Virus record (IMG/VR): IMGVR_UViG_3300044639_002247
Coordinates: 1-53,398 of that record
Length of the DNA stretch: 53,398 bases
Reading direction: 5' to 3' (one strand)
From: a virus
Lineage: Duplodnaviria > Caudoviricetes
Numbering within the stretch: position 1 is the stretch's first letter; every line of letters starts with the position of its first letter. Shown piece after piece: positions 1-53,398 of this stretch. The notes beneath the pieces are model-generated. The model saw only the letters and a program-made list of their open reading frames with translations, did not search any database and was not told where the DNA came from. Position numbers and translations under genes: made by a program.

Positions 1-81
1 GGCACCAAAGTCTATGAAGGGCATTACCTTGCTTATTTTAATTCTAATGACTCTTTATATTTTTTTGCTGGCTTAAGTTAA
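1..81 (+). CDS. 3' end of a hypothetical protein (truncated by window edge)
   Basis: Frame 1 is open from base 1 (GTKVYEGHYLAYF...) to TAA at 79-81, and the next ATG is at 83. Confidence 0.45.
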   Translation, partial: GTKVYEGHYLAYFNSNDSLYFFAGLS

Positions 82-82
82 C

Positions 83-229
83 ATGCAAACTCCAACTTTT
101 ATTGTGCGCCTTCGTGGCTATGACGTTTACTATGCTAACGGGTGCTTTACCCTAGACCCCCAACCAGACTTGGTGACGTTGCAGTCAATTGTGTCTTATC
201 TCGTGGCTGAGGGGTTTATAAATGTATAA
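83..229 (+). CDS. small hypothetical protein (48 aa, MQTPTFIVRL...EGFINV), not in ORF track
   Basis: Manually translated ATG..TAA ORF that fills the gap between neighbours. Confidence 0.55.
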   Translation: MQTPTFIVRLRGYDVYYANGCFTLDPQPDLVTLQSIVSYLVAEGFINV

Positions 230-240
230 ATTCTTATAGT

Positions 241-501
241 ATGAAATTAATCTCTATTTGTTTTCTAGCGTGCTGCTTAACTAGTTGTGTAGTCGAGTAT
301 GTTCCCACTGTGTATTCAGTAACTCCTGGATACTCCAGTGATTATTTGTACTCTCATCGATTGAGACCACATAGTTACTACAAGAGTTATTATCGTCCTC
401 CAGAGATGTGTAATGACATTGATCTTTACCCCAGGACACGAACGGTGAAAAGATTCAACTATGTGGGATGGGACGGTTGCATATATTCTTCCAGACATTA
501 A
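241..501 (+). CDS. putative small lipoprotein
   Basis: MK + hydrophobic stretch + lipobox-like LTSC; Tyr-rich mature part. Confidence 0.55.
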   Translation: MKLISICFLACCLTSCVVEYVPTVYSVTPGYSSDYLYSHRLRPHSYYKSYYRPPEMCNDIDLYPRTRTVKRFNYVGWDGCIYSSRH

Positions 502-512
502 ATATATTTAGT

Positions 513-1052
513 ATGTTAACAATACACGATCTTAGAAAAGTTTGTACTGATTCCTATATATTAGAATTATGTTTACCAGTACTCGATGATAGTCGATTTG
601 CAGTCTGCCCACTAAACCTTCAAGAAAATTCTCATTACGCCCATGAAGGCGGTGTATTACATTACACTGGTGAACTTGTAAGTTATGGAACACTCATGTG
701 TTCACTCTATACAAATTATAATGCTACTCATATCAACGTGCTAGAGTATCTCGTAAGTGCAGTGTGGTATAACTACGGAAAATGTTTTGAATATGAAGTT
801 GTAGATGGTGCGTGGTGTAAAGTTGATGCGCAGTCTAAATTAGATACATCTTGGCGAAGTGCACTTGAGTTTCGAAAACATGTACAAACGCATGCGTTAA
901 TTGAAACTGACTTTAATATATCTTACGACAACATACTATATAACATAATTTCCGCATCTACTCAGATTAAATCTACCTCAGAATCAATTCTTCTTTCATC
1001 AGCAATCTCTCTATCACAACAACTATATCAGTTCAAAACACATGAGCGCTAA
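513..1052 (+). CDS. degenerate HD-domain protein (YhaM/Cbf1-like)
   Basis: HYAHEGGVLHYT resembles HHAYxGGLLxHT; WYNYGKCFEY aligns to LHDIGKxxEY with HD replaced; start moved to ATG 513. Confidence 0.55.
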   Translation: MLTIHDLRKVCTDSYILELCLPVLDDSRFAVCPLNLQENSHYAHEGGVLHYTGELVSYGTLMCSLYTNYNATHINVLEYLVSAVWYNYGKCFEYEVVDGAWCKVDAQSKLDTSWRSALEFRKHVQTHALIETDFNISYDNILYNIISASTQIKSTSESILLSSAISLSQQLYQFKTHER

Positions 1053-1644
1053 ATATCCTGGATACAAATACTTTTTTCTCGACACTGAGACAACTGGACT
1101 CGAGTCTCGCATTCACAATATTTTTCAAATTAGTGGAATATTGACTGATGCAAATTTAAATGTTCTTGAAACAATTGACTATAGGTTTACTCCCTTTTCT
1201 CTTGATGGTGTGGACCCTCAAGCACTTGAAAAAACTGGAATGACAATTGAAAGTTTGGCTGCATTGCCACTGTCACCACGCGAAGCCTATACAAGTTTAA
1301 TTGCTATACTTGAAAAACACTGTGATAGATATAACAAAGCTGATAAACTCCATTTTGTTGCATACAACGCCCGATTTGATGCTGACTTTATTCGAGCTTT
1401 TTTTGAAAAGAATGGAGACACCTATTTTGGCAGTTGGTTTTGGAACCCACCAATTTGTGTTATGCAAGCTGCTGCATGGATGACTACCCGAGTCCGCGGT
1501 GCCCTCCCAAATTTCAAACTTGGTACGTTATGCCAATGTGCTGAACTTGGCTGGGACGAGGCAGCTGCCCATGATGCATCCTATGACATCGTAAAAACAC
1601 TTGAACTTTATCGTTACTTGAGACGCGATATTCCACAACTATAA
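1042..1644 (+). CDS. DEDDh 3'-5' exonuclease (DnaQ/Pol III epsilon-like)
   Basis: Motifs LDTETTG, AYNARFD and AHDASYD. Confidence 0.9.
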   Translation: MSAKYPGYKYFFLDTETTGLESRIHNIFQISGILTDANLNVLETIDYRFTPFSLDGVDPQALEKTGMTIESLAALPLSPREAYTSLIAILEKHCDRYNKADKLHFVAYNARFDADFIRAFFEKNGDTYFGSWFWNPPICVMQAAAWMTTRVRGALPNFKLGTLCQCAELGWDEAAAHDASYDIVKTLELYRYLRRDIPQL

Positions 1645-1655
1645 CCTAACTAATT

Positions 1656-1820
1656 ATGTCTACCCCACCCAACAACAAAAACGGTTCATTTGATTTATCT
1701 GATACAATGACACTTGTAGCAGGAATATTCCTAATGATCGACTCACTTGATAATACATACGGTCTACTAGGAGGGCTATTCCTCACCCTCGCAGCTTCGT
1801 TTAGAATTAATAGAAAATAA
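1656..1820 (+). CDS. small membrane protein (54 aa), not in ORF track
   Basis: MSTPPNNK...TLVAGIFLMI...GLLGGLFLTLAASFRINRK; two hydrophobic segments; abuts next ATG at 1822. Confidence 0.6.
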   Translation: MSTPPNNKNGSFDLSDTMTLVAGIFLMIDSLDNTYGLLGGLFLTLAASFRINRK

Positions 1821-1821
1821 T

Positions 1822-2139
1822 ATGGATAAATTTGCTATCTCTCTAAATAACTTTAAGGACCATATATTATATGAATGTATCTTACGTGGAAGCGCAGTAG
1901 CCGTAAAAGATAAGTTTAAGGATTATTATACACACAATGGGGAACCCAAGAATTGGAAAGATGATTTCCTCGAAGACGTAAATACTGCCCAACGAGTTGA
2001 GTATCGTGGAGCAGTATTTTACACATACATGGTTTTAGGCGAGATTGCCTTTATCTTCTATGACGGTCACGTATATTCATTTGATCGATACTTTACTGAT
2101 TGTGAAGTTTTTCGTGAAATCATCAAGGAAAACTTCTAA
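1822..2139 (+). CDS. hypothetical protein
   Basis: 105-aa ATG ORF in tightly packed run. Confidence 0.7.
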   Translation: MDKFAISLNNFKDHILYECILRGSAVAVKDKFKDYYTHNGEPKNWKDDFLEDVNTAQRVEYRGAVFYTYMVLGEIAFIFYDGHVYSFDRYFTDCEVFREIIKENF

Positions 2140-2195
2140 AACGGAGTATTTTTCTCTATACTGAGTATACGTCCGGCAACTATTTTCACTTTCTT

Positions 2196-2247
2196 GAAAA
2201 TAAATGTGTACATTTGCCGCGGTTTATGTTAGAATAACTATGTAAGC
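2196..2247 (+). promoter_or_regulatory. early promoter copy 1
   Basis: GAAAATA..TGTACA(2207-2212)-N17-TAGAAT(2230-2235) with extended TG, then TGTAAGC; repeated at 3281 and 5021. Confidence 0.8.
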
Positions 2248-2260
2248 CAACCATTACATT

Positions 2261-2596
2261 ATGACTATGACAAACAACACACGTTCAGATAATTATCGCT
2301 TCACGACCACAAATGACACTGCGGGTCATGACAAAATCGCTCAACTTCGAAAAGAAATTAGCATTTGGAACCTTGAGGAAAAGCTCAAGTCATTGAAGGA
2401 TCCGAATATTATTCGGCACACTGCTAAGGTTGATCTCTTTGGTCGTCTCGGCAAAAATAACCCCAATGCTCAAGGTTATCGTGACTCAGCAAAAAAGAAT
2501 AAGAACCGATGGTTTGGTGCTGGCGCCTATCAGCGTATTGCCATTGCCGACGCTGCGACGCTTGACGTCTATGTGCGTGTCATTAGAAATCGATAA
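2261..2596 (+). CDS. hypothetical early protein
   Basis: 111-aa ORF directly downstream of promoter copy 1. Confidence 0.75.
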   Translation: MTMTNNTRSDNYRFTTTNDTAGHDKIAQLRKEISIWNLEEKLKSLKDPNIIRHTAKVDLFGRLGKNNPNAQGYRDSAKKNKNRWFGAGAYQRIAIADAATLDVYVRVIRNR

Positions 2597-2610
2597 ATAA
2601 ATCTAATATT

Positions 2611-2685
2611 GGGTCGTTCGTATAACGGATAATACCGATCTCTTCTAAAGATCTAATATAGGTTCGATTCCTGTACGACCCACCA
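2611..2685 (+). tRNA. tRNA-Arg (anticodon UCU)
   Basis: Acceptor GGGTCGT/ACGACCC, D stem GTAT/ATAC, anticodon arm GATCT-CTTCTAA-AGATC, T loop TTCGATT, encoded CCA. Confidence 0.93.
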
Positions 2686-2698
2686 TGCACTATACAAT

Positions 2699-2995
2699 AT
2701 GACAAACATTGAAAAACTAACGAAAGCAATTAACTTTATCGCTACAAACGGCCAGTCCCTCAACGATTTTGTCGTTGTAGAAGGTTTACCGTATAGGGTC
2801 ACTGGATATTTTCATGACTATCAAAAGGGAACATATGAAGTTACGAAAAAGGAAGCCATCACTGAGGAACAAGCGGGTGTAGCCATTGCGTGTTCTTCGA
2901 CTACAAATAAGATCAATGTGATATTGGTCGAAAGAGAGGAACGCATCGCTAAACAGCTCAGACTCGCTAATTTTTATGCATCAGAAGAATATTGA
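2699..2995 (+). CDS. hypothetical protein
   Basis: 98-aa ATG ORF after tRNA. Confidence 0.7.
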   Translation: MTNIEKLTKAINFIATNGQSLNDFVVVEGLPYRVTGYFHDYQKGTYEVTKKEAITEEQAGVAIACSSTTNKINVILVEREERIAKQLRLANFYASEEY

Positions 2996-3248
2996 AGAAT
3001 CGCCTAAATACTCGATTCTAGTACAGGTCTTTGGGTTTGGAATTTTCTGGTTATTGCCATCAATTTGGATCAGTTATCTACTAGAGAAAATTTGCGGACT
3101 CTATCCAAACGATATTCTACTTTGGATTGGCCTAATTATGCTAAATATGGCGGCATACTCGGTTAGCGACAGATTGTCTGAAAAACTTGCCGCACACACA
3201 TTGTGGATCCTAATAGTTCTCCAATTACTGGTGTGGGGATTGTCTTAA
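2976..3248 (+). CDS. hypothetical membrane protein
   Basis: About three hydrophobic segments in 90 aa. Confidence 0.6.
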   Translation: MHQKNIEESPKYSILVQVFGFGIFWLLPSIWISYLLEKICGLYPNDILLWIGLIMLNMAAYSVSDRLSEKLAAHTLWILIVLQLLVWGLS

Positions 3249-3280
3249 CCAGTTTATTTTCACACAAAATGCACGTTTTC

Positions 3281-3332
3281 GAAAATAAATGTGTACAAAG
3301 CCCTGATTTCATGCTATAATAGTCTTGTAAGC
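3281..3332 (+). promoter_or_regulatory. early promoter copy 2
   Basis: GAAAATAAATG TGTACA(3292-3297)-N17-TATAAT(3315-3320), extended TG, then TGTAAGCAATAG. Confidence 0.82.
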
Positions 3333-3345
3333 AATAGCAACTAAT

Positions 3346-3582
3346 ATGGATAAAGAATACATCGTAAAGACAAAAACTGGTGAAGAAGTGACTGTTCTCG
3401 GTCGGACCCCCGCCGAAGCCCTCGGCATCTTCATGAAACGTGGTAGATTTGGCGTCGGAGCCGCTTGGACGTTTACTCGCCAACCCGATGGTTGGATTGT
3501 ATGCATCAACACTGGACTGAGAACGCTTGAGCGAACATATCATAAGCTTCGTGAAAAGCAATATTCCCGCGGCATGCGTTAA
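3346..3582 (+). CDS. hypothetical early protein
   Basis: 78-aa ORF downstream of promoter copy 2. Confidence 0.7.
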   Translation: MDKEYIVKTKTGEEVTVLGRTPAEALGIFMKRGRFGVGAAWTFTRQPDGWIVCINTGLRTLERTYHKLREKQYSRGMR

Positions 3583-3600
3583 TTCTAACCTAATAACTAT

Positions 3601-3882
3601 ATGAAAATTGGAGACACTCTAGTATCAATCTTCGGCTATGATGCCCGCATTGCAACCTTTTATAAGGTCGTTGGCTTTACGCCAAAAAGCGTAAAAGTTG
3701 CGGAATTTATCGATACACTCAACACTGGAAATTGGGATGATGGTACATGCATCCCAAACCCTCAGTCAAGAATGGGAAAAGTAATGACTAAACGCCTAAA
3801 GGGCGAAGCGCTTGACATGGGAACATATGGATTTGCCCGAGTTTGGAATGGCACCCCAGTACGCACATACAACCACCACTAA
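3601..3882 (+). CDS. hypothetical protein
   Basis: 93-aa ORF; TAA overlaps ligase ATG (TAATG). Confidence 0.75.
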   Translation: MKIGDTLVSIFGYDARIATFYKVVGFTPKSVKVAEFIDTLNTGNWDDGTCIPNPQSRMGKVMTKRLKGEALDMGTYGFARVWNGTPVRTYNHH

Positions 3883-4994
3883 TGAAATTACCTACACTAT
3901 ACAGTCGTACGTCGACTGGGAGCATTCAAGAATGGACGATTGAAATCGAAGATGGGCGGTGTCGTACCCATCATGGTAAGGTTGGTGGAAAAATTGTGAC
4001 TACTCTGTGGACCACATGCGAAGCCACTAATGTCGGTCGATCTAACGAGCGCGACATTTCGGCTCAGGCGATTTTTGAAGCAACTGCACTTTGGAAAAAG
4101 AAAAATGAGAGTGGTTGCTTTGAGTCAATTGGCGATATTGATCAGTCTTTCTATGTTGAGCCAATGTTGGCAAAGAAGTGGGAAGATGTTGAGAAAAAGG
4201 TATCGTTTCCGCTCTTTTGTCAACCAAAGCTTGATGGCATGCGAGCAGTGATTAGTCGACACGGGGCATTCACTCGCAACGGTAAGCCGTGGCTGACAAT
4301 CCCTCATATCTTAGCAGACCTTGCACCGCTCTTCGAACGCTATCCAGACCTCATTCTAGACGGCGAGCTTTATTGTCATGGCTTACATGACGACTTCAAC
4401 AAGATTAGTTCTCTAATCAAGAAAACTAAACCGACTCTGGCAGACATTATCGAATCGTCTGAGATCATCGAGTTTTGGTGGTATGACATCGCCGACTCGA
4501 CTCGTAGCTTCAAACAACGTACAACCTTCATTCGAGAAGCGTATGAGCAACTGAACCTTAACAAAGGCAGCATTGTTCTTGTTGACACTTGCGAGGTTGC
4601 AAATAAGGAAACTCTCGACAACCTCTATGGTAAATTCATGGAGGATGGCTTCGAAGGTCAGATGATTCGTACTGATAAGCCATATGAGTTTAAGCGCTCG
4701 GCGACTCTGCTCAAGCGTAAGGAGTTTCAAGATGAGGAATATGAGATTGTTGGAATCCATGAAGGCAACGGGAATAAGTCTGGAATGGCAGGCTATGCTG
4801 TAATGAAACGCGAAGACGGCGTGACTTTTCGCTCAAACATCAAGGGATCCCACGAATTCCTGAAGAGCCTCCTCCCCCGAGCCTCATCCCTCGTTGGAAC
4901 ATATGCCACAATCAAATATTTCAACCTCACACCAGACGGCATTCCACGCTTCCCATACCTGATCCGCCTAAGATCTGGGCATGGAATTGACTAA
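3882..4994 (+). CDS. ATP-dependent DNA ligase
   Basis: Motif I QPKLDG, LDGELY, FEGQMIR, LLKRK, C-terminal OB fold ending GIPRFP; start at ATG 3882 coupled to upstream stop. Confidence 0.93.
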   Translation: MKLPTLYSRTSTGSIQEWTIEIEDGRCRTHHGKVGGKIVTTLWTTCEATNVGRSNERDISAQAIFEATALWKKKNESGCFESIGDIDQSFYVEPMLAKKWEDVEKKVSFPLFCQPKLDGMRAVISRHGAFTRNGKPWLTIPHILADLAPLFERYPDLILDGELYCHGLHDDFNKISSLIKKTKPTLADIIESSEIIEFWWYDIADSTRSFKQRTTFIREAYEQLNLNKGSIVLVDTCEVANKETLDNLYGKFMEDGFEGQMIRTDKPYEFKRSATLLKRKEFQDEEYEIVGIHEGNGNKSGMAGYAVMKREDGVTFRSNIKGSHEFLKSLLPRASSLVGTYATIKYFNLTPDGIPRFPYLIRLRSGHGID

Positions 4995-5020
4995 AAATGT
5001 GAAAATAAGTCACTTTTCTC

Positions 5021-5072
5021 GAAAATAGTTGTGTACATTTACTGTAGTTTATGATAGAATAACTATGTAAGC
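5021..5072 (+). promoter_or_regulatory. early promoter copy 3
   Basis: GAAAATAGTTG TGTACA(5032-5037)-N17-TAGAAT(5055-5060), extended TG, then TGTAAGCAATAG. Confidence 0.82.
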
Positions 5073-5078
5073 AATAGT

Positions 5079-5417
5079 ATGACAAAAACAAAAATGACCA
5101 TTTCCGAAACAAGCACAGTAAGTATCTATCGCAGCCTAAGCAACCCATTTGCAAATGATGCCGGCGACCGTCAGCGTCATGTTACGTTTAAGTGCTGCCC
5201 TGAAACTTCAGACGTTATGGAGTGGTTGTTTGAAGCCACTAATGCGCCAGAAAGTTTTCTCAACGAGGAACAGTTGTTTGTGCGTAAGGTCTTTGCAGAC
5301 GCAAAAATGCATTCACTTTCCAATGGTGACGTTGTTTTAGTGAATGATGTGTTTTACAAATGTAAACCTATTGGATGGAAAAAAGTTGAAAATGCTAACG
5401 ACGATGTCGAATATTAG
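5079..5417 (+). CDS. hypothetical protein with YodL-like motif
   Basis: HSLSNGDVVLVN...Y...GWK resembles the SLSVGDVV motif of YodL-like domains. Confidence 0.55.
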   Translation: MTKTKMTISETSTVSIYRSLSNPFANDAGDRQRHVTFKCCPETSDVMEWLFEATNAPESFLNEEQLFVRKVFADAKMHSLSNGDVVLVNDVFYKCKPIGWKKVENANDDVEY

Positions 5418-5525
5418 AAAGATGAAAAACGCTTGGGTATACACTGACACTCTGCATGGGTGGGTAAATGACGAGAAATACTCATCTAAGATGTAATTGA
5501 ATCCAAACCTGGACGCTAAACGGAC

Positions 5526-5615
5526 ATGATTGATATACTACTAGCAATTTTGCTGGGAACTTTTATAGTCTTTTGTGTTTTTTATAACGCTTCTGACGAC
5601 GACTACTGGTACTAA
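5526..5615 (+). CDS. tiny single-TM protein (29 aa), not in ORF track
   Basis: MIDILLAILLGTFIVFCVFYNASDDDYWY; ends 4 nt before thyX ATG. Confidence 0.5.
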   Translation: MIDILLAILLGTFIVFCVFYNASDDDYWY

Positions 5616-5619
5616 ACTT

Positions 5620-6297
5620 ATGAAAAATAAAATAGAATTAATTGGACACTATGGATCTGACCAAATCATTGCATGCAGCGCGTGGACAAGCACTTCACGT
5701 GACTTAAATGATTCAAAAATTTCCCGCATCCCCCACCTCATTGATATGTTATGGTCAAACGGCCATGAGACTCCCTTTGAAAAGGGGACTGTTCATTTCC
5801 TCGTTGATACCGACATTGCCTCTCACATTCATCTACTCAAGCATAGGATGTCTTCTATGAATGCAGAGTCTGCGCGGTATAAAGAACTAAACGACGACAA
5901 GTATTATATTCCTAAAGATTGGAAAGGTGTTCAAGCTAATACAACAGCACTCTTCCGCAACCTTAATGATGGTGCTGATTGGACTGATATTTTAACTCAA
6001 TACACTAATGTTGGCAATAAGCTTTATCATGACTGTCTTGCCGACCTTACACCAGTACTTGGTCGTGTACGCGCTAAAGAAAGTGCTCGATTCTTTAAGA
6101 CATACAACTCCCAAATTCAAGCAGATATTTCTTTTAATATGCGCGCATTTGCAAACTTTTTGAAGCTTCGTAACTCTGAGCATGCACAAAAGGAAATTAG
6201 AGAGATTGCGGCTGAAATGCTTCGACTTGTTGAGGAAATTGAAGGCGCGCCATTTAAACACACGTTGGCGGCTTGGAAAATGCACAAAAATAATTAA
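5620..6297 (+). CDS. thyX: flavin-dependent thymidylate synthase
   Basis: GHETPFE and KHRMSSMNAESARY (variant of RHRxxSxxxxSxR), FLKLR...HAQKEIR; start moved to ATG 5620. Confidence 0.92.
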   Translation: MKNKIELIGHYGSDQIIACSAWTSTSRDLNDSKISRIPHLIDMLWSNGHETPFEKGTVHFLVDTDIASHIHLLKHRMSSMNAESARYKELNDDKYYIPKDWKGVQANTTALFRNLNDGADWTDILTQYTNVGNKLYHDCLADLTPVLGRVRAKESARFFKTYNSQIQADISFNMRAFANFLKLRNSEHAQKEIREIAAEMLRLVEEIEGAPFKHTLAAWKMHKNN

Positions 6298-6306
6298 AGT
6301 TTGTCA

Positions 6307-6335
6307 TTTACATATCTAAATAATTAGTGTATAAT
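6307..6335 (+). promoter_or_regulatory. sigma70-type promoter
   Basis: TTTACA-N17-TATAAT, 7 nt before ATG 6343; same CATTTACA context as at 8667. Confidence 0.75.
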
Positions 6336-6342
6336 ATATCAT

Positions 6343-6612
6343 ATGGAAATTGAATTGAATAAAGAAAGTATCAGGGGTGCCCTACAACTTGGCGCTCATG
6401 CCGTAACATTTACTAAGAAGGATGGTACAATCCGCGAAATGATCGCCTCGCTGTGTCCAGTTGATATTCCAAGCGAACACACTCCTAAGGGAACTGGAAT
6501 TATTAGTGATGCATCTGACTCTCCGCTACGCGTCTATGACGTCGCGAATGAAGGTTGGCGGTCAATTAATATCAACACAGTCATGAGTGTAGTTCCATTT
6601 ATATACGCATGA
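6343..6612 (+). CDS. SH3/WYL-like (DUF2693-type) small protein
   Basis: VTFTKKDGTIREM...VYDVANEGWRS motif typical of this phage family. Confidence 0.7.
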   Translation: MEIELNKESIRGALQLGAHAVTFTKKDGTIREMIASLCPVDIPSEHTPKGTGIISDASDSPLRVYDVANEGWRSININTVMSVVPFIYA

Positions 6613-7829
6613 GTAGTCAATTTAAAGCGGGTCGCGTATTGGCTCCCGATAGCAAGTGGACTGGTGAAGAACCAGACTGGCACGGATGGGAAAAGTGGGA
6701 CACGGAAAAGTTTTATCGCACTCGATTCCGTGCTTTGCAGTTCTACAACTATTATCTTGACGCAACTTCAATGAAGCCAATGGTGCTGACTTGGATGAAA
6801 AAGGAAGGCTATACCCAAACCGAAATCAACACAATTAAAGAGGCTAATCCAAATGTGTTACCCAGCACCGTTGGTAAACTCGTTCGGTGTCTTGAACTCG
6901 GCATGCCAAGCATTCACCCAGACGCTCATGAGTATTATGCTGCACTCCCGGGTCATGAGACTCCGCCAATTCCCAAAGATGACCGCAGTATTGCTAAGAG
7001 TGAAATTAATGCAGCTTTGGTCCTTCTAAATAATGTTAAGTATACTGCTGCTCAGGAAAACAGTGCACCTAAAGCATATGTCCCATCACCATTGGAACGT
7101 ATTAGGAGTAAAGTTGAAAAGGAAATTATTGGCACTCTACTAGACCCACTTATTGATGCGTGGTGTGATACCAGTGTTGAAGTTGCTACAGTAAATCTCG
7201 TTAGTTACTTACGCGACGGTAAGGTACCAACTCAGGGGTGTAAATATATTCTTGAGTGGCTGAATGCTATACACGCTGAATATAATGGTGCATACACCAA
7301 GGAAGATCCACAGCTTGTTGAAGGCTATAACCACTTGTCTCGGGCAGACCTTCGTAAGATTGTGAAGAACATTGAAGTTATGATTGGCGATGTTAACTCT
7401 CATGCGCGAATCAAGGTTAGTATGCGCAAGCCACGAACCAAAAAGGTTAAGGATGCAAGCAAACAGGTTTCCAAACTAAAGTATCAAACTAACAGCGTTG
7501 AATATAACATTGACAGCATTAACCCATCACGCATTCCAACGGCACAACGGCTCTATGTGTTTAATACAAAGACTCGCCAACTTGGTGTATACTTTGCCAA
7601 AGGAAGCGCTGGGTTTGAAGTAAAGGGCACCTCACTAAAGGGATTTGATGAGTCAAATAGTTTTATTGCAACCCTACGCAAGCCACAAGAAATTCTAAAT
7701 AGTATTTTAAGTTCTACACCAAAACAACTTGAAAAATTGTTTGTTAACTTATCAGTAAAGAAAAAGCCAGCGAATGGCCGCATAAACGAACAAATCATAA
7801 TCTTAAAAGTAGTTGAACATAAAATCTAA
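6609..7829 (+). CDS. conserved T4-like hypothetical protein
   Basis: 406 aa; C-terminal LYVFNTKTRQL...GFEVKGTSL...TLRKP...NGRIN pattern I recognise from T4-like phages; ATGA overlap. Confidence 0.7.
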   Translation: MSSQFKAGRVLAPDSKWTGEEPDWHGWEKWDTEKFYRTRFRALQFYNYYLDATSMKPMVLTWMKKEGYTQTEINTIKEANPNVLPSTVGKLVRCLELGMPSIHPDAHEYYAALPGHETPPIPKDDRSIAKSEINAALVLLNNVKYTAAQENSAPKAYVPSPLERIRSKVEKEIIGTLLDPLIDAWCDTSVEVATVNLVSYLRDGKVPTQGCKYILEWLNAIHAEYNGAYTKEDPQLVEGYNHLSRADLRKIVKNIEVMIGDVNSHARIKVSMRKPRTKKVKDASKQVSKLKYQTNSVEYNIDSINPSRIPTAQRLYVFNTKTRQLGVYFAKGSAGFEVKGTSLKGFDESNSFIATLRKPQEILNSILSSTPKQLEKLFVNLSVKKKPANGRINEQIIILKVVEHKI

Positions 7830-7830
7830 T

Positions 7831-8067
7831 ATGACTGAAGAATTACCAGTAAAAATCCTAACAAAGCAAGAGTTTGCTCTTGCTATTGAACGCCGCGTCC
7901 GTAGCAAGTCTATGGGATATCTCGAAGCAATTATTGACTATTGTGACGACTTAAAGATCGACCCAGATGATATTTCAAAACTCGTAGTTGGTAGCCTAAA
8001 GGAAAAACTTGAAGCTGAAGCTCAGCGTAATAACTTATTGCCTAAAAGTTCATCACTATTTGCATGA
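7831..8067 (+). CDS. 33: late transcription coactivator gp33
   Basis: F...IE...YLEAIIDYC...LKEKLEAEA..NLL; gp33-gp59-gp32 synteny. Confidence 0.87.
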   Translation: MTEELPVKILTKQEFALAIERRVRSKSMGYLEAIIDYCDDLKIDPDDISKLVVGSLKEKLEAEAQRNNLLPKSSSLFA

Positions 8068-8681
8068 CAGTTGAAGACACCCGAGTATCTGGTTTTGAAA
8101 CGTGGTCAATCTATATGGCCATGAAACTACACTTTGGCGAAAGCAATTATGATGCCTTTAAGTTTAATTTTAAGGGGCCACGTCTAAAGGAGAGTGCGTT
8201 TCAATGTCGGCGGGATCGTTACTTTTTTGAAAAACTTGCTCGTCGTTATCCTAAAAAGAAAACGGTTATAGACTTTTTCTTAGCAAATATACTCGTCGGC
8301 AATGAATGGATTGGAAATATGACTGACGAAGCATACACGCTATGGACCTCTAAAATACAGCGACTACAATATAGTTTTAAAGAGGAAATGACTGGGGTCG
8401 CCCCACGTGTGGAAAATTTTGACGCGCTACTGCGTCCGCAACATTCGCAAATCCCGCTCTATGACCTACACATGATGGGAAAAGTTTCTTTAGAGTCACT
8501 TTGTGTGCTTGATATACTATGCAACTATTCTGGTCGCATAAATAAAAACGTAATTGATCCAATGGGGATGTATCGAGAATTAACCCTAAAGGTAAAAGGC
8601 TACAAACAATTTATTCGTAACTTACCGTTACAGCAAAAATCTTTTCAGGAAATTGTAATAAATGCATTTACAAAGCCTTGA
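8064..8681 (+). CDS. 59: helicase loader gp59
   Basis: YMAMKLHF..YDAFKF...RRDRYFFEKLA; position between gp33 and gp32. Confidence 0.88.
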   Translation: MTVEDTRVSGFETWSIYMAMKLHFGESNYDAFKFNFKGPRLKESAFQCRRDRYFFEKLARRYPKKKTVIDFFLANILVGNEWIGNMTDEAYTLWTSKIQRLQYSFKEEMTGVAPRVENFDALLRPQHSQIPLYDLHMMGKVSLESLCVLDILCNYSGRINKNVIDPMGMYRELTLKVKGYKQFIRNLPLQQKSFQEIVINAFTKP

Positions 8682-8695
8682 AAATAGGTTATAAT
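8667..8695 (+). promoter_or_regulatory. sigma70-type promoter for gene 32
   Basis: TTTACA-N17-TATAAT. Confidence 0.72.
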
Positions 8696-8753
8696 AACCA
8701 AGTGGTTATTGTAACAACACAATAATACAAACAATACACTGCAATACAAAAAT

Positions 8754-9671
8754 ATGTCATTCGAAAAACTAAAACAAAATCGTTCAACTAGTATCAATAA
8801 ACTTGTTGAAGCCGCTGAAAAAATTAATACAACAAAAACTTATGGCGACGATCGTCTATGGAGTCCAGTTGTAGACAAAGCTGGAAACGGTTATGCTGTG
8901 ATTCGCTTTTTGCCTGCCCTTGAAGGTGAAGACCTCCCATGGGTTCGCTTTTGGGATCATGGCTTTAAGGGACCTACTGGTCGTTGGTACATTGAAAACT
9001 CCCTTACTAGTATTGGCCAACCCGATCCTGTAAGCGAAATTAATAGCGTACTTTGGAACAGCGGTAATGAAAAGGACAAGGAAATTGCCCGTGAACGCAA
9101 GCGTCGTTTGCACTACGTCAGTAATATTCTAGTCATTAGCGACCCGTCAAATCCAGACAATGAAGGCAAAGTTTTCTTGTATAAGTTTGGCAAGAAAATC
9201 TTTGATAAGATTATGGATATTATGCAACCACAGTTTCAAGACGAGTCCCCAATCAACCCGTTTGATTTTTGGGCTGGTGCAAACTTTAAGTTGAAGATCC
9301 GTAACTTTGAAGGCTATCGTAACTATGACAAGTCTGAGTTTGAGGGTTCATCTGAACTCTTCGCGGCTGATGAGGCAAAGCTTGAAAAAGTTTACAACTC
9401 ATTGTACTCTTTGAAGGACTTTACTGACCCATCGAACTACAAGTCATATGCTGATCTTAAGCGTAAACTTGTTGAGGTGCTTGGTGCCGATGCACTTGCT
9501 GGTTCTTCAACCGAACCGGCAAGTGTTAACGCTGCAGCTGCCGTAGTTGGCAAGTCTATTGAACCAGCACAAACCTATGCGAGTTCGGAGTCTACGTTTG
9601 CTGCGTCAACCAGTGATGACGATGATGACGAGTCACTTAGCTACTTTGCAAAACTTGCGCAAGGCGGTTGA
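8754..9671 (+). CDS. 32: single-stranded DNA-binding protein gp32
   Basis: DKAGNGYAVIRFLP, WYIENSLT, YKFGKKIFDK, NYDKSEF, acidic tail DDDDDESLSYFAKLA. Confidence 0.96.
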   Translation: MSFEKLKQNRSTSINKLVEAAEKINTTKTYGDDRLWSPVVDKAGNGYAVIRFLPALEGEDLPWVRFWDHGFKGPTGRWYIENSLTSIGQPDPVSEINSVLWNSGNEKDKEIARERKRRLHYVSNILVISDPSNPDNEGKVFLYKFGKKIFDKIMDIMQPQFQDESPINPFDFWAGANFKLKIRNFEGYRNYDKSEFEGSSELFAADEAKLEKVYNSLYSLKDFTDPSNYKSYADLKRKLVEVLGADALAGSSTEPASVNAAAAVVGKSIEPAQTYASSESTFAASTSDDDDDESLSYFAKLAQGG

Positions 9672-9687
9672 TCATTAACGCTTAATT

Positions 9688-9721
9688 AAACGGGGGATAG
9701 AGCAATTCTATCCCCCGTTTT
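9688..9721. terminator. Rho-independent terminator (likely bidirectional)
   Basis: Perfect 14-bp stem AAACGGGGGATAGA/TCTATCCCCCGTTT with 5-nt loop after gene 32. Confidence 0.88.
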
Positions 9722-9734
9722 CATATATACTTCT

Positions 9735-10013
9735 ATGATATTTTTAATAAAAGTATTTACATATCTAAACTGTAAAGACTGTTTGCGTCACATACAGACA
9801 CTTCGCGAATATTGTGATCGCACCCCAACACGTCTAGAGATTATTGACGTTGACGTGGAAGAAAATCTACCGCTTATATTTGAATATAAAATAGCTGGTG
9901 TACCTCACACTATATGTTATAACATACGCGGCGAAATTATGTACAGCTTTTTTGGCGTAAAGACGTCAGAAGAATTTGACAATATTGTCTATTATAGAAT
10001 AAACGATCAATAA
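9735..10013 (+). CDS. thioredoxin/glutaredoxin-like protein
   Basis: CKDC motif, IDVD, and GVP cis-Pro motif. Confidence 0.75.
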   Translation: MIFLIKVFTYLNCKDCLRHIQTLREYCDRTPTRLEIIDVDVEENLPLIFEYKIAGVPHTICYNIRGEIMYSFFGVKTSEEFDNIVYYRINDQ

Positions 10014-12595
10014 CCTAAAGCAGTACCAGTAAATAATGGCATCATTGGAGATGCATTATTATTTACATTACTGCTGCTGACGTTACTCACGTTTCCTCCG
10101 CTGTTATTATTTACCACTACGGTTGTTGCCGTAGCTGCAACATTTCCAGCTGTTGCTAACGTATTACCGGTAGATGGTGGAACTGTTTGTATGTTATCTT
10201 TCTCTTTCCACGCAAATTTTGCTTTTTCATATTCATCATATGATTTATAGCCAGCCGCCGAAGCTTTTTCCTCCTTAGACATCTTTGAAAATCGTATGTC
10301 ATCTTTCTCTTTCCACGCAAAGTTTGCTTTTTCATATTCATCATATGATTTATAGCCAGCCGCTGAAGCTTTTTCCTCATCTGACATCTTTGAAAATTTA
10401 TCGGTTGAAGTAGCCTTTGCGATTTTTTCAATCTTATCAATCGGGAAATTATCTAGAGCCTCAATTTCATCTCCAAGTCCAGCCAATGCAGCTATCCCCT
10501 TTGATAGACTTAATACGCCCGCGCCAGCGGCAGCTAAACCTCCTCCAATAGCAGCAAATTTCTGTAATTGTTCTAGTGGACTATCAGATCCAAATCGCAA
10601 TAGGTTTCCAACAAATTGTCCTAACCCAGCCAAAGCGTCACCTGCACCAAAGGCAGCAAGTGCAAGAGCAAGAGCACTAATTGCCTTTGCAGAATCAAAT
10701 ATTTTTGCTGGATCCAACGCGTTCGAGAACGTCGTAAATTTTTCCATAAAATTTCCTATGCCGTCTCCAACTAAACCAGTTGCTGCACCAAGTGCAAGGA
10801 CTCCAACTGAGAATGGTATCATCGCCAAGCCGCCTAATGCTAAACCAGCCGCACCTTTGAGTAGACCCATTCCCAAATCGCCAATAGCTTTGCCAATCGG
10901 TCCTAATACATCAGAATCAATTTCGCTTATTTTCTTTAGTGAGTATGCAAGTGGAATTAATGAAGCTCCCAATAGAGCTATTACTACAGCACCAGTCGCA
11001 ATAAGAGGCGCAGCAGAACCAATTACTGCTGCTGCGATGCCCAATCCAGTAATTGCCGCAGCAACTATACCTAATGTTTCCCATTTTACCCCTTGAAGCA
11101 TTTTTAACGAGTATGCAAGTGGGATTATTGATGCGCCGAGAACGGCAATAGCGAGCGCGCCCTTTAAAACCATACCCATATTTTTACCAAGCACAGATGC
11201 GGCAAGGGCCAATCCGCCGAGGGCTGCGCCAGCAACTGCTATAGTTTTTAAATCAATATCCTTAAATAACTTTAGTGAATATGCCAGCGGAATCATTGAC
11301 GCGCTTAGCAACAGTATGCCAAAAGCACCCTTAATTATTGCTCCAGAAACTTTTCCAAGCTTTTCACCAAAATAGCCGAGTGAATCACTAATGCTTTTCA
11401 TTGGCTTAACAATGCCACTTGCTATTTTTTTAATTACATCAGTAAACTTTTTAATTATTTCTATAGGCAACTTAGAGAGTGAACCTAAAAATAACTTTAA
11501 TGCCTTTACTGATAAAAGAGTTTTAACCCATTTTATACTCGCAAATGCAGTCAATGACTCGCCAATACTTTCTAATGGCGTTAACGCAGCAGAAACCCGT
11601 TTTAAATTTTTAGCTGCCTTTAAATTTTCTGGTGAGGCCGCGCCCTTGAAGGCTATATTCAGCACCTTATTGAATATTTTAAATTTGACTAAGCCTATCA
11701 TAGCTTTAGTCAAATTAATATTTGCAATGCCATCAATAGCCGATGACAACAAATTCAATGGTTGTATTATTCCTTCTATAGTTGATTTGTCAATTCGTAT
11801 TTTTGAAACTTCGTCAACTAATTTTTGTATACCGCCAACGTAAGATTTAATAAGCGAAGTCGGTATTGCATTTAACATTAACCCCTTCGTTATACTAGAT
11901 AAATCTGGTAATTGTATATTGCCAAAACCGGCGACTGGCGAATTGGTGTTTGCAGCTACCGAAGTGTTTGTCCTACTCGGCGAATTGGTGTTTGCAGCTA
12001 CCAACGTGTTTGTCCTACTCGGCGAATTTAGTCTCACTAATGCACCAAGTTGTTTCTTTAAATCTGATGCAATGCTTATCAGTCTTTCTAGAAAGACTGG
12101 AACATCAGATGTATTATTTGCAACTAACTCGGTATTATTTACAACTAACTCGGCATTAGGTGCTAGCGATGATGTATTAGTATTATTTGCAACTAACTCG
12201 GTATTAGTTGCTAGCGATGATGTATTAGTATTATTTGCAACTAACTCGGTATTAGGTGCTAGCGATGATGTATTAGTATTATTTGCAACTAACTCGGTAT
12301 TATTTGCAACTAACTCGGTATTATTTGCAACTAACTCGGTATTAGGTGCTAGCGATGATGTATTATTAACACTAGCTAAATTTAGTCTCACTAATGCACC
12401 AAGTTGTTTCTTTAAATCTAATGCAATGCTTATCAGTCTTTCTAAAAAGACTGGAACATCAGTTGTATTTTCTCTCGCAGCAGCCGACGCCAACGTAAAA
12501 TTATAGTTATCAACTGTATCAAGAATTAAATCTTGAGACAAATTGGAACTCTGTAATTCTTTTACTATTTGTGTTAGCGCCGTATTTTCGTTCAT
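10007..12595 (-). CDS. tape-measure-like protein (gp29 position), 862 aa
   Basis: Long Ala/Gly/Leu helical repeats (ASxIPLAYSLK x3), Asn-rich C-terminus, position after gp26/gp51; start at 12595 forms ATGA overlap with gp51-like stop. Confidence 0.72.
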   Translation of the reverse strand: MNENTALTQIVKELQSSNLSQDLILDTVDNYNFTLASAAARENTTDVPVFLERLISIALDLKKQLGALVRLNLASVNNTSSLAPNTELVANNTELVANNTELVANNTNTSSLAPNTELVANNTNTSSLATNTELVANNTNTSSLAPNAELVVNNTELVANNTSDVPVFLERLISIASDLKKQLGALVRLNSPSRTNTLVAANTNSPSRTNTSVAANTNSPVAGFGNIQLPDLSSITKGLMLNAIPTSLIKSYVGGIQKLVDEVSKIRIDKSTIEGIIQPLNLLSSAIDGIANINLTKAMIGLVKFKIFNKVLNIAFKGAASPENLKAAKNLKRVSAALTPLESIGESLTAFASIKWVKTLLSVKALKLFLGSLSKLPIEIIKKFTDVIKKIASGIVKPMKSISDSLGYFGEKLGKVSGAIIKGAFGILLLSASMIPLAYSLKLFKDIDLKTIAVAGAALGGLALAASVLGKNMGMVLKGALAIAVLGASIIPLAYSLKMLQGVKWETLGIVAAAITGLGIAAAVIGSAAPLIATGAVVIALLGASLIPLAYSLKKISEIDSDVLGPIGKAIGDLGMGLLKGAAGLALGGLAMIPFSVGVLALGAATGLVGDGIGNFMEKFTTFSNALDPAKIFDSAKAISALALALAAFGAGDALAGLGQFVGNLLRFGSDSPLEQLQKFAAIGGGLAAAGAGVLSLSKGIAALAGLGDEIEALDNFPIDKIEKIAKATSTDKFSKMSDEEKASAAGYKSYDEYEKANFAWKEKDDIRFSKMSKEEKASAAGYKSYDEYEKAKFAWKEKDNIQTVPPSTGNTLATAGNVAATATTVVVNNNSGGNVSNVSSSNVNNNASPMMPLFTGTALGY
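10196..10397. repeat. 105-bp tandem duplication in TMP C-terminus
   Basis: FSKMS.EEKASAAGYKSYDEYEKA.FAWKEKD x2; copies start at 10196 and 10301. Confidence 0.9.
11938..12462. repeat. compound repeat in TMP N-terminus
   Basis: 84-bp direct repeats 12025-12108 and 12379-12462 flank a 21-bp-unit array (GTATTATTTGCAACTAACTCG = NTELVAN); 42-bp repeat at about 11938-12028. Confidence 0.9.
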
Positions 12596-12774
12596 TTTTT
12601 CTGTTTTGCTTCTTCTTCTTTTATATAATTTATTAATAGCGTGATATAAATCTCCCTCTCCCATGGCAACATATTATCCAATTCCGTTAAACTATACTTG
12701 TGATGCTGAAGTAATGAAAAATTAGTTTGATAATAATTACTTAATGATTCATGTGAGAGGGCTATTCGAAAAAA
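12592..12774 (-). CDS. gp51-like frame (baseplate hub assembly/tail chaperone C-part), probably reached by -1 frameshift
   Basis: Manually translated: (FF)RIALSHESLSNYYQTNFSLLQHHKYSLTELDNMLPWEREIYITLLINYIKEEEAKQKK*; no ATG before the conserved part; missed by ORF track. Confidence 0.78.
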   Translation of the reverse strand, partial: FFRIALSHESLSNYYQTNFSLLQHHKYSLTELDNMLPWEREIYITLLINYIKEEEAKQKK

Positions 12775-13475
12775 GATTGTATTCCAGATAGAGTCATATC
12801 ATTATCTTTTTTACACTTAACGCACTTAAATTTAATATTATGTTCAAGTTTGGGTGACTGTGCAATATATTGCTCTATTTTAGAAAGTTGAGCGCGATTT
12901 AAACTATTGACAAATGTCAATAATTCCTCATGCGACGTTTCATCGGCTCTATAGACGCCATTGTCATCAAAAATTGTCTCGATCGATGCAATAATCATGT
13001 TTGTTATTGCATCCATATTAATATTAGAGTCGTCGCCAACAACAGACGACATATCATTAACTTTAATATATTGTAAAATTATACCTATTTTATCGGTTAG
13101 CATAATTTTATTACTTAATTTGGCTTCTGGCCAAACGAGTTGTATTTCATCAATGTTTATAGCAACTTCGTTATATGTTTCGCAATGTTCACACTTACAT
13201 TTAATATTACTAATTTCGCCTACGCTTTTTGCTCGTAACTTTAAGAAAATATATTCAATATCAAATGATGTTAATTGCTCAGTCTTTATATTGTTAAATG
13301 TACATACGTGTATAATATCTTTAATAGCAGATATCATTTCAGCAGAACTATTTGCTTCCTGCGCAAGTAGTAATATCTTTTCTTCTTTTACAAGAAATGG
13401 GCGATACTCAATTGACTGCGACGTTGATGGTACAGTCAATACATATTTTGGTGATTCAAGTGTTGGTAATGGCAT
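12762..13475 (-). CDS. 26: baseplate hub assembly protein gp26-like
   Basis: MPLP...YRPFLVKEEKILL, FDIEYIFLKLRAKSVGE, two CxxC pairs, ends GIQSFFE. Confidence 0.88.
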   Translation of the reverse strand: MPLPTLESPKYVLTVPSTSQSIEYRPFLVKEEKILLLAQEANSSAEMISAIKDIIHVCTFNNIKTEQLTSFDIEYIFLKLRAKSVGEISNIKCKCEHCETYNEVAINIDEIQLVWPEAKLSNKIMLTDKIGIILQYIKVNDMSSVVGDDSNINMDAITNMIIASIETIFDDNGVYRADETSHEELLTFVNSLNRAQLSKIEQYIAQSPKLEHNIKFKCVKCKKDNDMTLSGIQSFFE

Positions 13476-13508
13476 AATGTTATTATTTATTATATAGTTT
13501 TTTTATAT

Positions 13509-14111
13509 TCAGGCTAGATTAATATTGGCTCTGCCAAAGTCATTGGTGTCAATTGTTGCGTTTTGCACCGAGCTTCCAGAGGTCGGATTAATTTTAAGTT
13601 CGTCATATGTAAATACAACAGTTACTTTTGAAATACTTGATTCGGCACCGTTATCTAAATCAATTGAACCTATTGAAATGGGATAAGCATTTACTAGTTG
13701 TACGGCGTAAACTACACCATCGCTTTCGTCTAGTTGTGCAATTGCTATATCTCGTTTATACTCTGCATCATACGAGAGTAAATACGAATTGATGTTTATT
13801 ATTTTTTCCATCCAACTATCCAATGCGGTTTTAACCACATAGTTATTTGTTAGGTTAAAGTTCATAGTAACATCATCCTCAGTATACCCAGTTGGTATTT
13901 TTAAAGGACGAGCCATGCCTATTCTGTCATACTCTATAGTGTTAATTTGCTTGCTTGGTATATTAACAGTTTCACATAAAAAATTTAAATCACGTGTGTC
14001 TAGTTCTCCGCTCCCGGGTATGTCAGTAATTTGTATTTTAAATCGGTTTGACCTAGCAAATCCTTTATTTTTTAAGATAGCGCTTTTAAAGTCTCGTATT
14101 GAAGATGACAT
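13509..14111 (-). CDS. baseplate tail-tube initiator gp54-like
   Basis: GFARSNRF, LCETVNIP, AYPISIG..L, VVFTY; tail-tube-like fold; synteny. Confidence 0.75.
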   Translation of the reverse strand: MSSSIRDFKSAILKNKGFARSNRFKIQITDIPGSGELDTRDLNFLCETVNIPSKQINTIEYDRIGMARPLKIPTGYTEDDVTMNFNLTNNYVVKTALDSWMEKIININSYLLSYDAEYKRDIAIAQLDESDGVVYAVQLVNAYPISIGSIDLDNGAESSISKVTVVFTYDELKINPTSGSSVQNATIDTNDFGRANINLA

Positions 14112-14112
14112 A

Positions 14113-14697
14113 TTAGATTAGTGTGCGTGTTTTTTGCCAAATTGAAACGTTCTTTTTACCAATGAAAGAATCAGTTGGTAAAAATAGTGCTATTTCCCAT
14201 TCGTTTGGAAGCACCTCAACTGTTTTGGAGACGATATGTTTGTATAGGTAATGCTTAAAGCAGGGAGCATATGCCCGTAGTTTTGCAGTGCTACTTAACA
14301 TATTGTAAGATAACCTAAATCGCGTAGTCTCATCTAATTTTTTATTATTCATATTATCCATTAGACGATCAAAAAACATTGCGCGTTGACGTGGTGGTAA
14401 GTAATGTAAGTTTAGACCATAGAACCCTTTTTTAGCCGGTCCTATCATGAGTATAAGCGGAAAGCGGTCATAGTATGGTAATGTCTCTTTATGTTTTGGA
14501 TCATATAAAAACATAAACATGCGGCCAATAAGAGGTCTGCTTCTAACTTCTAGTGAATCGTCATTTAATATTCTCGTGGGGGTTATATTTGTTATGCTGC
14601 GTATTTTACGCAAGAACCAGTCACGCGACTCTGCCGTTCGTGGCAAAAAACCCGCACGCTCAGCGTCAGATTGTATCTTCGAAAAAAGAGACGGCAT
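14113..14697 (-). CDS. 2: DNA end protector protein gp2
   Basis: YDPKHKETLPYYDRFPL, GLNLHYLPP, WEIALFLPT. Confidence 0.92.
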   Translation of the reverse strand: MPSLFSKIQSDAERAGFLPRTAESRDWFLRKIRSITNITPTRILNDDSLEVRSRPLIGRMFMFLYDPKHKETLPYYDRFPLILMIGPAKKGFYGLNLHYLPPRQRAMFFDRLMDNMNNKKLDETTRFRLSYNMLSSTAKLRAYAPCFKHYLYKHIVSKTVEVLPNEWEIALFLPTDSFIGKKNVSIWQKTRTLI

Positions 14698-14702
14698 ATA
14701 TC

Positions 14703-14710
14703 TATTTATA
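14703..14710 (-). promoter_or_regulatory. T4-type late promoter
   Basis: TATAAATA on - strand, 5 nt before gp2 ATG. Confidence 0.8.
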
Positions 14711-14718
14711 CTGTTTTT

Positions 14719-15174
14719 TTATGTCAATAGCTTAATTCCAAGACCTTTAATTACGTCTTCTGTCCAAATTTCAAATACCCATCCACGGTCAGCACAATAT
14801 TCTTTTGCTGCTTCCCACTTTGATATATTTTTAGCATAGGTTAGCACCTCCGTAATATACCTCTTTGTTTTTATGGCGCGGACAACTGGTTCCTGTGTTT
14901 GCTTTTTTGGTTTTATTTCAATAAGATATGTAGTTCCAGTTTTAAATGTTACTTTTAAGTCTACAAAATATCTATGGCTCTTTCCATCTGACCGGCATCG
15001 ATATGGCACAATCGTTTCTTCGCTACTCCAAGAGACAACTGCTGGGTTGTTGTCACACCATTTAAAAACCTGGCGTTCCCATGATGATCTATAGACTACA
15101 GCGGATGCGTCTCCATTATATTTTTCTCTGTGTATTACGCGATATTTACCACTATAATAATGCCGTTTTGTCAT
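14719..15174 (-). CDS. 4: head completion nuclease gp4 (TnsA-like)
   Basis: YRSSWE, WSSE, HRYFVD, IEIKPKKQT, KWEAA. Confidence 0.92.
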   Translation of the reverse strand: MTKRHYYSGKYRVIHREKYNGDASAVVYRSSWERQVFKWCDNNPAVVSWSSEETIVPYRCRSDGKSHRYFVDLKVTFKTGTTYLIEIKPKKQTQEPVVRAIKTKRYITEVLTYAKNISKWEAAKEYCADRGWVFEIWTEDVIKGLGIKLLT

Positions 15175-15189
15175 ATAAATACTTATATG
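15172..15189. promoter_or_regulatory. overlapping divergent late promoters
   Basis: TATAAATA (+, 15174-15181) and TATAAGTA (-, 15180-15187) between ATGs 12 bp apart. Confidence 0.72.
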
Positions 15190-15921
15190 GCAACAACTTC
15201 TTTTCCAGACAACCGAGATAAAATGGCGCGGCGTCCTACTATTAGATTTTCATGTGATGGAGCTAATTCGGCTATTATCATATTGCCTATGCCAGGATCG
15301 TTGCAGTTTGGTGATGGGGCGTCATATAATAATGCCGAGTTGGGTGTTAGGGGCAACCTGGTTGCAGGCGCAGCTGCGAGTGCCCCAGGCAGCGGTGGCG
15401 ACCCTGCTTCACTAGCAAAGACGTTTGATGGAATAAAAGATGCGGGATCAAATGCTTCAGTGGCAAGTATACTGCAAGGAATTGCTAGTACAATGAATAT
15501 TGGAGAAAATGTGGCAAGTGCAATTAGTATTGGTACTGGAACAACATTAAATAAAAACATAACTACAGAATTTACTGCTACAAACACACGAGTCTTTTCG
15601 TTTGCCTTTCAATTAATTTCTACTAGTATATCAGAAACAGCAAAGATTAGAGAAATAGTAAATGCGTTTCGTTTAAATCTTTATCCAGAGGGAGATGAGT
15701 TACAATTAAAATATCCACCCAAGTGGGATATAAAGTTTCTAGCTGATGGTGGTGATATACCAGACATACCTAAAATAGGTAAAACATACTTAACCGAAGT
15801 TAGTACAACATTTAACGGCTCGGCTAATATGTGGAGGACTGATGGCTCACCGCTTGAAACGTCTATTCAATTACAATTTATGGAAACTAAAGCATACAGA
15901 CGAGACACTTTACCAAAATAA
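15187..15921 (+). CDS. baseplate tail-tube cap gp48-like
   Basis: LPMP..L, RVFSFAFQL, YPPKWDI, DGSP...LQFMET; start moved to ATG 15187. Confidence 0.78.
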   Translation: MATTSFPDNRDKMARRPTIRFSCDGANSAIIILPMPGSLQFGDGASYNNAELGVRGNLVAGAAASAPGSGGDPASLAKTFDGIKDAGSNASVASILQGIASTMNIGENVASAISIGTGTTLNKNITTEFTATNTRVFSFAFQLISTSISETAKIREIVNAFRLNLYPEGDELQLKYPPKWDIKFLADGGDIPDIPKIGKTYLTEVSTTFNGSANMWRTDGSPLETSIQLQFMETKAYRRDTLPK

Positions 15922-15924
15922 ACA

Positions 15925-16980
15925 ATGTTATTTTTTTCAAAGTATCCCAAAATAAACTATGATTTATTTTCAGATGGTTCGGTATTTGAACTTACTGACA
16001 TTTCTCGTGCTATTATTCTAAATTCAAATCGTATAGGCGATGACGACACGCCATATACATACTACACTATAAATGACGGTGATAGACCAGATGTAGTTTC
16101 ACACAAGCTTTATGGTGACTCTTCATATTATTGGACTTTTTTCATATTAAATGAGTTTTTACGCGACGGTTACACCTCCTCTTGGCCGCTCTCATATCAC
16201 AATTTTATAAAAATGATAGAGCGTGAGTATAGTAGGTTTTCATCGATATCTATACTTCCGACAGTTGAACCAGAAAAAGACCTCAATGGCACTGCCACGC
16301 TTGATATATCATTTATACCACTAACTTCGCAATACGCGCCATACTTAAAATTTGCATCTGGCGATGGCAGTTATTTTTCAACATTTGTTAGGTATGATGC
16401 CAAACGCAACCAATGTATTATAAGCGATATATACAAAATTAATAAGAGTGCTGGAATTGGTAATACTATTATTTCTACACGAATTGATAATATACCTAGA
16501 GAAGATTTTGTAGAAAATACTGGCTTGTCATATAAAATAGCATGGGATGATACTGTGCGTGAACGCGGATTGTCTATTACTGACGCGAAAAATAAGAATA
16601 TTGCGCTTAAAGCAGAATGGATTGATACTATATATTCTAATATCAAAAAATATGATCTAATTGGCATAGGGGAACATATCGCTGCAGCAAGTTCAAAGGA
16701 AGAATATATCGCGTCTAAGAAACTTGCAGTTGCAAAAAAGGAATTTAGGTGGAGTGATTACGCAAATGCGGCATACCAGTATCGTTCTCTCGATGACACC
16801 ATTTTATCATCATATGATGTATTAACAAATCCAAATATAATTAATCCACTAATAACATCATTTTATGATTATGAGACGTCAATTAATGACTCAAAACGTA
16901 TGATAAAAACAATACGTCCAGAATTTATAATTAACTTTTCTGATAAATATTTTGAAGAATTAAACGATACGTTGCTATAA
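15925..16980 (+). CDS. 53: baseplate wedge protein gp53
   Basis: FFSKYPKINY, DGDRPDVVSHKLYGDSSYYW (LysM-like), C-terminal YDYE...NDSKRMIKTIRP. Confidence 0.88.
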   Translation: MLFFSKYPKINYDLFSDGSVFELTDISRAIILNSNRIGDDDTPYTYYTINDGDRPDVVSHKLYGDSSYYWTFFILNEFLRDGYTSSWPLSYHNFIKMIEREYSRFSSISILPTVEPEKDLNGTATLDISFIPLTSQYAPYLKFASGDGSYFSTFVRYDAKRNQCIISDIYKINKSAGIGNTIISTRIDNIPREDFVENTGLSYKIAWDDTVRERGLSITDAKNKNIALKAEWIDTIYSNIKKYDLIGIGEHIAAASSKEEYIASKKLAVAKKEFRWSDYANAAYQYRSLDDTILSSYDVLTNPNIINPLITSFYDYETSINDSKRMIKTIRPEFIINFSDKYFEELNDTLL

Positions 16981-16982
16981 TT

Positions 16983-18890
16983 ATGTCAACAAATTCAAAT
17001 GCGCCAACACATACTAAAAATACTCCTAAATCGGGTTATTCTGGACAGGGCGAGGCGAGGCCACCAGGTGCGTTTAATGTGGTAAAACTAGACTTAATTA
17101 GTTCGACTGGAGTAAGAAAAGATATAAGAAGCCTAGTTGAATCATTTACAATTACTTCGGAATTATTTTCTCCAGTAGTAACATTTTCTGCAACAATACG
17201 CGATAACCAAAAATTATTTGAGCCGGCGGCTGGAGAAGCATTTCAAATATGTGGCCAAGAAAATATTGAAATAGAAATTGATCCAATTCACCCAGTTGAC
17301 CTTGGCTCGACCCCAATTAAACATACATTCTCAGTAAAGGAGTATCCAACACTTACACGCACTTTAGACTTTCCAGACGTCCAAATTTATACTGTTTTGG
17401 CAATTTCTGAATTTGCATATCGTAGTAGTCTAATGAATATATGTAGACCACTTTTTGAGGATCAACCTTTAGAAAAAAATATAGAAAGTATTTTTAAAGA
17501 TGATTTGGGACAACGGGAATTTAATGTTAGAGGAAAAGTTGACAATTATTTTGACGGAATTATAAACATTCAGCGACCGTTGAAGGCGGCGGATTGGTTG
17601 AGATCGCGATCATTTGATGGTAACTCTCCATTTTTCTTACATAGCGATACTACCAAGCCGGGGGTAATATTCATGTCGTCATGGAAGTATTTGTCTGATA
17701 AGTCTCAAAACGGCTCAAAGGTAAAATATAGTTTTAGACCGTTTTCTACTAAAGAACCAGGCACGCCCGGTCATACTTTTGAGGAGCGAACCCGAATATT
17801 AAGTATGACGTCTGCAATTAAACTTGATCGCTTGAAGTCTGCAAATTCTGGAGCATATGCCAGTCGATATAATATTACCGATTTTGCGTCAAAGTCATTT
17901 TATATTTCAGATTTTATAAGCGCGACACCAGACCCAAAATCTGATTGGATTCCACGAAAATATAAAATTACAAAAAGAGACGGAACTATTGCGGCTGAAC
18001 CTATGAATAGTATACCAAGTTCAGCTGTTGTAAGTGCACACACTAATAGCACTCCTACCGGCTCTGTCTATAACTCTATTACGACGGGTATAGAAAAACT
18101 ACCATATACTAGGGCATTACTAGCCAGGTTAAATGAATCAACACATGAGATTGTTGTGTATGGTCGCTCTTTACTGCAAGCAGGGGCAATAATAGAATTA
18201 AAAGTATTGAAACCCAAAGCGGGAAATGACGCGGCAGCAAAACCACAATCAGAACCACAAATTGACCCACTTGCTTCTGGAAAATATATTATACTTGTCG
18301 TGTCATCAATTTTTTCAGAAGGAATATATACAAATAAACTAAAACTTGCTAAAATGGTTCCCAGTTTGATTGGCGAAATTATGGAACCAACCGGAGGGTT
18401 GGCCGCAAATAAAAGCGGAATAGAAGGCATTACTAGCACCATAAACCCGCCACCTAGCGCTGACGCAAATAACGACGGTACTATCAGTGACTCTGAACGC
18501 GATAATTATGTTAAGAGTTTAGGCAATACTACACGTGGTGGAACTACTGGGGTTAAAATAACCAGTTATGGTCAAGCGAATGACAGCACTGGAGATAGCA
18601 ACACGCAGGCGCAGAGGGGATTTGCCAACAACCTACTCAGGGAGGGATCTGTTGCCCTTTCCCCGGATATTTACAACCAATATAAACCACCAATCGGGTC
18701 GGCAGTGTATGTTAATGGTCAACATGTCGGCTATTATGAAGATAGAACTCCAGCTAGTTATAATGGACAAAATTTTGGCCAGACTATTGACGTATATGAC
18801 CCCAATAATCGCTTAGGTTCTGTTCTAAAAAATGCGGGTGATGCACAGCTCACTTTCGGACCTGCGCGGCCACAAATCTCAAACCCATGA
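16983..18890 (+). CDS. baseplate hub protein (gp27/gpD-like) with C-terminal 3D (MltA-like) domain
   Basis: Between gp53 and gp5; VYGRSLLQAG..I.L...SGKYII hub motif; C-terminal ITSYG..SVALSPD..PIGSAVYV..EDRT..TIDVY. Confidence 0.62.
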   Translation: MSTNSNAPTHTKNTPKSGYSGQGEARPPGAFNVVKLDLISSTGVRKDIRSLVESFTITSELFSPVVTFSATIRDNQKLFEPAAGEAFQICGQENIEIEIDPIHPVDLGSTPIKHTFSVKEYPTLTRTLDFPDVQIYTVLAISEFAYRSSLMNICRPLFEDQPLEKNIESIFKDDLGQREFNVRGKVDNYFDGIINIQRPLKAADWLRSRSFDGNSPFFLHSDTTKPGVIFMSSWKYLSDKSQNGSKVKYSFRPFSTKEPGTPGHTFEERTRILSMTSAIKLDRLKSANSGAYASRYNITDFASKSFYISDFISATPDPKSDWIPRKYKITKRDGTIAAEPMNSIPSSAVVSAHTNSTPTGSVYNSITTGIEKLPYTRALLARLNESTHEIVVYGRSLLQAGAIIELKVLKPKAGNDAAAKPQSEPQIDPLASGKYIILVVSSIFSEGIYTNKLKLAKMVPSLIGEIMEPTGGLAANKSGIEGITSTINPPPSADANNDGTISDSERDNYVKSLGNTTRGGTTGVKITSYGQANDSTGDSNTQAQRGFANNLLREGSVALSPDIYNQYKPPIGSAVYVNGQHVGYYEDRTPASYNGQNFGQTIDVYDPNNRLGSVLKNAGDAQLTFGPARPQISNP

Positions 18891-18975
18891 TAATTGATAC
18901 ATTAACATTTGCCGACTGCAAGGAAAATGCAGTACAACAGTATAGGTGTGTCGTTTTAATCACCACAAAATTAAT

Positions 18976-19929
18976 ATGAGAATTGATAACTGGTTTGCCG
19001 CTATTGTAACAAATATTGCTGATCCACTGGGTGCAGGTCGTATACAGGTTCGGTGCTATGAGTATCACGAACTCGACGATGCAAATAGAATACCAGACGA
19101 AAGATTACCATGGGCCACACCAATGTTGCCAATTACAAGTGCCAGTAGTTCTGGTGTAGGCACCAGCGCTACTGGATTAATGGTCGGCAGCTGGGTATTT
19201 GGTTTTTTTAGAGATGAAGATTTGCAAGATCCAGTTGTAATTGCAACAATACCCGGATCTACAAACCTAAGTGGAGGAGGCGCCGATATACCAGATGACG
19301 CATCGGCAGCTTCTGTTGGTGCTTCATTTGCCAGTGCAACAAATACTTCTCAGTATGTGGGGGATGCGCCAGTGGCAAATACTGCAAACACTACAGCCTT
19401 TGGTGACAAAGCTATGCCTGGAGCGGCGGGCGGGATTGTAGGACCACCTGCACCAGCCACAGTATATACAAAGACTCTTGAAAATACATCTAATTTTATT
19501 ACTAATGGTGCAGATATGGCTGGTCTAAATTCCGAATTTAGACAGCGATGTGAAAATATGGCAGCGGAATACACACAACTGACCGGTAAAAGAATGACTG
19601 TAACTGGTAAAAGAAGTGCCTATAGAACATATGACCAACAGGTTCAGATTTATAACACTGCTAGAAAAGGATATGCGGCGACACCCGGTACATCTAATCA
19701 TGGTTTTGGATTTGCCCTCGATGTTAATTCCGCAGACGTCAATAAAGCTGCTCAACTAGGTCTTTTAACAAAACACCGTCTATTTAGGCCAATGATGAGT
19801 GCTAAGTTGTTTGAACCATGGCATATAGAACCTATAGGACTTGACAGATCTTATCTGGCACAATATCGTGGCCGAAAAGAGTCTGGGAAATTTACTGGAG
19901 ATCAACTTGGTGCTGCCTTGCCAACATAA
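18976..19929 (+). CDS. gp5 N-terminal OB domain fused to M15 (VanY-like) peptidase
   Basis: DPLGAGRIQVR..LPWA..GSWVFGFFRD (gp5 OB); SAYRTYDQQ..PGTSNHGFGFALD..EPWH (M15 Zn motifs). Confidence 0.85.
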   Translation: MRIDNWFAAIVTNIADPLGAGRIQVRCYEYHELDDANRIPDERLPWATPMLPITSASSSGVGTSATGLMVGSWVFGFFRDEDLQDPVVIATIPGSTNLSGGGADIPDDASAASVGASFASATNTSQYVGDAPVANTANTTAFGDKAMPGAAGGIVGPPAPATVYTKTLENTSNFITNGADMAGLNSEFRQRCENMAAEYTQLTGKRMTVTGKRSAYRTYDQQVQIYNTARKGYAATPGTSNHGFGFALDVNSADVNKAAQLGLLTKHRLFRPMMSAKLFEPWHIEPIGLDRSYLAQYRGRKESGKFTGDQLGAALPT

Positions 19930-19964
19930 CAGTTAATTTTAATTATATATAGAATACGTAAACT

Positions 19965-20801
19965 ATGTCAAATAATACATATAATCAGCCATTCCCAGTT
20001 GATCAGTCTGTGTATCCATACAATCATGTGACACAGACTAGAGCTGGACATATATTTGAAGTTGATGACACCCTCGGCAATGAACGTATACACGAAAAAC
20101 ATAAGACAGGTACATTTCGTGAAATACGCCCTGACGGGTCAAAGGTTACTGTTATAGTATCAGATCGGCATACTACAGTATGCGGAAGCGACTTTGTAAC
20201 AATTACTGGTGATGCGAATATTACAATAAACGGTTCTGCAAACTTAACAGTTAATGGAAACTATAACCTAGAAGTTAATGGTAGTATGAATACAACTGTA
20301 AAAGGTGAATATAAATTAAAGGTTGGTGCAGCATATAAAAATGAAGTTGGCGGAGATAAGGCAGAAAATATTGTTGGTAAAAAAGATAGTATAGTTGGTA
20401 ATGGTGTAAGCAATACAGTTAGAGCTGGAGGAGTAACTAGTATGGTGATTGGTAGTATTGAGGAAACTGTCCTTGGTGGTTATACTGGAGCATTTACTGG
20501 TTCATGCGACATAACAGGAGCGCTTGGAGTAAGTCTATCAGCACCAGCTGGAGCAGCTACCCTGGGTGGACTCTCTGCTTCGGTTGATAGTGCAACAGTA
20601 CTCAATTTAACTTCACTCGCCGCAACAAACATGACTTCAACTTATACTAATATATCTACTGCATTAGTAACTATATTGGTGGGTTCGTTAATTGCAACTG
20701 GAGATGTTAGATCATTGGCTGGCACACGAGGCTTAAATACTCACATGCATGCCGCTGGTGGATATATGAGCGGCTTAACTACTATACCATTGGTTGGATA
20801 A
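19965..20801 (+). CDS. gp5 C-terminal beta-helix spike
   Basis: YPYNHV..GHIFEVDDT..ERI..HKTGTF.EI.PDGS, V.G repeats, terminal THMH. Confidence 0.85.
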   Translation: MSNNTYNQPFPVDQSVYPYNHVTQTRAGHIFEVDDTLGNERIHEKHKTGTFREIRPDGSKVTVIVSDRHTTVCGSDFVTITGDANITINGSANLTVNGNYNLEVNGSMNTTVKGEYKLKVGAAYKNEVGGDKAENIVGKKDSIVGNGVSNTVRAGGVTSMVIGSIEETVLGGYTGAFTGSCDITGALGVSLSAPAGAATLGGLSASVDSATVLNLTSLAATNMTSTYTNISTALVTILVGSLIATGDVRSLAGTRGLNTHMHAAGGYMSGLTTIPLVG

Positions 20802-20805
20802 TATT

Positions 20806-22950
20806 ATGCCAGTAATTGATCCATTTTTATATATTGTACTTGCCGACGAGCCGGGGCGCAAGTATGATAAGTGGAGTCCGGTCGAAAAAACATATGACGG
20901 AACTACGAAGGATGTTATAGATCTAATTGATACAATCTTTATAGTTACCCAAGTGGCGGTTCCAGCAAGTGGTATAATTGCGCGTATTCCGTGGGAGATT
21001 CAAGAAATACCATTAAATCAAATAACGTATGAATTAGAATATAATAGTGGAATAGCAGCATTGCCGGATGATCCGATAAACGTTGGTCGCTATGACTACA
21101 CCTTTTCTGCTACATACGTTCGTACTTCAGGGCCATATAGTGGAACATATAAATGTTATTTTAGTACAAATTATAATGCGGTTATTCCGGCGGGCATACC
21201 TACTCCAAATATCGAATTAGTTAGTTTTGCTCCCGGTCCATCTCCAGATCCAGATTTTGACAATGATACTGGTTTACAATATCCTGAAGCACGCATAAAT
21301 CAATATAAGTATCTTATTATAGAGCCAGCTCCGCTGACCATTACATTTACTGATACTGAAATATCACACACTGGAAGTCCATTAAATCCAGAATATGTTA
21401 CAGTTCCCGAAAATGTACCAATAAGACTGCAATATACTGGTGATAACACACTTTCTCCCCTTGCTGCACCAATAAAAATTGGTACATATTCAGTAACTGC
21501 AATATCTCTTGATTTTAATTATAGTGGAACGCAGCAGGCAATATTTAATATTATTCCAGTATCTACTACTGCCGCAGCATCAATCGCAGCAGTAGATCAG
21601 CGGAAAATAGATATTCTTGAGGTAGAAGTATTGCCTGCACTTTATAGGTCATCCACTGGGTCATCTTCAGAAAAAATGACAGCAAAAGAGTTTGCGCAAA
21701 CTGGAGTATTGAGTATACTAGATGAAACTGATATACGTGGACTTGCTGGCGCAGCTGTTGGCGCAGCTGGAACAGTAAATGCTATTGCTGACTGTGCTAA
21801 AAATTTACCACAGAAATTAATGAAAGCCGTGGTTGCAAAGGTTGCCATGTTTCTATTAAGTTATATACCAGGCCTAGCTATTATAAACTTAATAACAAAA
21901 GTGTTAGAACTTATAGAGACTATACAGAAAATATTAGATCTTATTAAATTTATCAAAGACAACCCATTTGCATTTTTAAATATGGTACTAGAAGCAAGCG
22001 GAGCATATGCTGCGGTTGGTCAACTTGCAAATGATACGGTTGCATCACTTACAAACCAATTTCCGGCTGTTACTGGGGCAATTGGAGATGTTGGTGGCTT
22101 TGTAAAAGGTGTGGCTAATGGAGCCATAGATATTTGTAATGCACTAGATGCAGCCGGTTCTCCTATCTCCCCATACGTAAAGGCAGATAATACAAAGTCA
22201 CCAGAAGCAGTAATTGGATTTAATCCAGCAGTGTTTCGTCAACCATTAGAAGCAAAAGCAAAGTATGATCAATTTCAACTTCAAATTCGCGGATCGCTTA
22301 ATAAAGATAATGATAAACTTAATACATTGCGAAATGAAGGAGACGAAATTGGCTTATATGAATATGCTTCAATGCTTACATCTGTGCATGAGCTTGCATA
22401 CAATTACCACGACCAAGTTGCCTCTAGGGGCGGTGGAACGGGACTAATGACTGGAAATAGTCTGTCATCGAGTGGGTTGGATTCTGACTCTTTGTATGAC
22501 ATGCTTGGAGAGGCCGCCGGCACAATAGCCGCATTAACACCAGCTGGCTCAAGTTCAACAAACTCCGGCTTAAGTTCTAGCATAAATGCAGCTTCAAATG
22601 CTATTGGTGGAGTAACAGCTGGCGCTTCAGCTGTTGGAAATTTCTTAGTTGGAGGAAACATTGCTTCTTTGGCTGGACTAAAGAGTGCTTTTAATTTTGC
22701 TGTAAAAGATACTCTAACCAAAAACCCAACATGGTCATCTGAAACTATTAATGACTATAACAAACGAGTAAATGCAATAAAGGGTGACATAGAAAGTAAT
22801 GCTGACGCAATACAAAATAACCCAGCAAATCTCACATTAACACCAGCTGCTCAGATTAGTTCATCGTCTTCATCATCGCCATCTAGTTCGTCTTCATTGA
22901 CTGCAAGTTTATCCAAGTCTTCACCGCTGTTTGCCAGTATTGTAAAATAA
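20806..22950 (+). CDS. hypothetical virion protein (MBG/Ig-like N-part, hydrophobic helical C-part)
   Basis: I.PAPLTITF..TGSP..AP.KIGTYSVTA..NYSG (MBG-like); amphipathic and Gly/Ala-rich helices; Ser-rich tail. Confidence 0.6.
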   Translation: MPVIDPFLYIVLADEPGRKYDKWSPVEKTYDGTTKDVIDLIDTIFIVTQVAVPASGIIARIPWEIQEIPLNQITYELEYNSGIAALPDDPINVGRYDYTFSATYVRTSGPYSGTYKCYFSTNYNAVIPAGIPTPNIELVSFAPGPSPDPDFDNDTGLQYPEARINQYKYLIIEPAPLTITFTDTEISHTGSPLNPEYVTVPENVPIRLQYTGDNTLSPLAAPIKIGTYSVTAISLDFNYSGTQQAIFNIIPVSTTAAASIAAVDQRKIDILEVEVLPALYRSSTGSSSEKMTAKEFAQTGVLSILDETDIRGLAGAAVGAAGTVNAIADCAKNLPQKLMKAVVAKVAMFLLSYIPGLAIINLITKVLELIETIQKILDLIKFIKDNPFAFLNMVLEASGAYAAVGQLANDTVASLTNQFPAVTGAIGDVGGFVKGVANGAIDICNALDAAGSPISPYVKADNTKSPEAVIGFNPAVFRQPLEAKAKYDQFQLQIRGSLNKDNDKLNTLRNEGDEIGLYEYASMLTSVHELAYNYHDQVASRGGGTGLMTGNSLSSSGLDSDSLYDMLGEAAGTIAALTPAGSSSTNSGLSSSINAASNAIGGVTAGASAVGNFLVGGNIASLAGLKSAFNFAVKDTLTKNPTWSSETINDYNKRVNAIKGDIESNADAIQNNPANLTLTPAAQISSSSSSSPSSSSSLTASLSKSSPLFASIVK

Positions 22951-22958
22951 ATAACTTG

Positions 22959-22966
22959 TATAAATA
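22959..22966 (+). promoter_or_regulatory. late promoter
   Basis: TATAAATA 4 nt before gp25 ATG. Confidence 0.8.
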
Positions 22967-22970
22967 GAAT

Positions 22971-23402
22971 ATGAGCCGTAACTTGTCAGACTATAATGAC
23001 TCCAGGGCAACAGTTGTCGCCAGAAAAAATTTGTATTCAGATATTGATAATAGTTTTAACGTGCATCCAATTTATAATGATATATTACCAATAGTTGACA
23101 TTGACTCGATAAAACAAAGTTTAAAAAACTTATTACTAACTAATCAATATGACCGCTGTTTTCAACCAAACATATACTCTGATGTATCAGCACTATTGTT
23201 TGAAAATGCTGATATATTTTCAGAATTAGAATTAAAAGAAAAAATAGAAAACGTAATTGATATATATGAACCGCGAATAAGTAACTATGAAGTTACAGTT
23301 TCCGATGACTCTGACAGAAATGCATATAAAGTTTTTATTAAATTCGAAACATCATATGATTCATCTTCTGAAATAACAATATATTTAACTCGTATACGAT
23401 AA
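22971..23402 (+). CDS. 25: baseplate wedge subunit gp25
   Basis: YSDID..F, SIKQSLKNLLLTN, LLFEN, YEPRI. Confidence 0.9.
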   Translation: MSRNLSDYNDSRATVVARKNLYSDIDNSFNVHPIYNDILPIVDIDSIKQSLKNLLLTNQYDRCFQPNIYSDVSALLFENADIFSELELKEKIENVIDIYEPRISNYEVTVSDDSDRNAYKVFIKFETSYDSSSEITIYLTRIR

Positions 23403-25288
23403 TGGAAATCCCTACACAATCAGTAGCAGTCACAGAATTAGATTTTGATGCCATAAAGACATCATTAATAGAATATTTTAAAACTCAAGACAGTCCGTTT
23501 AAGGATTGGGACTATACTGGCTCTGGTTTGAATATGTTAGTTGATGTGCTTTCTCATAATACCCACTATAACGCAATACTTGCACATATGGCAGTAAATG
23601 AGAGCTTTATTGATTCTGCTCAATTGCGGCAAAATGTTGTATCTGCAGCAAAATTGATTGGATATACACCACGTAGCGCATCGGCACCAAAGGCAACGGT
23701 TTCAATTGAAGTAATCCCACGCAATAATACTATAAATGAGTTTGTATTACCAGCTGGTGGGATTTTCTCTTCAAATATAAGCAGTCAAACAAACAAGGGT
23801 ACAACATACCGTTTTACTAATCTATCCGATATTATTTGTAGTAGAAATTTAAACGGAACCTTAACCGCGACAAATGTTGATATTTTTCAGGGAGAACTTG
23901 TAACAAAGAGAATTCAGATAAATTCTGCTCAAAGTAATAATGAGTATATTATAGACGACAAAAATATAGATATAAGCACATTAAATGTAGCAGTCTTTCA
24001 AAACGGACGATCAGAAATAAACGAAGTATATTATAGATTTTCTGATATAAACTCTGTTGATAGTTTGTCACCTGTTTATTTCCTATATGAAAATTATAAC
24101 GGGAACTATGTAATATCATTTGGTAATGGAGTCGTAGGTAAAAAACCCGACAACCTTAATATTTTACAGCTCACATATTTGGTTACTGCTGGCGACGGGG
24201 CAAATGGCTCAAATGTTTTTGACTATGTTAGTTATTTGCCTGATGCTCAAATTACGACTCGCCCACAACTAGTTACTATATTTTCTGCACGCGGTGGATC
24301 AACACCCGAATCAACTAGTAGTATAAAATATAACGCGCCGCTGCAATACATCTCACAAAATCGTGCTGTAACTGCGGATGACTATAAAACTTTAATACAC
24401 GGTAATTTTCCAAATGTAAAATCTATATCTGTATGGGGCGGAGAAGAAAATGACCCACCGCGATACGGAACAGTTTTTGTATCAATTAGGAAAAGTAAAG
24501 ATGTTAATACCGAGTCTGACTTTTTAACGGCTAACGAAAAGCAAGATATATTAACTTATCTACGTGATAAAAAAGTACTTTCAATATTTCCAGAAATAAT
24601 TGACCCAGACTATGTAAATATTGTGCTTGATGTGTTATTTAAGTATAATCGTAACCTCACTACTCACAGCAAGGTTGGCCTTGAAACTAAGGTTAAAGAA
24701 ACAATATCTAATTTTAATACCCAATATTTGGATTCATTTGATGGCGTGTTTCGTCATTCATTTTTAACAAAAACAATTGACGGCTCAAACCCGTCAATTT
24801 TAAACTCACATGTCAGAATTTATATTTCTAAGAGTGTATCTTTTGTTGCTGGCAATCCAGAAAAAATAACTATTAAGTATGGGGTTCCTCTTACAGTAGA
24901 CAATGATGTTGCTATTGTATATTCTAGCGGCTGGAATTATGATGGAGTAACATACTATATAGGAGACAATGAAAGCACAACATCACCCGACATTAGATCG
25001 CTATTCATATACTACTATGATTCTGATAATACACCAATTATAAAGGAAACAAATATTGGAACAATTACATTAAGTACTGGAACGGTTGAATTAAGCGCAA
25101 TACTCACTGATGAAACTACTAAAATAACTCTAGACCTTATACCTCTCTCAAATGATATTGCTCCTAAGAGAAATCAACTTATACAAATTGATACTACGCG
25201 ATTAAATGTGTATGGTGAAGTTGACACAATAGCAGTTGGAGGATCAAGCCGGGCAGTTGGATATAAAACTTTTAGTAGAGACCGATAA
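23402..25288 (+). CDS. 6: baseplate wedge subunit gp6
   Basis: ELDFDAIK, DYTGSGL, NESFIDSAQLR, QNRAVTADDY, VWGGEEN.PP.YG. Confidence 0.93.
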   Translation: MEIPTQSVAVTELDFDAIKTSLIEYFKTQDSPFKDWDYTGSGLNMLVDVLSHNTHYNAILAHMAVNESFIDSAQLRQNVVSAAKLIGYTPRSASAPKATVSIEVIPRNNTINEFVLPAGGIFSSNISSQTNKGTTYRFTNLSDIICSRNLNGTLTATNVDIFQGELVTKRIQINSAQSNNEYIIDDKNIDISTLNVAVFQNGRSEINEVYYRFSDINSVDSLSPVYFLYENYNGNYVISFGNGVVGKKPDNLNILQLTYLVTAGDGANGSNVFDYVSYLPDAQITTRPQLVTIFSARGGSTPESTSSIKYNAPLQYISQNRAVTADDYKTLIHGNFPNVKSISVWGGEENDPPRYGTVFVSIRKSKDVNTESDFLTANEKQDILTYLRDKKVLSIFPEIIDPDYVNIVLDVLFKYNRNLTTHSKVGLETKVKETISNFNTQYLDSFDGVFRHSFLTKTIDGSNPSILNSHVRIYISKSVSFVAGNPEKITIKYGVPLTVDNDVAIVYSSGWNYDGVTYYIGDNESTTSPDIRSLFIYYYDSDNTPIIKETNIGTITLSTGTVELSAILTDETTKITLDLIPLSNDIAPKRNQLIQIDTTRLNVYGEVDTIAVGGSSRAVGYKTFSRDR

Positions 25289-25290
25289 AT

Positions 25291-28227
25291 ATGCTCTTAA
25301 GTATAGCAAATTCTCGTCCCCGTAATATGGAGTCTATTGGGGTAGCTGGACTCTATCCGCCTTCTTTGCAAGAATCAGCAGGCTCAATTATTAATTTCAT
25401 TGAACTTTATTATGACTATTTGAATAGTACTGGTTTGCCATCAAACGAGATTGCAAATATCACACGAGATAAGGACATTGATATTGTATCAAACAAATAT
25501 TTAACAGAAATACAAAGTTTAATAGGACGAAATATACCAAACAGTCGTGTGATTGATAAAGTTACGTTGTATAGAATTATTATACAATATTATCGTACTC
25601 GCGGATCAGAAGATAGTATACATACATTTTTTAAAATTTTCTTTGACGAAATTGTAGATATATTCTATCCTCGCGAATATCTTTTTGACCTGTCTGGCGG
25701 TCGCGGCGGGTGGAAGCCACTTAATATATCTTCTCTTCGTACGACAAATACAAATCCAAATAAAGTTACATTACTGGTAAAGTCGGATTATAAAATAGGA
25801 CCATTCCCGTTATCTGATAGTGGTCCATATACAGTAACACTAAAGGCAATTAGTAAGAATATGTGGACATATGGTGGTGGTCCAAAATCTTACAACTTGC
25901 CATATGTTGAAAAAACAAATATCGCAGTCGGAACAGCACCACCAATTTATAGATGGGTTTATCGTTATGCTGATTTGTTTGAAATCTATAGCACAAATGA
26001 CACGCTGTGGCCAGACGAAGCCGCATGGGAAATAGTGTCTCGCAATATTGAGTATTCTCAACAACCGGGCGAAGGTGCGCCCGTCGAAACTAAAAATATT
26101 GATTATGGCACGCTCACTGTTACAGTAGATACGCCAGTATTTGAAGATGAATTCATCGTTGATGAGACTAAGACTGAGTTGAACCCCGGTCAATCTTTGA
26201 TTGACGAAAAGGTTCCGTCAAACTTACTCGTGACGGAGCGTTTAATAGAAAATCGCAGTGAACTTGATGAATTGGCTGATATTGAGTATTTTGGTATTAC
26301 TACTGAAGCAGAATTACAGTTAGAAGTTGAACGCGTTGCAGACCTTCGAGTAACTGCAATTGTAACAGAAGAAGCAGGTGGACTTAGATACGAGGTTAAT
26401 AATACAAATATTGAGTATTACCATACGTTTGAAGTGACAGCTTTTCCAGAATATACCGTTAAAACTGGAGACATTGTTCATTCACTTGAAGATGTCACTG
26501 ACTTAACCGATAATACTGATTTTTCTTATTCGAAAATTTATCGTTGTAGTGATTTAGACCCGATAACTTGGGTCGAAATTGATAAGAATATTAACGTTTG
26601 GAGTTACGAAGATAACAAGTCATTTGCGTCAGACTTATATAAACTACATGACGGCGAATATTGGCAAAAATATTCATATCGTATACGCTCGCAACTTCCA
26701 CAGGAAGACTGGGTAAATGACTATTTGCGATTTGTTCATCCAGCTGGATTAAAACTATTTAGTGCAATACTCTATGAATTTATTGCACGCACAGCCTGGA
26801 ACAATTTAATTGATTATTCAGTTAAAAAGCCACAGGATAGTTATCTCTGGCTAAATGAGTATGAACCTCCAGTCATAGGCTATCACACTCCTAGGTATCA
26901 ACCAGGATGGTTATCAGTTAACGAACGTCTGCTAACTATAATTCTAGAATATCTAAAGAGTCCGGGTAGTGAAGATGACTATGTGAGACTAATAACTTGT
27001 ATTATTGGTATTTTCAGTCAAAATAATAATCCACGAAATAAGACTGTATACACAGATTATCAAGGGTGGTTAAAATATCTTGATCCAAATGAACTTATAT
27101 GTGGAATAGCCGATAAGACTATTGATGAAGCAAGTTCTGCGTGGGGCGAGACGACGGGAAACATTTTTAGTAACATTTCATCCTTTGTTAGCTTTACAAT
27201 TAAAGACAAATCGTATTATCCATGGTTCTATAGCGAACTTATTCCGCTTGATTTAATATACGAAGACACTGACCCAGATTATTTTGAAGGTTTAGTTGAA
27301 TTAATTAATGCTGAAGTACAACCAAACTTTATTGTGAGTACTATAGAAAATAGGGTGCCCCTGATATATAGATACCCGCTTGAAAAACAAGATGGTGTGG
27401 ACGATTTTATAACTGAAGATGCAACAGATTCATTTATTACTGAAGGCCAAATTAATCCTCGTACAGTATCAAGTCTATTTTCAAATAAGACAATACTGGG
27501 GGAAAATGAAGTGGTGCGCTTTTATGCACTCACTAAATATATACCAGACGGCACAACTCTATATTGGAGCGTTTCAAACTCAAATGTGTCTCAGCAGTCT
27601 GGCGAGTGTGTCGTAAAAAATGGAGTAGCGGTCTTTAAGTTAGTTCCACTCTTAAGTATGTCAAGCGGGACAGACGTACAGTTTATAGCAACTATTCGTC
27701 AGGCATCTCCTGATGGGCTTATACTCGCCCACAGCGCGCCAGTTACAGTAAATGACAACCTGACTGCGCCAACATACTCGATAACCTCGGGTGTAACCAA
27801 TACAATTGAGGGCGGCGGAATTCCTTTTACAGTATCAACTACGAACGTTCCTGACAATAAGGCATTGTACTATGTGGCCTCACTTCCAAATGACTTAACG
27901 CCTTCAGTCGGTGGCTTGGTTGTAAAAAATAATAGCGCATCATTTACACTTATTGCAACCCCAGACACATTAAACACTGAAGGATCTGAACTGTTTAATG
28001 TTAAGCTTTATGCGTGCGGTACCGCTGGATTAGCTGCCGCGACTAGCGCTGACATAGAAATATTAGATGCATATAAATTATGGGATTTTTCCCCAACATC
28101 TTCAACTACTTTAAGTGGATTTACCGTTACTACATCAGACGCGTCACCTATAAAAATTGGTTGGACTGATGGCTCACTAGAACAAACGGTGAGTAGCGCC
28201 GTCGCTACTACACATACCTACTCGTAA
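25291..28227 (+). CDS. baseplate wedge gp7-like with C-terminal Ig/Calx-like extensions
   Basis: Follows gp6; YYRTRGSEDSI..FFKIFF, LHDGEYWQKYSY, FVHPAGLKLF. Confidence 0.75.
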   Translation: MLLSIANSRPRNMESIGVAGLYPPSLQESAGSIINFIELYYDYLNSTGLPSNEIANITRDKDIDIVSNKYLTEIQSLIGRNIPNSRVIDKVTLYRIIIQYYRTRGSEDSIHTFFKIFFDEIVDIFYPREYLFDLSGGRGGWKPLNISSLRTTNTNPNKVTLLVKSDYKIGPFPLSDSGPYTVTLKAISKNMWTYGGGPKSYNLPYVEKTNIAVGTAPPIYRWVYRYADLFEIYSTNDTLWPDEAAWEIVSRNIEYSQQPGEGAPVETKNIDYGTLTVTVDTPVFEDEFIVDETKTELNPGQSLIDEKVPSNLLVTERLIENRSELDELADIEYFGITTEAELQLEVERVADLRVTAIVTEEAGGLRYEVNNTNIEYYHTFEVTAFPEYTVKTGDIVHSLEDVTDLTDNTDFSYSKIYRCSDLDPITWVEIDKNINVWSYEDNKSFASDLYKLHDGEYWQKYSYRIRSQLPQEDWVNDYLRFVHPAGLKLFSAILYEFIARTAWNNLIDYSVKKPQDSYLWLNEYEPPVIGYHTPRYQPGWLSVNERLLTIILEYLKSPGSEDDYVRLITCIIGIFSQNNNPRNKTVYTDYQGWLKYLDPNELICGIADKTIDEASSAWGETTGNIFSNISSFVSFTIKDKSYYPWFYSELIPLDLIYEDTDPDYFEGLVELINAEVQPNFIVSTIENRVPLIYRYPLEKQDGVDDFITEDATDSFITEGQINPRTVSSLFSNKTILGENEVVRFYALTKYIPDGTTLYWSVSNSNVSQQSGECVVKNGVAVFKLVPLLSMSSGTDVQFIATIRQASPDGLILAHSAPVTVNDNLTAPTYSITSGVTNTIEGGGIPFTVSTTNVPDNKALYYVASLPNDLTPSVGGLVVKNNSASFTLIATPDTLNTEGSELFNVKLYACGTAGLAAATSADIEILDAYKLWDFSPTSSTTLSGFTVTTSDASPIKIGWTDGSLEQTVSSAVATTHTYS

Positions 28228-28233
28228 CCGCAT

Positions 28234-28241
28234 TATAAATA
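28234..28241 (+). promoter_or_regulatory. late promoter
   Basis: TATAAATA 7 nt before ATG 28249. Confidence 0.8.
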
Positions 28242-28248
28242 ATAGTAT

Positions 28249-30093
28249 ATGTCAGACATAAAATTTTCACAACTCACGCAAATAACAAACGCGTCACCAT
28301 TAGATCTCGTGCCAATAATCGACGTCTCTAATCCGCTTATGTCAGAGAACGGAAGCAATGCCATTGTTAGTGTTGGCGACCTCGCGTCTTCGTTTTTTAA
28401 TGGTCTTGGAAATGGATCAATAAGTAGCGCACAAATACAGACGAGTCCAGAATTCTTTGGCAACGTAAAGTTACCAATCACCACATCTATTGGGCCAATA
28501 ACTGGAACTGAGATTGGTTTCTTAACTGGTTTGCGTAATAACATACAATATCAGTTTGACAACCTAGTTTATTATGGCACAACAATTTTTGGACCAGGAA
28601 CAACTAGTGCTGCGCCACTTAAAATTCTAGCTGGTACAAATACAATAACACCAAGTCCTGGAAATATTGAGTTTGATGGCACAAGTCTGTATTATACAAA
28701 CAATAATCCAACCCCAGCACGTCAGACGCTTGCGACCACAACCTATGTAGATAGTATAATAGACGGCGCGCCCGGGGTTTTAAACACACTTAATGAATTG
28801 GCGTTTGCTCTTAATGATGATGCAAACTATGCAACAACTATTACTACAGCGTTATCTGGTAAAGAGCCGGCAATAACAGCTGGAACGACTGCTCAATATT
28901 GGCGTGGTGATAAAACGTGGCAGACTTTAAATAAAGCAAGTGTTGATTTGAGCAATGTTACCAATGAAAGCAAGGCTACAATGTTTAGTAACCCCACTTT
29001 CTCTGGAACAACAACACTGCCAGCCGGAACAACTACAGTTGCACCATTAAAATTAACGGCTGGAACAAATTTAACTTCTCCAGTTGCTGGTAGTGTTGAA
29101 TTTGATGGCACTGAAATATACATTACAAATTCAGTTGGCTCTAGAAAAACATTAACCTACACAGATCACACCCATACTACTGCAACAATAAGTGTAGCTG
29201 GGTTTATGTCAGCGGCTGATAAGGTTAGGCTTGACGGAATAGCAGCTGGTGCTGAAGTAAATGTTCAAGCTGATTGGAACGCGTCATCTGGTGATGCTGC
29301 AATCTTAAATAAACCCGATAATGCAACAATAAGTGTAGCTGGGTTTATGTCAGCGACTGATAAAAGTCGTTTAGACGACGCTTCTGGCGTTAATGGATTG
29401 GTTAAGTGTAATGGCTCGGGAGACTTTTCAGTTGCGTCTGCTGGCACAGACTATGCAGCTACTTCACATACGCATGGCAGCATAACCAATGATGGTAAAC
29501 TTGGAACGACAACCAATTTGCCACTTATAACTACCACGGGTGGTACAATATCTACTGGATCATTTGGAACTGCAGCAAACACATTTTGTGCTGGAAATGA
29601 CACTCGATTAAGTGATGCTCGTACTCCTGCTTCACATACGCATGGCAGCATAACCAATGATGGTAAACTTGGAACGACAACCAATTTGCCACTTATAACT
29701 ACCACGGGTGGTACAATATCTACTGGATCATTTGGCACAACTGCCAATACATTTTGCGCTGGAAATGACACTCGTATTGATAATTTGCATACTGTCGTTA
29801 ATACTTCAGCGGCAACACTCACTATAACTGAAGCGGATAACAATGAATATATACGTTGCTCTGCAGCAGGCGGAACTGCAATAACATTAAATGGAGCTGG
29901 AGCATGGACAGACGGTATGACGGTAACAGTTCGACGAGTTGGAGGAACGTCACCTGCAGGTGCATTAACATTAACTACTTCAAACGCAACAATAAATGAT
30001 AATGATATTGCAAATATTTTAGCTGGAGACACGTTTGCACTAAAATGCGTTGACATTAGCAGTCCTACAAATAAGGTATTTGATTTTATTTAA
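28249..30093 (+). CDS. tail fibre protein
   Basis: APGVLNTLNELAFALNDD, GFMSAADKVRLDGI, HTH repeats; Thr/Gly-rich. Confidence 0.8.
   Translation: MSDIKFSQLTQITNASPLDLVPIIDVSNPLMSENGSNAIVSVGDLASSFFNGLGNGSISSAQIQTSPEFFGNVKLPITTSIGPITGTEIGFLTGLRNNIQYQFDNLVYYGTTIFGPGTTSAAPLKILAGTNTITPSPGNIEFDGTSLYYTNNNPTPARQTLATTTYVDSIIDGAPGVLNTLNELAFALNDDANYATTITTALSGKEPAITAGTTAQYWRGDKTWQTLNKASVDLSNVTNESKATMFSNPTFSGTTTLPAGTTTVAPLKLTAGTNLTSPVAGSVEFDGTEIYITNSVGSRKTLTYTDHTHTTATISVAGFMSAADKVRLDGIAAGAEVNVQADWNASSGDAAILNKPDNATISVAGFMSATDKSRLDDASGVNGLVKCNGSGDFSVASAGTDYAATSHTHGSITNDGKLGTTTNLPLITTTGGTISTGSFGTAANTFCAGNDTRLSDARTPASHTHGSITNDGKLGTTTNLPLITTTGGTISTGSFGTTANTFCAGNDTRIDNLHTVVNTSAATLTITEADNNEYIRCSAAGGTAITLNGAGAWTDGMTVTVRRVGGTSPAGALTLTTSNATINDNDIANILAGDTFALKCVDISSPTNKVFDFI
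29462..29775 (+). repeat. 168-bp tandem duplication in fibre gene
   Basis: SHTHGSITNDGKLGTTTNLPLITTTGGTISTGSFGT.ANTFCAGNDTR x2, starting at 29462 and 29630. Confidence 0.9.
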
Positions 30094-30096
30094 TAT

Positions 30097-31296
30097 ATGT
30101 TATCATCAGTAATACAAGGAAAGCGCAAACGGCGTCGTGGTAATGGTAATCAAATTATCCATACTATAAGAAATTGGTCTCTCAAAGGACAAGCTTATAC
30201 TGAAAGTGAAGCTATAGGCGGCTATGCTACCAGTGTTAACGCTGATGGCGCAGTAGTTGTGAATGCAGGCAGAAACGCTTTAAACGCTCCGTTTTTAAAT
30301 GTAGGGCGATGGAACAGCGGTTCGCAGTCTTGGTCGTACAGCAAAATTAATCTAGCACCACAGGATGGAGAGATAGTTACAAGCATAAGTGACGATGGCA
30401 ACGTTATAGCTGTAGGATTTGAAGGATTTGGTGGCGGTAACGTATATACAAGCACCACAAACGTCATCATCTATGCATGGAACAGTTCTTCGTGGTCACA
30501 ACGCGGATCTGCTATTTCTACTCGCAGCGTATCGAGCAGCATTGATATTAGTGGAGATGGATCTGTGCTAGCAATAGGTGAGCCATATTTTGCCGACGAG
30601 ACCCCTTCGTCAAATACAAGAGTTAGAATCTTTAGATGGTCTGGAATTTCCTGGATCGCACATGGTAATACAATACTTAAACTTGGCCTCACCGACGTTA
30701 CGCGTCTTTTTGGTTGGAAAGTTTCTCTTGACGGTTCCGGAGATACGGTAGCAATAGGCACACAAAGCGTCGATGCCGGTGTAGATATATACAGACTCAA
30801 CGGCAGTACTTGGTCTCAACTCGGAAACAGATCACAATATGAGACAGTTTCGGATGGTTGGAATGGTTGTGATGCTGTAAAACTTGACTCTACAGGAAAT
30901 TTTATGGTGGTTGCCGGATATCAAGAATCATCTCAAGGTGGTTCAGATACTCTTGGAGTTATTCGTGTTTTTAGATGGACAGGTTCTACGTGGACTAAAG
31001 TAGGTAATGATATAACTCAACCTGCTTTTTATAGCAATAATGAACCAGATGTAAGCTTATCTATGGACGGCACTGCTTCTAGAATAATAGTAGGAACTAG
31101 ACAATTAGCATCAGACGGCGGAGATAGTTCTATTAAAGTCTATGACTGGAATGGTACGGGTTGGGAACTATCAGCAACTGTAACACATGGAGCTACAGAC
31201 AGCAACAACGGATTTAATCCAAAACTTTCACTAGACGGTCAAACAATAACGTTTGGTGCGCCTAACACAAAGACTAGTGCAGTCTATACAACATAA
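30097..31296 (+). CDS. beta-propeller (FG-GAP-like) adhesin
   Basis: Repeats of S.DG..AIG...RIFRW.G..W...G. Confidence 0.72.
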   Translation: MLSSVIQGKRKRRRGNGNQIIHTIRNWSLKGQAYTESEAIGGYATSVNADGAVVVNAGRNALNAPFLNVGRWNSGSQSWSYSKINLAPQDGEIVTSISDDGNVIAVGFEGFGGGNVYTSTTNVIIYAWNSSSWSQRGSAISTRSVSSSIDISGDGSVLAIGEPYFADETPSSNTRVRIFRWSGISWIAHGNTILKLGLTDVTRLFGWKVSLDGSGDTVAIGTQSVDAGVDIYRLNGSTWSQLGNRSQYETVSDGWNGCDAVKLDSTGNFMVVAGYQESSQGGSDTLGVIRVFRWTGSTWTKVGNDITQPAFYSNNEPDVSLSMDGTASRIIVGTRQLASDGGDSSIKVYDWNGTGWELSATVTHGATDSNNGFNPKLSLDGQTITFGAPNTKTSAVYTT

Positions 31297-31301
31297 ATTA
31301 T

Positions 31302-31309
31302 TATAAATA
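31302..31309 (+). promoter_or_regulatory. late promoter
   Basis: TATAAATA 6 nt before ATG 31316. Confidence 0.8.
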
Positions 31310-31315
31310 TAGCAT

Positions 31316-32686
31316 ATGGCCACAATAAAGATTTCAGCGTTACCAGCAATTACTAGTAATAGCGTTACTAGTAATGATCTTTTTCATGTTATTGATGTAG
31401 ACGCCACGAGTCAAACATATCCTACTGGCACAAACAAAAAGGTAACTGCGTCGATCTTGGCAGAACGCCTTGCGGCACTTAATACTACTACAATACCTCC
31501 AGTAGTACAGACCGAATTAGACTTAAAGTTATCAATCGCTGACTTTAATGGCGTCGGGCTTAAAATTGCAGCTCCAGTTGTTGCTGCTACTATTGCGCCA
31601 GTAACACTTACTGGTCTGACTGCAATCTTTGCTAATGCCATTATTGACGGAGTGACTCTTGTAGCTGGAGATCGTCTACTTGTAAAAAACCAAAGTACCA
31701 CGTCAGAAAATGGTATCTATATAATTTCAACTACACCGACAATACCGGTTCGAGCAACTGACTTTAATGAACCAACTGAAATTAATAATGGCTTTGTACT
31801 TGTAAATGGAGGCACAACTCAGAACGGCAGCGGCTGGGCAGTAACAAGCACAGTCACAGTCTCTCCATCTGGAGTAGGGACCGACCCAATCGTTTTTACT
31901 CAATTTGCATCTGGTCTTTCCGGCCTTTCAAAGTCGTCTGTAGGACTGGGCAATGTTGATAACACGAGCGATATTAGTAAGCCGCTGTCGACAGCAACGA
32001 TCACCGCATTAGCTGGCAAGCAAGGCCTGATAGGCGGCGCAGCATCAACAATAACAACTAGTAACTTAGGTGCTAGTCGAGCATTAGTTTCAGATGTCAC
32101 CGGTAAAGTGGCAGCATCAGCGACAGTAACGAGTGCTCAGTTGGGCTACTTAACTGATGTCACGAGTAACATTCAAGCACAACTAGATAACAAAGCTCCT
32201 CTTGCATCTCCAACATTTACTGGGAATGTTGCACTACCAAGTACAACTACTGTTGGTGGTACTGTAATTGGCACAATTCCAGCTGGAGCAGTTATGGCTT
32301 TTGCCATGAATTCCGCTCCTGCCGGGTGGTTAGTTGCTGATGGAACTGCAGTGTCTCGCGCCACTTACGCGAATTTATTTACGGCGATTGGAACATTATA
32401 TCCCGGAGGAGATGGAGCAACAACATTTGCTGTGCCAGACTTGCGTGGCTATTTTGTTCGCGGAACAGGAACAAATAGTGATGGGACGGTATCTGGAACA
32501 TTTGCAGCAAAGCAAGCTGACGAGTTTAAGTCTCACACTCATACTGTTGATAACATTGTATTAGTTCCTGGTTATCAAGGAAGCGGTGGTGGACTCGTTG
32601 GAAGAAGTTCTGCAAATTCTGGCAGCACAGGAGGAACTGAAACTCGCCCTAGAAACATCGCAATGCTTTATTGCATTAAATTTTAA
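31316..32686 (+). CDS. tail fibre with tail-collar domain
   Basis: PAGAVMAFA..APAGWL..DG..VSRATYANLF..PDLRGYFVRG, SHTH, ETRPRNIAMLYCIK. Confidence 0.87.
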   Translation: MATIKISALPAITSNSVTSNDLFHVIDVDATSQTYPTGTNKKVTASILAERLAALNTTTIPPVVQTELDLKLSIADFNGVGLKIAAPVVAATIAPVTLTGLTAIFANAIIDGVTLVAGDRLLVKNQSTTSENGIYIISTTPTIPVRATDFNEPTEINNGFVLVNGGTTQNGSGWAVTSTVTVSPSGVGTDPIVFTQFASGLSGLSKSSVGLGNVDNTSDISKPLSTATITALAGKQGLIGGAASTITTSNLGASRALVSDVTGKVAASATVTSAQLGYLTDVTSNIQAQLDNKAPLASPTFTGNVALPSTTTVGGTVIGTIPAGAVMAFAMNSAPAGWLVADGTAVSRATYANLFTAIGTLYPGGDGATTFAVPDLRGYFVRGTGTNSDGTVSGTFAAKQADEFKSHTHTVDNIVLVPGYQGSGGGLVGRSSANSGSTGGTETRPRNIAMLYCIKF

Positions 32687-32688
32687 TT

Positions 32689-32696
32689 TATAAATA
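32689..32696 (+). promoter_or_regulatory. late promoter
   Basis: TATAAATA 5 nt before ATG 32702. Confidence 0.8.
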
Positions 32697-32701
32697 ATCT
32701 T

Positions 32702-35700
32702 ATGCCAGTTAAAATTACATCACTAGCCCCAATTGATACAATTGCTCAAAATGATCTTATACATATCATTGACGTCGGCAATAAGACCATGGGCGATAGT
32801 GGCACAAATACACATATAACTGCCGGAGCCGCGGCAAATCAATTGGGTGCCTTGCTAACTGCTGTTCCAGCAGTTATACAGACTGAAATTGATGAAAAGG
32901 CTAACATCAACAATCCTATATTTACAGGAAATGTAACTCTTCCAAGTACGACATCGATTGGCGAAGTTACTGCTGGTGAAATCGCATTTGTACATGACGT
33001 TACGAGTCCAATTCAAACTCAACTAGACAGTAAAGTACCAGCATTCAATTCTGCTTTTACCGGAACAATTACTTCATCAAATAACGCTGCCCAGTCATTA
33101 ACTTCAGCTGCATTACATTGCACGGGAACGACTGGTGCCATATTAATGGATAGTGCTGGCCACAAAAGAATCTCATGGAATGACGGCGACGGTAACTTTA
33201 ACATACGTGCTGGACATTATTATAATGGTACAGCCGTTGTCTATGCGAAGCAGTCAAATGAAAATAATGGAGGAGCAGCAGCCATAGCATTTGGTTCAGA
33301 CGGCGCCGACGGCAACATCACGATGAGTGCTGCACCGATTGGTGTGTCTGGCACAACAGTAGCCTGGGCAAACAACTTTATACTAAATAAAGACGCTGCA
33401 TATACAGATAAAAACTTTGGTATTGGAACAACGTCTCCAGTGGATACGTTAGACGCCAACGGATCAGTAGTATTACGTGGTAACTCTGCTGGAGCCATAA
33501 TGTTTGCTCCTAAATTTGGATGGGCGCCGTACGGCACTAACTATGATAGGTTTGAAATCTATGTAGATCCAAATGCGCAAATTACAACTATTGGAAACTC
33601 ACATGGTGGCACCGGGGTCGCCAGAGCACTTGGTCTTAAAACATCTGGCGCCAACAGAATGACAATTATGGCCGATGGCAAAGTCGGTATTGGAACAAGC
33701 GCTCCTACTACTGCGCTTGAAGTAAATGGTACAATAACTGCAACTGCATTTAGCGGATCATTCGTTGGTCAGTTTTCAGGAAATATAGCCACCTCTACGC
33801 TTGCGGCAAAGGCAAGTACCCTTGCTGCTGGCGGTGGTAACGGCACCGCAATGACATTTAACTGGGTAGCGGGGAATCCAACAAATGGACAACCATTGTG
33901 GTTATGGGGCGGCAGTGACGCCGCAAACATGTACGTCTATAATCCAAGCAACTTTAGTGTAGCAACTGCCACCAGTGCGACGACTGCCACCAGTGCGGGG
34001 AGTTTCACTGGTTCGCTGGCAGGAGATGTGACCGGCACCCAAGGTGCGACGACAATCTCTGCGGGGACGGTGACGGGTAAGGCGCTCACTGGCTATGTTT
34101 CTGGAGCGGGGACGATTGCTGCGACCGACACGATTTTAGGCGCAATCAACAAACTCAATGGCAATGTCGGGCTAAAGGCGAATATTGCCAGTCCAACCTT
34201 ATCAGGTTTAACGTTGAGTGATTCAAGCATAGTTTTTGAAGGATCGTCTGCAGATGAATTTGAAACTACTCTGACAGTCACTAATCCCACCGCAGATCGC
34301 ACTATAACTCTACCAAATGTTACAGGAACAATAGTCACAAGTGGTGACACCGGTAGTGTGACATCTACAATGATTTTAGATGGCACAATTAATAATGCTG
34401 ACATAAGCACATCCGCGGCAATTGCCGACACCAAACTAGCTACAATAAGCACAAGCGGAAAGGTTGCTAACAGCGCCACAACCGCAACAAGTAACAATAA
34501 TCCCAATACAATAGTTACTCGTGATGCCTCTGGAAACTTTAGTGCTGGTACGATTACTGGTGACGTCACTGGAAATGTGACTGGCTCGTCTGGTTATGCG
34601 ACAACTGCTGGCTCTTGTACAGGAAATGCTGCAACTGCTAGTTATGCAACAGCTGCAGGATCTACAATAAACGTACGTGGAGTATCTAAATTTCCTGAAA
34701 AAAGCAATTCTGGTGCGCTGCTGTTAGGATATGGTTTTACCTTTATTGATTCAGATAACGAAATACGAGCTATTGGTTCTTCGACCGCGGCGAATGCATT
34801 GCCTGCAACTTTCGATCAATATGCTCCAGCTGGAGTATATGGCCCGCTATTTGAAAATATTATACCTGACAAACTTTATGTAAATCAGCAGTCAGCATTT
34901 GTGATAACGACGACTGGCAAAGTATTTGCGGCGGGTGTTAATACTTCCGGCGGGTTGGGCGTCGCCGTCGTCGGTGAAACTAAGACTTTACTTGATGTTA
35001 AGTTACCGGACACTGAGGTTTGTGTGAAAATTGCTCTTAGTGCAGAACGAAATACTCAAAATACATACTTCTTAACAGCATCTGGAAAAGTATATGTCTC
35101 GGGAGATAATACTCGCGGGCAACTGGGATTTGCCGGTCGGTCGACCTCGTATGATGCAACCGCTCCCGAATTAACAATTGGTCCGGGGAGTCCAAGTCAA
35201 ACCACGGCCGTTACAGATATTCAAACAGTTGGCAGTGGTAGCTCCCACACTGCGATAGCATTGTTAAGTAACGGTACAGTATGGGTTTGTGGATACGGCG
35301 ACTACGGACAAATGGGAAATGGTACCTCTAATGCGGTCAATACCACGTGGACACAGGTTAGGACGACTGGTACTACCCTTGGTAATATTAAAAAAATATA
35401 TGCTGCTGGCGCCGATTCGAAAACTTCGCTTTATGCACTAGATACGAATAATAGACTATGGGGGTGGGGCAATAGCTCATGGGGTCAATTAGCGCAAAAT
35501 AATACAAACGAGCAAACGTATGCAGTGAAAGTATCAGATGGCGTTGACAAGTTTTGGGCATTTGGTGCTTCTTGTTTTATAAAGAGACTACCGGGTGCGG
35601 AGCAGGCTGGCATACCTGGCCTCAACTACAGCATTGGACAAATACATTCATGGGGATACAACGGCTACGGCCAATTAGGCATAGGGACTACGACCAACCG

Positions 35701-36088
35701 CACGGTCGTGGGAGACTTTGAATTCCCGTTGAAAAATATTAATATTGAAAATATGTATGGATCGCAAGACGACGGCACGCCCGGCCTTCATGTTTTTGCC
35801 AAACCGCTTAGTTCAAATAACATTTATTCAGCTGGACGCGGGGAGGATGGAGAATTGGGTATAAATCAAGTTACAGATTCAACTTTTTTTGGCAGAGCTA
35901 TTTTCCCAGTAGGTTCTCAAATTATCGATATTATATGTTCGTTTTATACTGGGGTTGGCAGTGAAACGTGGGTTCGTACTGCAGATAACAAACTATATCA
36001 CACTGGCTATAGGAATTGGCTACATGGACCCAACGGCAGCAATAAATCTGCAGTATTTAGTAATGTTACTAATTTAGTGTGCGGCTAA
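32702..36088 (+). CDS. long tail fibre with C-terminal RCC1-like propeller
   Basis: GKVGIGTSAP, FEGSSADEFETTL..PTADRTITLP, repeated G.N..GQLG RCC1 motifs. Confidence 0.82.
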   Translation: MPVKITSLAPIDTIAQNDLIHIIDVGNKTMGDSGTNTHITAGAAANQLGALLTAVPAVIQTEIDEKANINNPIFTGNVTLPSTTSIGEVTAGEIAFVHDVTSPIQTQLDSKVPAFNSAFTGTITSSNNAAQSLTSAALHCTGTTGAILMDSAGHKRISWNDGDGNFNIRAGHYYNGTAVVYAKQSNENNGGAAAIAFGSDGADGNITMSAAPIGVSGTTVAWANNFILNKDAAYTDKNFGIGTTSPVDTLDANGSVVLRGNSAGAIMFAPKFGWAPYGTNYDRFEIYVDPNAQITTIGNSHGGTGVARALGLKTSGANRMTIMADGKVGIGTSAPTTALEVNGTITATAFSGSFVGQFSGNIATSTLAAKASTLAAGGGNGTAMTFNWVAGNPTNGQPLWLWGGSDAANMYVYNPSNFSVATATSATTATSAGSFTGSLAGDVTGTQGATTISAGTVTGKALTGYVSGAGTIAATDTILGAINKLNGNVGLKANIASPTLSGLTLSDSSIVFEGSSADEFETTLTVTNPTADRTITLPNVTGTIVTSGDTGSVTSTMILDGTINNADISTSAAIADTKLATISTSGKVANSATTATSNNNPNTIVTRDASGNFSAGTITGDVTGNVTGSSGYATTAGSCTGNAATASYATAAGSTINVRGVSKFPEKSNSGALLLGYGFTFIDSDNEIRAIGSSTAANALPATFDQYAPAGVYGPLFENIIPDKLYVNQQSAFVITTTGKVFAAGVNTSGGLGVAVVGETKTLLDVKLPDTEVCVKIALSAERNTQNTYFLTASGKVYVSGDNTRGQLGFAGRSTSYDATAPELTIGPGSPSQTTAVTDIQTVGSGSSHTAIALLSNGTVWVCGYGDYGQMGNGTSNAVNTTWTQVRTTGTTLGNIKKIYAAGADSKTSLYALDTNNRLWGWGNSSWGQLAQNNTNEQTYAVKVSDGVDKFWAFGASCFIKRLPGAEQAGIPGLNYSIGQIHSWGYNGYGQLGIGTTTNRTVVGDFEFPLKNINIENMYGSQDDGTPGLHVFAKPLSSNNIYSAGRGEDGELGINQVTDSTFFGRAIFPVGSQIIDIICSFYTGVGSETWVRTADNKLYHTGYRNWLHGPNGSNKSAVFSNVTNLVCG

Positions 36089-36188
36089 TTAATATTTTAA
36101 ACTAAAAACCACAACAATAAAAATACGACTATGCCATATAAAATCTCGTACTTTGTATAATTGGTTAGTATTAACATAAAATTTTCTA

Positions 36189-36196
36189 TATAAATA
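36189..36196 (+). promoter_or_regulatory. late promoter
   Basis: TATAAATA 19 nt before gp8 ATG. Confidence 0.75.
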
Positions 36197-36215
36197 CATT
36201 AAATAATAACACCTT

Positions 36216-37598
36216 ATGGCAGCAATCGTAACAGACTCTTTTCGTAGAAACAATGCGCAACTCTTTTTAGGGGATGTAGCGTCTAGCAGCACAAACTATT
36301 ATGTAGGACTCGGAAAATCTGATAAGTGGGTTCTTGATGAAGAAGCTTTACTTCCTGGTGACATTCCTCTTTCACTTGGAATAGAAGGTGACGACTCAGA
36401 TATAAAATCAAATCTAGTAACATTACTTAAGATTAATGATACTCATACGGAACTCGTAATTCCACATATAAAATGGAAAACTGGAGCATATTATAAAGCT
36501 TATAGCCCATATGATCTAGATTGTTTTTATCCGGGTGTTCTCGAAGGTGATGCAGAAATAAATCCATGCTATGCAGTTGTAAGTGGTCGCATCTACCTTT
36601 GCCTTCAACGCGGTGTAGGAGTTACAGCTGGTATTCCAGTAGCAACTGACTATCGCGCAACAATATATGCCAATGACGGCTATGTTTGGATGCTTGTTGA
36701 TAATGTATCAACTGCGTTATCAAAATTAATTACTGACCAGTTTATTAACATAACTTCTGGAGTTGTACCACAAACCATTGCCCCATCTATTGAGGCCAGT
36801 GGAGGAGGGTTACTATACGGTTTTAGTGTGATGTCGGGTGGCTTAGGTTATGGCTCACTCAACGAGGTTACATTTGTTGCTCAATACTCTGATGGCAGTG
36901 AGCTTGAAATTGAGTGTGGAGCGATAGCAGATGCAACTACTGGAGTGCTTAAAAATGTGTTACTACCACCTGATTGGTCATACACCGCAGTCGGTTCAAA
37001 ACGAATAGTAAGCGGTTACTTTAAAATAGATTCAACTGGTTCAGGCGCTGTTATAGTTCCTCACATCGCGCCACTACTCGGCTTTGGTTATGAACCTTCA
37101 AAAATATTACCATCGTGGTTTATAGGAATTGCAGTTGATGCAGTTGATAGTATTTCAAGTGACGGGTTCTATATCCCGTATCGTCAAATTTCGGTTTTAA
37201 GAAATGTTGAATATACTGAAAATAGTAGTCCAGACACTCTTGGTGCACTTCGTTACATTACAATCCCAACTCCCCCATCTGCTGGAATTTCAGTAGGAGA
37301 CAAGTTAACGTTTGGAACAACTGGTATAACCGCATATTTTGATTCATATTCTAGTGTTGAGATTGCTGGAGTAACTTCACGCCGAATATACTTTCATCAA
37401 AATTCAACAACTGGGTTTGGAGCTATTCCAAGTACTGGTACAGTTACTGACTCTAAAGGTACGTCTGTGCAATATAGTGCAGTAAGTAATAACGAATATA
37501 TTCCTCACAGTGGTAAAGTAGTATTTACTGAAAATCGTAAACCGATTAACCGCCAAAGCGGACAAACTGAAGAAATTAAGATTATTATACAATTCTAA
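36216..37598 (+). CDS. 8: baseplate wedge gp8-like
   Basis: MAAIVTDSFRRNNA, IYLCL, DGYVW, YRQISVL, SGKVVFTENRKPINR..QTEEIKIIIQF. Confidence 0.85.
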   Translation: MAAIVTDSFRRNNAQLFLGDVASSSTNYYVGLGKSDKWVLDEEALLPGDIPLSLGIEGDDSDIKSNLVTLLKINDTHTELVIPHIKWKTGAYYKAYSPYDLDCFYPGVLEGDAEINPCYAVVSGRIYLCLQRGVGVTAGIPVATDYRATIYANDGYVWMLVDNVSTALSKLITDQFINITSGVVPQTIAPSIEASGGGLLYGFSVMSGGLGYGSLNEVTFVAQYSDGSELEIECGAIADATTGVLKNVLLPPDWSYTAVGSKRIVSGYFKIDSTGSGAVIVPHIAPLLGFGYEPSKILPSWFIGIAVDAVDSISSDGFYIPYRQISVLRNVEYTENSSPDTLGALRYITIPTPPSAGISVGDKLTFGTTGITAYFDSYSSVEIAGVTSRRIYFHQNSTTGFGAIPSTGTVTDSKGTSVQYSAVSNNEYIPHSGKVVFTENRKPINRQSGQTEEIKIIIQF

Positions 37599-40500
37599 TG
37601 TCTATTACATCATACAACACAATCTATCATGATGATTATATTTCATCCGGGAATGACGATAAAAATTATCTTCGCGTATTATTTAAACCAGGTTACAGTG
37701 TACAGGTAAGAGAACTAAACCAGTTACAATCTTCTCTACAAGATCAAATAAACCGGTTGGGTGGCAGCGTATGGAAAGCTGATACTGCCGTAGTTGGTGG
37801 CGGTACTTCCTTTTTACCTGAATTATTTTCATTGACCTTTGACCTCTCAACCGCAGAGTTAAATGTTGCTGGAAATGTTCTTACGCTTGCAGAGATTGCC
37901 GAAGCCGCTAAATCCATTGCCTACCTCGATAGCACATTACGTGGCGAGATACTCGGTTATGTTAAGCGTGAGGATGCAAAATATACATTCTACTTTAACT
38001 ATACAAATACTGATGAGGATGGCGTTGGTGTATTTGGTGGAGAGTTTGAAAATGGTTATAAACTTATACTACGTTCGAGTGACACCTCTTTGCCAGAGAG
38101 CGAATTACCAGTAGTAAACTATGTCTCATATGTTAGTGAGGGCCCTGCTTCAGGATTAGTCTGCGAAGAGGGAGTCTTTTATACAAAGGGATCTTTCGTG
38201 GCACTGCCGCGCCAAACATTTTTTATTGATAAAACCGAGACTGACGAGTCTTTAACGGGTTATGCTGTATTAAAGATTGATGAAAATATCACAACATACT
38301 TTGATGATTCTAGCCTATTAGACAACGCTAATGGTACACCAAACTATAGTGCACCTGGTGCAGATCGATACTCAATTGATCTAACTTTAGACTGGATAAC
38401 TTCTGATGACTATGAGACTAGCACAGATTCATATATAAAATTATTGGTAATAAAGGCTTCGCGTCCAGTTGAAATTGTTGAGACTGCTGAGTATACTGAA
38501 ATTATTGATATACTCGCAAAACGTACAAGTGAAGAGTCTGGAAACTATACTGTAAATCCATTTCCTATAGGCATTCGCGAAACCTTTGATGGTGATAACC
38601 TGCCAGTTGACTGCATTGTCGTTGGTCGCAAGTATCGTATTCAAGATCTTGGTGTAACAACCGGCGAACTTACTAATTGGGTAGGTTTAGGAGCAACTGC
38701 GCCCGTGAGTGTTGGATCAGAGTTTACTGCGGTTAAGTATGCAAGCACGGAAAATACCAGCACAACCGCATTTGTTAACGGAGGAAAAGTAAGCGATCTT
38801 GCTTATCCATACGGTGCGTATCAAGCTGATAATTTAGATCAAATCGGATATGATATTACATCAACTGAAAAAAAAGTTAATGCAATAGAAAGTGCGCGAG
38901 ACCAGTATACAGTCACACTCGACTCTTCAGTTGCATATGTTGATGGCTATCGGGTTGCACTTAATAAGAGCTTAAATGTTACTTCTAAAAAGGCGCGGGA
39001 CGAGGCAGAATTATTAACTAGCATCAGCGCAACAACGGGTAGTTACTTTATTGGTACTATCCAAACAGCCAATACGGATGATTCCACGTTTCCAACAATA
39101 TCAACAGTTACAAATGTTTATAATTTGTATGCATACGAAGATAACGCCGATATTACAGCAACCCCACCAGAAGAGAGCGCCTCAGTTGTAAAGATTGGAA
39201 CTTGTCGTATAAAGGCATTTGAATCTGTTACTGGTAGCAGTTTGTATCGTTGTTATGTGTATGACGTAGAATTTACTGGCGCGTCTACTGCAGAATGGAA
39301 TGCTCGACGATTTGATAATGTTGAGCAGATTTATGGGCATAACTTTATGTTTAATATTGATACCGCGAATAACGGTACTTTGTTAGAAGCAACGGGTGAC
39401 ACCGCGATTTTCCAATGTCCATATCCACAGTCGCGTCAAATGAGTAATACTACGTTTTATGCACAACGACTGTTTACTGGCACAGTTCCATCAACTGGAA
39501 CTCCATCAATTACTCTTTCAGTAAGTGGCGGTAGAATATTTACTGATACTAGTGATGTATTGGTAATGATAGCTGGTGACATAGCATCATCTACTACAGT
39601 TAGTCCATCGGGTGACCTCACAACATTAACTATAACTGGCACGGAAGTGACAGCTTCAGCTAAATATTCGGTACTTGCAAAAATAGCCGTAACAAATGCT
39701 GATAATATTGCGCGGGTCACCAAAAGTCGCAAGATAGTTAGTGATACAATAGTGGGCGGTGGCATCAATGGGAGAATATTCTCATTACAAAATACAGACG
39801 TAATCCGAATAGTTTCAGTAAACACCATCGACGGCGACAGTAAAGACATTACATCACTATTTAAGCTTATAGATGATGGTCAGCGTAATAGTATTTACAC
39901 AAATGCCCGCGTGCAATATTCAGGTCTACCGTTCACTGAAACTATTGAAATTGAGTATGAATATTATGAACGTCTTGGTGGCGTCGGGCGGGATCTGGTA
40001 ATGTATAATGTTGATTCATATAGATCAAATAACAACAGTGTCGGCACAGCATATGAAAATATACCTACATACAAGGGGGTAAGTCTTTCAGATGTGATAG
40101 ACTTTAGACAGGATGTAGTGTATCCAGTAACTAATGGAGTAGCTGGAATAACTGCCATAGCAAATACAAATAAAAGTCAAATTGATCCAAATACGCCAAT
40201 TACTTCACTTATTAAATTTTACTTACCTCGGATCGACGCGGTTACAGTAAATTCCGGCGGAGAATTTACTATTATAAATGGTGTCTCATCCCTGACCCCA
40301 GTTGAGCCGTCTGTGCCTAAAAATTCGATGACGCTCTATACCTTAAAGGTTCCAGCATACACGCCAAATGTATCTGATATAGTTAAAGTATATAATGACA
40401 ATCGTCGTTATACTATGCGTGATATTGGTGCAATTGAAAAGCGTATTAGTAATATAGAGTATTATACGTCACTTTCACTTCTTGAACGTTCAGCCACAGA

Positions 40501-43384
40501 AAAAAATATATTTGATGACGTGGGTGCACGTTTTAAAAATGGTATTTTAGTTGATAACTTTATTGGTCATGGCGTGGGAGATGTATTTAATCCAGACTAT
40601 AGTTGCTCAACTGATCGTGAAAATGGAATTTTGCGTCCACGCTATAATACGTACAACTCTGATCTTGCTATCGATAGTCCACAAATTAGTATAAATGGAA
40701 GTATTTCAAAACTAGTAGATGATGGGAAAATAAGAGTTCATGACAGCATTATTACCTTAAACTACAATGAAGTTGAACTTATATCACACCTAAAGGCGAC
40801 CGCTCATATTAGTGTACATCCTCATGTCTATGCAAAAATTAATGGACACATACGTCTGTCACCAGCAGCAGATAACTGGAAAGATACTGTTACCCGCCCA
40901 GACCTTATTGTAACTGACGATAGCGCATTTGACGCAATTAAATTTATTGCTGAAGACCCCGCGCTTGACATACTTGGTTCAGACTGGAATAACTGGGAAC
41001 GTGAATGGGGCGGCACCACAACTACAAGAGCTCCACTCCGAAACTGGCGCAGACGTGGTACAACTACGACTACTGTGCAAGAATTTACTGAGTCTCGTGA
41101 GGGCACAAACACTACTCTTGGATCTACATTTGTTCCAAAAAGTCTTGGAACAAATGTTGTAGACACTGTAATTATACCATTTATTCGCTCACGAATTGTC
41201 TATTTCCACGCTACTGGCTTAAAGGCGTCTACGCAAGTCTATCCTTTCTTTGAAGATCGTGACATATCGGCATACACAAATCAAGTAATTGGTAATGATA
41301 GCACAAAATTTATTGTGCCTTCAACAATAAATGATAATAGTACTCGTATATTTAATAACATACTATCAGCGGATCTACCAGCTCCATTGAGTGGATATAC
41401 TCCATATGGTACCACACTAAAAACAGATTCAGCGGGAGAACTCTATGGATCATTTATTATACCAAATAATACATCAATGCGTTTTCGCACTGGTGATCGT
41501 GTTTTTAAATTAACGGATGACTCGCGAAATGCTTCTTCAGAAACTTCGTATGCATTTTCAAAATATAACGCGAGCGGAATACTTGAAACGGTGCAAGAAA
41601 CTATACTTTCAACCAAAACCCCGCAATTTGCAGTAACCCCGATTGAAGAAGAGCGTTCTGGTAGTGTGACTACAACTACGACTGCATATCATGACCCACT
41701 TGCTCAGTCATTTATAATTAGTACAGATGACTATCCAACCGGGGTGTTTATAACATCAGTTGATATATATTTTGCTGAAAAAGCACGTTTACAACCAGTT
41801 GAAATTTATATTGTAACAATGACAAATGGAGCTCCTACTCGCACGGTTGTTCCATATTCAAGGGTTTTCCGCCGTCCAAGTGAAGTGCAAGTCAGCGCAA
41901 ATGGTTCAGCAGCAACAAACTTTAAATTCAGTGACCCAGTCTTTTTGAAGACCGGCGAAGAGTATTCAATAATTGTATCATCGAACAGTGGAGACTATCG
42001 TTGCTGGTATGCAATACTTGGTGAAACAGACGTAGTTTCTGGCAAACGTATTGAAAAGCAAGAGTATCTTGGAACGTTCTTTACGAGTGCAAATGCATAT
42101 ACGTGGACTCCTCAACAAGAACAAGACCTTAAATTTCGCATTAACCGTGCAGAATTTTTTAATATCGGTTCTACATCAAAGTCAGGAGATATACAATTTA
42201 GAACAAATCTGCATAGCGGCGTAGATAAAATAACAATAGAGGAACCCGGTGTTGGTTATAGTTTGCCACCCGCTATAACATTTGATCCGTCAAATGGCGG
42301 TGCTCGTGCCTCCGCGGTACTAAATCCAATTGATGGCAGTATTTCAGAAATAATACTGCATGATCGTGGATCTGGATATTCAGCCGCCGTCGATATCGTA
42401 GTTACACCTGTAGTCGGCAGTCAGACTCCCACCACAGTCGCTACTATTCGCGCCAAACTCGCGGAAATTCCAGTATCAATGTTTAATTTACGCCAACCAA
42501 GCTTAACATTTAACAGTACTGCAATAGATTATAGCATACAATTTAAATCCGAAACTCCTAAAAAATTCGAAACAGCGGCAAATATATATTTGCCTAGCAG
42601 TTATGGTAACTTAAATTCGCATACATTAAATGTAATTGGGCAAAATCAGTTGTTTGGGCCTCGAGCTCTTATAACTGCAAGCCTAACAACTACAGACCGC
42701 GCAATATCTCCAATTATTGATGTTGACGGATCATCATTACTTACTGTTACAAATCTTATAAATTCTGACAGTACAGATGAAGCATACGCTCGCTATCAAA
42801 GTGGAACTGCAACTGGAGGAACCGTTAATACTTTAATTGACAACGCAAAATCTTGGGTCGTCAATTCATTGGTAGGAAACACATTAAAAATTACAAGTGG
42901 TACCTATATTGGAACAGTATATCGAATTACTGATAATACCGATACTCAAATTACATTTAGTCCTAGTACCGGAGCACCGGGAACCGAGGGAATTATTTCT
43001 ACTAACACATATAAAATATTGATTCCTGAACGGCGAGGCGCAGCTCTTGCTCGATATATTACTCGTAAAGTTGTTTTAAATTCTCCTTCTGATTGGTTAA
43101 ATGTTTATATATCGACTAACCGCCCAACTGATCAAACTGATATTAAGGTGTATGTAAAGTTAGGATTTGATACTACAACATCAGATGATCTAATTGATTG
43201 GCAGGAATTAACACCAAGAGTGCCTATTCCTATTAGCAGCGACCCTAATAAATATAGTGAAAGCGAGTATAAAATTGATCCTAATGATGATTTTATTTCT
43301 TTCCAAGTTAAAATTGTGTTGCTATCAAATAATATTTTTGATATTCCAACGATTCGTGACTTTAGAGCAATTGCAACAGTATAA
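37598..43384 (+). CDS. large virion structural protein (DUF4815/VrlC-like)
   Basis: YLRVLFKPG..VQVRELNQLQ, APGADRY, RYTMRDIG.IEKRI..IEYYTSLSLLE, DPLAQSF; follows gp8. Confidence 0.82.
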   Translation: MSITSYNTIYHDDYISSGNDDKNYLRVLFKPGYSVQVRELNQLQSSLQDQINRLGGSVWKADTAVVGGGTSFLPELFSLTFDLSTAELNVAGNVLTLAEIAEAAKSIAYLDSTLRGEILGYVKREDAKYTFYFNYTNTDEDGVGVFGGEFENGYKLILRSSDTSLPESELPVVNYVSYVSEGPASGLVCEEGVFYTKGSFVALPRQTFFIDKTETDESLTGYAVLKIDENITTYFDDSSLLDNANGTPNYSAPGADRYSIDLTLDWITSDDYETSTDSYIKLLVIKASRPVEIVETAEYTEIIDILAKRTSEESGNYTVNPFPIGIRETFDGDNLPVDCIVVGRKYRIQDLGVTTGELTNWVGLGATAPVSVGSEFTAVKYASTENTSTTAFVNGGKVSDLAYPYGAYQADNLDQIGYDITSTEKKVNAIESARDQYTVTLDSSVAYVDGYRVALNKSLNVTSKKARDEAELLTSISATTGSYFIGTIQTANTDDSTFPTISTVTNVYNLYAYEDNADITATPPEESASVVKIGTCRIKAFESVTGSSLYRCYVYDVEFTGASTAEWNARRFDNVEQIYGHNFMFNIDTANNGTLLEATGDTAIFQCPYPQSRQMSNTTFYAQRLFTGTVPSTGTPSITLSVSGGRIFTDTSDVLVMIAGDIASSTTVSPSGDLTTLTITGTEVTASAKYSVLAKIAVTNADNIARVTKSRKIVSDTIVGGGINGRIFSLQNTDVIRIVSVNTIDGDSKDITSLFKLIDDGQRNSIYTNARVQYSGLPFTETIEIEYEYYERLGGVGRDLVMYNVDSYRSNNNSVGTAYENIPTYKGVSLSDVIDFRQDVVYPVTNGVAGITAIANTNKSQIDPNTPITSLIKFYLPRIDAVTVNSGGEFTIINGVSSLTPVEPSVPKNSMTLYTLKVPAYTPNVSDIVKVYNDNRRYTMRDIGAIEKRISNIEYYTSLSLLERSATEKNIFDDVGARFKNGILVDNFIGHGVGDVFNPDYSCSTDRENGILRPRYNTYNSDLAIDSPQISINGSISKLVDDGKIRVHDSIITLNYNEVELISHLKATAHISVHPHVYAKINGHIRLSPAADNWKDTVTRPDLIVTDDSAFDAIKFIAEDPALDILGSDWNNWEREWGGTTTTRAPLRNWRRRGTTTTTVQEFTESREGTNTTLGSTFVPKSLGTNVVDTVIIPFIRSRIVYFHATGLKASTQVYPFFEDRDISAYTNQVIGNDSTKFIVPSTINDNSTRIFNNILSADLPAPLSGYTPYGTTLKTDSAGELYGSFIIPNNTSMRFRTGDRVFKLTDDSRNASSETSYAFSKYNASGILETVQETILSTKTPQFAVTPIEEERSGSVTTTTTAYHDPLAQSFIISTDDYPTGVFITSVDIYFAEKARLQPVEIYIVTMTNGAPTRTVVPYSRVFRRPSEVQVSANGSAATNFKFSDPVFLKTGEEYSIIVSSNSGDYRCWYAILGETDVVSGKRIEKQEYLGTFFTSANAYTWTPQQEQDLKFRINRAEFFNIGSTSKSGDIQFRTNLHSGVDKITIEEPGVGYSLPPAITFDPSNGGARASAVLNPIDGSISEIILHDRGSGYSAAVDIVVTPVVGSQTPTTVATIRAKLAEIPVSMFNLRQPSLTFNSTAIDYSIQFKSETPKKFETAANIYLPSSYGNLNSHTLNVIGQNQLFGPRALITASLTTTDRAISPIIDVDGSSLLTVTNLINSDSTDEAYARYQSGTATGGTVNTLIDNAKSWVVNSLVGNTLKITSGTYIGTVYRITDNTDTQITFSPSTGAPGTEGIISTNTYKILIPERRGAALARYITRKVVLNSPSDWLNVYISTNRPTDQTDIKVYVKLGFDTTTSDDLIDWQELTPRVPIPISSDPNKYSESEYKIDPNDDFISFQVKIVLLSNNIFDIPTIRDFRAIATV

Positions 43385-43389
43385 AATTT

Positions 43390-43620
43390 ATGGCAACTCG
43401 TAAAAAAATAAAAGTAGAAGACAATCCTTCATTGGAGAGAGATTCCTTTTCAGGCGCAATTTTAAACTCGGACATAACTGCATATACATCAGCGGTGCGT
43501 CGTAAAAAACGTATGCGCAGTCAAGAGCAGCTAATTGCTGAGTTAAGTAGAAAAGTTGGAGAATTATTGCTTTGGAAAGAAGAAATAATCAAATTATTAG
43601 CAAAAAAAGAGAATAAATAA
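43390..43620 (+). CDS. small conserved hypothetical protein
   Basis: KVEDNPSLERD..SGAILN, C-terminal coiled coil. Confidence 0.72.
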   Translation: MATRKKIKVEDNPSLERDSFSGAILNSDITAYTSAVRRKKRMRSQEQLIAELSRKVGELLLWKEEIIKLLAKKENK

Positions 43621-43625
43621 ACATA

Positions 43626-46600
43626 ATGGATTCAATTCAATTTTCAGAGTTTTCTACGACTGGTGTTAATAATAGTGATACTTTTGACGTCTGGCGTAAA
43701 AAGACGAATGGTGTTATAGGTCAACTTGTTACTATAAATGATAGCATTTCACCATTATTCTACGGGGCAGGACAAACGCAGTCTGCATTGCTACGAACAG
43801 TTACGTTAGATGATTCTCAAACAATAACCGGAGCAAAAACTTTCTCGGGTGGTACAAAGGCTTTTCCAATTTTAAAAGTTGGCACTGCTGGATTCTATGA
43901 AGATAGTGGAGTTTTGGGAACTACTGGAGCATTTATTAGTGACCGAATAATAATTAATTCTGAGTTACAATTTGGTACACATTCTTATACAATTCCAAAT
44001 AACAATCCGGTAGAATCTTCACTATTAGAAAAGTCTGGTAATAGTTTATCATGGAAGACACTAAGTAGCATAATTTCTGTTATACAGCAGGAGGGGGCAG
44101 TAAATGTTGTTACTACAAATATAGTATTGCCTGTTGGTTCAATTATTGACTATGCTGTTTCGGCTGGAAGCGTTCCATCAAATTGGTTACGTCTCAGCGG
44201 AGGTCGTTTTAAAGGCGGAGACTATCCAGAACTTGCTGCTCTTATACTCAATGCGTATGGTATCATTTATACAACACAAACTGGCACTACACAGGCGCCA
44301 ACAGTTTCATATAATTCTAACTGGTGGTATACGTTACCTAATACGTCTGGCAAAATTATAAAGGCAGTTGCTGATTCAGTAGTTAATACCTTTATAGATC
44401 GTGGTAATGCCTTTGATATAATCAAAAATGGATCATCAATACAGTCTTTATCACTTGCAAATGGTGGTACTGGAATTTTAAATTTAAGGCATGACAATAC
44501 CTTACGTATTGACACGGCTACCCGCGAACTTGGTGTGGCTCCATTTTCAGTTGGTGCAGATAAAATAGCATCTAACGCGATTGATCCTAGTAAACTCAGT
44601 TTTGGGGGTCCTTCATGGGACACTAGCAGTTCATTATATGAGGGAAGCGATCCCAATACCCGGGCTCGCGTTGCTACTCGCGACTATGTTGACTCAAAAA
44701 TATCTAAAGCTGGACCAGTTAAAAAATTGGTGTCTCGCTTAGCATCTAACCCGCATTCATCTGCCCCAGCTTTTGGAGAATTTTGTTATATAAATCATGA
44801 TGGCGTGCCAATTATAACTGGCGTAAATACGAGCAGCCGTTTTGGTTTTGCTGATAAATATGCGCACACTGAAATGCCACTTCCAGACAACCGCCACGCA
44901 GTTGAGTTACATGTCGGCTATGATCATATGTGTGCTCTAGACGAAACTGGAGAGTTATGGGCGATTGGTAATAATAGTTACAATAAGTTTAATATTGTGC
45001 CGGGCGGCGATTCGATCACCCGCGCCATATGGACGAAAGCTTTTACTCCACTCTATACGTATAGTACAAACAATAAAATTCGCAAAGTTATACTCTCGGG
45101 TGACATCACTACAACTAATGTTGCTGTTATTGATACTTCAAATCGTTTGTGGATAGCTGGCAGAAATTATGCTGGAGTGCTTGGCCGCGGCGTCTCAGGT
45201 GACGCGACTAGCACTAACACCAAACCGGCGGGTGAAGCTACTCCAGTTTTAGAAAATGTGCTTGACGCGTTTCTAGTTGGATCCTCTGCATATGAAGTAT
45301 GTATTGCGCTAACTTCAGCCGGAATACATATGTCTGGTTATGGCGGAGTTGGACAAAATGGGATTGGTAATTCCAATGTTGCTAACGGTACCTTTAATAC
45401 AATACCAATAGATGGAATTTCTAATTATGGCGCGTGCAGTATATACGGTTCAGGCGAAGATCAATATACAACAATATACGTAAAAACCCCAAATAACTTA
45501 GTTTATGGTTGGGGTTATAATGGAAATAGTGTTTTAGGAAATGGTGGCACCGCAACTATAACACGCCCAACAGCAATCTTCGATAATCCAGATTTAAATA
45601 TTGATAGTTTGTATACTAATGTCAATAAAGGTCCTATTGACAAGACCGGGACGTATGCAGATGAAGCTGCAACAGGCGCGGCCTATATTTCTGGCGTAAG
45701 GAATAATGCGACTGCTCCTCGAGGAGCAACTATACAAAGCACAGTGGCCGGACATACATTAGGGACATCAATTAGTTCAAGTGATTCTGGTAATATAATC
45801 GCTGTTGGGGCTCCTGGCGCAAATGGACGGGTACAATGCCATGTTTACACCAATAATGTATGGTCAAACTATGGGCCAGTTATATCTGGCGCCGAGACTC
45901 TCTCATTATTTGGCCAATCTGTAAGTTTAAATTCTGAAGGATCACGACTTTGTATTGGTGTGCCAGACGGCCAATTAGTTGGTTCTTCGCGATCCGGTCA
46001 AGTGCGTATATATGACTATTCTATACAGGGCGCATCATGGATGCAACGTAACCTTTCATTTAATGGCGAGTTGGCTGCGTCTAAATTAGGATCATCTGTT
46101 GCATTATCTGGAGACGGCAATACATTTATTGCTGGAGCTCCGGGTTATAATAGCAACACCGGAAGAGTCTATATCAGACGAATAACTGCTACAGGAACTG
46201 AGACAGTTGGTGACCCTATAACAGGTACTGCAGCAAGTCAACAATGCGGCATAAAGGTTGCAATTAATACTTCAGGAACAGTAATAGCAATTGCCTCAAA
46301 TGGTATATCAACAGCGGGCGTTGTAAGAGTGTATACTCTAGTTGGTGGTACTTGGGTACGGGTCGGAGGTGATATAGTAGGAAGAGCTGCTACAGATGAC
46401 GCGATTAATATTTCTTTAAATGGTGCTGGTACTCTATTGGTGGTCGGTGCCCCGGGATCTGATATTGCAGGATCTAATAGCGGATCGACCCGAGTATTTA
46501 GTTATAATCCACAAACACTGGAATGGGTTCAACTTGGTGCTGATATACTTGGCCAATCAGTAAATGAAAGTAGTGGTTCAAGTGTTGCATTTTCACGCGA

Positions 46601-47315
46601 CGGCGCAGTTTTAGCAGTTGGCGCACCAGGTGCTGATGCTCTTAATCTTACTGATAATGGTGTCGTTCGACTATTTAAGTATGACGACAATAAATGGAAA
46701 CTATTAACGGCAGCACTCATTGGAACAATGGCTGGCGAAGGGTTTGGTAGAGCGGTTGCTATTTCAGCAACTGGTACAAATATTTTAGCGAGCTCGCCAA
46801 CATGGAACTCTAGCCGCGGCCAAGTGAATTCAATAGGGTTTGTGAGTGCGCCGACTATTTCATACGAAGTATGGTGTACAGGAACTAATACTGGAAATAA
46901 ATTTTCATTTGCTGGAAATGTAACTACGTGGAGACGTGTTGGAGAGCTTCCAACTGGATATGCTATTGAAGACTTTTGGCCTGGTAGTGGTTACTATGCT
47001 AATAGCGTTAACTTTATAAAGGCTAGGCGTTTGTTGGATGGTATTAATTATTTATTTGTTGTTGGTGCAAACTCGAGGTATGAATCTGGGTATGGTAATA
47101 AGACTGTCTTAAATACCTGGACGCGCTTAAATTTACAATCGCATATAGTGGATCGTATAATTGATATACAATCAGTAAGTCCTTATGCTGGCGAAGCCTA
47201 CACAATTTTACACCTAAATGACGGCACTCTCTACTTTGCGGGTTATAATAGTTATAGCATTGATCCAAATTTACCAACTAGTACTTACAGAACAAACTTT
47301 ACACGCATAAAATAA
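43626..47315 (+). CDS. fibre/adhesin with collar-like, RCC1-like and FG-GAP-like domains
   Basis: N-terminal DTFDVWRKKTN; LPVGSII..YPELA; RCC1 motifs; S.DG..LAVGAPG repeats. Confidence 0.78.
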   Translation: MDSIQFSEFSTTGVNNSDTFDVWRKKTNGVIGQLVTINDSISPLFYGAGQTQSALLRTVTLDDSQTITGAKTFSGGTKAFPILKVGTAGFYEDSGVLGTTGAFISDRIIINSELQFGTHSYTIPNNNPVESSLLEKSGNSLSWKTLSSIISVIQQEGAVNVVTTNIVLPVGSIIDYAVSAGSVPSNWLRLSGGRFKGGDYPELAALILNAYGIIYTTQTGTTQAPTVSYNSNWWYTLPNTSGKIIKAVADSVVNTFIDRGNAFDIIKNGSSIQSLSLANGGTGILNLRHDNTLRIDTATRELGVAPFSVGADKIASNAIDPSKLSFGGPSWDTSSSLYEGSDPNTRARVATRDYVDSKISKAGPVKKLVSRLASNPHSSAPAFGEFCYINHDGVPIITGVNTSSRFGFADKYAHTEMPLPDNRHAVELHVGYDHMCALDETGELWAIGNNSYNKFNIVPGGDSITRAIWTKAFTPLYTYSTNNKIRKVILSGDITTTNVAVIDTSNRLWIAGRNYAGVLGRGVSGDATSTNTKPAGEATPVLENVLDAFLVGSSAYEVCIALTSAGIHMSGYGGVGQNGIGNSNVANGTFNTIPIDGISNYGACSIYGSGEDQYTTIYVKTPNNLVYGWGYNGNSVLGNGGTATITRPTAIFDNPDLNIDSLYTNVNKGPIDKTGTYADEAATGAAYISGVRNNATAPRGATIQSTVAGHTLGTSISSSDSGNIIAVGAPGANGRVQCHVYTNNVWSNYGPVISGAETLSLFGQSVSLNSEGSRLCIGVPDGQLVGSSRSGQVRIYDYSIQGASWMQRNLSFNGELAASKLGSSVALSGDGNTFIAGAPGYNSNTGRVYIRRITATGTETVGDPITGTAASQQCGIKVAINTSGTVIAIASNGISTAGVVRVYTLVGGTWVRVGGDIVGRAATDDAINISLNGAGTLLVVGAPGSDIAGSNSGSTRVFSYNPQTLEWVQLGADILGQSVNESSGSSVAFSRDGAVLAVGAPGADALNLTDNGVVRLFKYDDNKWKLLTAALIGTMAGEGFGRAVAISATGTNILASSPTWNSSRGQVNSIGFVSAPTISYEVWCTGTNTGNKFSFAGNVTTWRRVGELPTGYAIEDFWPGSGYYANSVNFIKARRLLDGINYLFVVGANSRYESGYGNKTVLNTWTRLNLQSHIVDRIIDIQSVSPYAGEAYTILHLNDGTLYFAGYNSYSIDPNLPTSTYRTNFTRIK

Positions 47316-47316
47316 T

Positions 47317-49320
47317 ATGGCAATAGATTATAAAAAAATAGTTTTAAAAAATAGTGCGACTCCCGGTGCGATTCCGATCCCGGATTTTTTAAGTAGTGGT
47401 GAACTTGCATTAAACTATGCAGACAATAAAATATATTATAAGACTCTCGATGGCAGCATTGTGGTTCACGAGACTCCAGATATTGATGTTGATCCTAGCC
47501 CAAATTCAATTGTCCGCCGGAACCTAGATGGTTCTGGTATATTTAATGGTGTGATTAGTGAAAGCACTGATGCTGATATCTATAGCATATATGCTACACA
47601 CAGTACGTGCACTGCCGCAAAAATTATTAATACTGGACTGTGTGCTGGAGCAGAAATATCATCTGACCTTGGAACCGGAGCAGAAATAAGCAGTATATCT
47701 GGAACCGGAGCAATAATAAGCAGCAACACATCTGGAACCGGAGCAATAATAAGCAGTATATCTGGGACTGGAGCAGAAATAAGCAGCAACACATCCGGAA
47801 CTGGAGCAATAATAAGCAGCACATCTGGAACGGGAGCAATAATAAGCAGTGTATCTGGTATTAGTTTGTCTGCGTCATCTGAAACAGAAACTGGAGCAAT
47901 AATAAGCAGCACATCTGGAACGGGAGCAGAAATAACAAGTTTTAGTGGAACCGCCGCAGAAATCTATACCGAAGATGGAGACTATCATGCAACGTTTGGC
48001 GATCCAAGCGTGAATGTTCTCGGGATTAGCAATAATGACAATGGTTCGGTTGACATTGATTGGTTAACTGTGTCTAATGAAATTATTACTTCAACTAGTA
48101 AATTAAAGTCGGGAGCTACGGCTAATCAGACATGGACACTGCCCAATGAGACTGGTACATTGGCTACTAAAGAATACGTAAATATACTCGCGCAAGGTCT
48201 ACATATTCATGCTTCTGTGCACGTTATCTTAAAAACTTCTCTTGAAAGTTTGGGTGCAGGAACGGTCACATACACCAACGGGACTGCAGGTGTTGGAGCG
48301 AAGTTGACGTTACAAAATCCTTTGACTCAGGCGATGCTCGATGGCGATCCAGATGCGCTTACAGTAGGTGCCCGAATAATTGTTGCCGGACAAAGCAATC
48401 AAGCTATTAATGGAATATATACATATTCGACAAGTACAGAATTGATTCGCGCTACGGATTTTGATGAACCAGCAGAAGTTGCAGGTGGAGATTTTGTGTT
48501 CGTCACGCATGGTACTATCGGCGCTAATACTGGATGGGTATTATCTGAGAAAGTCACGTCTATTAGTTCAACTGGCAGTCCTTTCATTTTCCAACAATTC
48601 TCTGGAGTCGGAACGTTTACTGCCGGTAATGGTTTAACATTGGTGGGTGGAACTGATTTTAATGTTAACTCTACTACGCTCACGGTTGGCGCCGATGCAG
48701 TCGACTTAGCCTCTGGAATCGCAACAGCTGGTACATATCAAAGCGTCACGGTCGATACATACGGCAGAGTCACAGCTGGCACCAACCCAACAACCGTAAC
48801 GTATACCGCTGGTAACGGCTTAACATTGGCGGATGGAACTGATTTTAATGTTAACTCTACTGGAGCCGGTTCACTTACAGTTGGGGCAGATACAATCAAC
48901 CTGACATCTGGCATCGCAACAGCTGGTACATATAAAAGCGTCACGGTCGATACATACGGCAGAGTCACAGCTGGCACCAATCCAACGACACTTGCCGGTT
49001 ATGGTATAACAGATGCAGTAAATGCGGTTGCGACTATTGTACCGATTAGCGCAGCAACTGAATTTATTTCTACTGATAATGCAAAAATATTCCATGTATC
49101 TGGCACAACTACATTGACACTCCCGTCTGCCGGTTCCATTCTAGACGGATGGAGCATTGGTATTGTAAATGTCGGAGGAGCTCCATTAACGGTTAATCGC
49201 AGTTCTACCGATACTATCAATGGCGCATTGACTACTTTTAGCAATACCGTACCATATTCCGCCTTTTACATTTACAAGTCGAGCTCTAGCACATTTGTCG
49301 CAATAGGTATATTGTATTAA
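47317..49320 (+). CDS. tail fibre protein
   Basis: GELALNYADNKIYYK N-terminus, RATDFD, VTVDTYGRVTAGTNPTT x2, TLAGYGITDA. Confidence 0.82.
   Translation: MAIDYKKIVLKNSATPGAIPIPDFLSSGELALNYADNKIYYKTLDGSIVVHETPDIDVDPSPNSIVRRNLDGSGIFNGVISESTDADIYSIYATHSTCTAAKIINTGLCAGAEISSDLGTGAEISSISGTGAIISSNTSGTGAIISSISGTGAEISSNTSGTGAIISSTSGTGAIISSVSGISLSASSETETGAIISSTSGTGAEITSFSGTAAEIYTEDGDYHATFGDPSVNVLGISNNDNGSVDIDWLTVSNEIITSTSKLKSGATANQTWTLPNETGTLATKEYVNILAQGLHIHASVHVILKTSLESLGAGTVTYTNGTAGVGAKLTLQNPLTQAMLDGDPDALTVGARIIVAGQSNQAINGIYTYSTSTELIRATDFDEPAEVAGGDFVFVTHGTIGANTGWVLSEKVTSISSTGSPFIFQQFSGVGTFTAGNGLTLVGGTDFNVNSTTLTVGADAVDLASGIATAGTYQSVTVDTYGRVTAGTNPTTVTYTAGNGLTLADGTDFNVNSTGAGSLTVGADTINLTSGIATAGTYKSVTVDTYGRVTAGTNPTTLAGYGITDAVNAVATIVPISAATEFISTDNAKIFHVSGTTTLTLPSAGSILDGWSIGIVNVGGAPLTVNRSSTDTINGALTTFSNTVPYSAFYIYKSSSSTFVAIGILY
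47645..47965 (+). repeat. 30/33-bp tandem repeats (TGA[EI]ISS[IT]SG)
   Basis: Repeated GGAACCGGAGCAATAATAAGCAG units. Confidence 0.88.
48620..48987 (+). repeat. duplicated fibre segment
   Basis: AGNGLTL..GTDFNVNST..SGIATAGTY.SVTVDTYGRVTAGTNPT x2. Confidence 0.85.
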
Positions 49321-49321
49321 T

Positions 49322-49522
49322 ATGAACATACTAGATTTTAAACGTGCTATCACAGCTCAACCACTATTTGATGGTTTTTGGACATTTGATTCAACTGCAA
49401 GTGCATTAAGCGGTTTTACAATAACAACAAGTAATCCCAGTGAAATCGTAATAGTATGGGGTGATAATACCACTTCAACTGTAGCATCATCACCTGTCGT
49501 TACATCACATACCTATAGTTAA
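49322..49522 (+). CDS. small protein ending in PKD-like half-domain
   Basis: WTF..LSGFTITTS..IVWGD..SHTYS; paralogous to gp7-like C-terminus. Confidence 0.7.
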   Translation: MNILDFKRAITAQPLFDGFWTFDSTASALSGFTITTSNPSEIVIVWGDNTTSTVASSPVVTSHTYS

Positions 49523-49565
49523 AAATCTTGTGACGGAATAAATAATTTTCAATATATATAGTAAT

Positions 49566-50657
49566 ATGCCAAGTCGATCAATCACATTGTTACCGCAAAA
49601 TGGTAATGCATCAATCACTACAATTAATTGTGGAAGTAGTTTTTCAAGACTTGGAGGAGTTGTAGACGTTTCAGCTTTTCTGAATTTAACAAATTTTACT
49701 TGTAATAATAATAATATAACTGAGATTTCGGGTTATTCTAATAACAGCAACTTAATAACTTTATCATTTGTTGATAATTTACTTACTGAAAGTTTGCCGT
49801 CTTTAAGTGGGATGACCAATTTACAAGAATTTAAATATAATCGAAATCAGATTAGTGGAAGCATTCCCCCCAGTTTAAGTGACTTGGCAGCATTACGAAT
49901 TTTCCAAGGTTTTAATAATGCGCATACTGGAAGCATCCCCAGTTTAAGTAGTCTTGTTAATCTTCGAATCTTCCAGTGTGATTTAAATAATCTAACTGGC
50001 ACTATTCCAGCTCTTAATGCAAATACAGAGCTTACTAGTTTTTCTTGTAATTCTCAAAGAGGCGCAACAAAACTTACTGGGTCTATTCCAAGCTTGGCCG
50101 GGTTGACGAATTTACTAAATTTCTATTGTTATAACAATCAACTGTCTGACTTTGCAGGTGGTTCGGTATCAAATAAGTTAGGCGATTTTAAAGCTCAAAA
50201 TAATCTATTACCAGCATCAGCGGTAGACGCGATATTATCAGCCTTTGTTACCGCCAATAAAACAACTGGAACAAGGATACTAAGCTTACATGGTAATGGA
50301 AATGCATCTCCGACTAGTGTAGGGGTAATCAAAACAACATTGAGTGGAACTGCTTTTTCACGATCTGACACAACTGTTACAGTCAACTCTACGGCACATG
50401 GATATGTCACAGGTGATTATGTAACAGTTAAAGATATAGCAGAAACTGATTTCCAAGGAACATTTGCAATAACTCGTATAAACGACAATACGTTTCAATA
50501 TACAACACTTACAACTGGGGCATTAACTGGATCTGGAACCGCAACGTTGCGAAAAACATCCACTGGCAATACTAGCGGATTTAGAAGTTATCAAAATCTT
50601 GCTCTTGTATCGCGAACGGGCGGTCCATGGGACATAAACATTAATTTTCCGGCATAA
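49566..50657 (+). CDS. leucine-rich repeat protein
   Basis: Repeats LxxLxxFxxxxNxLTGSIPSL; C-terminal beta domain (HGYVTGDYVTV..FQGTF..NTFQY). Confidence 0.85.
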   Translation: MPSRSITLLPQNGNASITTINCGSSFSRLGGVVDVSAFLNLTNFTCNNNNITEISGYSNNSNLITLSFVDNLLTESLPSLSGMTNLQEFKYNRNQISGSIPPSLSDLAALRIFQGFNNAHTGSIPSLSSLVNLRIFQCDLNNLTGTIPALNANTELTSFSCNSQRGATKLTGSIPSLAGLTNLLNFYCYNNQLSDFAGGSVSNKLGDFKAQNNLLPASAVDAILSAFVTANKTTGTRILSLHGNGNASPTSVGVIKTTLSGTAFSRSDTTVTVNSTAHGYVTGDYVTVKDIAETDFQGTFAITRINDNTFQYTTLTTGALTGSGTATLRKTSTGNTSGFRSYQNLALVSRTGGPWDININFPA

Positions 50658-50660
50658 CTT

Positions 50661-50909
50661 ATGATAAAAACTTACAAACAGGCAGTAATAACAGTTGATG
50701 AAAATGTATGGGCATTTGTATATGATACAGATTCTAAGAAAATACTAATGGAACCTCAACAGTGTTCTGGAACATATACATGTTCTCAAACTCTTGTGAT
50801 TGCAGATAGTTTAGAAGAGTGTGAAGAATATATTGAAACTAATGCTATAACAAACAGTTTATATGAAGTTATGCCAGCTGATGAAGAATATATTGAACCT
50901 GAGTCTTAA
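50661..50909 (+). CDS. small acidic protein (LRR-cassette partner 1)
   Basis: W.F.Y..EP.Q.SG.Y.C..LV.AD.LEEC; paralog of 51017..51253. Confidence 0.75.
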   Translation: MIKTYKQAVITVDENVWAFVYDTDSKKILMEPQQCSGTYTCSQTLVIADSLEECEEYIETNAITNSLYEVMPADEEYIEPES

Positions 50910-50920
50910 TAAATAGTAAT

Positions 50921-51016
50921 ATGTCAGTTATTACACTACGACCGGTTGGCTCTAGTACACTCTACACCGCTAAGGAGGCGGACCGTGTAGCGTAACAATA
51001 GACCAACCATCATGGC
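50921..51016 (+). pseudogene. internally deleted remnant of a second LRR-cassette gene
   Basis: MSVITLRP.. (cf. MPSRSITLLP) with stop at 50995; out-of-frame GGPCSVTIDQP (cf. LRR C-terminus GGPWDININFP); same ATAGTAATATG start context. Confidence 0.55.
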
Positions 51017-51253
51017 ATGATTACCGAGCATAAATTAACTATAATTGATGTAACAGCTGACAAGTGGTTGTTATTCTATAATGAGGAAACAAATATTATG
51101 TTATGTGAACCATTTCAGGGCAGCGGGTCGTATATATGTGCATCTGTTTTAGTAGTGGCGGACACGCTTGAAGAATGTAATGCATTTATCGCGCAGAAAA
51201 AAATAGCAAACCCGTTTAGGTTTGTACAAGATAACACACCAGAATCTGAATAA
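51017..51253 (+). CDS. small acidic protein (LRR-cassette partner 2)
   Basis: Paralog of 50661..50909. Confidence 0.75.
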   Translation: MITEHKLTIIDVTADKWLLFYNEETNIMLCEPFQGSGSYICASVLVVADTLEECNAFIAQKKIANPFRFVQDNTPESE

Positions 51254-51260
51254 GATCATT

Positions 51261-51268
51261 TATAAATA
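51261..51268 (+). promoter_or_regulatory. late promoter
   Basis: TATAAATA 5 nt before ATG 51274. Confidence 0.8.
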
Positions 51269-51273
51269 AGTAT

Positions 51274-52893
51274 ATGCCAATTCAACCAATTAATTTAGGG
51301 CCGTATGTATTAAACTCTCCAACCGAGGCAGAGAAAGGGCATATACGCGAGAGTTTGAATCTTGGATCGTCTGCTTTATTAGACGGTGCCTTCGTTGATA
51401 GTAACAGAATTGTTTTCACCGACCCAAATAATAATCAGCGTACAATTACTCTTGATAAAACTTTGCTAACTTCGCCGGTAGCTGATCGCTTACGGACACC
51501 TCGTGTTTTAGCAGTGACTGGTCACGTTACGACGACCAGTCCAATCCCAACCTTCGATGGTACTGCTAACGTTAATATTCCAGTTACAATCAATGATGGA
51601 GTAATTAGTGAATCAAAATTAGCAGCTAATGCAGTAGTTGGCGCAAAGATTAAAAACGGTACAATAACTCCAGACAAATTATCAGCCGGAGCTCCTACAT
51701 GGACGTCAAACTCAATTAATTTACCTCCTGGAATTGATCTTGGATACGATATAACTGTAGCTGGTGATAGTTATATAGACTTTCATTCGTCTTTCCCAAT
51801 AGTTGAATATGATGCTCGTATATGGCGCAAATCTGGAGTCAATGGTGCACTTGATATACTCAATATTGGAACTGGAAACATAAATATTGGTGGTGGACTC
51901 TCTGTAGAACAATCAAATACAGTTACCTCTACGCGTCAGCGTATTGGAGCACTGGAAATTATTGACAATCAAATTAATGGTACACATGCAAGTTATGTTG
52001 AGCTTGCACTTAACTATGAAAATAGCGATAGTACATTTACAAATTTCTTAAATACTACGGTCTATAATGGCAAAAGAGAAATGGTTGCAAAGTTTTTTGG
52101 AGAGACAAAAACACTCGAGACATCCGGCCCATGTCGTTCTATAACAAATAATCAGACTAATCAAGCATCTGCCGGACTTGAATCACGCACAGCTTCTGCT
52201 GGAAATGCTTTGATTGCGTTAAATGCAAACTCATCTGCAACTCTGCTACGTCATGTTCGTAACGGATCTGGAGTTGAAATACGCAATTCAGCTGACACTG
52301 AGTATGCTCCGCTGAAAGCTTCTAGTATTACATCAATAGGTAATACTATTGTAAACAATAACAGTCCTACTTTAATCTTGCAAGACACCGATGGTCGTAG
52401 CGGAATGGTGCAAGTAAATGCTAATGAATTTTCTGTACTGCGAGGAAGCGGCACAAATTCTATAGACTCGACTGCTTTTAACAACCTTTGGCCACTCGTA
52501 ATTGACTTAGAAACTAATGCCTCTGCATTTGGTGGGGATGTGACTGTTAACGGCACACTACGCTCAACTGGAGATATTATTGCTTATTCGACATCAGATA
52601 AAAGTCTTAAAACTAATATACAGCCGATTAGTCAGCCACTAAGTAAATTACAAAAAATAAATGGAGTAACATTTGACTGGGATACGTCTAAGCAAGATAC
52701 CTTTTCCGGTTCTGACATTGGTGTCCTTGCCCAAGAAATTGAAGAGATTTTACCAGATGCAGTTTGTACCCGAGAAGATGGATACAAAGCAGTTAAGTAT
52801 GAAAAAATAATTCCACTACTAATTGAATCTGTAAAAGAACTTACGGCGTTGGTAGAAACTCTTCAAACAAAAATAGCAAATTTAGAAAATTAA
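51274..52893 (+). CDS. tail fibre with C-terminal S74 intramolecular chaperone
   Basis: YIDFH..YDARI; SDKSLKTNI..GVTFDW..GVLAQEIE..VKYEKIIPLLIESVKEL + coiled coil. Confidence 0.88.
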   Translation: MPIQPINLGPYVLNSPTEAEKGHIRESLNLGSSALLDGAFVDSNRIVFTDPNNNQRTITLDKTLLTSPVADRLRTPRVLAVTGHVTTTSPIPTFDGTANVNIPVTINDGVISESKLAANAVVGAKIKNGTITPDKLSAGAPTWTSNSINLPPGIDLGYDITVAGDSYIDFHSSFPIVEYDARIWRKSGVNGALDILNIGTGNINIGGGLSVEQSNTVTSTRQRIGALEIIDNQINGTHASYVELALNYENSDSTFTNFLNTTVYNGKREMVAKFFGETKTLETSGPCRSITNNQTNQASAGLESRTASAGNALIALNANSSATLLRHVRNGSGVEIRNSADTEYAPLKASSITSIGNTIVNNNSPTLILQDTDGRSGMVQVNANEFSVLRGSGTNSIDSTAFNNLWPLVIDLETNASAFGGDVTVNGTLRSTGDIIAYSTSDKSLKTNIQPISQPLSKLQKINGVTFDWDTSKQDTFSGSDIGVLAQEIEEILPDAVCTREDGYKAVKYEKIIPLLIESVKELTALVETLQTKIANLEN

Positions 52894-52899
52894 TAAATT

Positions 52900-53398
52900 A
52901 TGCCAAGTACATTTATTGAAAGTACAAATATTAGTTTTTCGTCTTTAAACACTCTAAAAAATACATTAGAGACAACAAGTGCAACTACAGCAAATACATC
53001 GCTAAATGCATTGCGCAATTGGTTTAGGGATCGTGTTGGAAATACTGGAAATTTTACTCATACCGGCGCCGATAATACTGCTATTAACATATCGCAATTT
53101 TCTGAACGATTTATCTATGGGTTTTATGCAAATGGTTTTAGTGAAAGTATAGACAATACATATTATGATAATAATGATGGCGGAGTGACATTTCAGTGGG
53201 CATGGGGCGACAATAATGCAAACCAATTCGCGTTTTATCTTGCTGGGCGTGGATGGGTAACCCCAAATGCTAATGGAGGGACAAATACTGGAACTGCTTT
53301 TCATTCTTTAAGTGGAGCATTTAACGCGTCAAATACGTCTACTAATTACCAATGTTATGTGCAACATCGTGGAGATACATCTAGAGTTGGTTTTACTA
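52900..53398 (+). CDS. fibre-associated protein, 5' part (runs off window)
   Basis: Open frame from ATG 52900 (MPSTFIESTNISFSSL...) to window end. Confidence 0.7.
   Translation, partial: MPSTFIESTNISFSSLNTLKNTLETTSATTANTSLNALRNWFRDRVGNTGNFTHTGADNTAINISQFSERFIYGFYANGFSESIDNTYYDNNDGGVTFQWAWGDNNANQFAFYLAGRGWVTPNANGGTNTGTAFHSLSGAFNASNTSTNYQCYVQHRGDTSRVGFT

Follow-up and report, generated by a model that had tools for sequence, protein, structure and literature searches.

A candidate split cap domain as docking joint for an LRR tail protein in a marine T4-like phage

Why should two proteins encoded 21.3 kb apart in one phage genome come to an end at the same residue of the same motif, and what does it mean that the gene following one of them encodes an LRR protein that opens with a strand-forming sequence? 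This question is raised by IMG/VR record IMGVR_UViG_3300044639_002247, classed here as a marine T4-like phage, of which we analysed the whole stretch of 53,398 nucleotides (the window, about 32% of the genome by estimate). We refer to the module that ends in HTYS as the socket and to the N-terminus of the LRR protein as the plug. The initial annotation had posited two sockets and two plugs; we find two homologous sockets and one significant plug, and the second supposed plug is a 24-codon ORF, so that the window holds two sockets, one intact plug and what is probably the relic of a second LRR gene (Table 1).

Table 1. Positions in the window of the features discussed in the text
Feature	Position	Strand	Description or basis
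gp7-like baseplate wedge protein, 978 aa	25291..28227	+	ends ...HTYS*
Second socket, C-terminal ~50 residues of gp7-like protein	28072..28227	+	BLASTP, six-frame and profile matches
Socket protein, 66 aa	49322..49522	+	N-terminal peptide and socket module, stop directly after H-T-Y-S
Spacer, 43 nt, from socket stop (TAA) to plug ATG	49523..49565	+	flanking ORFs in different frames
Plug, residues 1-23 of LRR protein	49566..49634	+	predicted strand-turn-strand inserting into socket
LRR protein, 363 aa	49566..50657	+	plug, LRR solenoid, C-terminal beta domain
Small acidic companion protein 1, 82 aa	50661..50909	+	paralogy; linkage to LRR stop
24-codon ORF MSVITLRP..., probable relic	50921..50995	+	5' likeness to LRR gene
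Small acidic companion protein 2, 78 aa	51017..51253	+	paralogue of companion protein 1

The socket module and where it ends

The 66-aa ORF combines a short N-terminal peptide (MNILDFKRA..., kept in relatives) with the socket module at residues ~17-66, and this module is homologous to the C-terminus of the gp7-like protein. BLASTP aligns residues 19-66 of the former with residues 930-978 of the latter (25 of 49 identical, 51%, E 1e-10), and the alignment reaches the last residue of both proteins, which confirms the initial observation that the two chains end in the same motif. A six-frame search of the whole record detected only two socket sites, the ORF itself (E 1.9e-41) and the gp7-like C-terminus (E 7.6e-10), and a socket profile matched the second at E 2.5e-18. 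The point at which the module ends is likewise conserved: 10 of 11 small relatives of the 66-aa protein (67-127 aa) stop 0-2 residues past H-x-Y, and W46, D48, H63 and Y65 do not vary across 12 sequences. At the level of sequence, truncation after H-x-Y is a trait of the family, and the small socket proteins are a conserved family. A locus search with the 66-aa protein as single query gave one related locus. At locus L005 the gene order is that of the window (socket protein, LRR protein, small acidic protein) and the socket protein has the same N-terminus plus a propeller insert of ~390 aa. When longer relatives of the 66-aa ORF were sought by word index, none came up, which is weak evidence by that method; the fused forms that it missed turned up later with the LRR protein as query.

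The assignment of the socket to PKD/Ig-like domains, as first proposed, stands as far as the motif is concerned but is borne out neither by Pfam nor by fold searches. The four invariant residues form a PKD-like W-x-(F/G)-D-G ... H-x-Y motif, a pattern (W-G-D-G ... H-x-Y) shared with PKD repeats (PF00801 / PF18911), and the long matches of the 66-aa query are PKD-repeat proteins, in whose repeats ~30 residues, or two strands, continue past H-x-Y. However, the 66-aa ORF matched no Pfam family at E <= 0.1, and PKD was absent from the gp7-like and LRR proteins too; when the complete fused domain was compared with PKD repeats by hhalign, the match had a probability of 64.6% over 36 columns and stopped at H-x-Y. 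In fold searches PKD did not rise above noise either, and no clear solved relative emerged: Foldseek against the PDB gave nothing at E <= 0.001, the wide fold search with VIA peaked at Z 5.1, its rows being generic beta-sandwiches and jelly-rolls with no PKD among them, and BFVD gave a best E of 0.02, where the PKD-named entries amounted to two viral models, at E 0.11 and 0.36. PKD membership of the socket is thus unproven, a match at the level of the motif.

The LRR protein and its small acidic companions

The ORF downstream of the socket gene begins MPSRSITLLP and matches Pfam LRR_4 (PF12799) in three stretches (38.9 bits, where the cut-off is 27), with a weak additional match to E1_FCCH and PHROG matches to phrog_7816 and phrog_9998. 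Its solenoid extends to about residue 255 and is followed by a C-terminal beta domain at about residues 262-363; an AlphaFold2 model of one relative (P0062) has a regular strand ladder in the LRR part. The LRR protein is likely a host-binding tail protein, for which we infer a receptor-binding role and presence in the virion. A search of 50,697 deposited phage records gave no match to the region as DNA, nor by tblastn to the 66-aa ORF, the LRR protein or its relative P0039. A plug profile matched the LRR N-terminus at E 3e-14, the sole significant plug in the window. The ORF beginning MSVITLRP, which had been taken for a second LRR cassette, has 24 codons and no LRR, and the 24-column plug profile scores it at noise level (E = 8), so that the claim of a second cassette falls. 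The 11 bases upstream of this ORF and its first codons are similar to the LRR gene at its 5' end, and to judge from this likeness the ORF is probably a relic, left from the 5' end of another LRR gene that has been internally deleted.

The two small proteins that follow, both acidic by composition, are paralogues (27 of 70 residues identical, E 8e-18), as the initial annotation held. They match no Pfam or PHROG family and show no homology to a known family of tail-fibre assembly chaperones, and an Atlas search linked them with unnamed viral clusters only (score 0.79). The acidic protein is the third member of a linked set of genes: its homologue starts 0-44 nt from the LRR stop in 35 of the 38 non-duplicate IMG/VR loci considered below. 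This position suggests that it helps in assembly or acts as the LRR protein's partner.

Fused, split and solitary halves

A search for homologues in which both halves are fused had been suggested, and it succeeded. The LRR protein has 594 relatives; among the best 120, socket and plug lie in one chain in 25, while 80 start at the plug, in one the plug lies 12 residues from the start, and 14 lack a plug. One fused relative (P0062) is a counterpart of the whole pair, C-terminal domain included, and another (P0090) resembles a read-through of the split pair in which the Met of the second ORF is kept. In a census of 38 non-duplicate LRR genes from IMG/VR loci, 13 are fused and three more have a diverged socket upstream in frame; a separate socket ORF lies directly upstream in 12, and 10 have no adjacent socket. 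Socket carriers in this census are 75 to 612 aa long. Here as well the split point is conserved, with 11 of the 12 separate sockets ending 0-2 residues past H/K-T-Y/F and the plug ATG following 1-17 nt on, in any frame.

From these patterns we think it probable that a split N-terminal cap domain, rebuilt in trans, serves as the docking joint for the LRR tail protein. The 66-aa protein and the LRR protein would be two halves of one small beta-sheet domain, the same domain that in many relatives would form a single N-terminal cap before the LRR solenoid. The socket half, with about five short strands and its end at H-T-Y, would be borne by a carrier protein, here a minimal adaptor made of a short N-terminal peptide and the socket, and the LRR protein would supply the plug half as a strand-turn-strand at its very N-terminus (~23 residues). 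Once both chains are translated, the plug would enter between and beside the socket strands, and thereby rebuild the cap and tie the LRR protein to its carrier, with the small acidic protein as a third component, closely linked to them.

Some sockets have no plug in cis or in a neighbouring gene. In five gp7-like relatives an internal socket is followed by a proline-rich linker, one protein (P0024) has two tandem sockets, and a stand-alone socket protein of 81 aa adjoins an unrelated gene; at a further locus (L074) the socket is followed by a poly-serine linker and then a propeller. Sockets of this kind fit docking in trans and fit equally a self-stable socket, and together with the 10 LRR genes that have no socket beside them they are what speaks for a different reading, which we judge unlikely: that the socket is self-sufficient, for example a decorative or glycan-binding Ig-like unit, and that the shared ends reflect descent from a gene fission that left no lasting link to the LRR protein. 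The constancy of the split point, held within 0-2 residues in 11 of 12 adjacent pairs and 10 of 11 small relatives, argues against this reading, as does the contiguity of socket and plug in the 25 fused relatives.

Structure prediction weighs on the same side. Three runs of a complex model of the 66-aa protein with an LRR fragment gave ipSAE values of 0.83, 0.78 and 0.84, whereas the best of three controls stood at 0.01; contacts agreed by at least 93% between runs, with a partner pLDDT of 90-91. Of 80 solved complexes, 58 attained this ipSAE mark, as did 2 of 110 mismatched pairs, counts that apply here only approximately since our own alignments were used. On the LRR protein the modelled interface comprises residues 1-12 and 16-35; socket residues 43-46 pair with plug residues 6-9, and 32-34 with 20-23, while socket residues 20-22 pair with the first LRR strand (31-34). 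A structure of the pair would accordingly be expected to show plug strand 1 next to the socket strand that ends in W-G-D, and plug strand 2 next to the G-F-T-I-T-T strand. The 66-aa chain has a pLDDT of 73-76 with the LRR fragment and of 44-49 beside unrelated partners, and by this prediction would not fold well by itself. In AlphaFold2 models of fused homologues the strands of socket and plug share one confident domain (pLDDT 87.6, pTM 0.79), in which the two plug strands of the window's LRR protein recur. Both the interleaving of strands from the two chains and the loss of confidence beside unrelated partners count against a self-sufficient socket. The models thus favour two earlier suggestions, that the HTYS-ending segment is an incomplete module and that it has an interface with the LRR N-terminus. 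The proposal of donor-strand joining is modified: the LRR N-terminus is strand-forming and completes the socket module in the models, but it gives two strands, as a strand-turn-strand, rather than a single donor strand. The interface is a predicted one, and the complex score expresses model confidence; the model may just recognise the halves of a family seen fused, and its score favours a split domain more than it does binding in the cell.

A predicted joint and its place in the phage tail

The carrier of the second socket points to where such a joint may lie. The gp7-like gene directly follows a gp6-like gene, a position that fits a gp7-type wedge protein; its product matches phrog_17744, 'baseplate wedge subunit' (E 3e-14), and is a borderline HMM match to PF23786 (26.5 bits, just below the cut-off of 27). 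All nine of its closest relatives (57-100% identical, 966-1097 aa) end in a socket, and eight of them stop directly after H-x-Y-S/T. The gp7-like socket is probably a second docking port of the same kind on the baseplate, and a likely role can now be assigned to the conserved C-terminal tail of this protein; perhaps the LRR protein described here uses it.

Two homologous sockets facing one plug, the retention of the gp7-like socket in all nine close relatives, and a 66-aa protein that is hardly more than a socket would suit a further scheme, in which the 66-aa protein is a transient cap that stays outside the virion and the LRR hairpin is handed to the gp7-like socket in the manner of donor-strand exchange. 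We consider this quite unlikely, because in other phages the adjacent carriers are large and structural-looking (a 461-aa propeller protein, ORFs of 612 and 214 aa), which favours a permanent joint. The 12 split pairs (the window and 11 loci) have spacers of 1-43 nt, frame offsets of 0, 1 and 2 in four pairs each and an ATG start in every plug ORF, so the halves are separate cistrons and not products of recoding; readthrough, frameshift and bypass were rejected on these statistics. A single gene broken by mutation or assembly error, or rejoined in translation, is very improbable, since the fused homologues and the read-through-like P0090 that might suggest it are set against 12 independent pairs of this kind, a conserved family of small socket proteins, and a gp7-like protein whose terminal socket is followed by an unrelated fibre gene.

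If the split cap is indeed a joint, it would resemble several known systems in part. In chaperone-usher pili (PapD/FimC and the pilins), an incomplete beta-sandwich is completed by one or more strands of another polypeptide in an intimate, non-covalent joint, and the predicted joint would have in common with these an incomplete sheet completed by strands of a second chain. The pilus, however, gives one strand, whereas here the distal LRR protein would contribute a two-strand hairpin, its N-terminus; no chaperone or usher is known for it, and fused single-chain versions coexist in relatives. Nor is a sequence relation or a clear fold relation to pilins seen: VIA gave only weak rows at Z 4-5, and the pilin-type rows, among them FmlH and CFA/I pili, had E > 0.9 or a Z of about 4. 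Branched tailspikes (G7C, CBA120, Klebsiella phages) and T4 gp10 on gp7 illustrate how receptor-binding proteins are attached in modular fashion, by way of an anchor or adaptor domain conserved at the N-terminus. The likeness is that a host-binding protein, distal and variable, hangs from a conserved module on the virion side, and that the two are encoded by neighbouring and easily exchanged genes; in those systems folded domains dock, whereas the joint proposed here is one domain cut in two, and the carriers of the same half-domain include a baseplate wedge protein, small adaptors and propeller proteins. LRR N-terminal caps, such as those of internalins, are small domains that shield the first solenoid repeat; in our models the first socket strand similarly packs on the first LRR strand, but this cap is all-beta and in most relatives comes from two separate gene products. 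A literature search at the level of titles and the beginnings of abstracts retrieved no paper on a split socket and plug arrangement.

A broader version of the proposal, unlikely in our estimation, is that the half-domain is a general docking port across a large group of uncultured T4-like phages, in which any protein with a hairpin start fits any socket (wedge ends, internal loops, adaptors, propellers) and the 66-aa protein is a holding cap that passes the LRR protein to the baseplate by strand exchange. If true, this would be a phage counterpart of the donor-strand exchange pathway of pili and a natural plug-and-socket standard for host-range change.

How interchangeable host-binding proteins are attached to a tail that is itself conserved is a central question of both host-range evolution and phage engineering. 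The family of ~67-aa 'hypothetical' proteins and the LRR proteins likewise gain a likely role; neither they nor the gp7-like C-terminal tail have a cultured-phage counterpart among the 50,697 records. The two halves, of about 23 and about 50 residues, are a candidate portable docking tag. Many uncultured T4-like phages of marine and fresh waters retain the split, and uncut versions persist in relatives; together, the split and uncut forms would offer a natural before-and-after record of a gene fission creating a protein-protein joint.

Probable half-domains ending in H-T-Y

The shared H-T-Y-S termini that the initial annotation had pointed out in the 66-aa ORF and the gp7-like protein were confirmed, and the two segments are homologous: residues 19-66 of the former align with residues 930-978 of the latter with 25 identities over 49 positions (E = 1e-10), and a six-frame search of the whole record with the 66-aa protein matched these two ORFs only. 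We call this putative half-domain, ending at H-T-Y, the socket, and the strand-turn-strand formed by the first 23 residues of the LRR protein, which is predicted to complete it, the plug. Searched exhaustively with HMMER, the 66-aa protein gave 25 matches at E <= 0.001, 11 of which are small proteins (67-127 aa). The stop codon falls 0-2 residues past H-x-Y in ten of these, one carrying a tandem pair of socket modules (P0024), and the eleventh extends 29 residues further. All nine closest relatives of the gp7-like C-terminal region (57-100% identity) end in a socket module, and eight terminate directly past H-x-Y-S/T. Truncation of the socket after H-x-Y is a family trait. Five of the nine gp7-like relatives (P0148-P0151 and P0153) also possess a second, internal socket (approximately residues 327-373) that leads into a proline-rich linker instead of further strands, an insert that the window protein does not have.

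Features of the window that bear on the socket and LRR genes
Feature	Position	Strand	Remark
gp6-like protein	23402..25288		
978-aa gp7-like ORF	25291..28227	+	ends H-T-Y-S, stop codon
Fibre protein	28249..30093		
1229-aa RCC1/FG-GAP protein			upstream of socket/LRR genes
667-aa fibre protein	47317..49320		upstream of socket/LRR genes
66-aa socket ORF	49322..49522	+	ends H-T-Y-S, stop codon
LRR ORF	49566..50657	+	above Pfam LRR_4 cut-off
C-terminal beta domain of LRR protein	50349..50654		residues ~262-363; weak Pfam E1_FCCH; phrog_9998
Small acidic protein	50661..50909		
24-codon ORF	50921..50995	+	5' likeness to LRR gene
Small acidic protein	51017..51253		
539-aa fibre protein			Peptidase_S74 chaperone domain; downstream of socket/LRR genes

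An N-terminal motif of the type ...(V/L)Y(L/M)G...LVWP lies directly before the socket in many proteins that have this module (P0022, P0024, P0049, P0062 and the socket protein of locus L075) and may be the true virion anchor. The 66-aa protein differs from this type in its start, MNILDFKRA, which is common to P0001, P0004, P0011, P0015, P0016 and locus L005.

The proposed likeness of the socket to PKD domains holds for the motif but not for membership in the PKD family: when profiles of the complete domain and of PKD repeats were compared, they aligned over 36 columns with 64.6% probability, the alignment ending at H-x-Y, and PKD repeats continue for about 30 residues beyond that point. Among four long HMMER matches of the 66-aa protein checked with Pfam, P0007, P0021 and P0010 are PKD-repeat proteins and P0006 contains 'atrophied Ig' repeats. 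We regard the PKD link as a motif-level lead. Foldseek found no match in the PDB at E <= 0.001. A Foldseek-independent fold search (best Z 5.1, 82 residues, rmsd 3.2) listed generic beta-sandwich and jelly-roll folds (carbohydrate-binding modules, Ena pilus subunits, lectins), and the rows from a viral model library, all weak (best E 0.02), included two proteins with PKD in their names as well as LRR proteins from uncultured phages.

Fused and split forms of the LRR protein

Homologues in which the two halves are fused, which the initial annotation had proposed to look for, do exist. Of 7,999 candidates scored, 594 are relatives of the LRR protein at E <= 0.001, and among the best 120 of these, scored with socket and plug profiles, 25 unite socket and plug in a single chain, 80 have the plug at the very start, one has it 12 residues in, and 14 have neither but other N-termini, several of them signal-peptide-like. 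In the fused proteins H/N-(T/K)-(F/Y/L) is followed by a few linker residues, a strand, a turn, a second strand ending I-N-C-G and the first LRR, which is the order of the window when its small ORF is read first and then the LRR ORF; the latter starts 43 nt past the stop of the former, in a different frame. P0062 is the fused counterpart of the entire window pair, including the same C-terminal domain. That extra beta domain is found in some LRR relatives only, and has low confidence in the AlphaFold2 model of P0062.

Scanning IMG/VR with 30 aligned plug-type LRR proteins yielded 67 loci. We left out 19 without a plug-profile match, in which the tblastn match mostly started well inside the protein or at the locus edge; the remaining 48 represent 38 non-duplicate LRR genes. 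Thirteen of these are fused, 12 have a separate socket ORF directly upstream, three have a long upstream reading frame with a diverged socket, and nine, plus one more at a locus edge, start with the plug without an adjacent socket. Eleven of the 12 adjacent socket ORFs terminate 0-2 residues past the profile end, the twelfth (L061) being diverged, and the socket carriers, as stop-to-stop frames, measure 75, 77, 81, 84, 92, 98, 98, 102, 121, 214, 461 and 612 aa. The junctions of the window and 11 of the 12 split loci have spacers of 1-43 nt, an ATG start of the plug ORF in every case, socket stops of TAA (11) or TGA (1), and all three frame relations (4, 4 and 4), statistics that argue against sequencing artefacts. 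A conserved recoding signal between the two ORFs is excluded by these spacers, the ATG starts and the evenly spread frames. Locus L005 has the gene order of the window (socket protein, LRR protein, small acidic protein), and its socket protein shares the first nine residues of the 66-aa ORF but has FG-GAP-like repeats of some 390 residues ahead of the socket, indicating that the 66-aa protein is a minimal form consisting of anchor peptide and socket.

Sockets also occur away from LRR genes. Five contigs, each with an LRR gene lacking an adjacent socket, were searched, and three contained one elsewhere: in an 88-aa frame that lies upstream of the LRR gene by 3 kb, in an 81-aa protein that ends H-T-F-E and adjoins an unrelated gene, and at the N-terminus of a 782-aa propeller protein, ahead of a poly-serine linker. 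No socket match was found in the other two, which are 22% and 26% complete. The 81-aa protein of L075 (rc) is the counterpart of the N-terminal part of the propeller protein of L074 (rc), a related contig, where the socket is joined through a run of 12 serines; this is a second fission/fusion pair of the socket module.

Gene neighbourhood

The second LRR cassette of the initial annotation was not borne out, the ORF having 24 codons and scoring at noise level as a plug (E = 8). The LRR gene start aligns with the bases upstream of this ORF and with its first codons, and the 3' part of the ORF is weakly similar to the end of that gene; we read the ORF as what remains of a second LRR gene whose interior was lost but whose companion small gene was kept. 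In locus L021 (1115..4955) two fused socket-plug-LRR genes lie in tandem, with a small acidic gene behind each of them; this is an undamaged form of the duplication, which seems to have been partly lost from the window.

The two small acidic proteins are paralogues, as had been suggested (39% identity, E = 8e-18). Among 38 non-duplicate LRR genes with at least 300 nt of downstream sequence, 35 are followed by a homologue that starts 0-44 nt past their stop codon, alike in fused and split loci. The protein has no family in Pfam or PHROG, and its Atlas neighbours are only unnamed viral proteins (score 0.79). Genes downstream of tail-fibre genes are often assembly helpers, and judged by its position the small acidic protein may be one as well.

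The record, 53,398 bases with an estimated completeness of 32%, encodes T4-like tail and baseplate proteins in one block of the + strand. Among cultured phages the gp6-like protein is closest to Methylophilales phage Melnitz (38% identity), followed by Pelagibacter myophages Mosig and HTVC008M (35%) and T4-like cyanophages (34%); with matches spread over these groups, a 'cyanophage' label for this virus is therefore not shown. Fibre-like genes lie on both sides of the socket/LRR region. The 667-aa fibre protein and that at 28249..30093 have in common a C-terminal domain ending ...FVAIG(I/T)LY or ...KVFDFI, which in L005 (2425..2781) stands alone as a 118-aa ORF directly before the socket protein. 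A single base separates the stop codon of the 667-aa gene from the start codon of the 66-aa ORF (TAA-T-ATG), a spacing suggestive of translational coupling. Eight sites (14703..51268) match the T4 late-promoter word TATAAATA, not above chance (7.6 expected); 7 of the 8 are on the + strand, and 6 of those 7 lie 12-27 nt 5' of ORF starts (22971, 28249, 31316, 32702, 36216 and 51274). No such site lies directly ahead of the 66-aa, LRR or small acidic genes; these would then share a late transcript that starts upstream.

The predicted joint and its meaning

A complex of the 66-aa protein (12-row alignment) and LRR residues 1-150 (30-row alignment), the modelling that the initial annotation had recommended, is predicted to form an interface, with ipSAE of 0.83, 0.78 and 0.84 in three runs against 0.01 for the best of three controls; in calibration, 58 of 80 solved complexes attained this mark, as did 2 of 110 mismatched pairs, figures that are rough here because we used our own alignments. 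At least 93% of contacts agree between runs, the partner pLDDT is 90-91, and that of the socket chain is 73-76 with the LRR partner versus 44 and 49 with unrelated partners. The lowest-error residue pairs (socket 43-46 with plug 6-9, socket 32-34 with plug 20-23, socket 20-22 with LRR 31-34) point to strands of both chains interleaving, the first socket strand packing on the first LRR strand. In AlphaFold2 models of fused homologues, socket and plug strands lie within one confident domain (P0062 residues 30-100, pLDDT 80-94); the isolated N-domain of L013 (pLDDT 87.6, pTM 0.79) has five socket strands, two plug strands and the first LRR strand, in that order. Recall of a solved structure is unlikely, since fold searches found no similar solved complex. 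The complex model may still reflect a learned fused family; that is the very point at issue and no independent proof.

Binding of the 66-aa protein to the LRR protein, by re-formation of a split cap domain in trans, is in our view likely. One N-terminal cap domain of an LRR tail protein would have been cut past the H-T-Y strand, its N-terminal half kept on a virion-side carrier and its C-terminal hairpin on the LRR protein, and the two halves would re-form the domain. In the model the rebuilt domain also covers the first repeat, so the LRR protein probably needs a socket for stability. The gp7-like wedge protein has a homologous segment, so the baseplate may offer a docking port too; that this socket takes the window's own LRR protein is a tentative proposal, somewhat short of an even chance.

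In pili, the sheet of one chain is completed by strands of another, as proposed for the window pair, and several phages hang receptor-binding proteins modularly on conserved adaptors, as proposed for its LRR protein. In a full-text literature search, we found no phage docking joint made of one domain cut in two, with fused and split forms coexisting and the half-domain also on a baseplate wedge protein. Hence, while strand completion and modular attachment of receptor-binding proteins are already known from pili and phages, respectively, a split-domain phage docking joint is apparently new.
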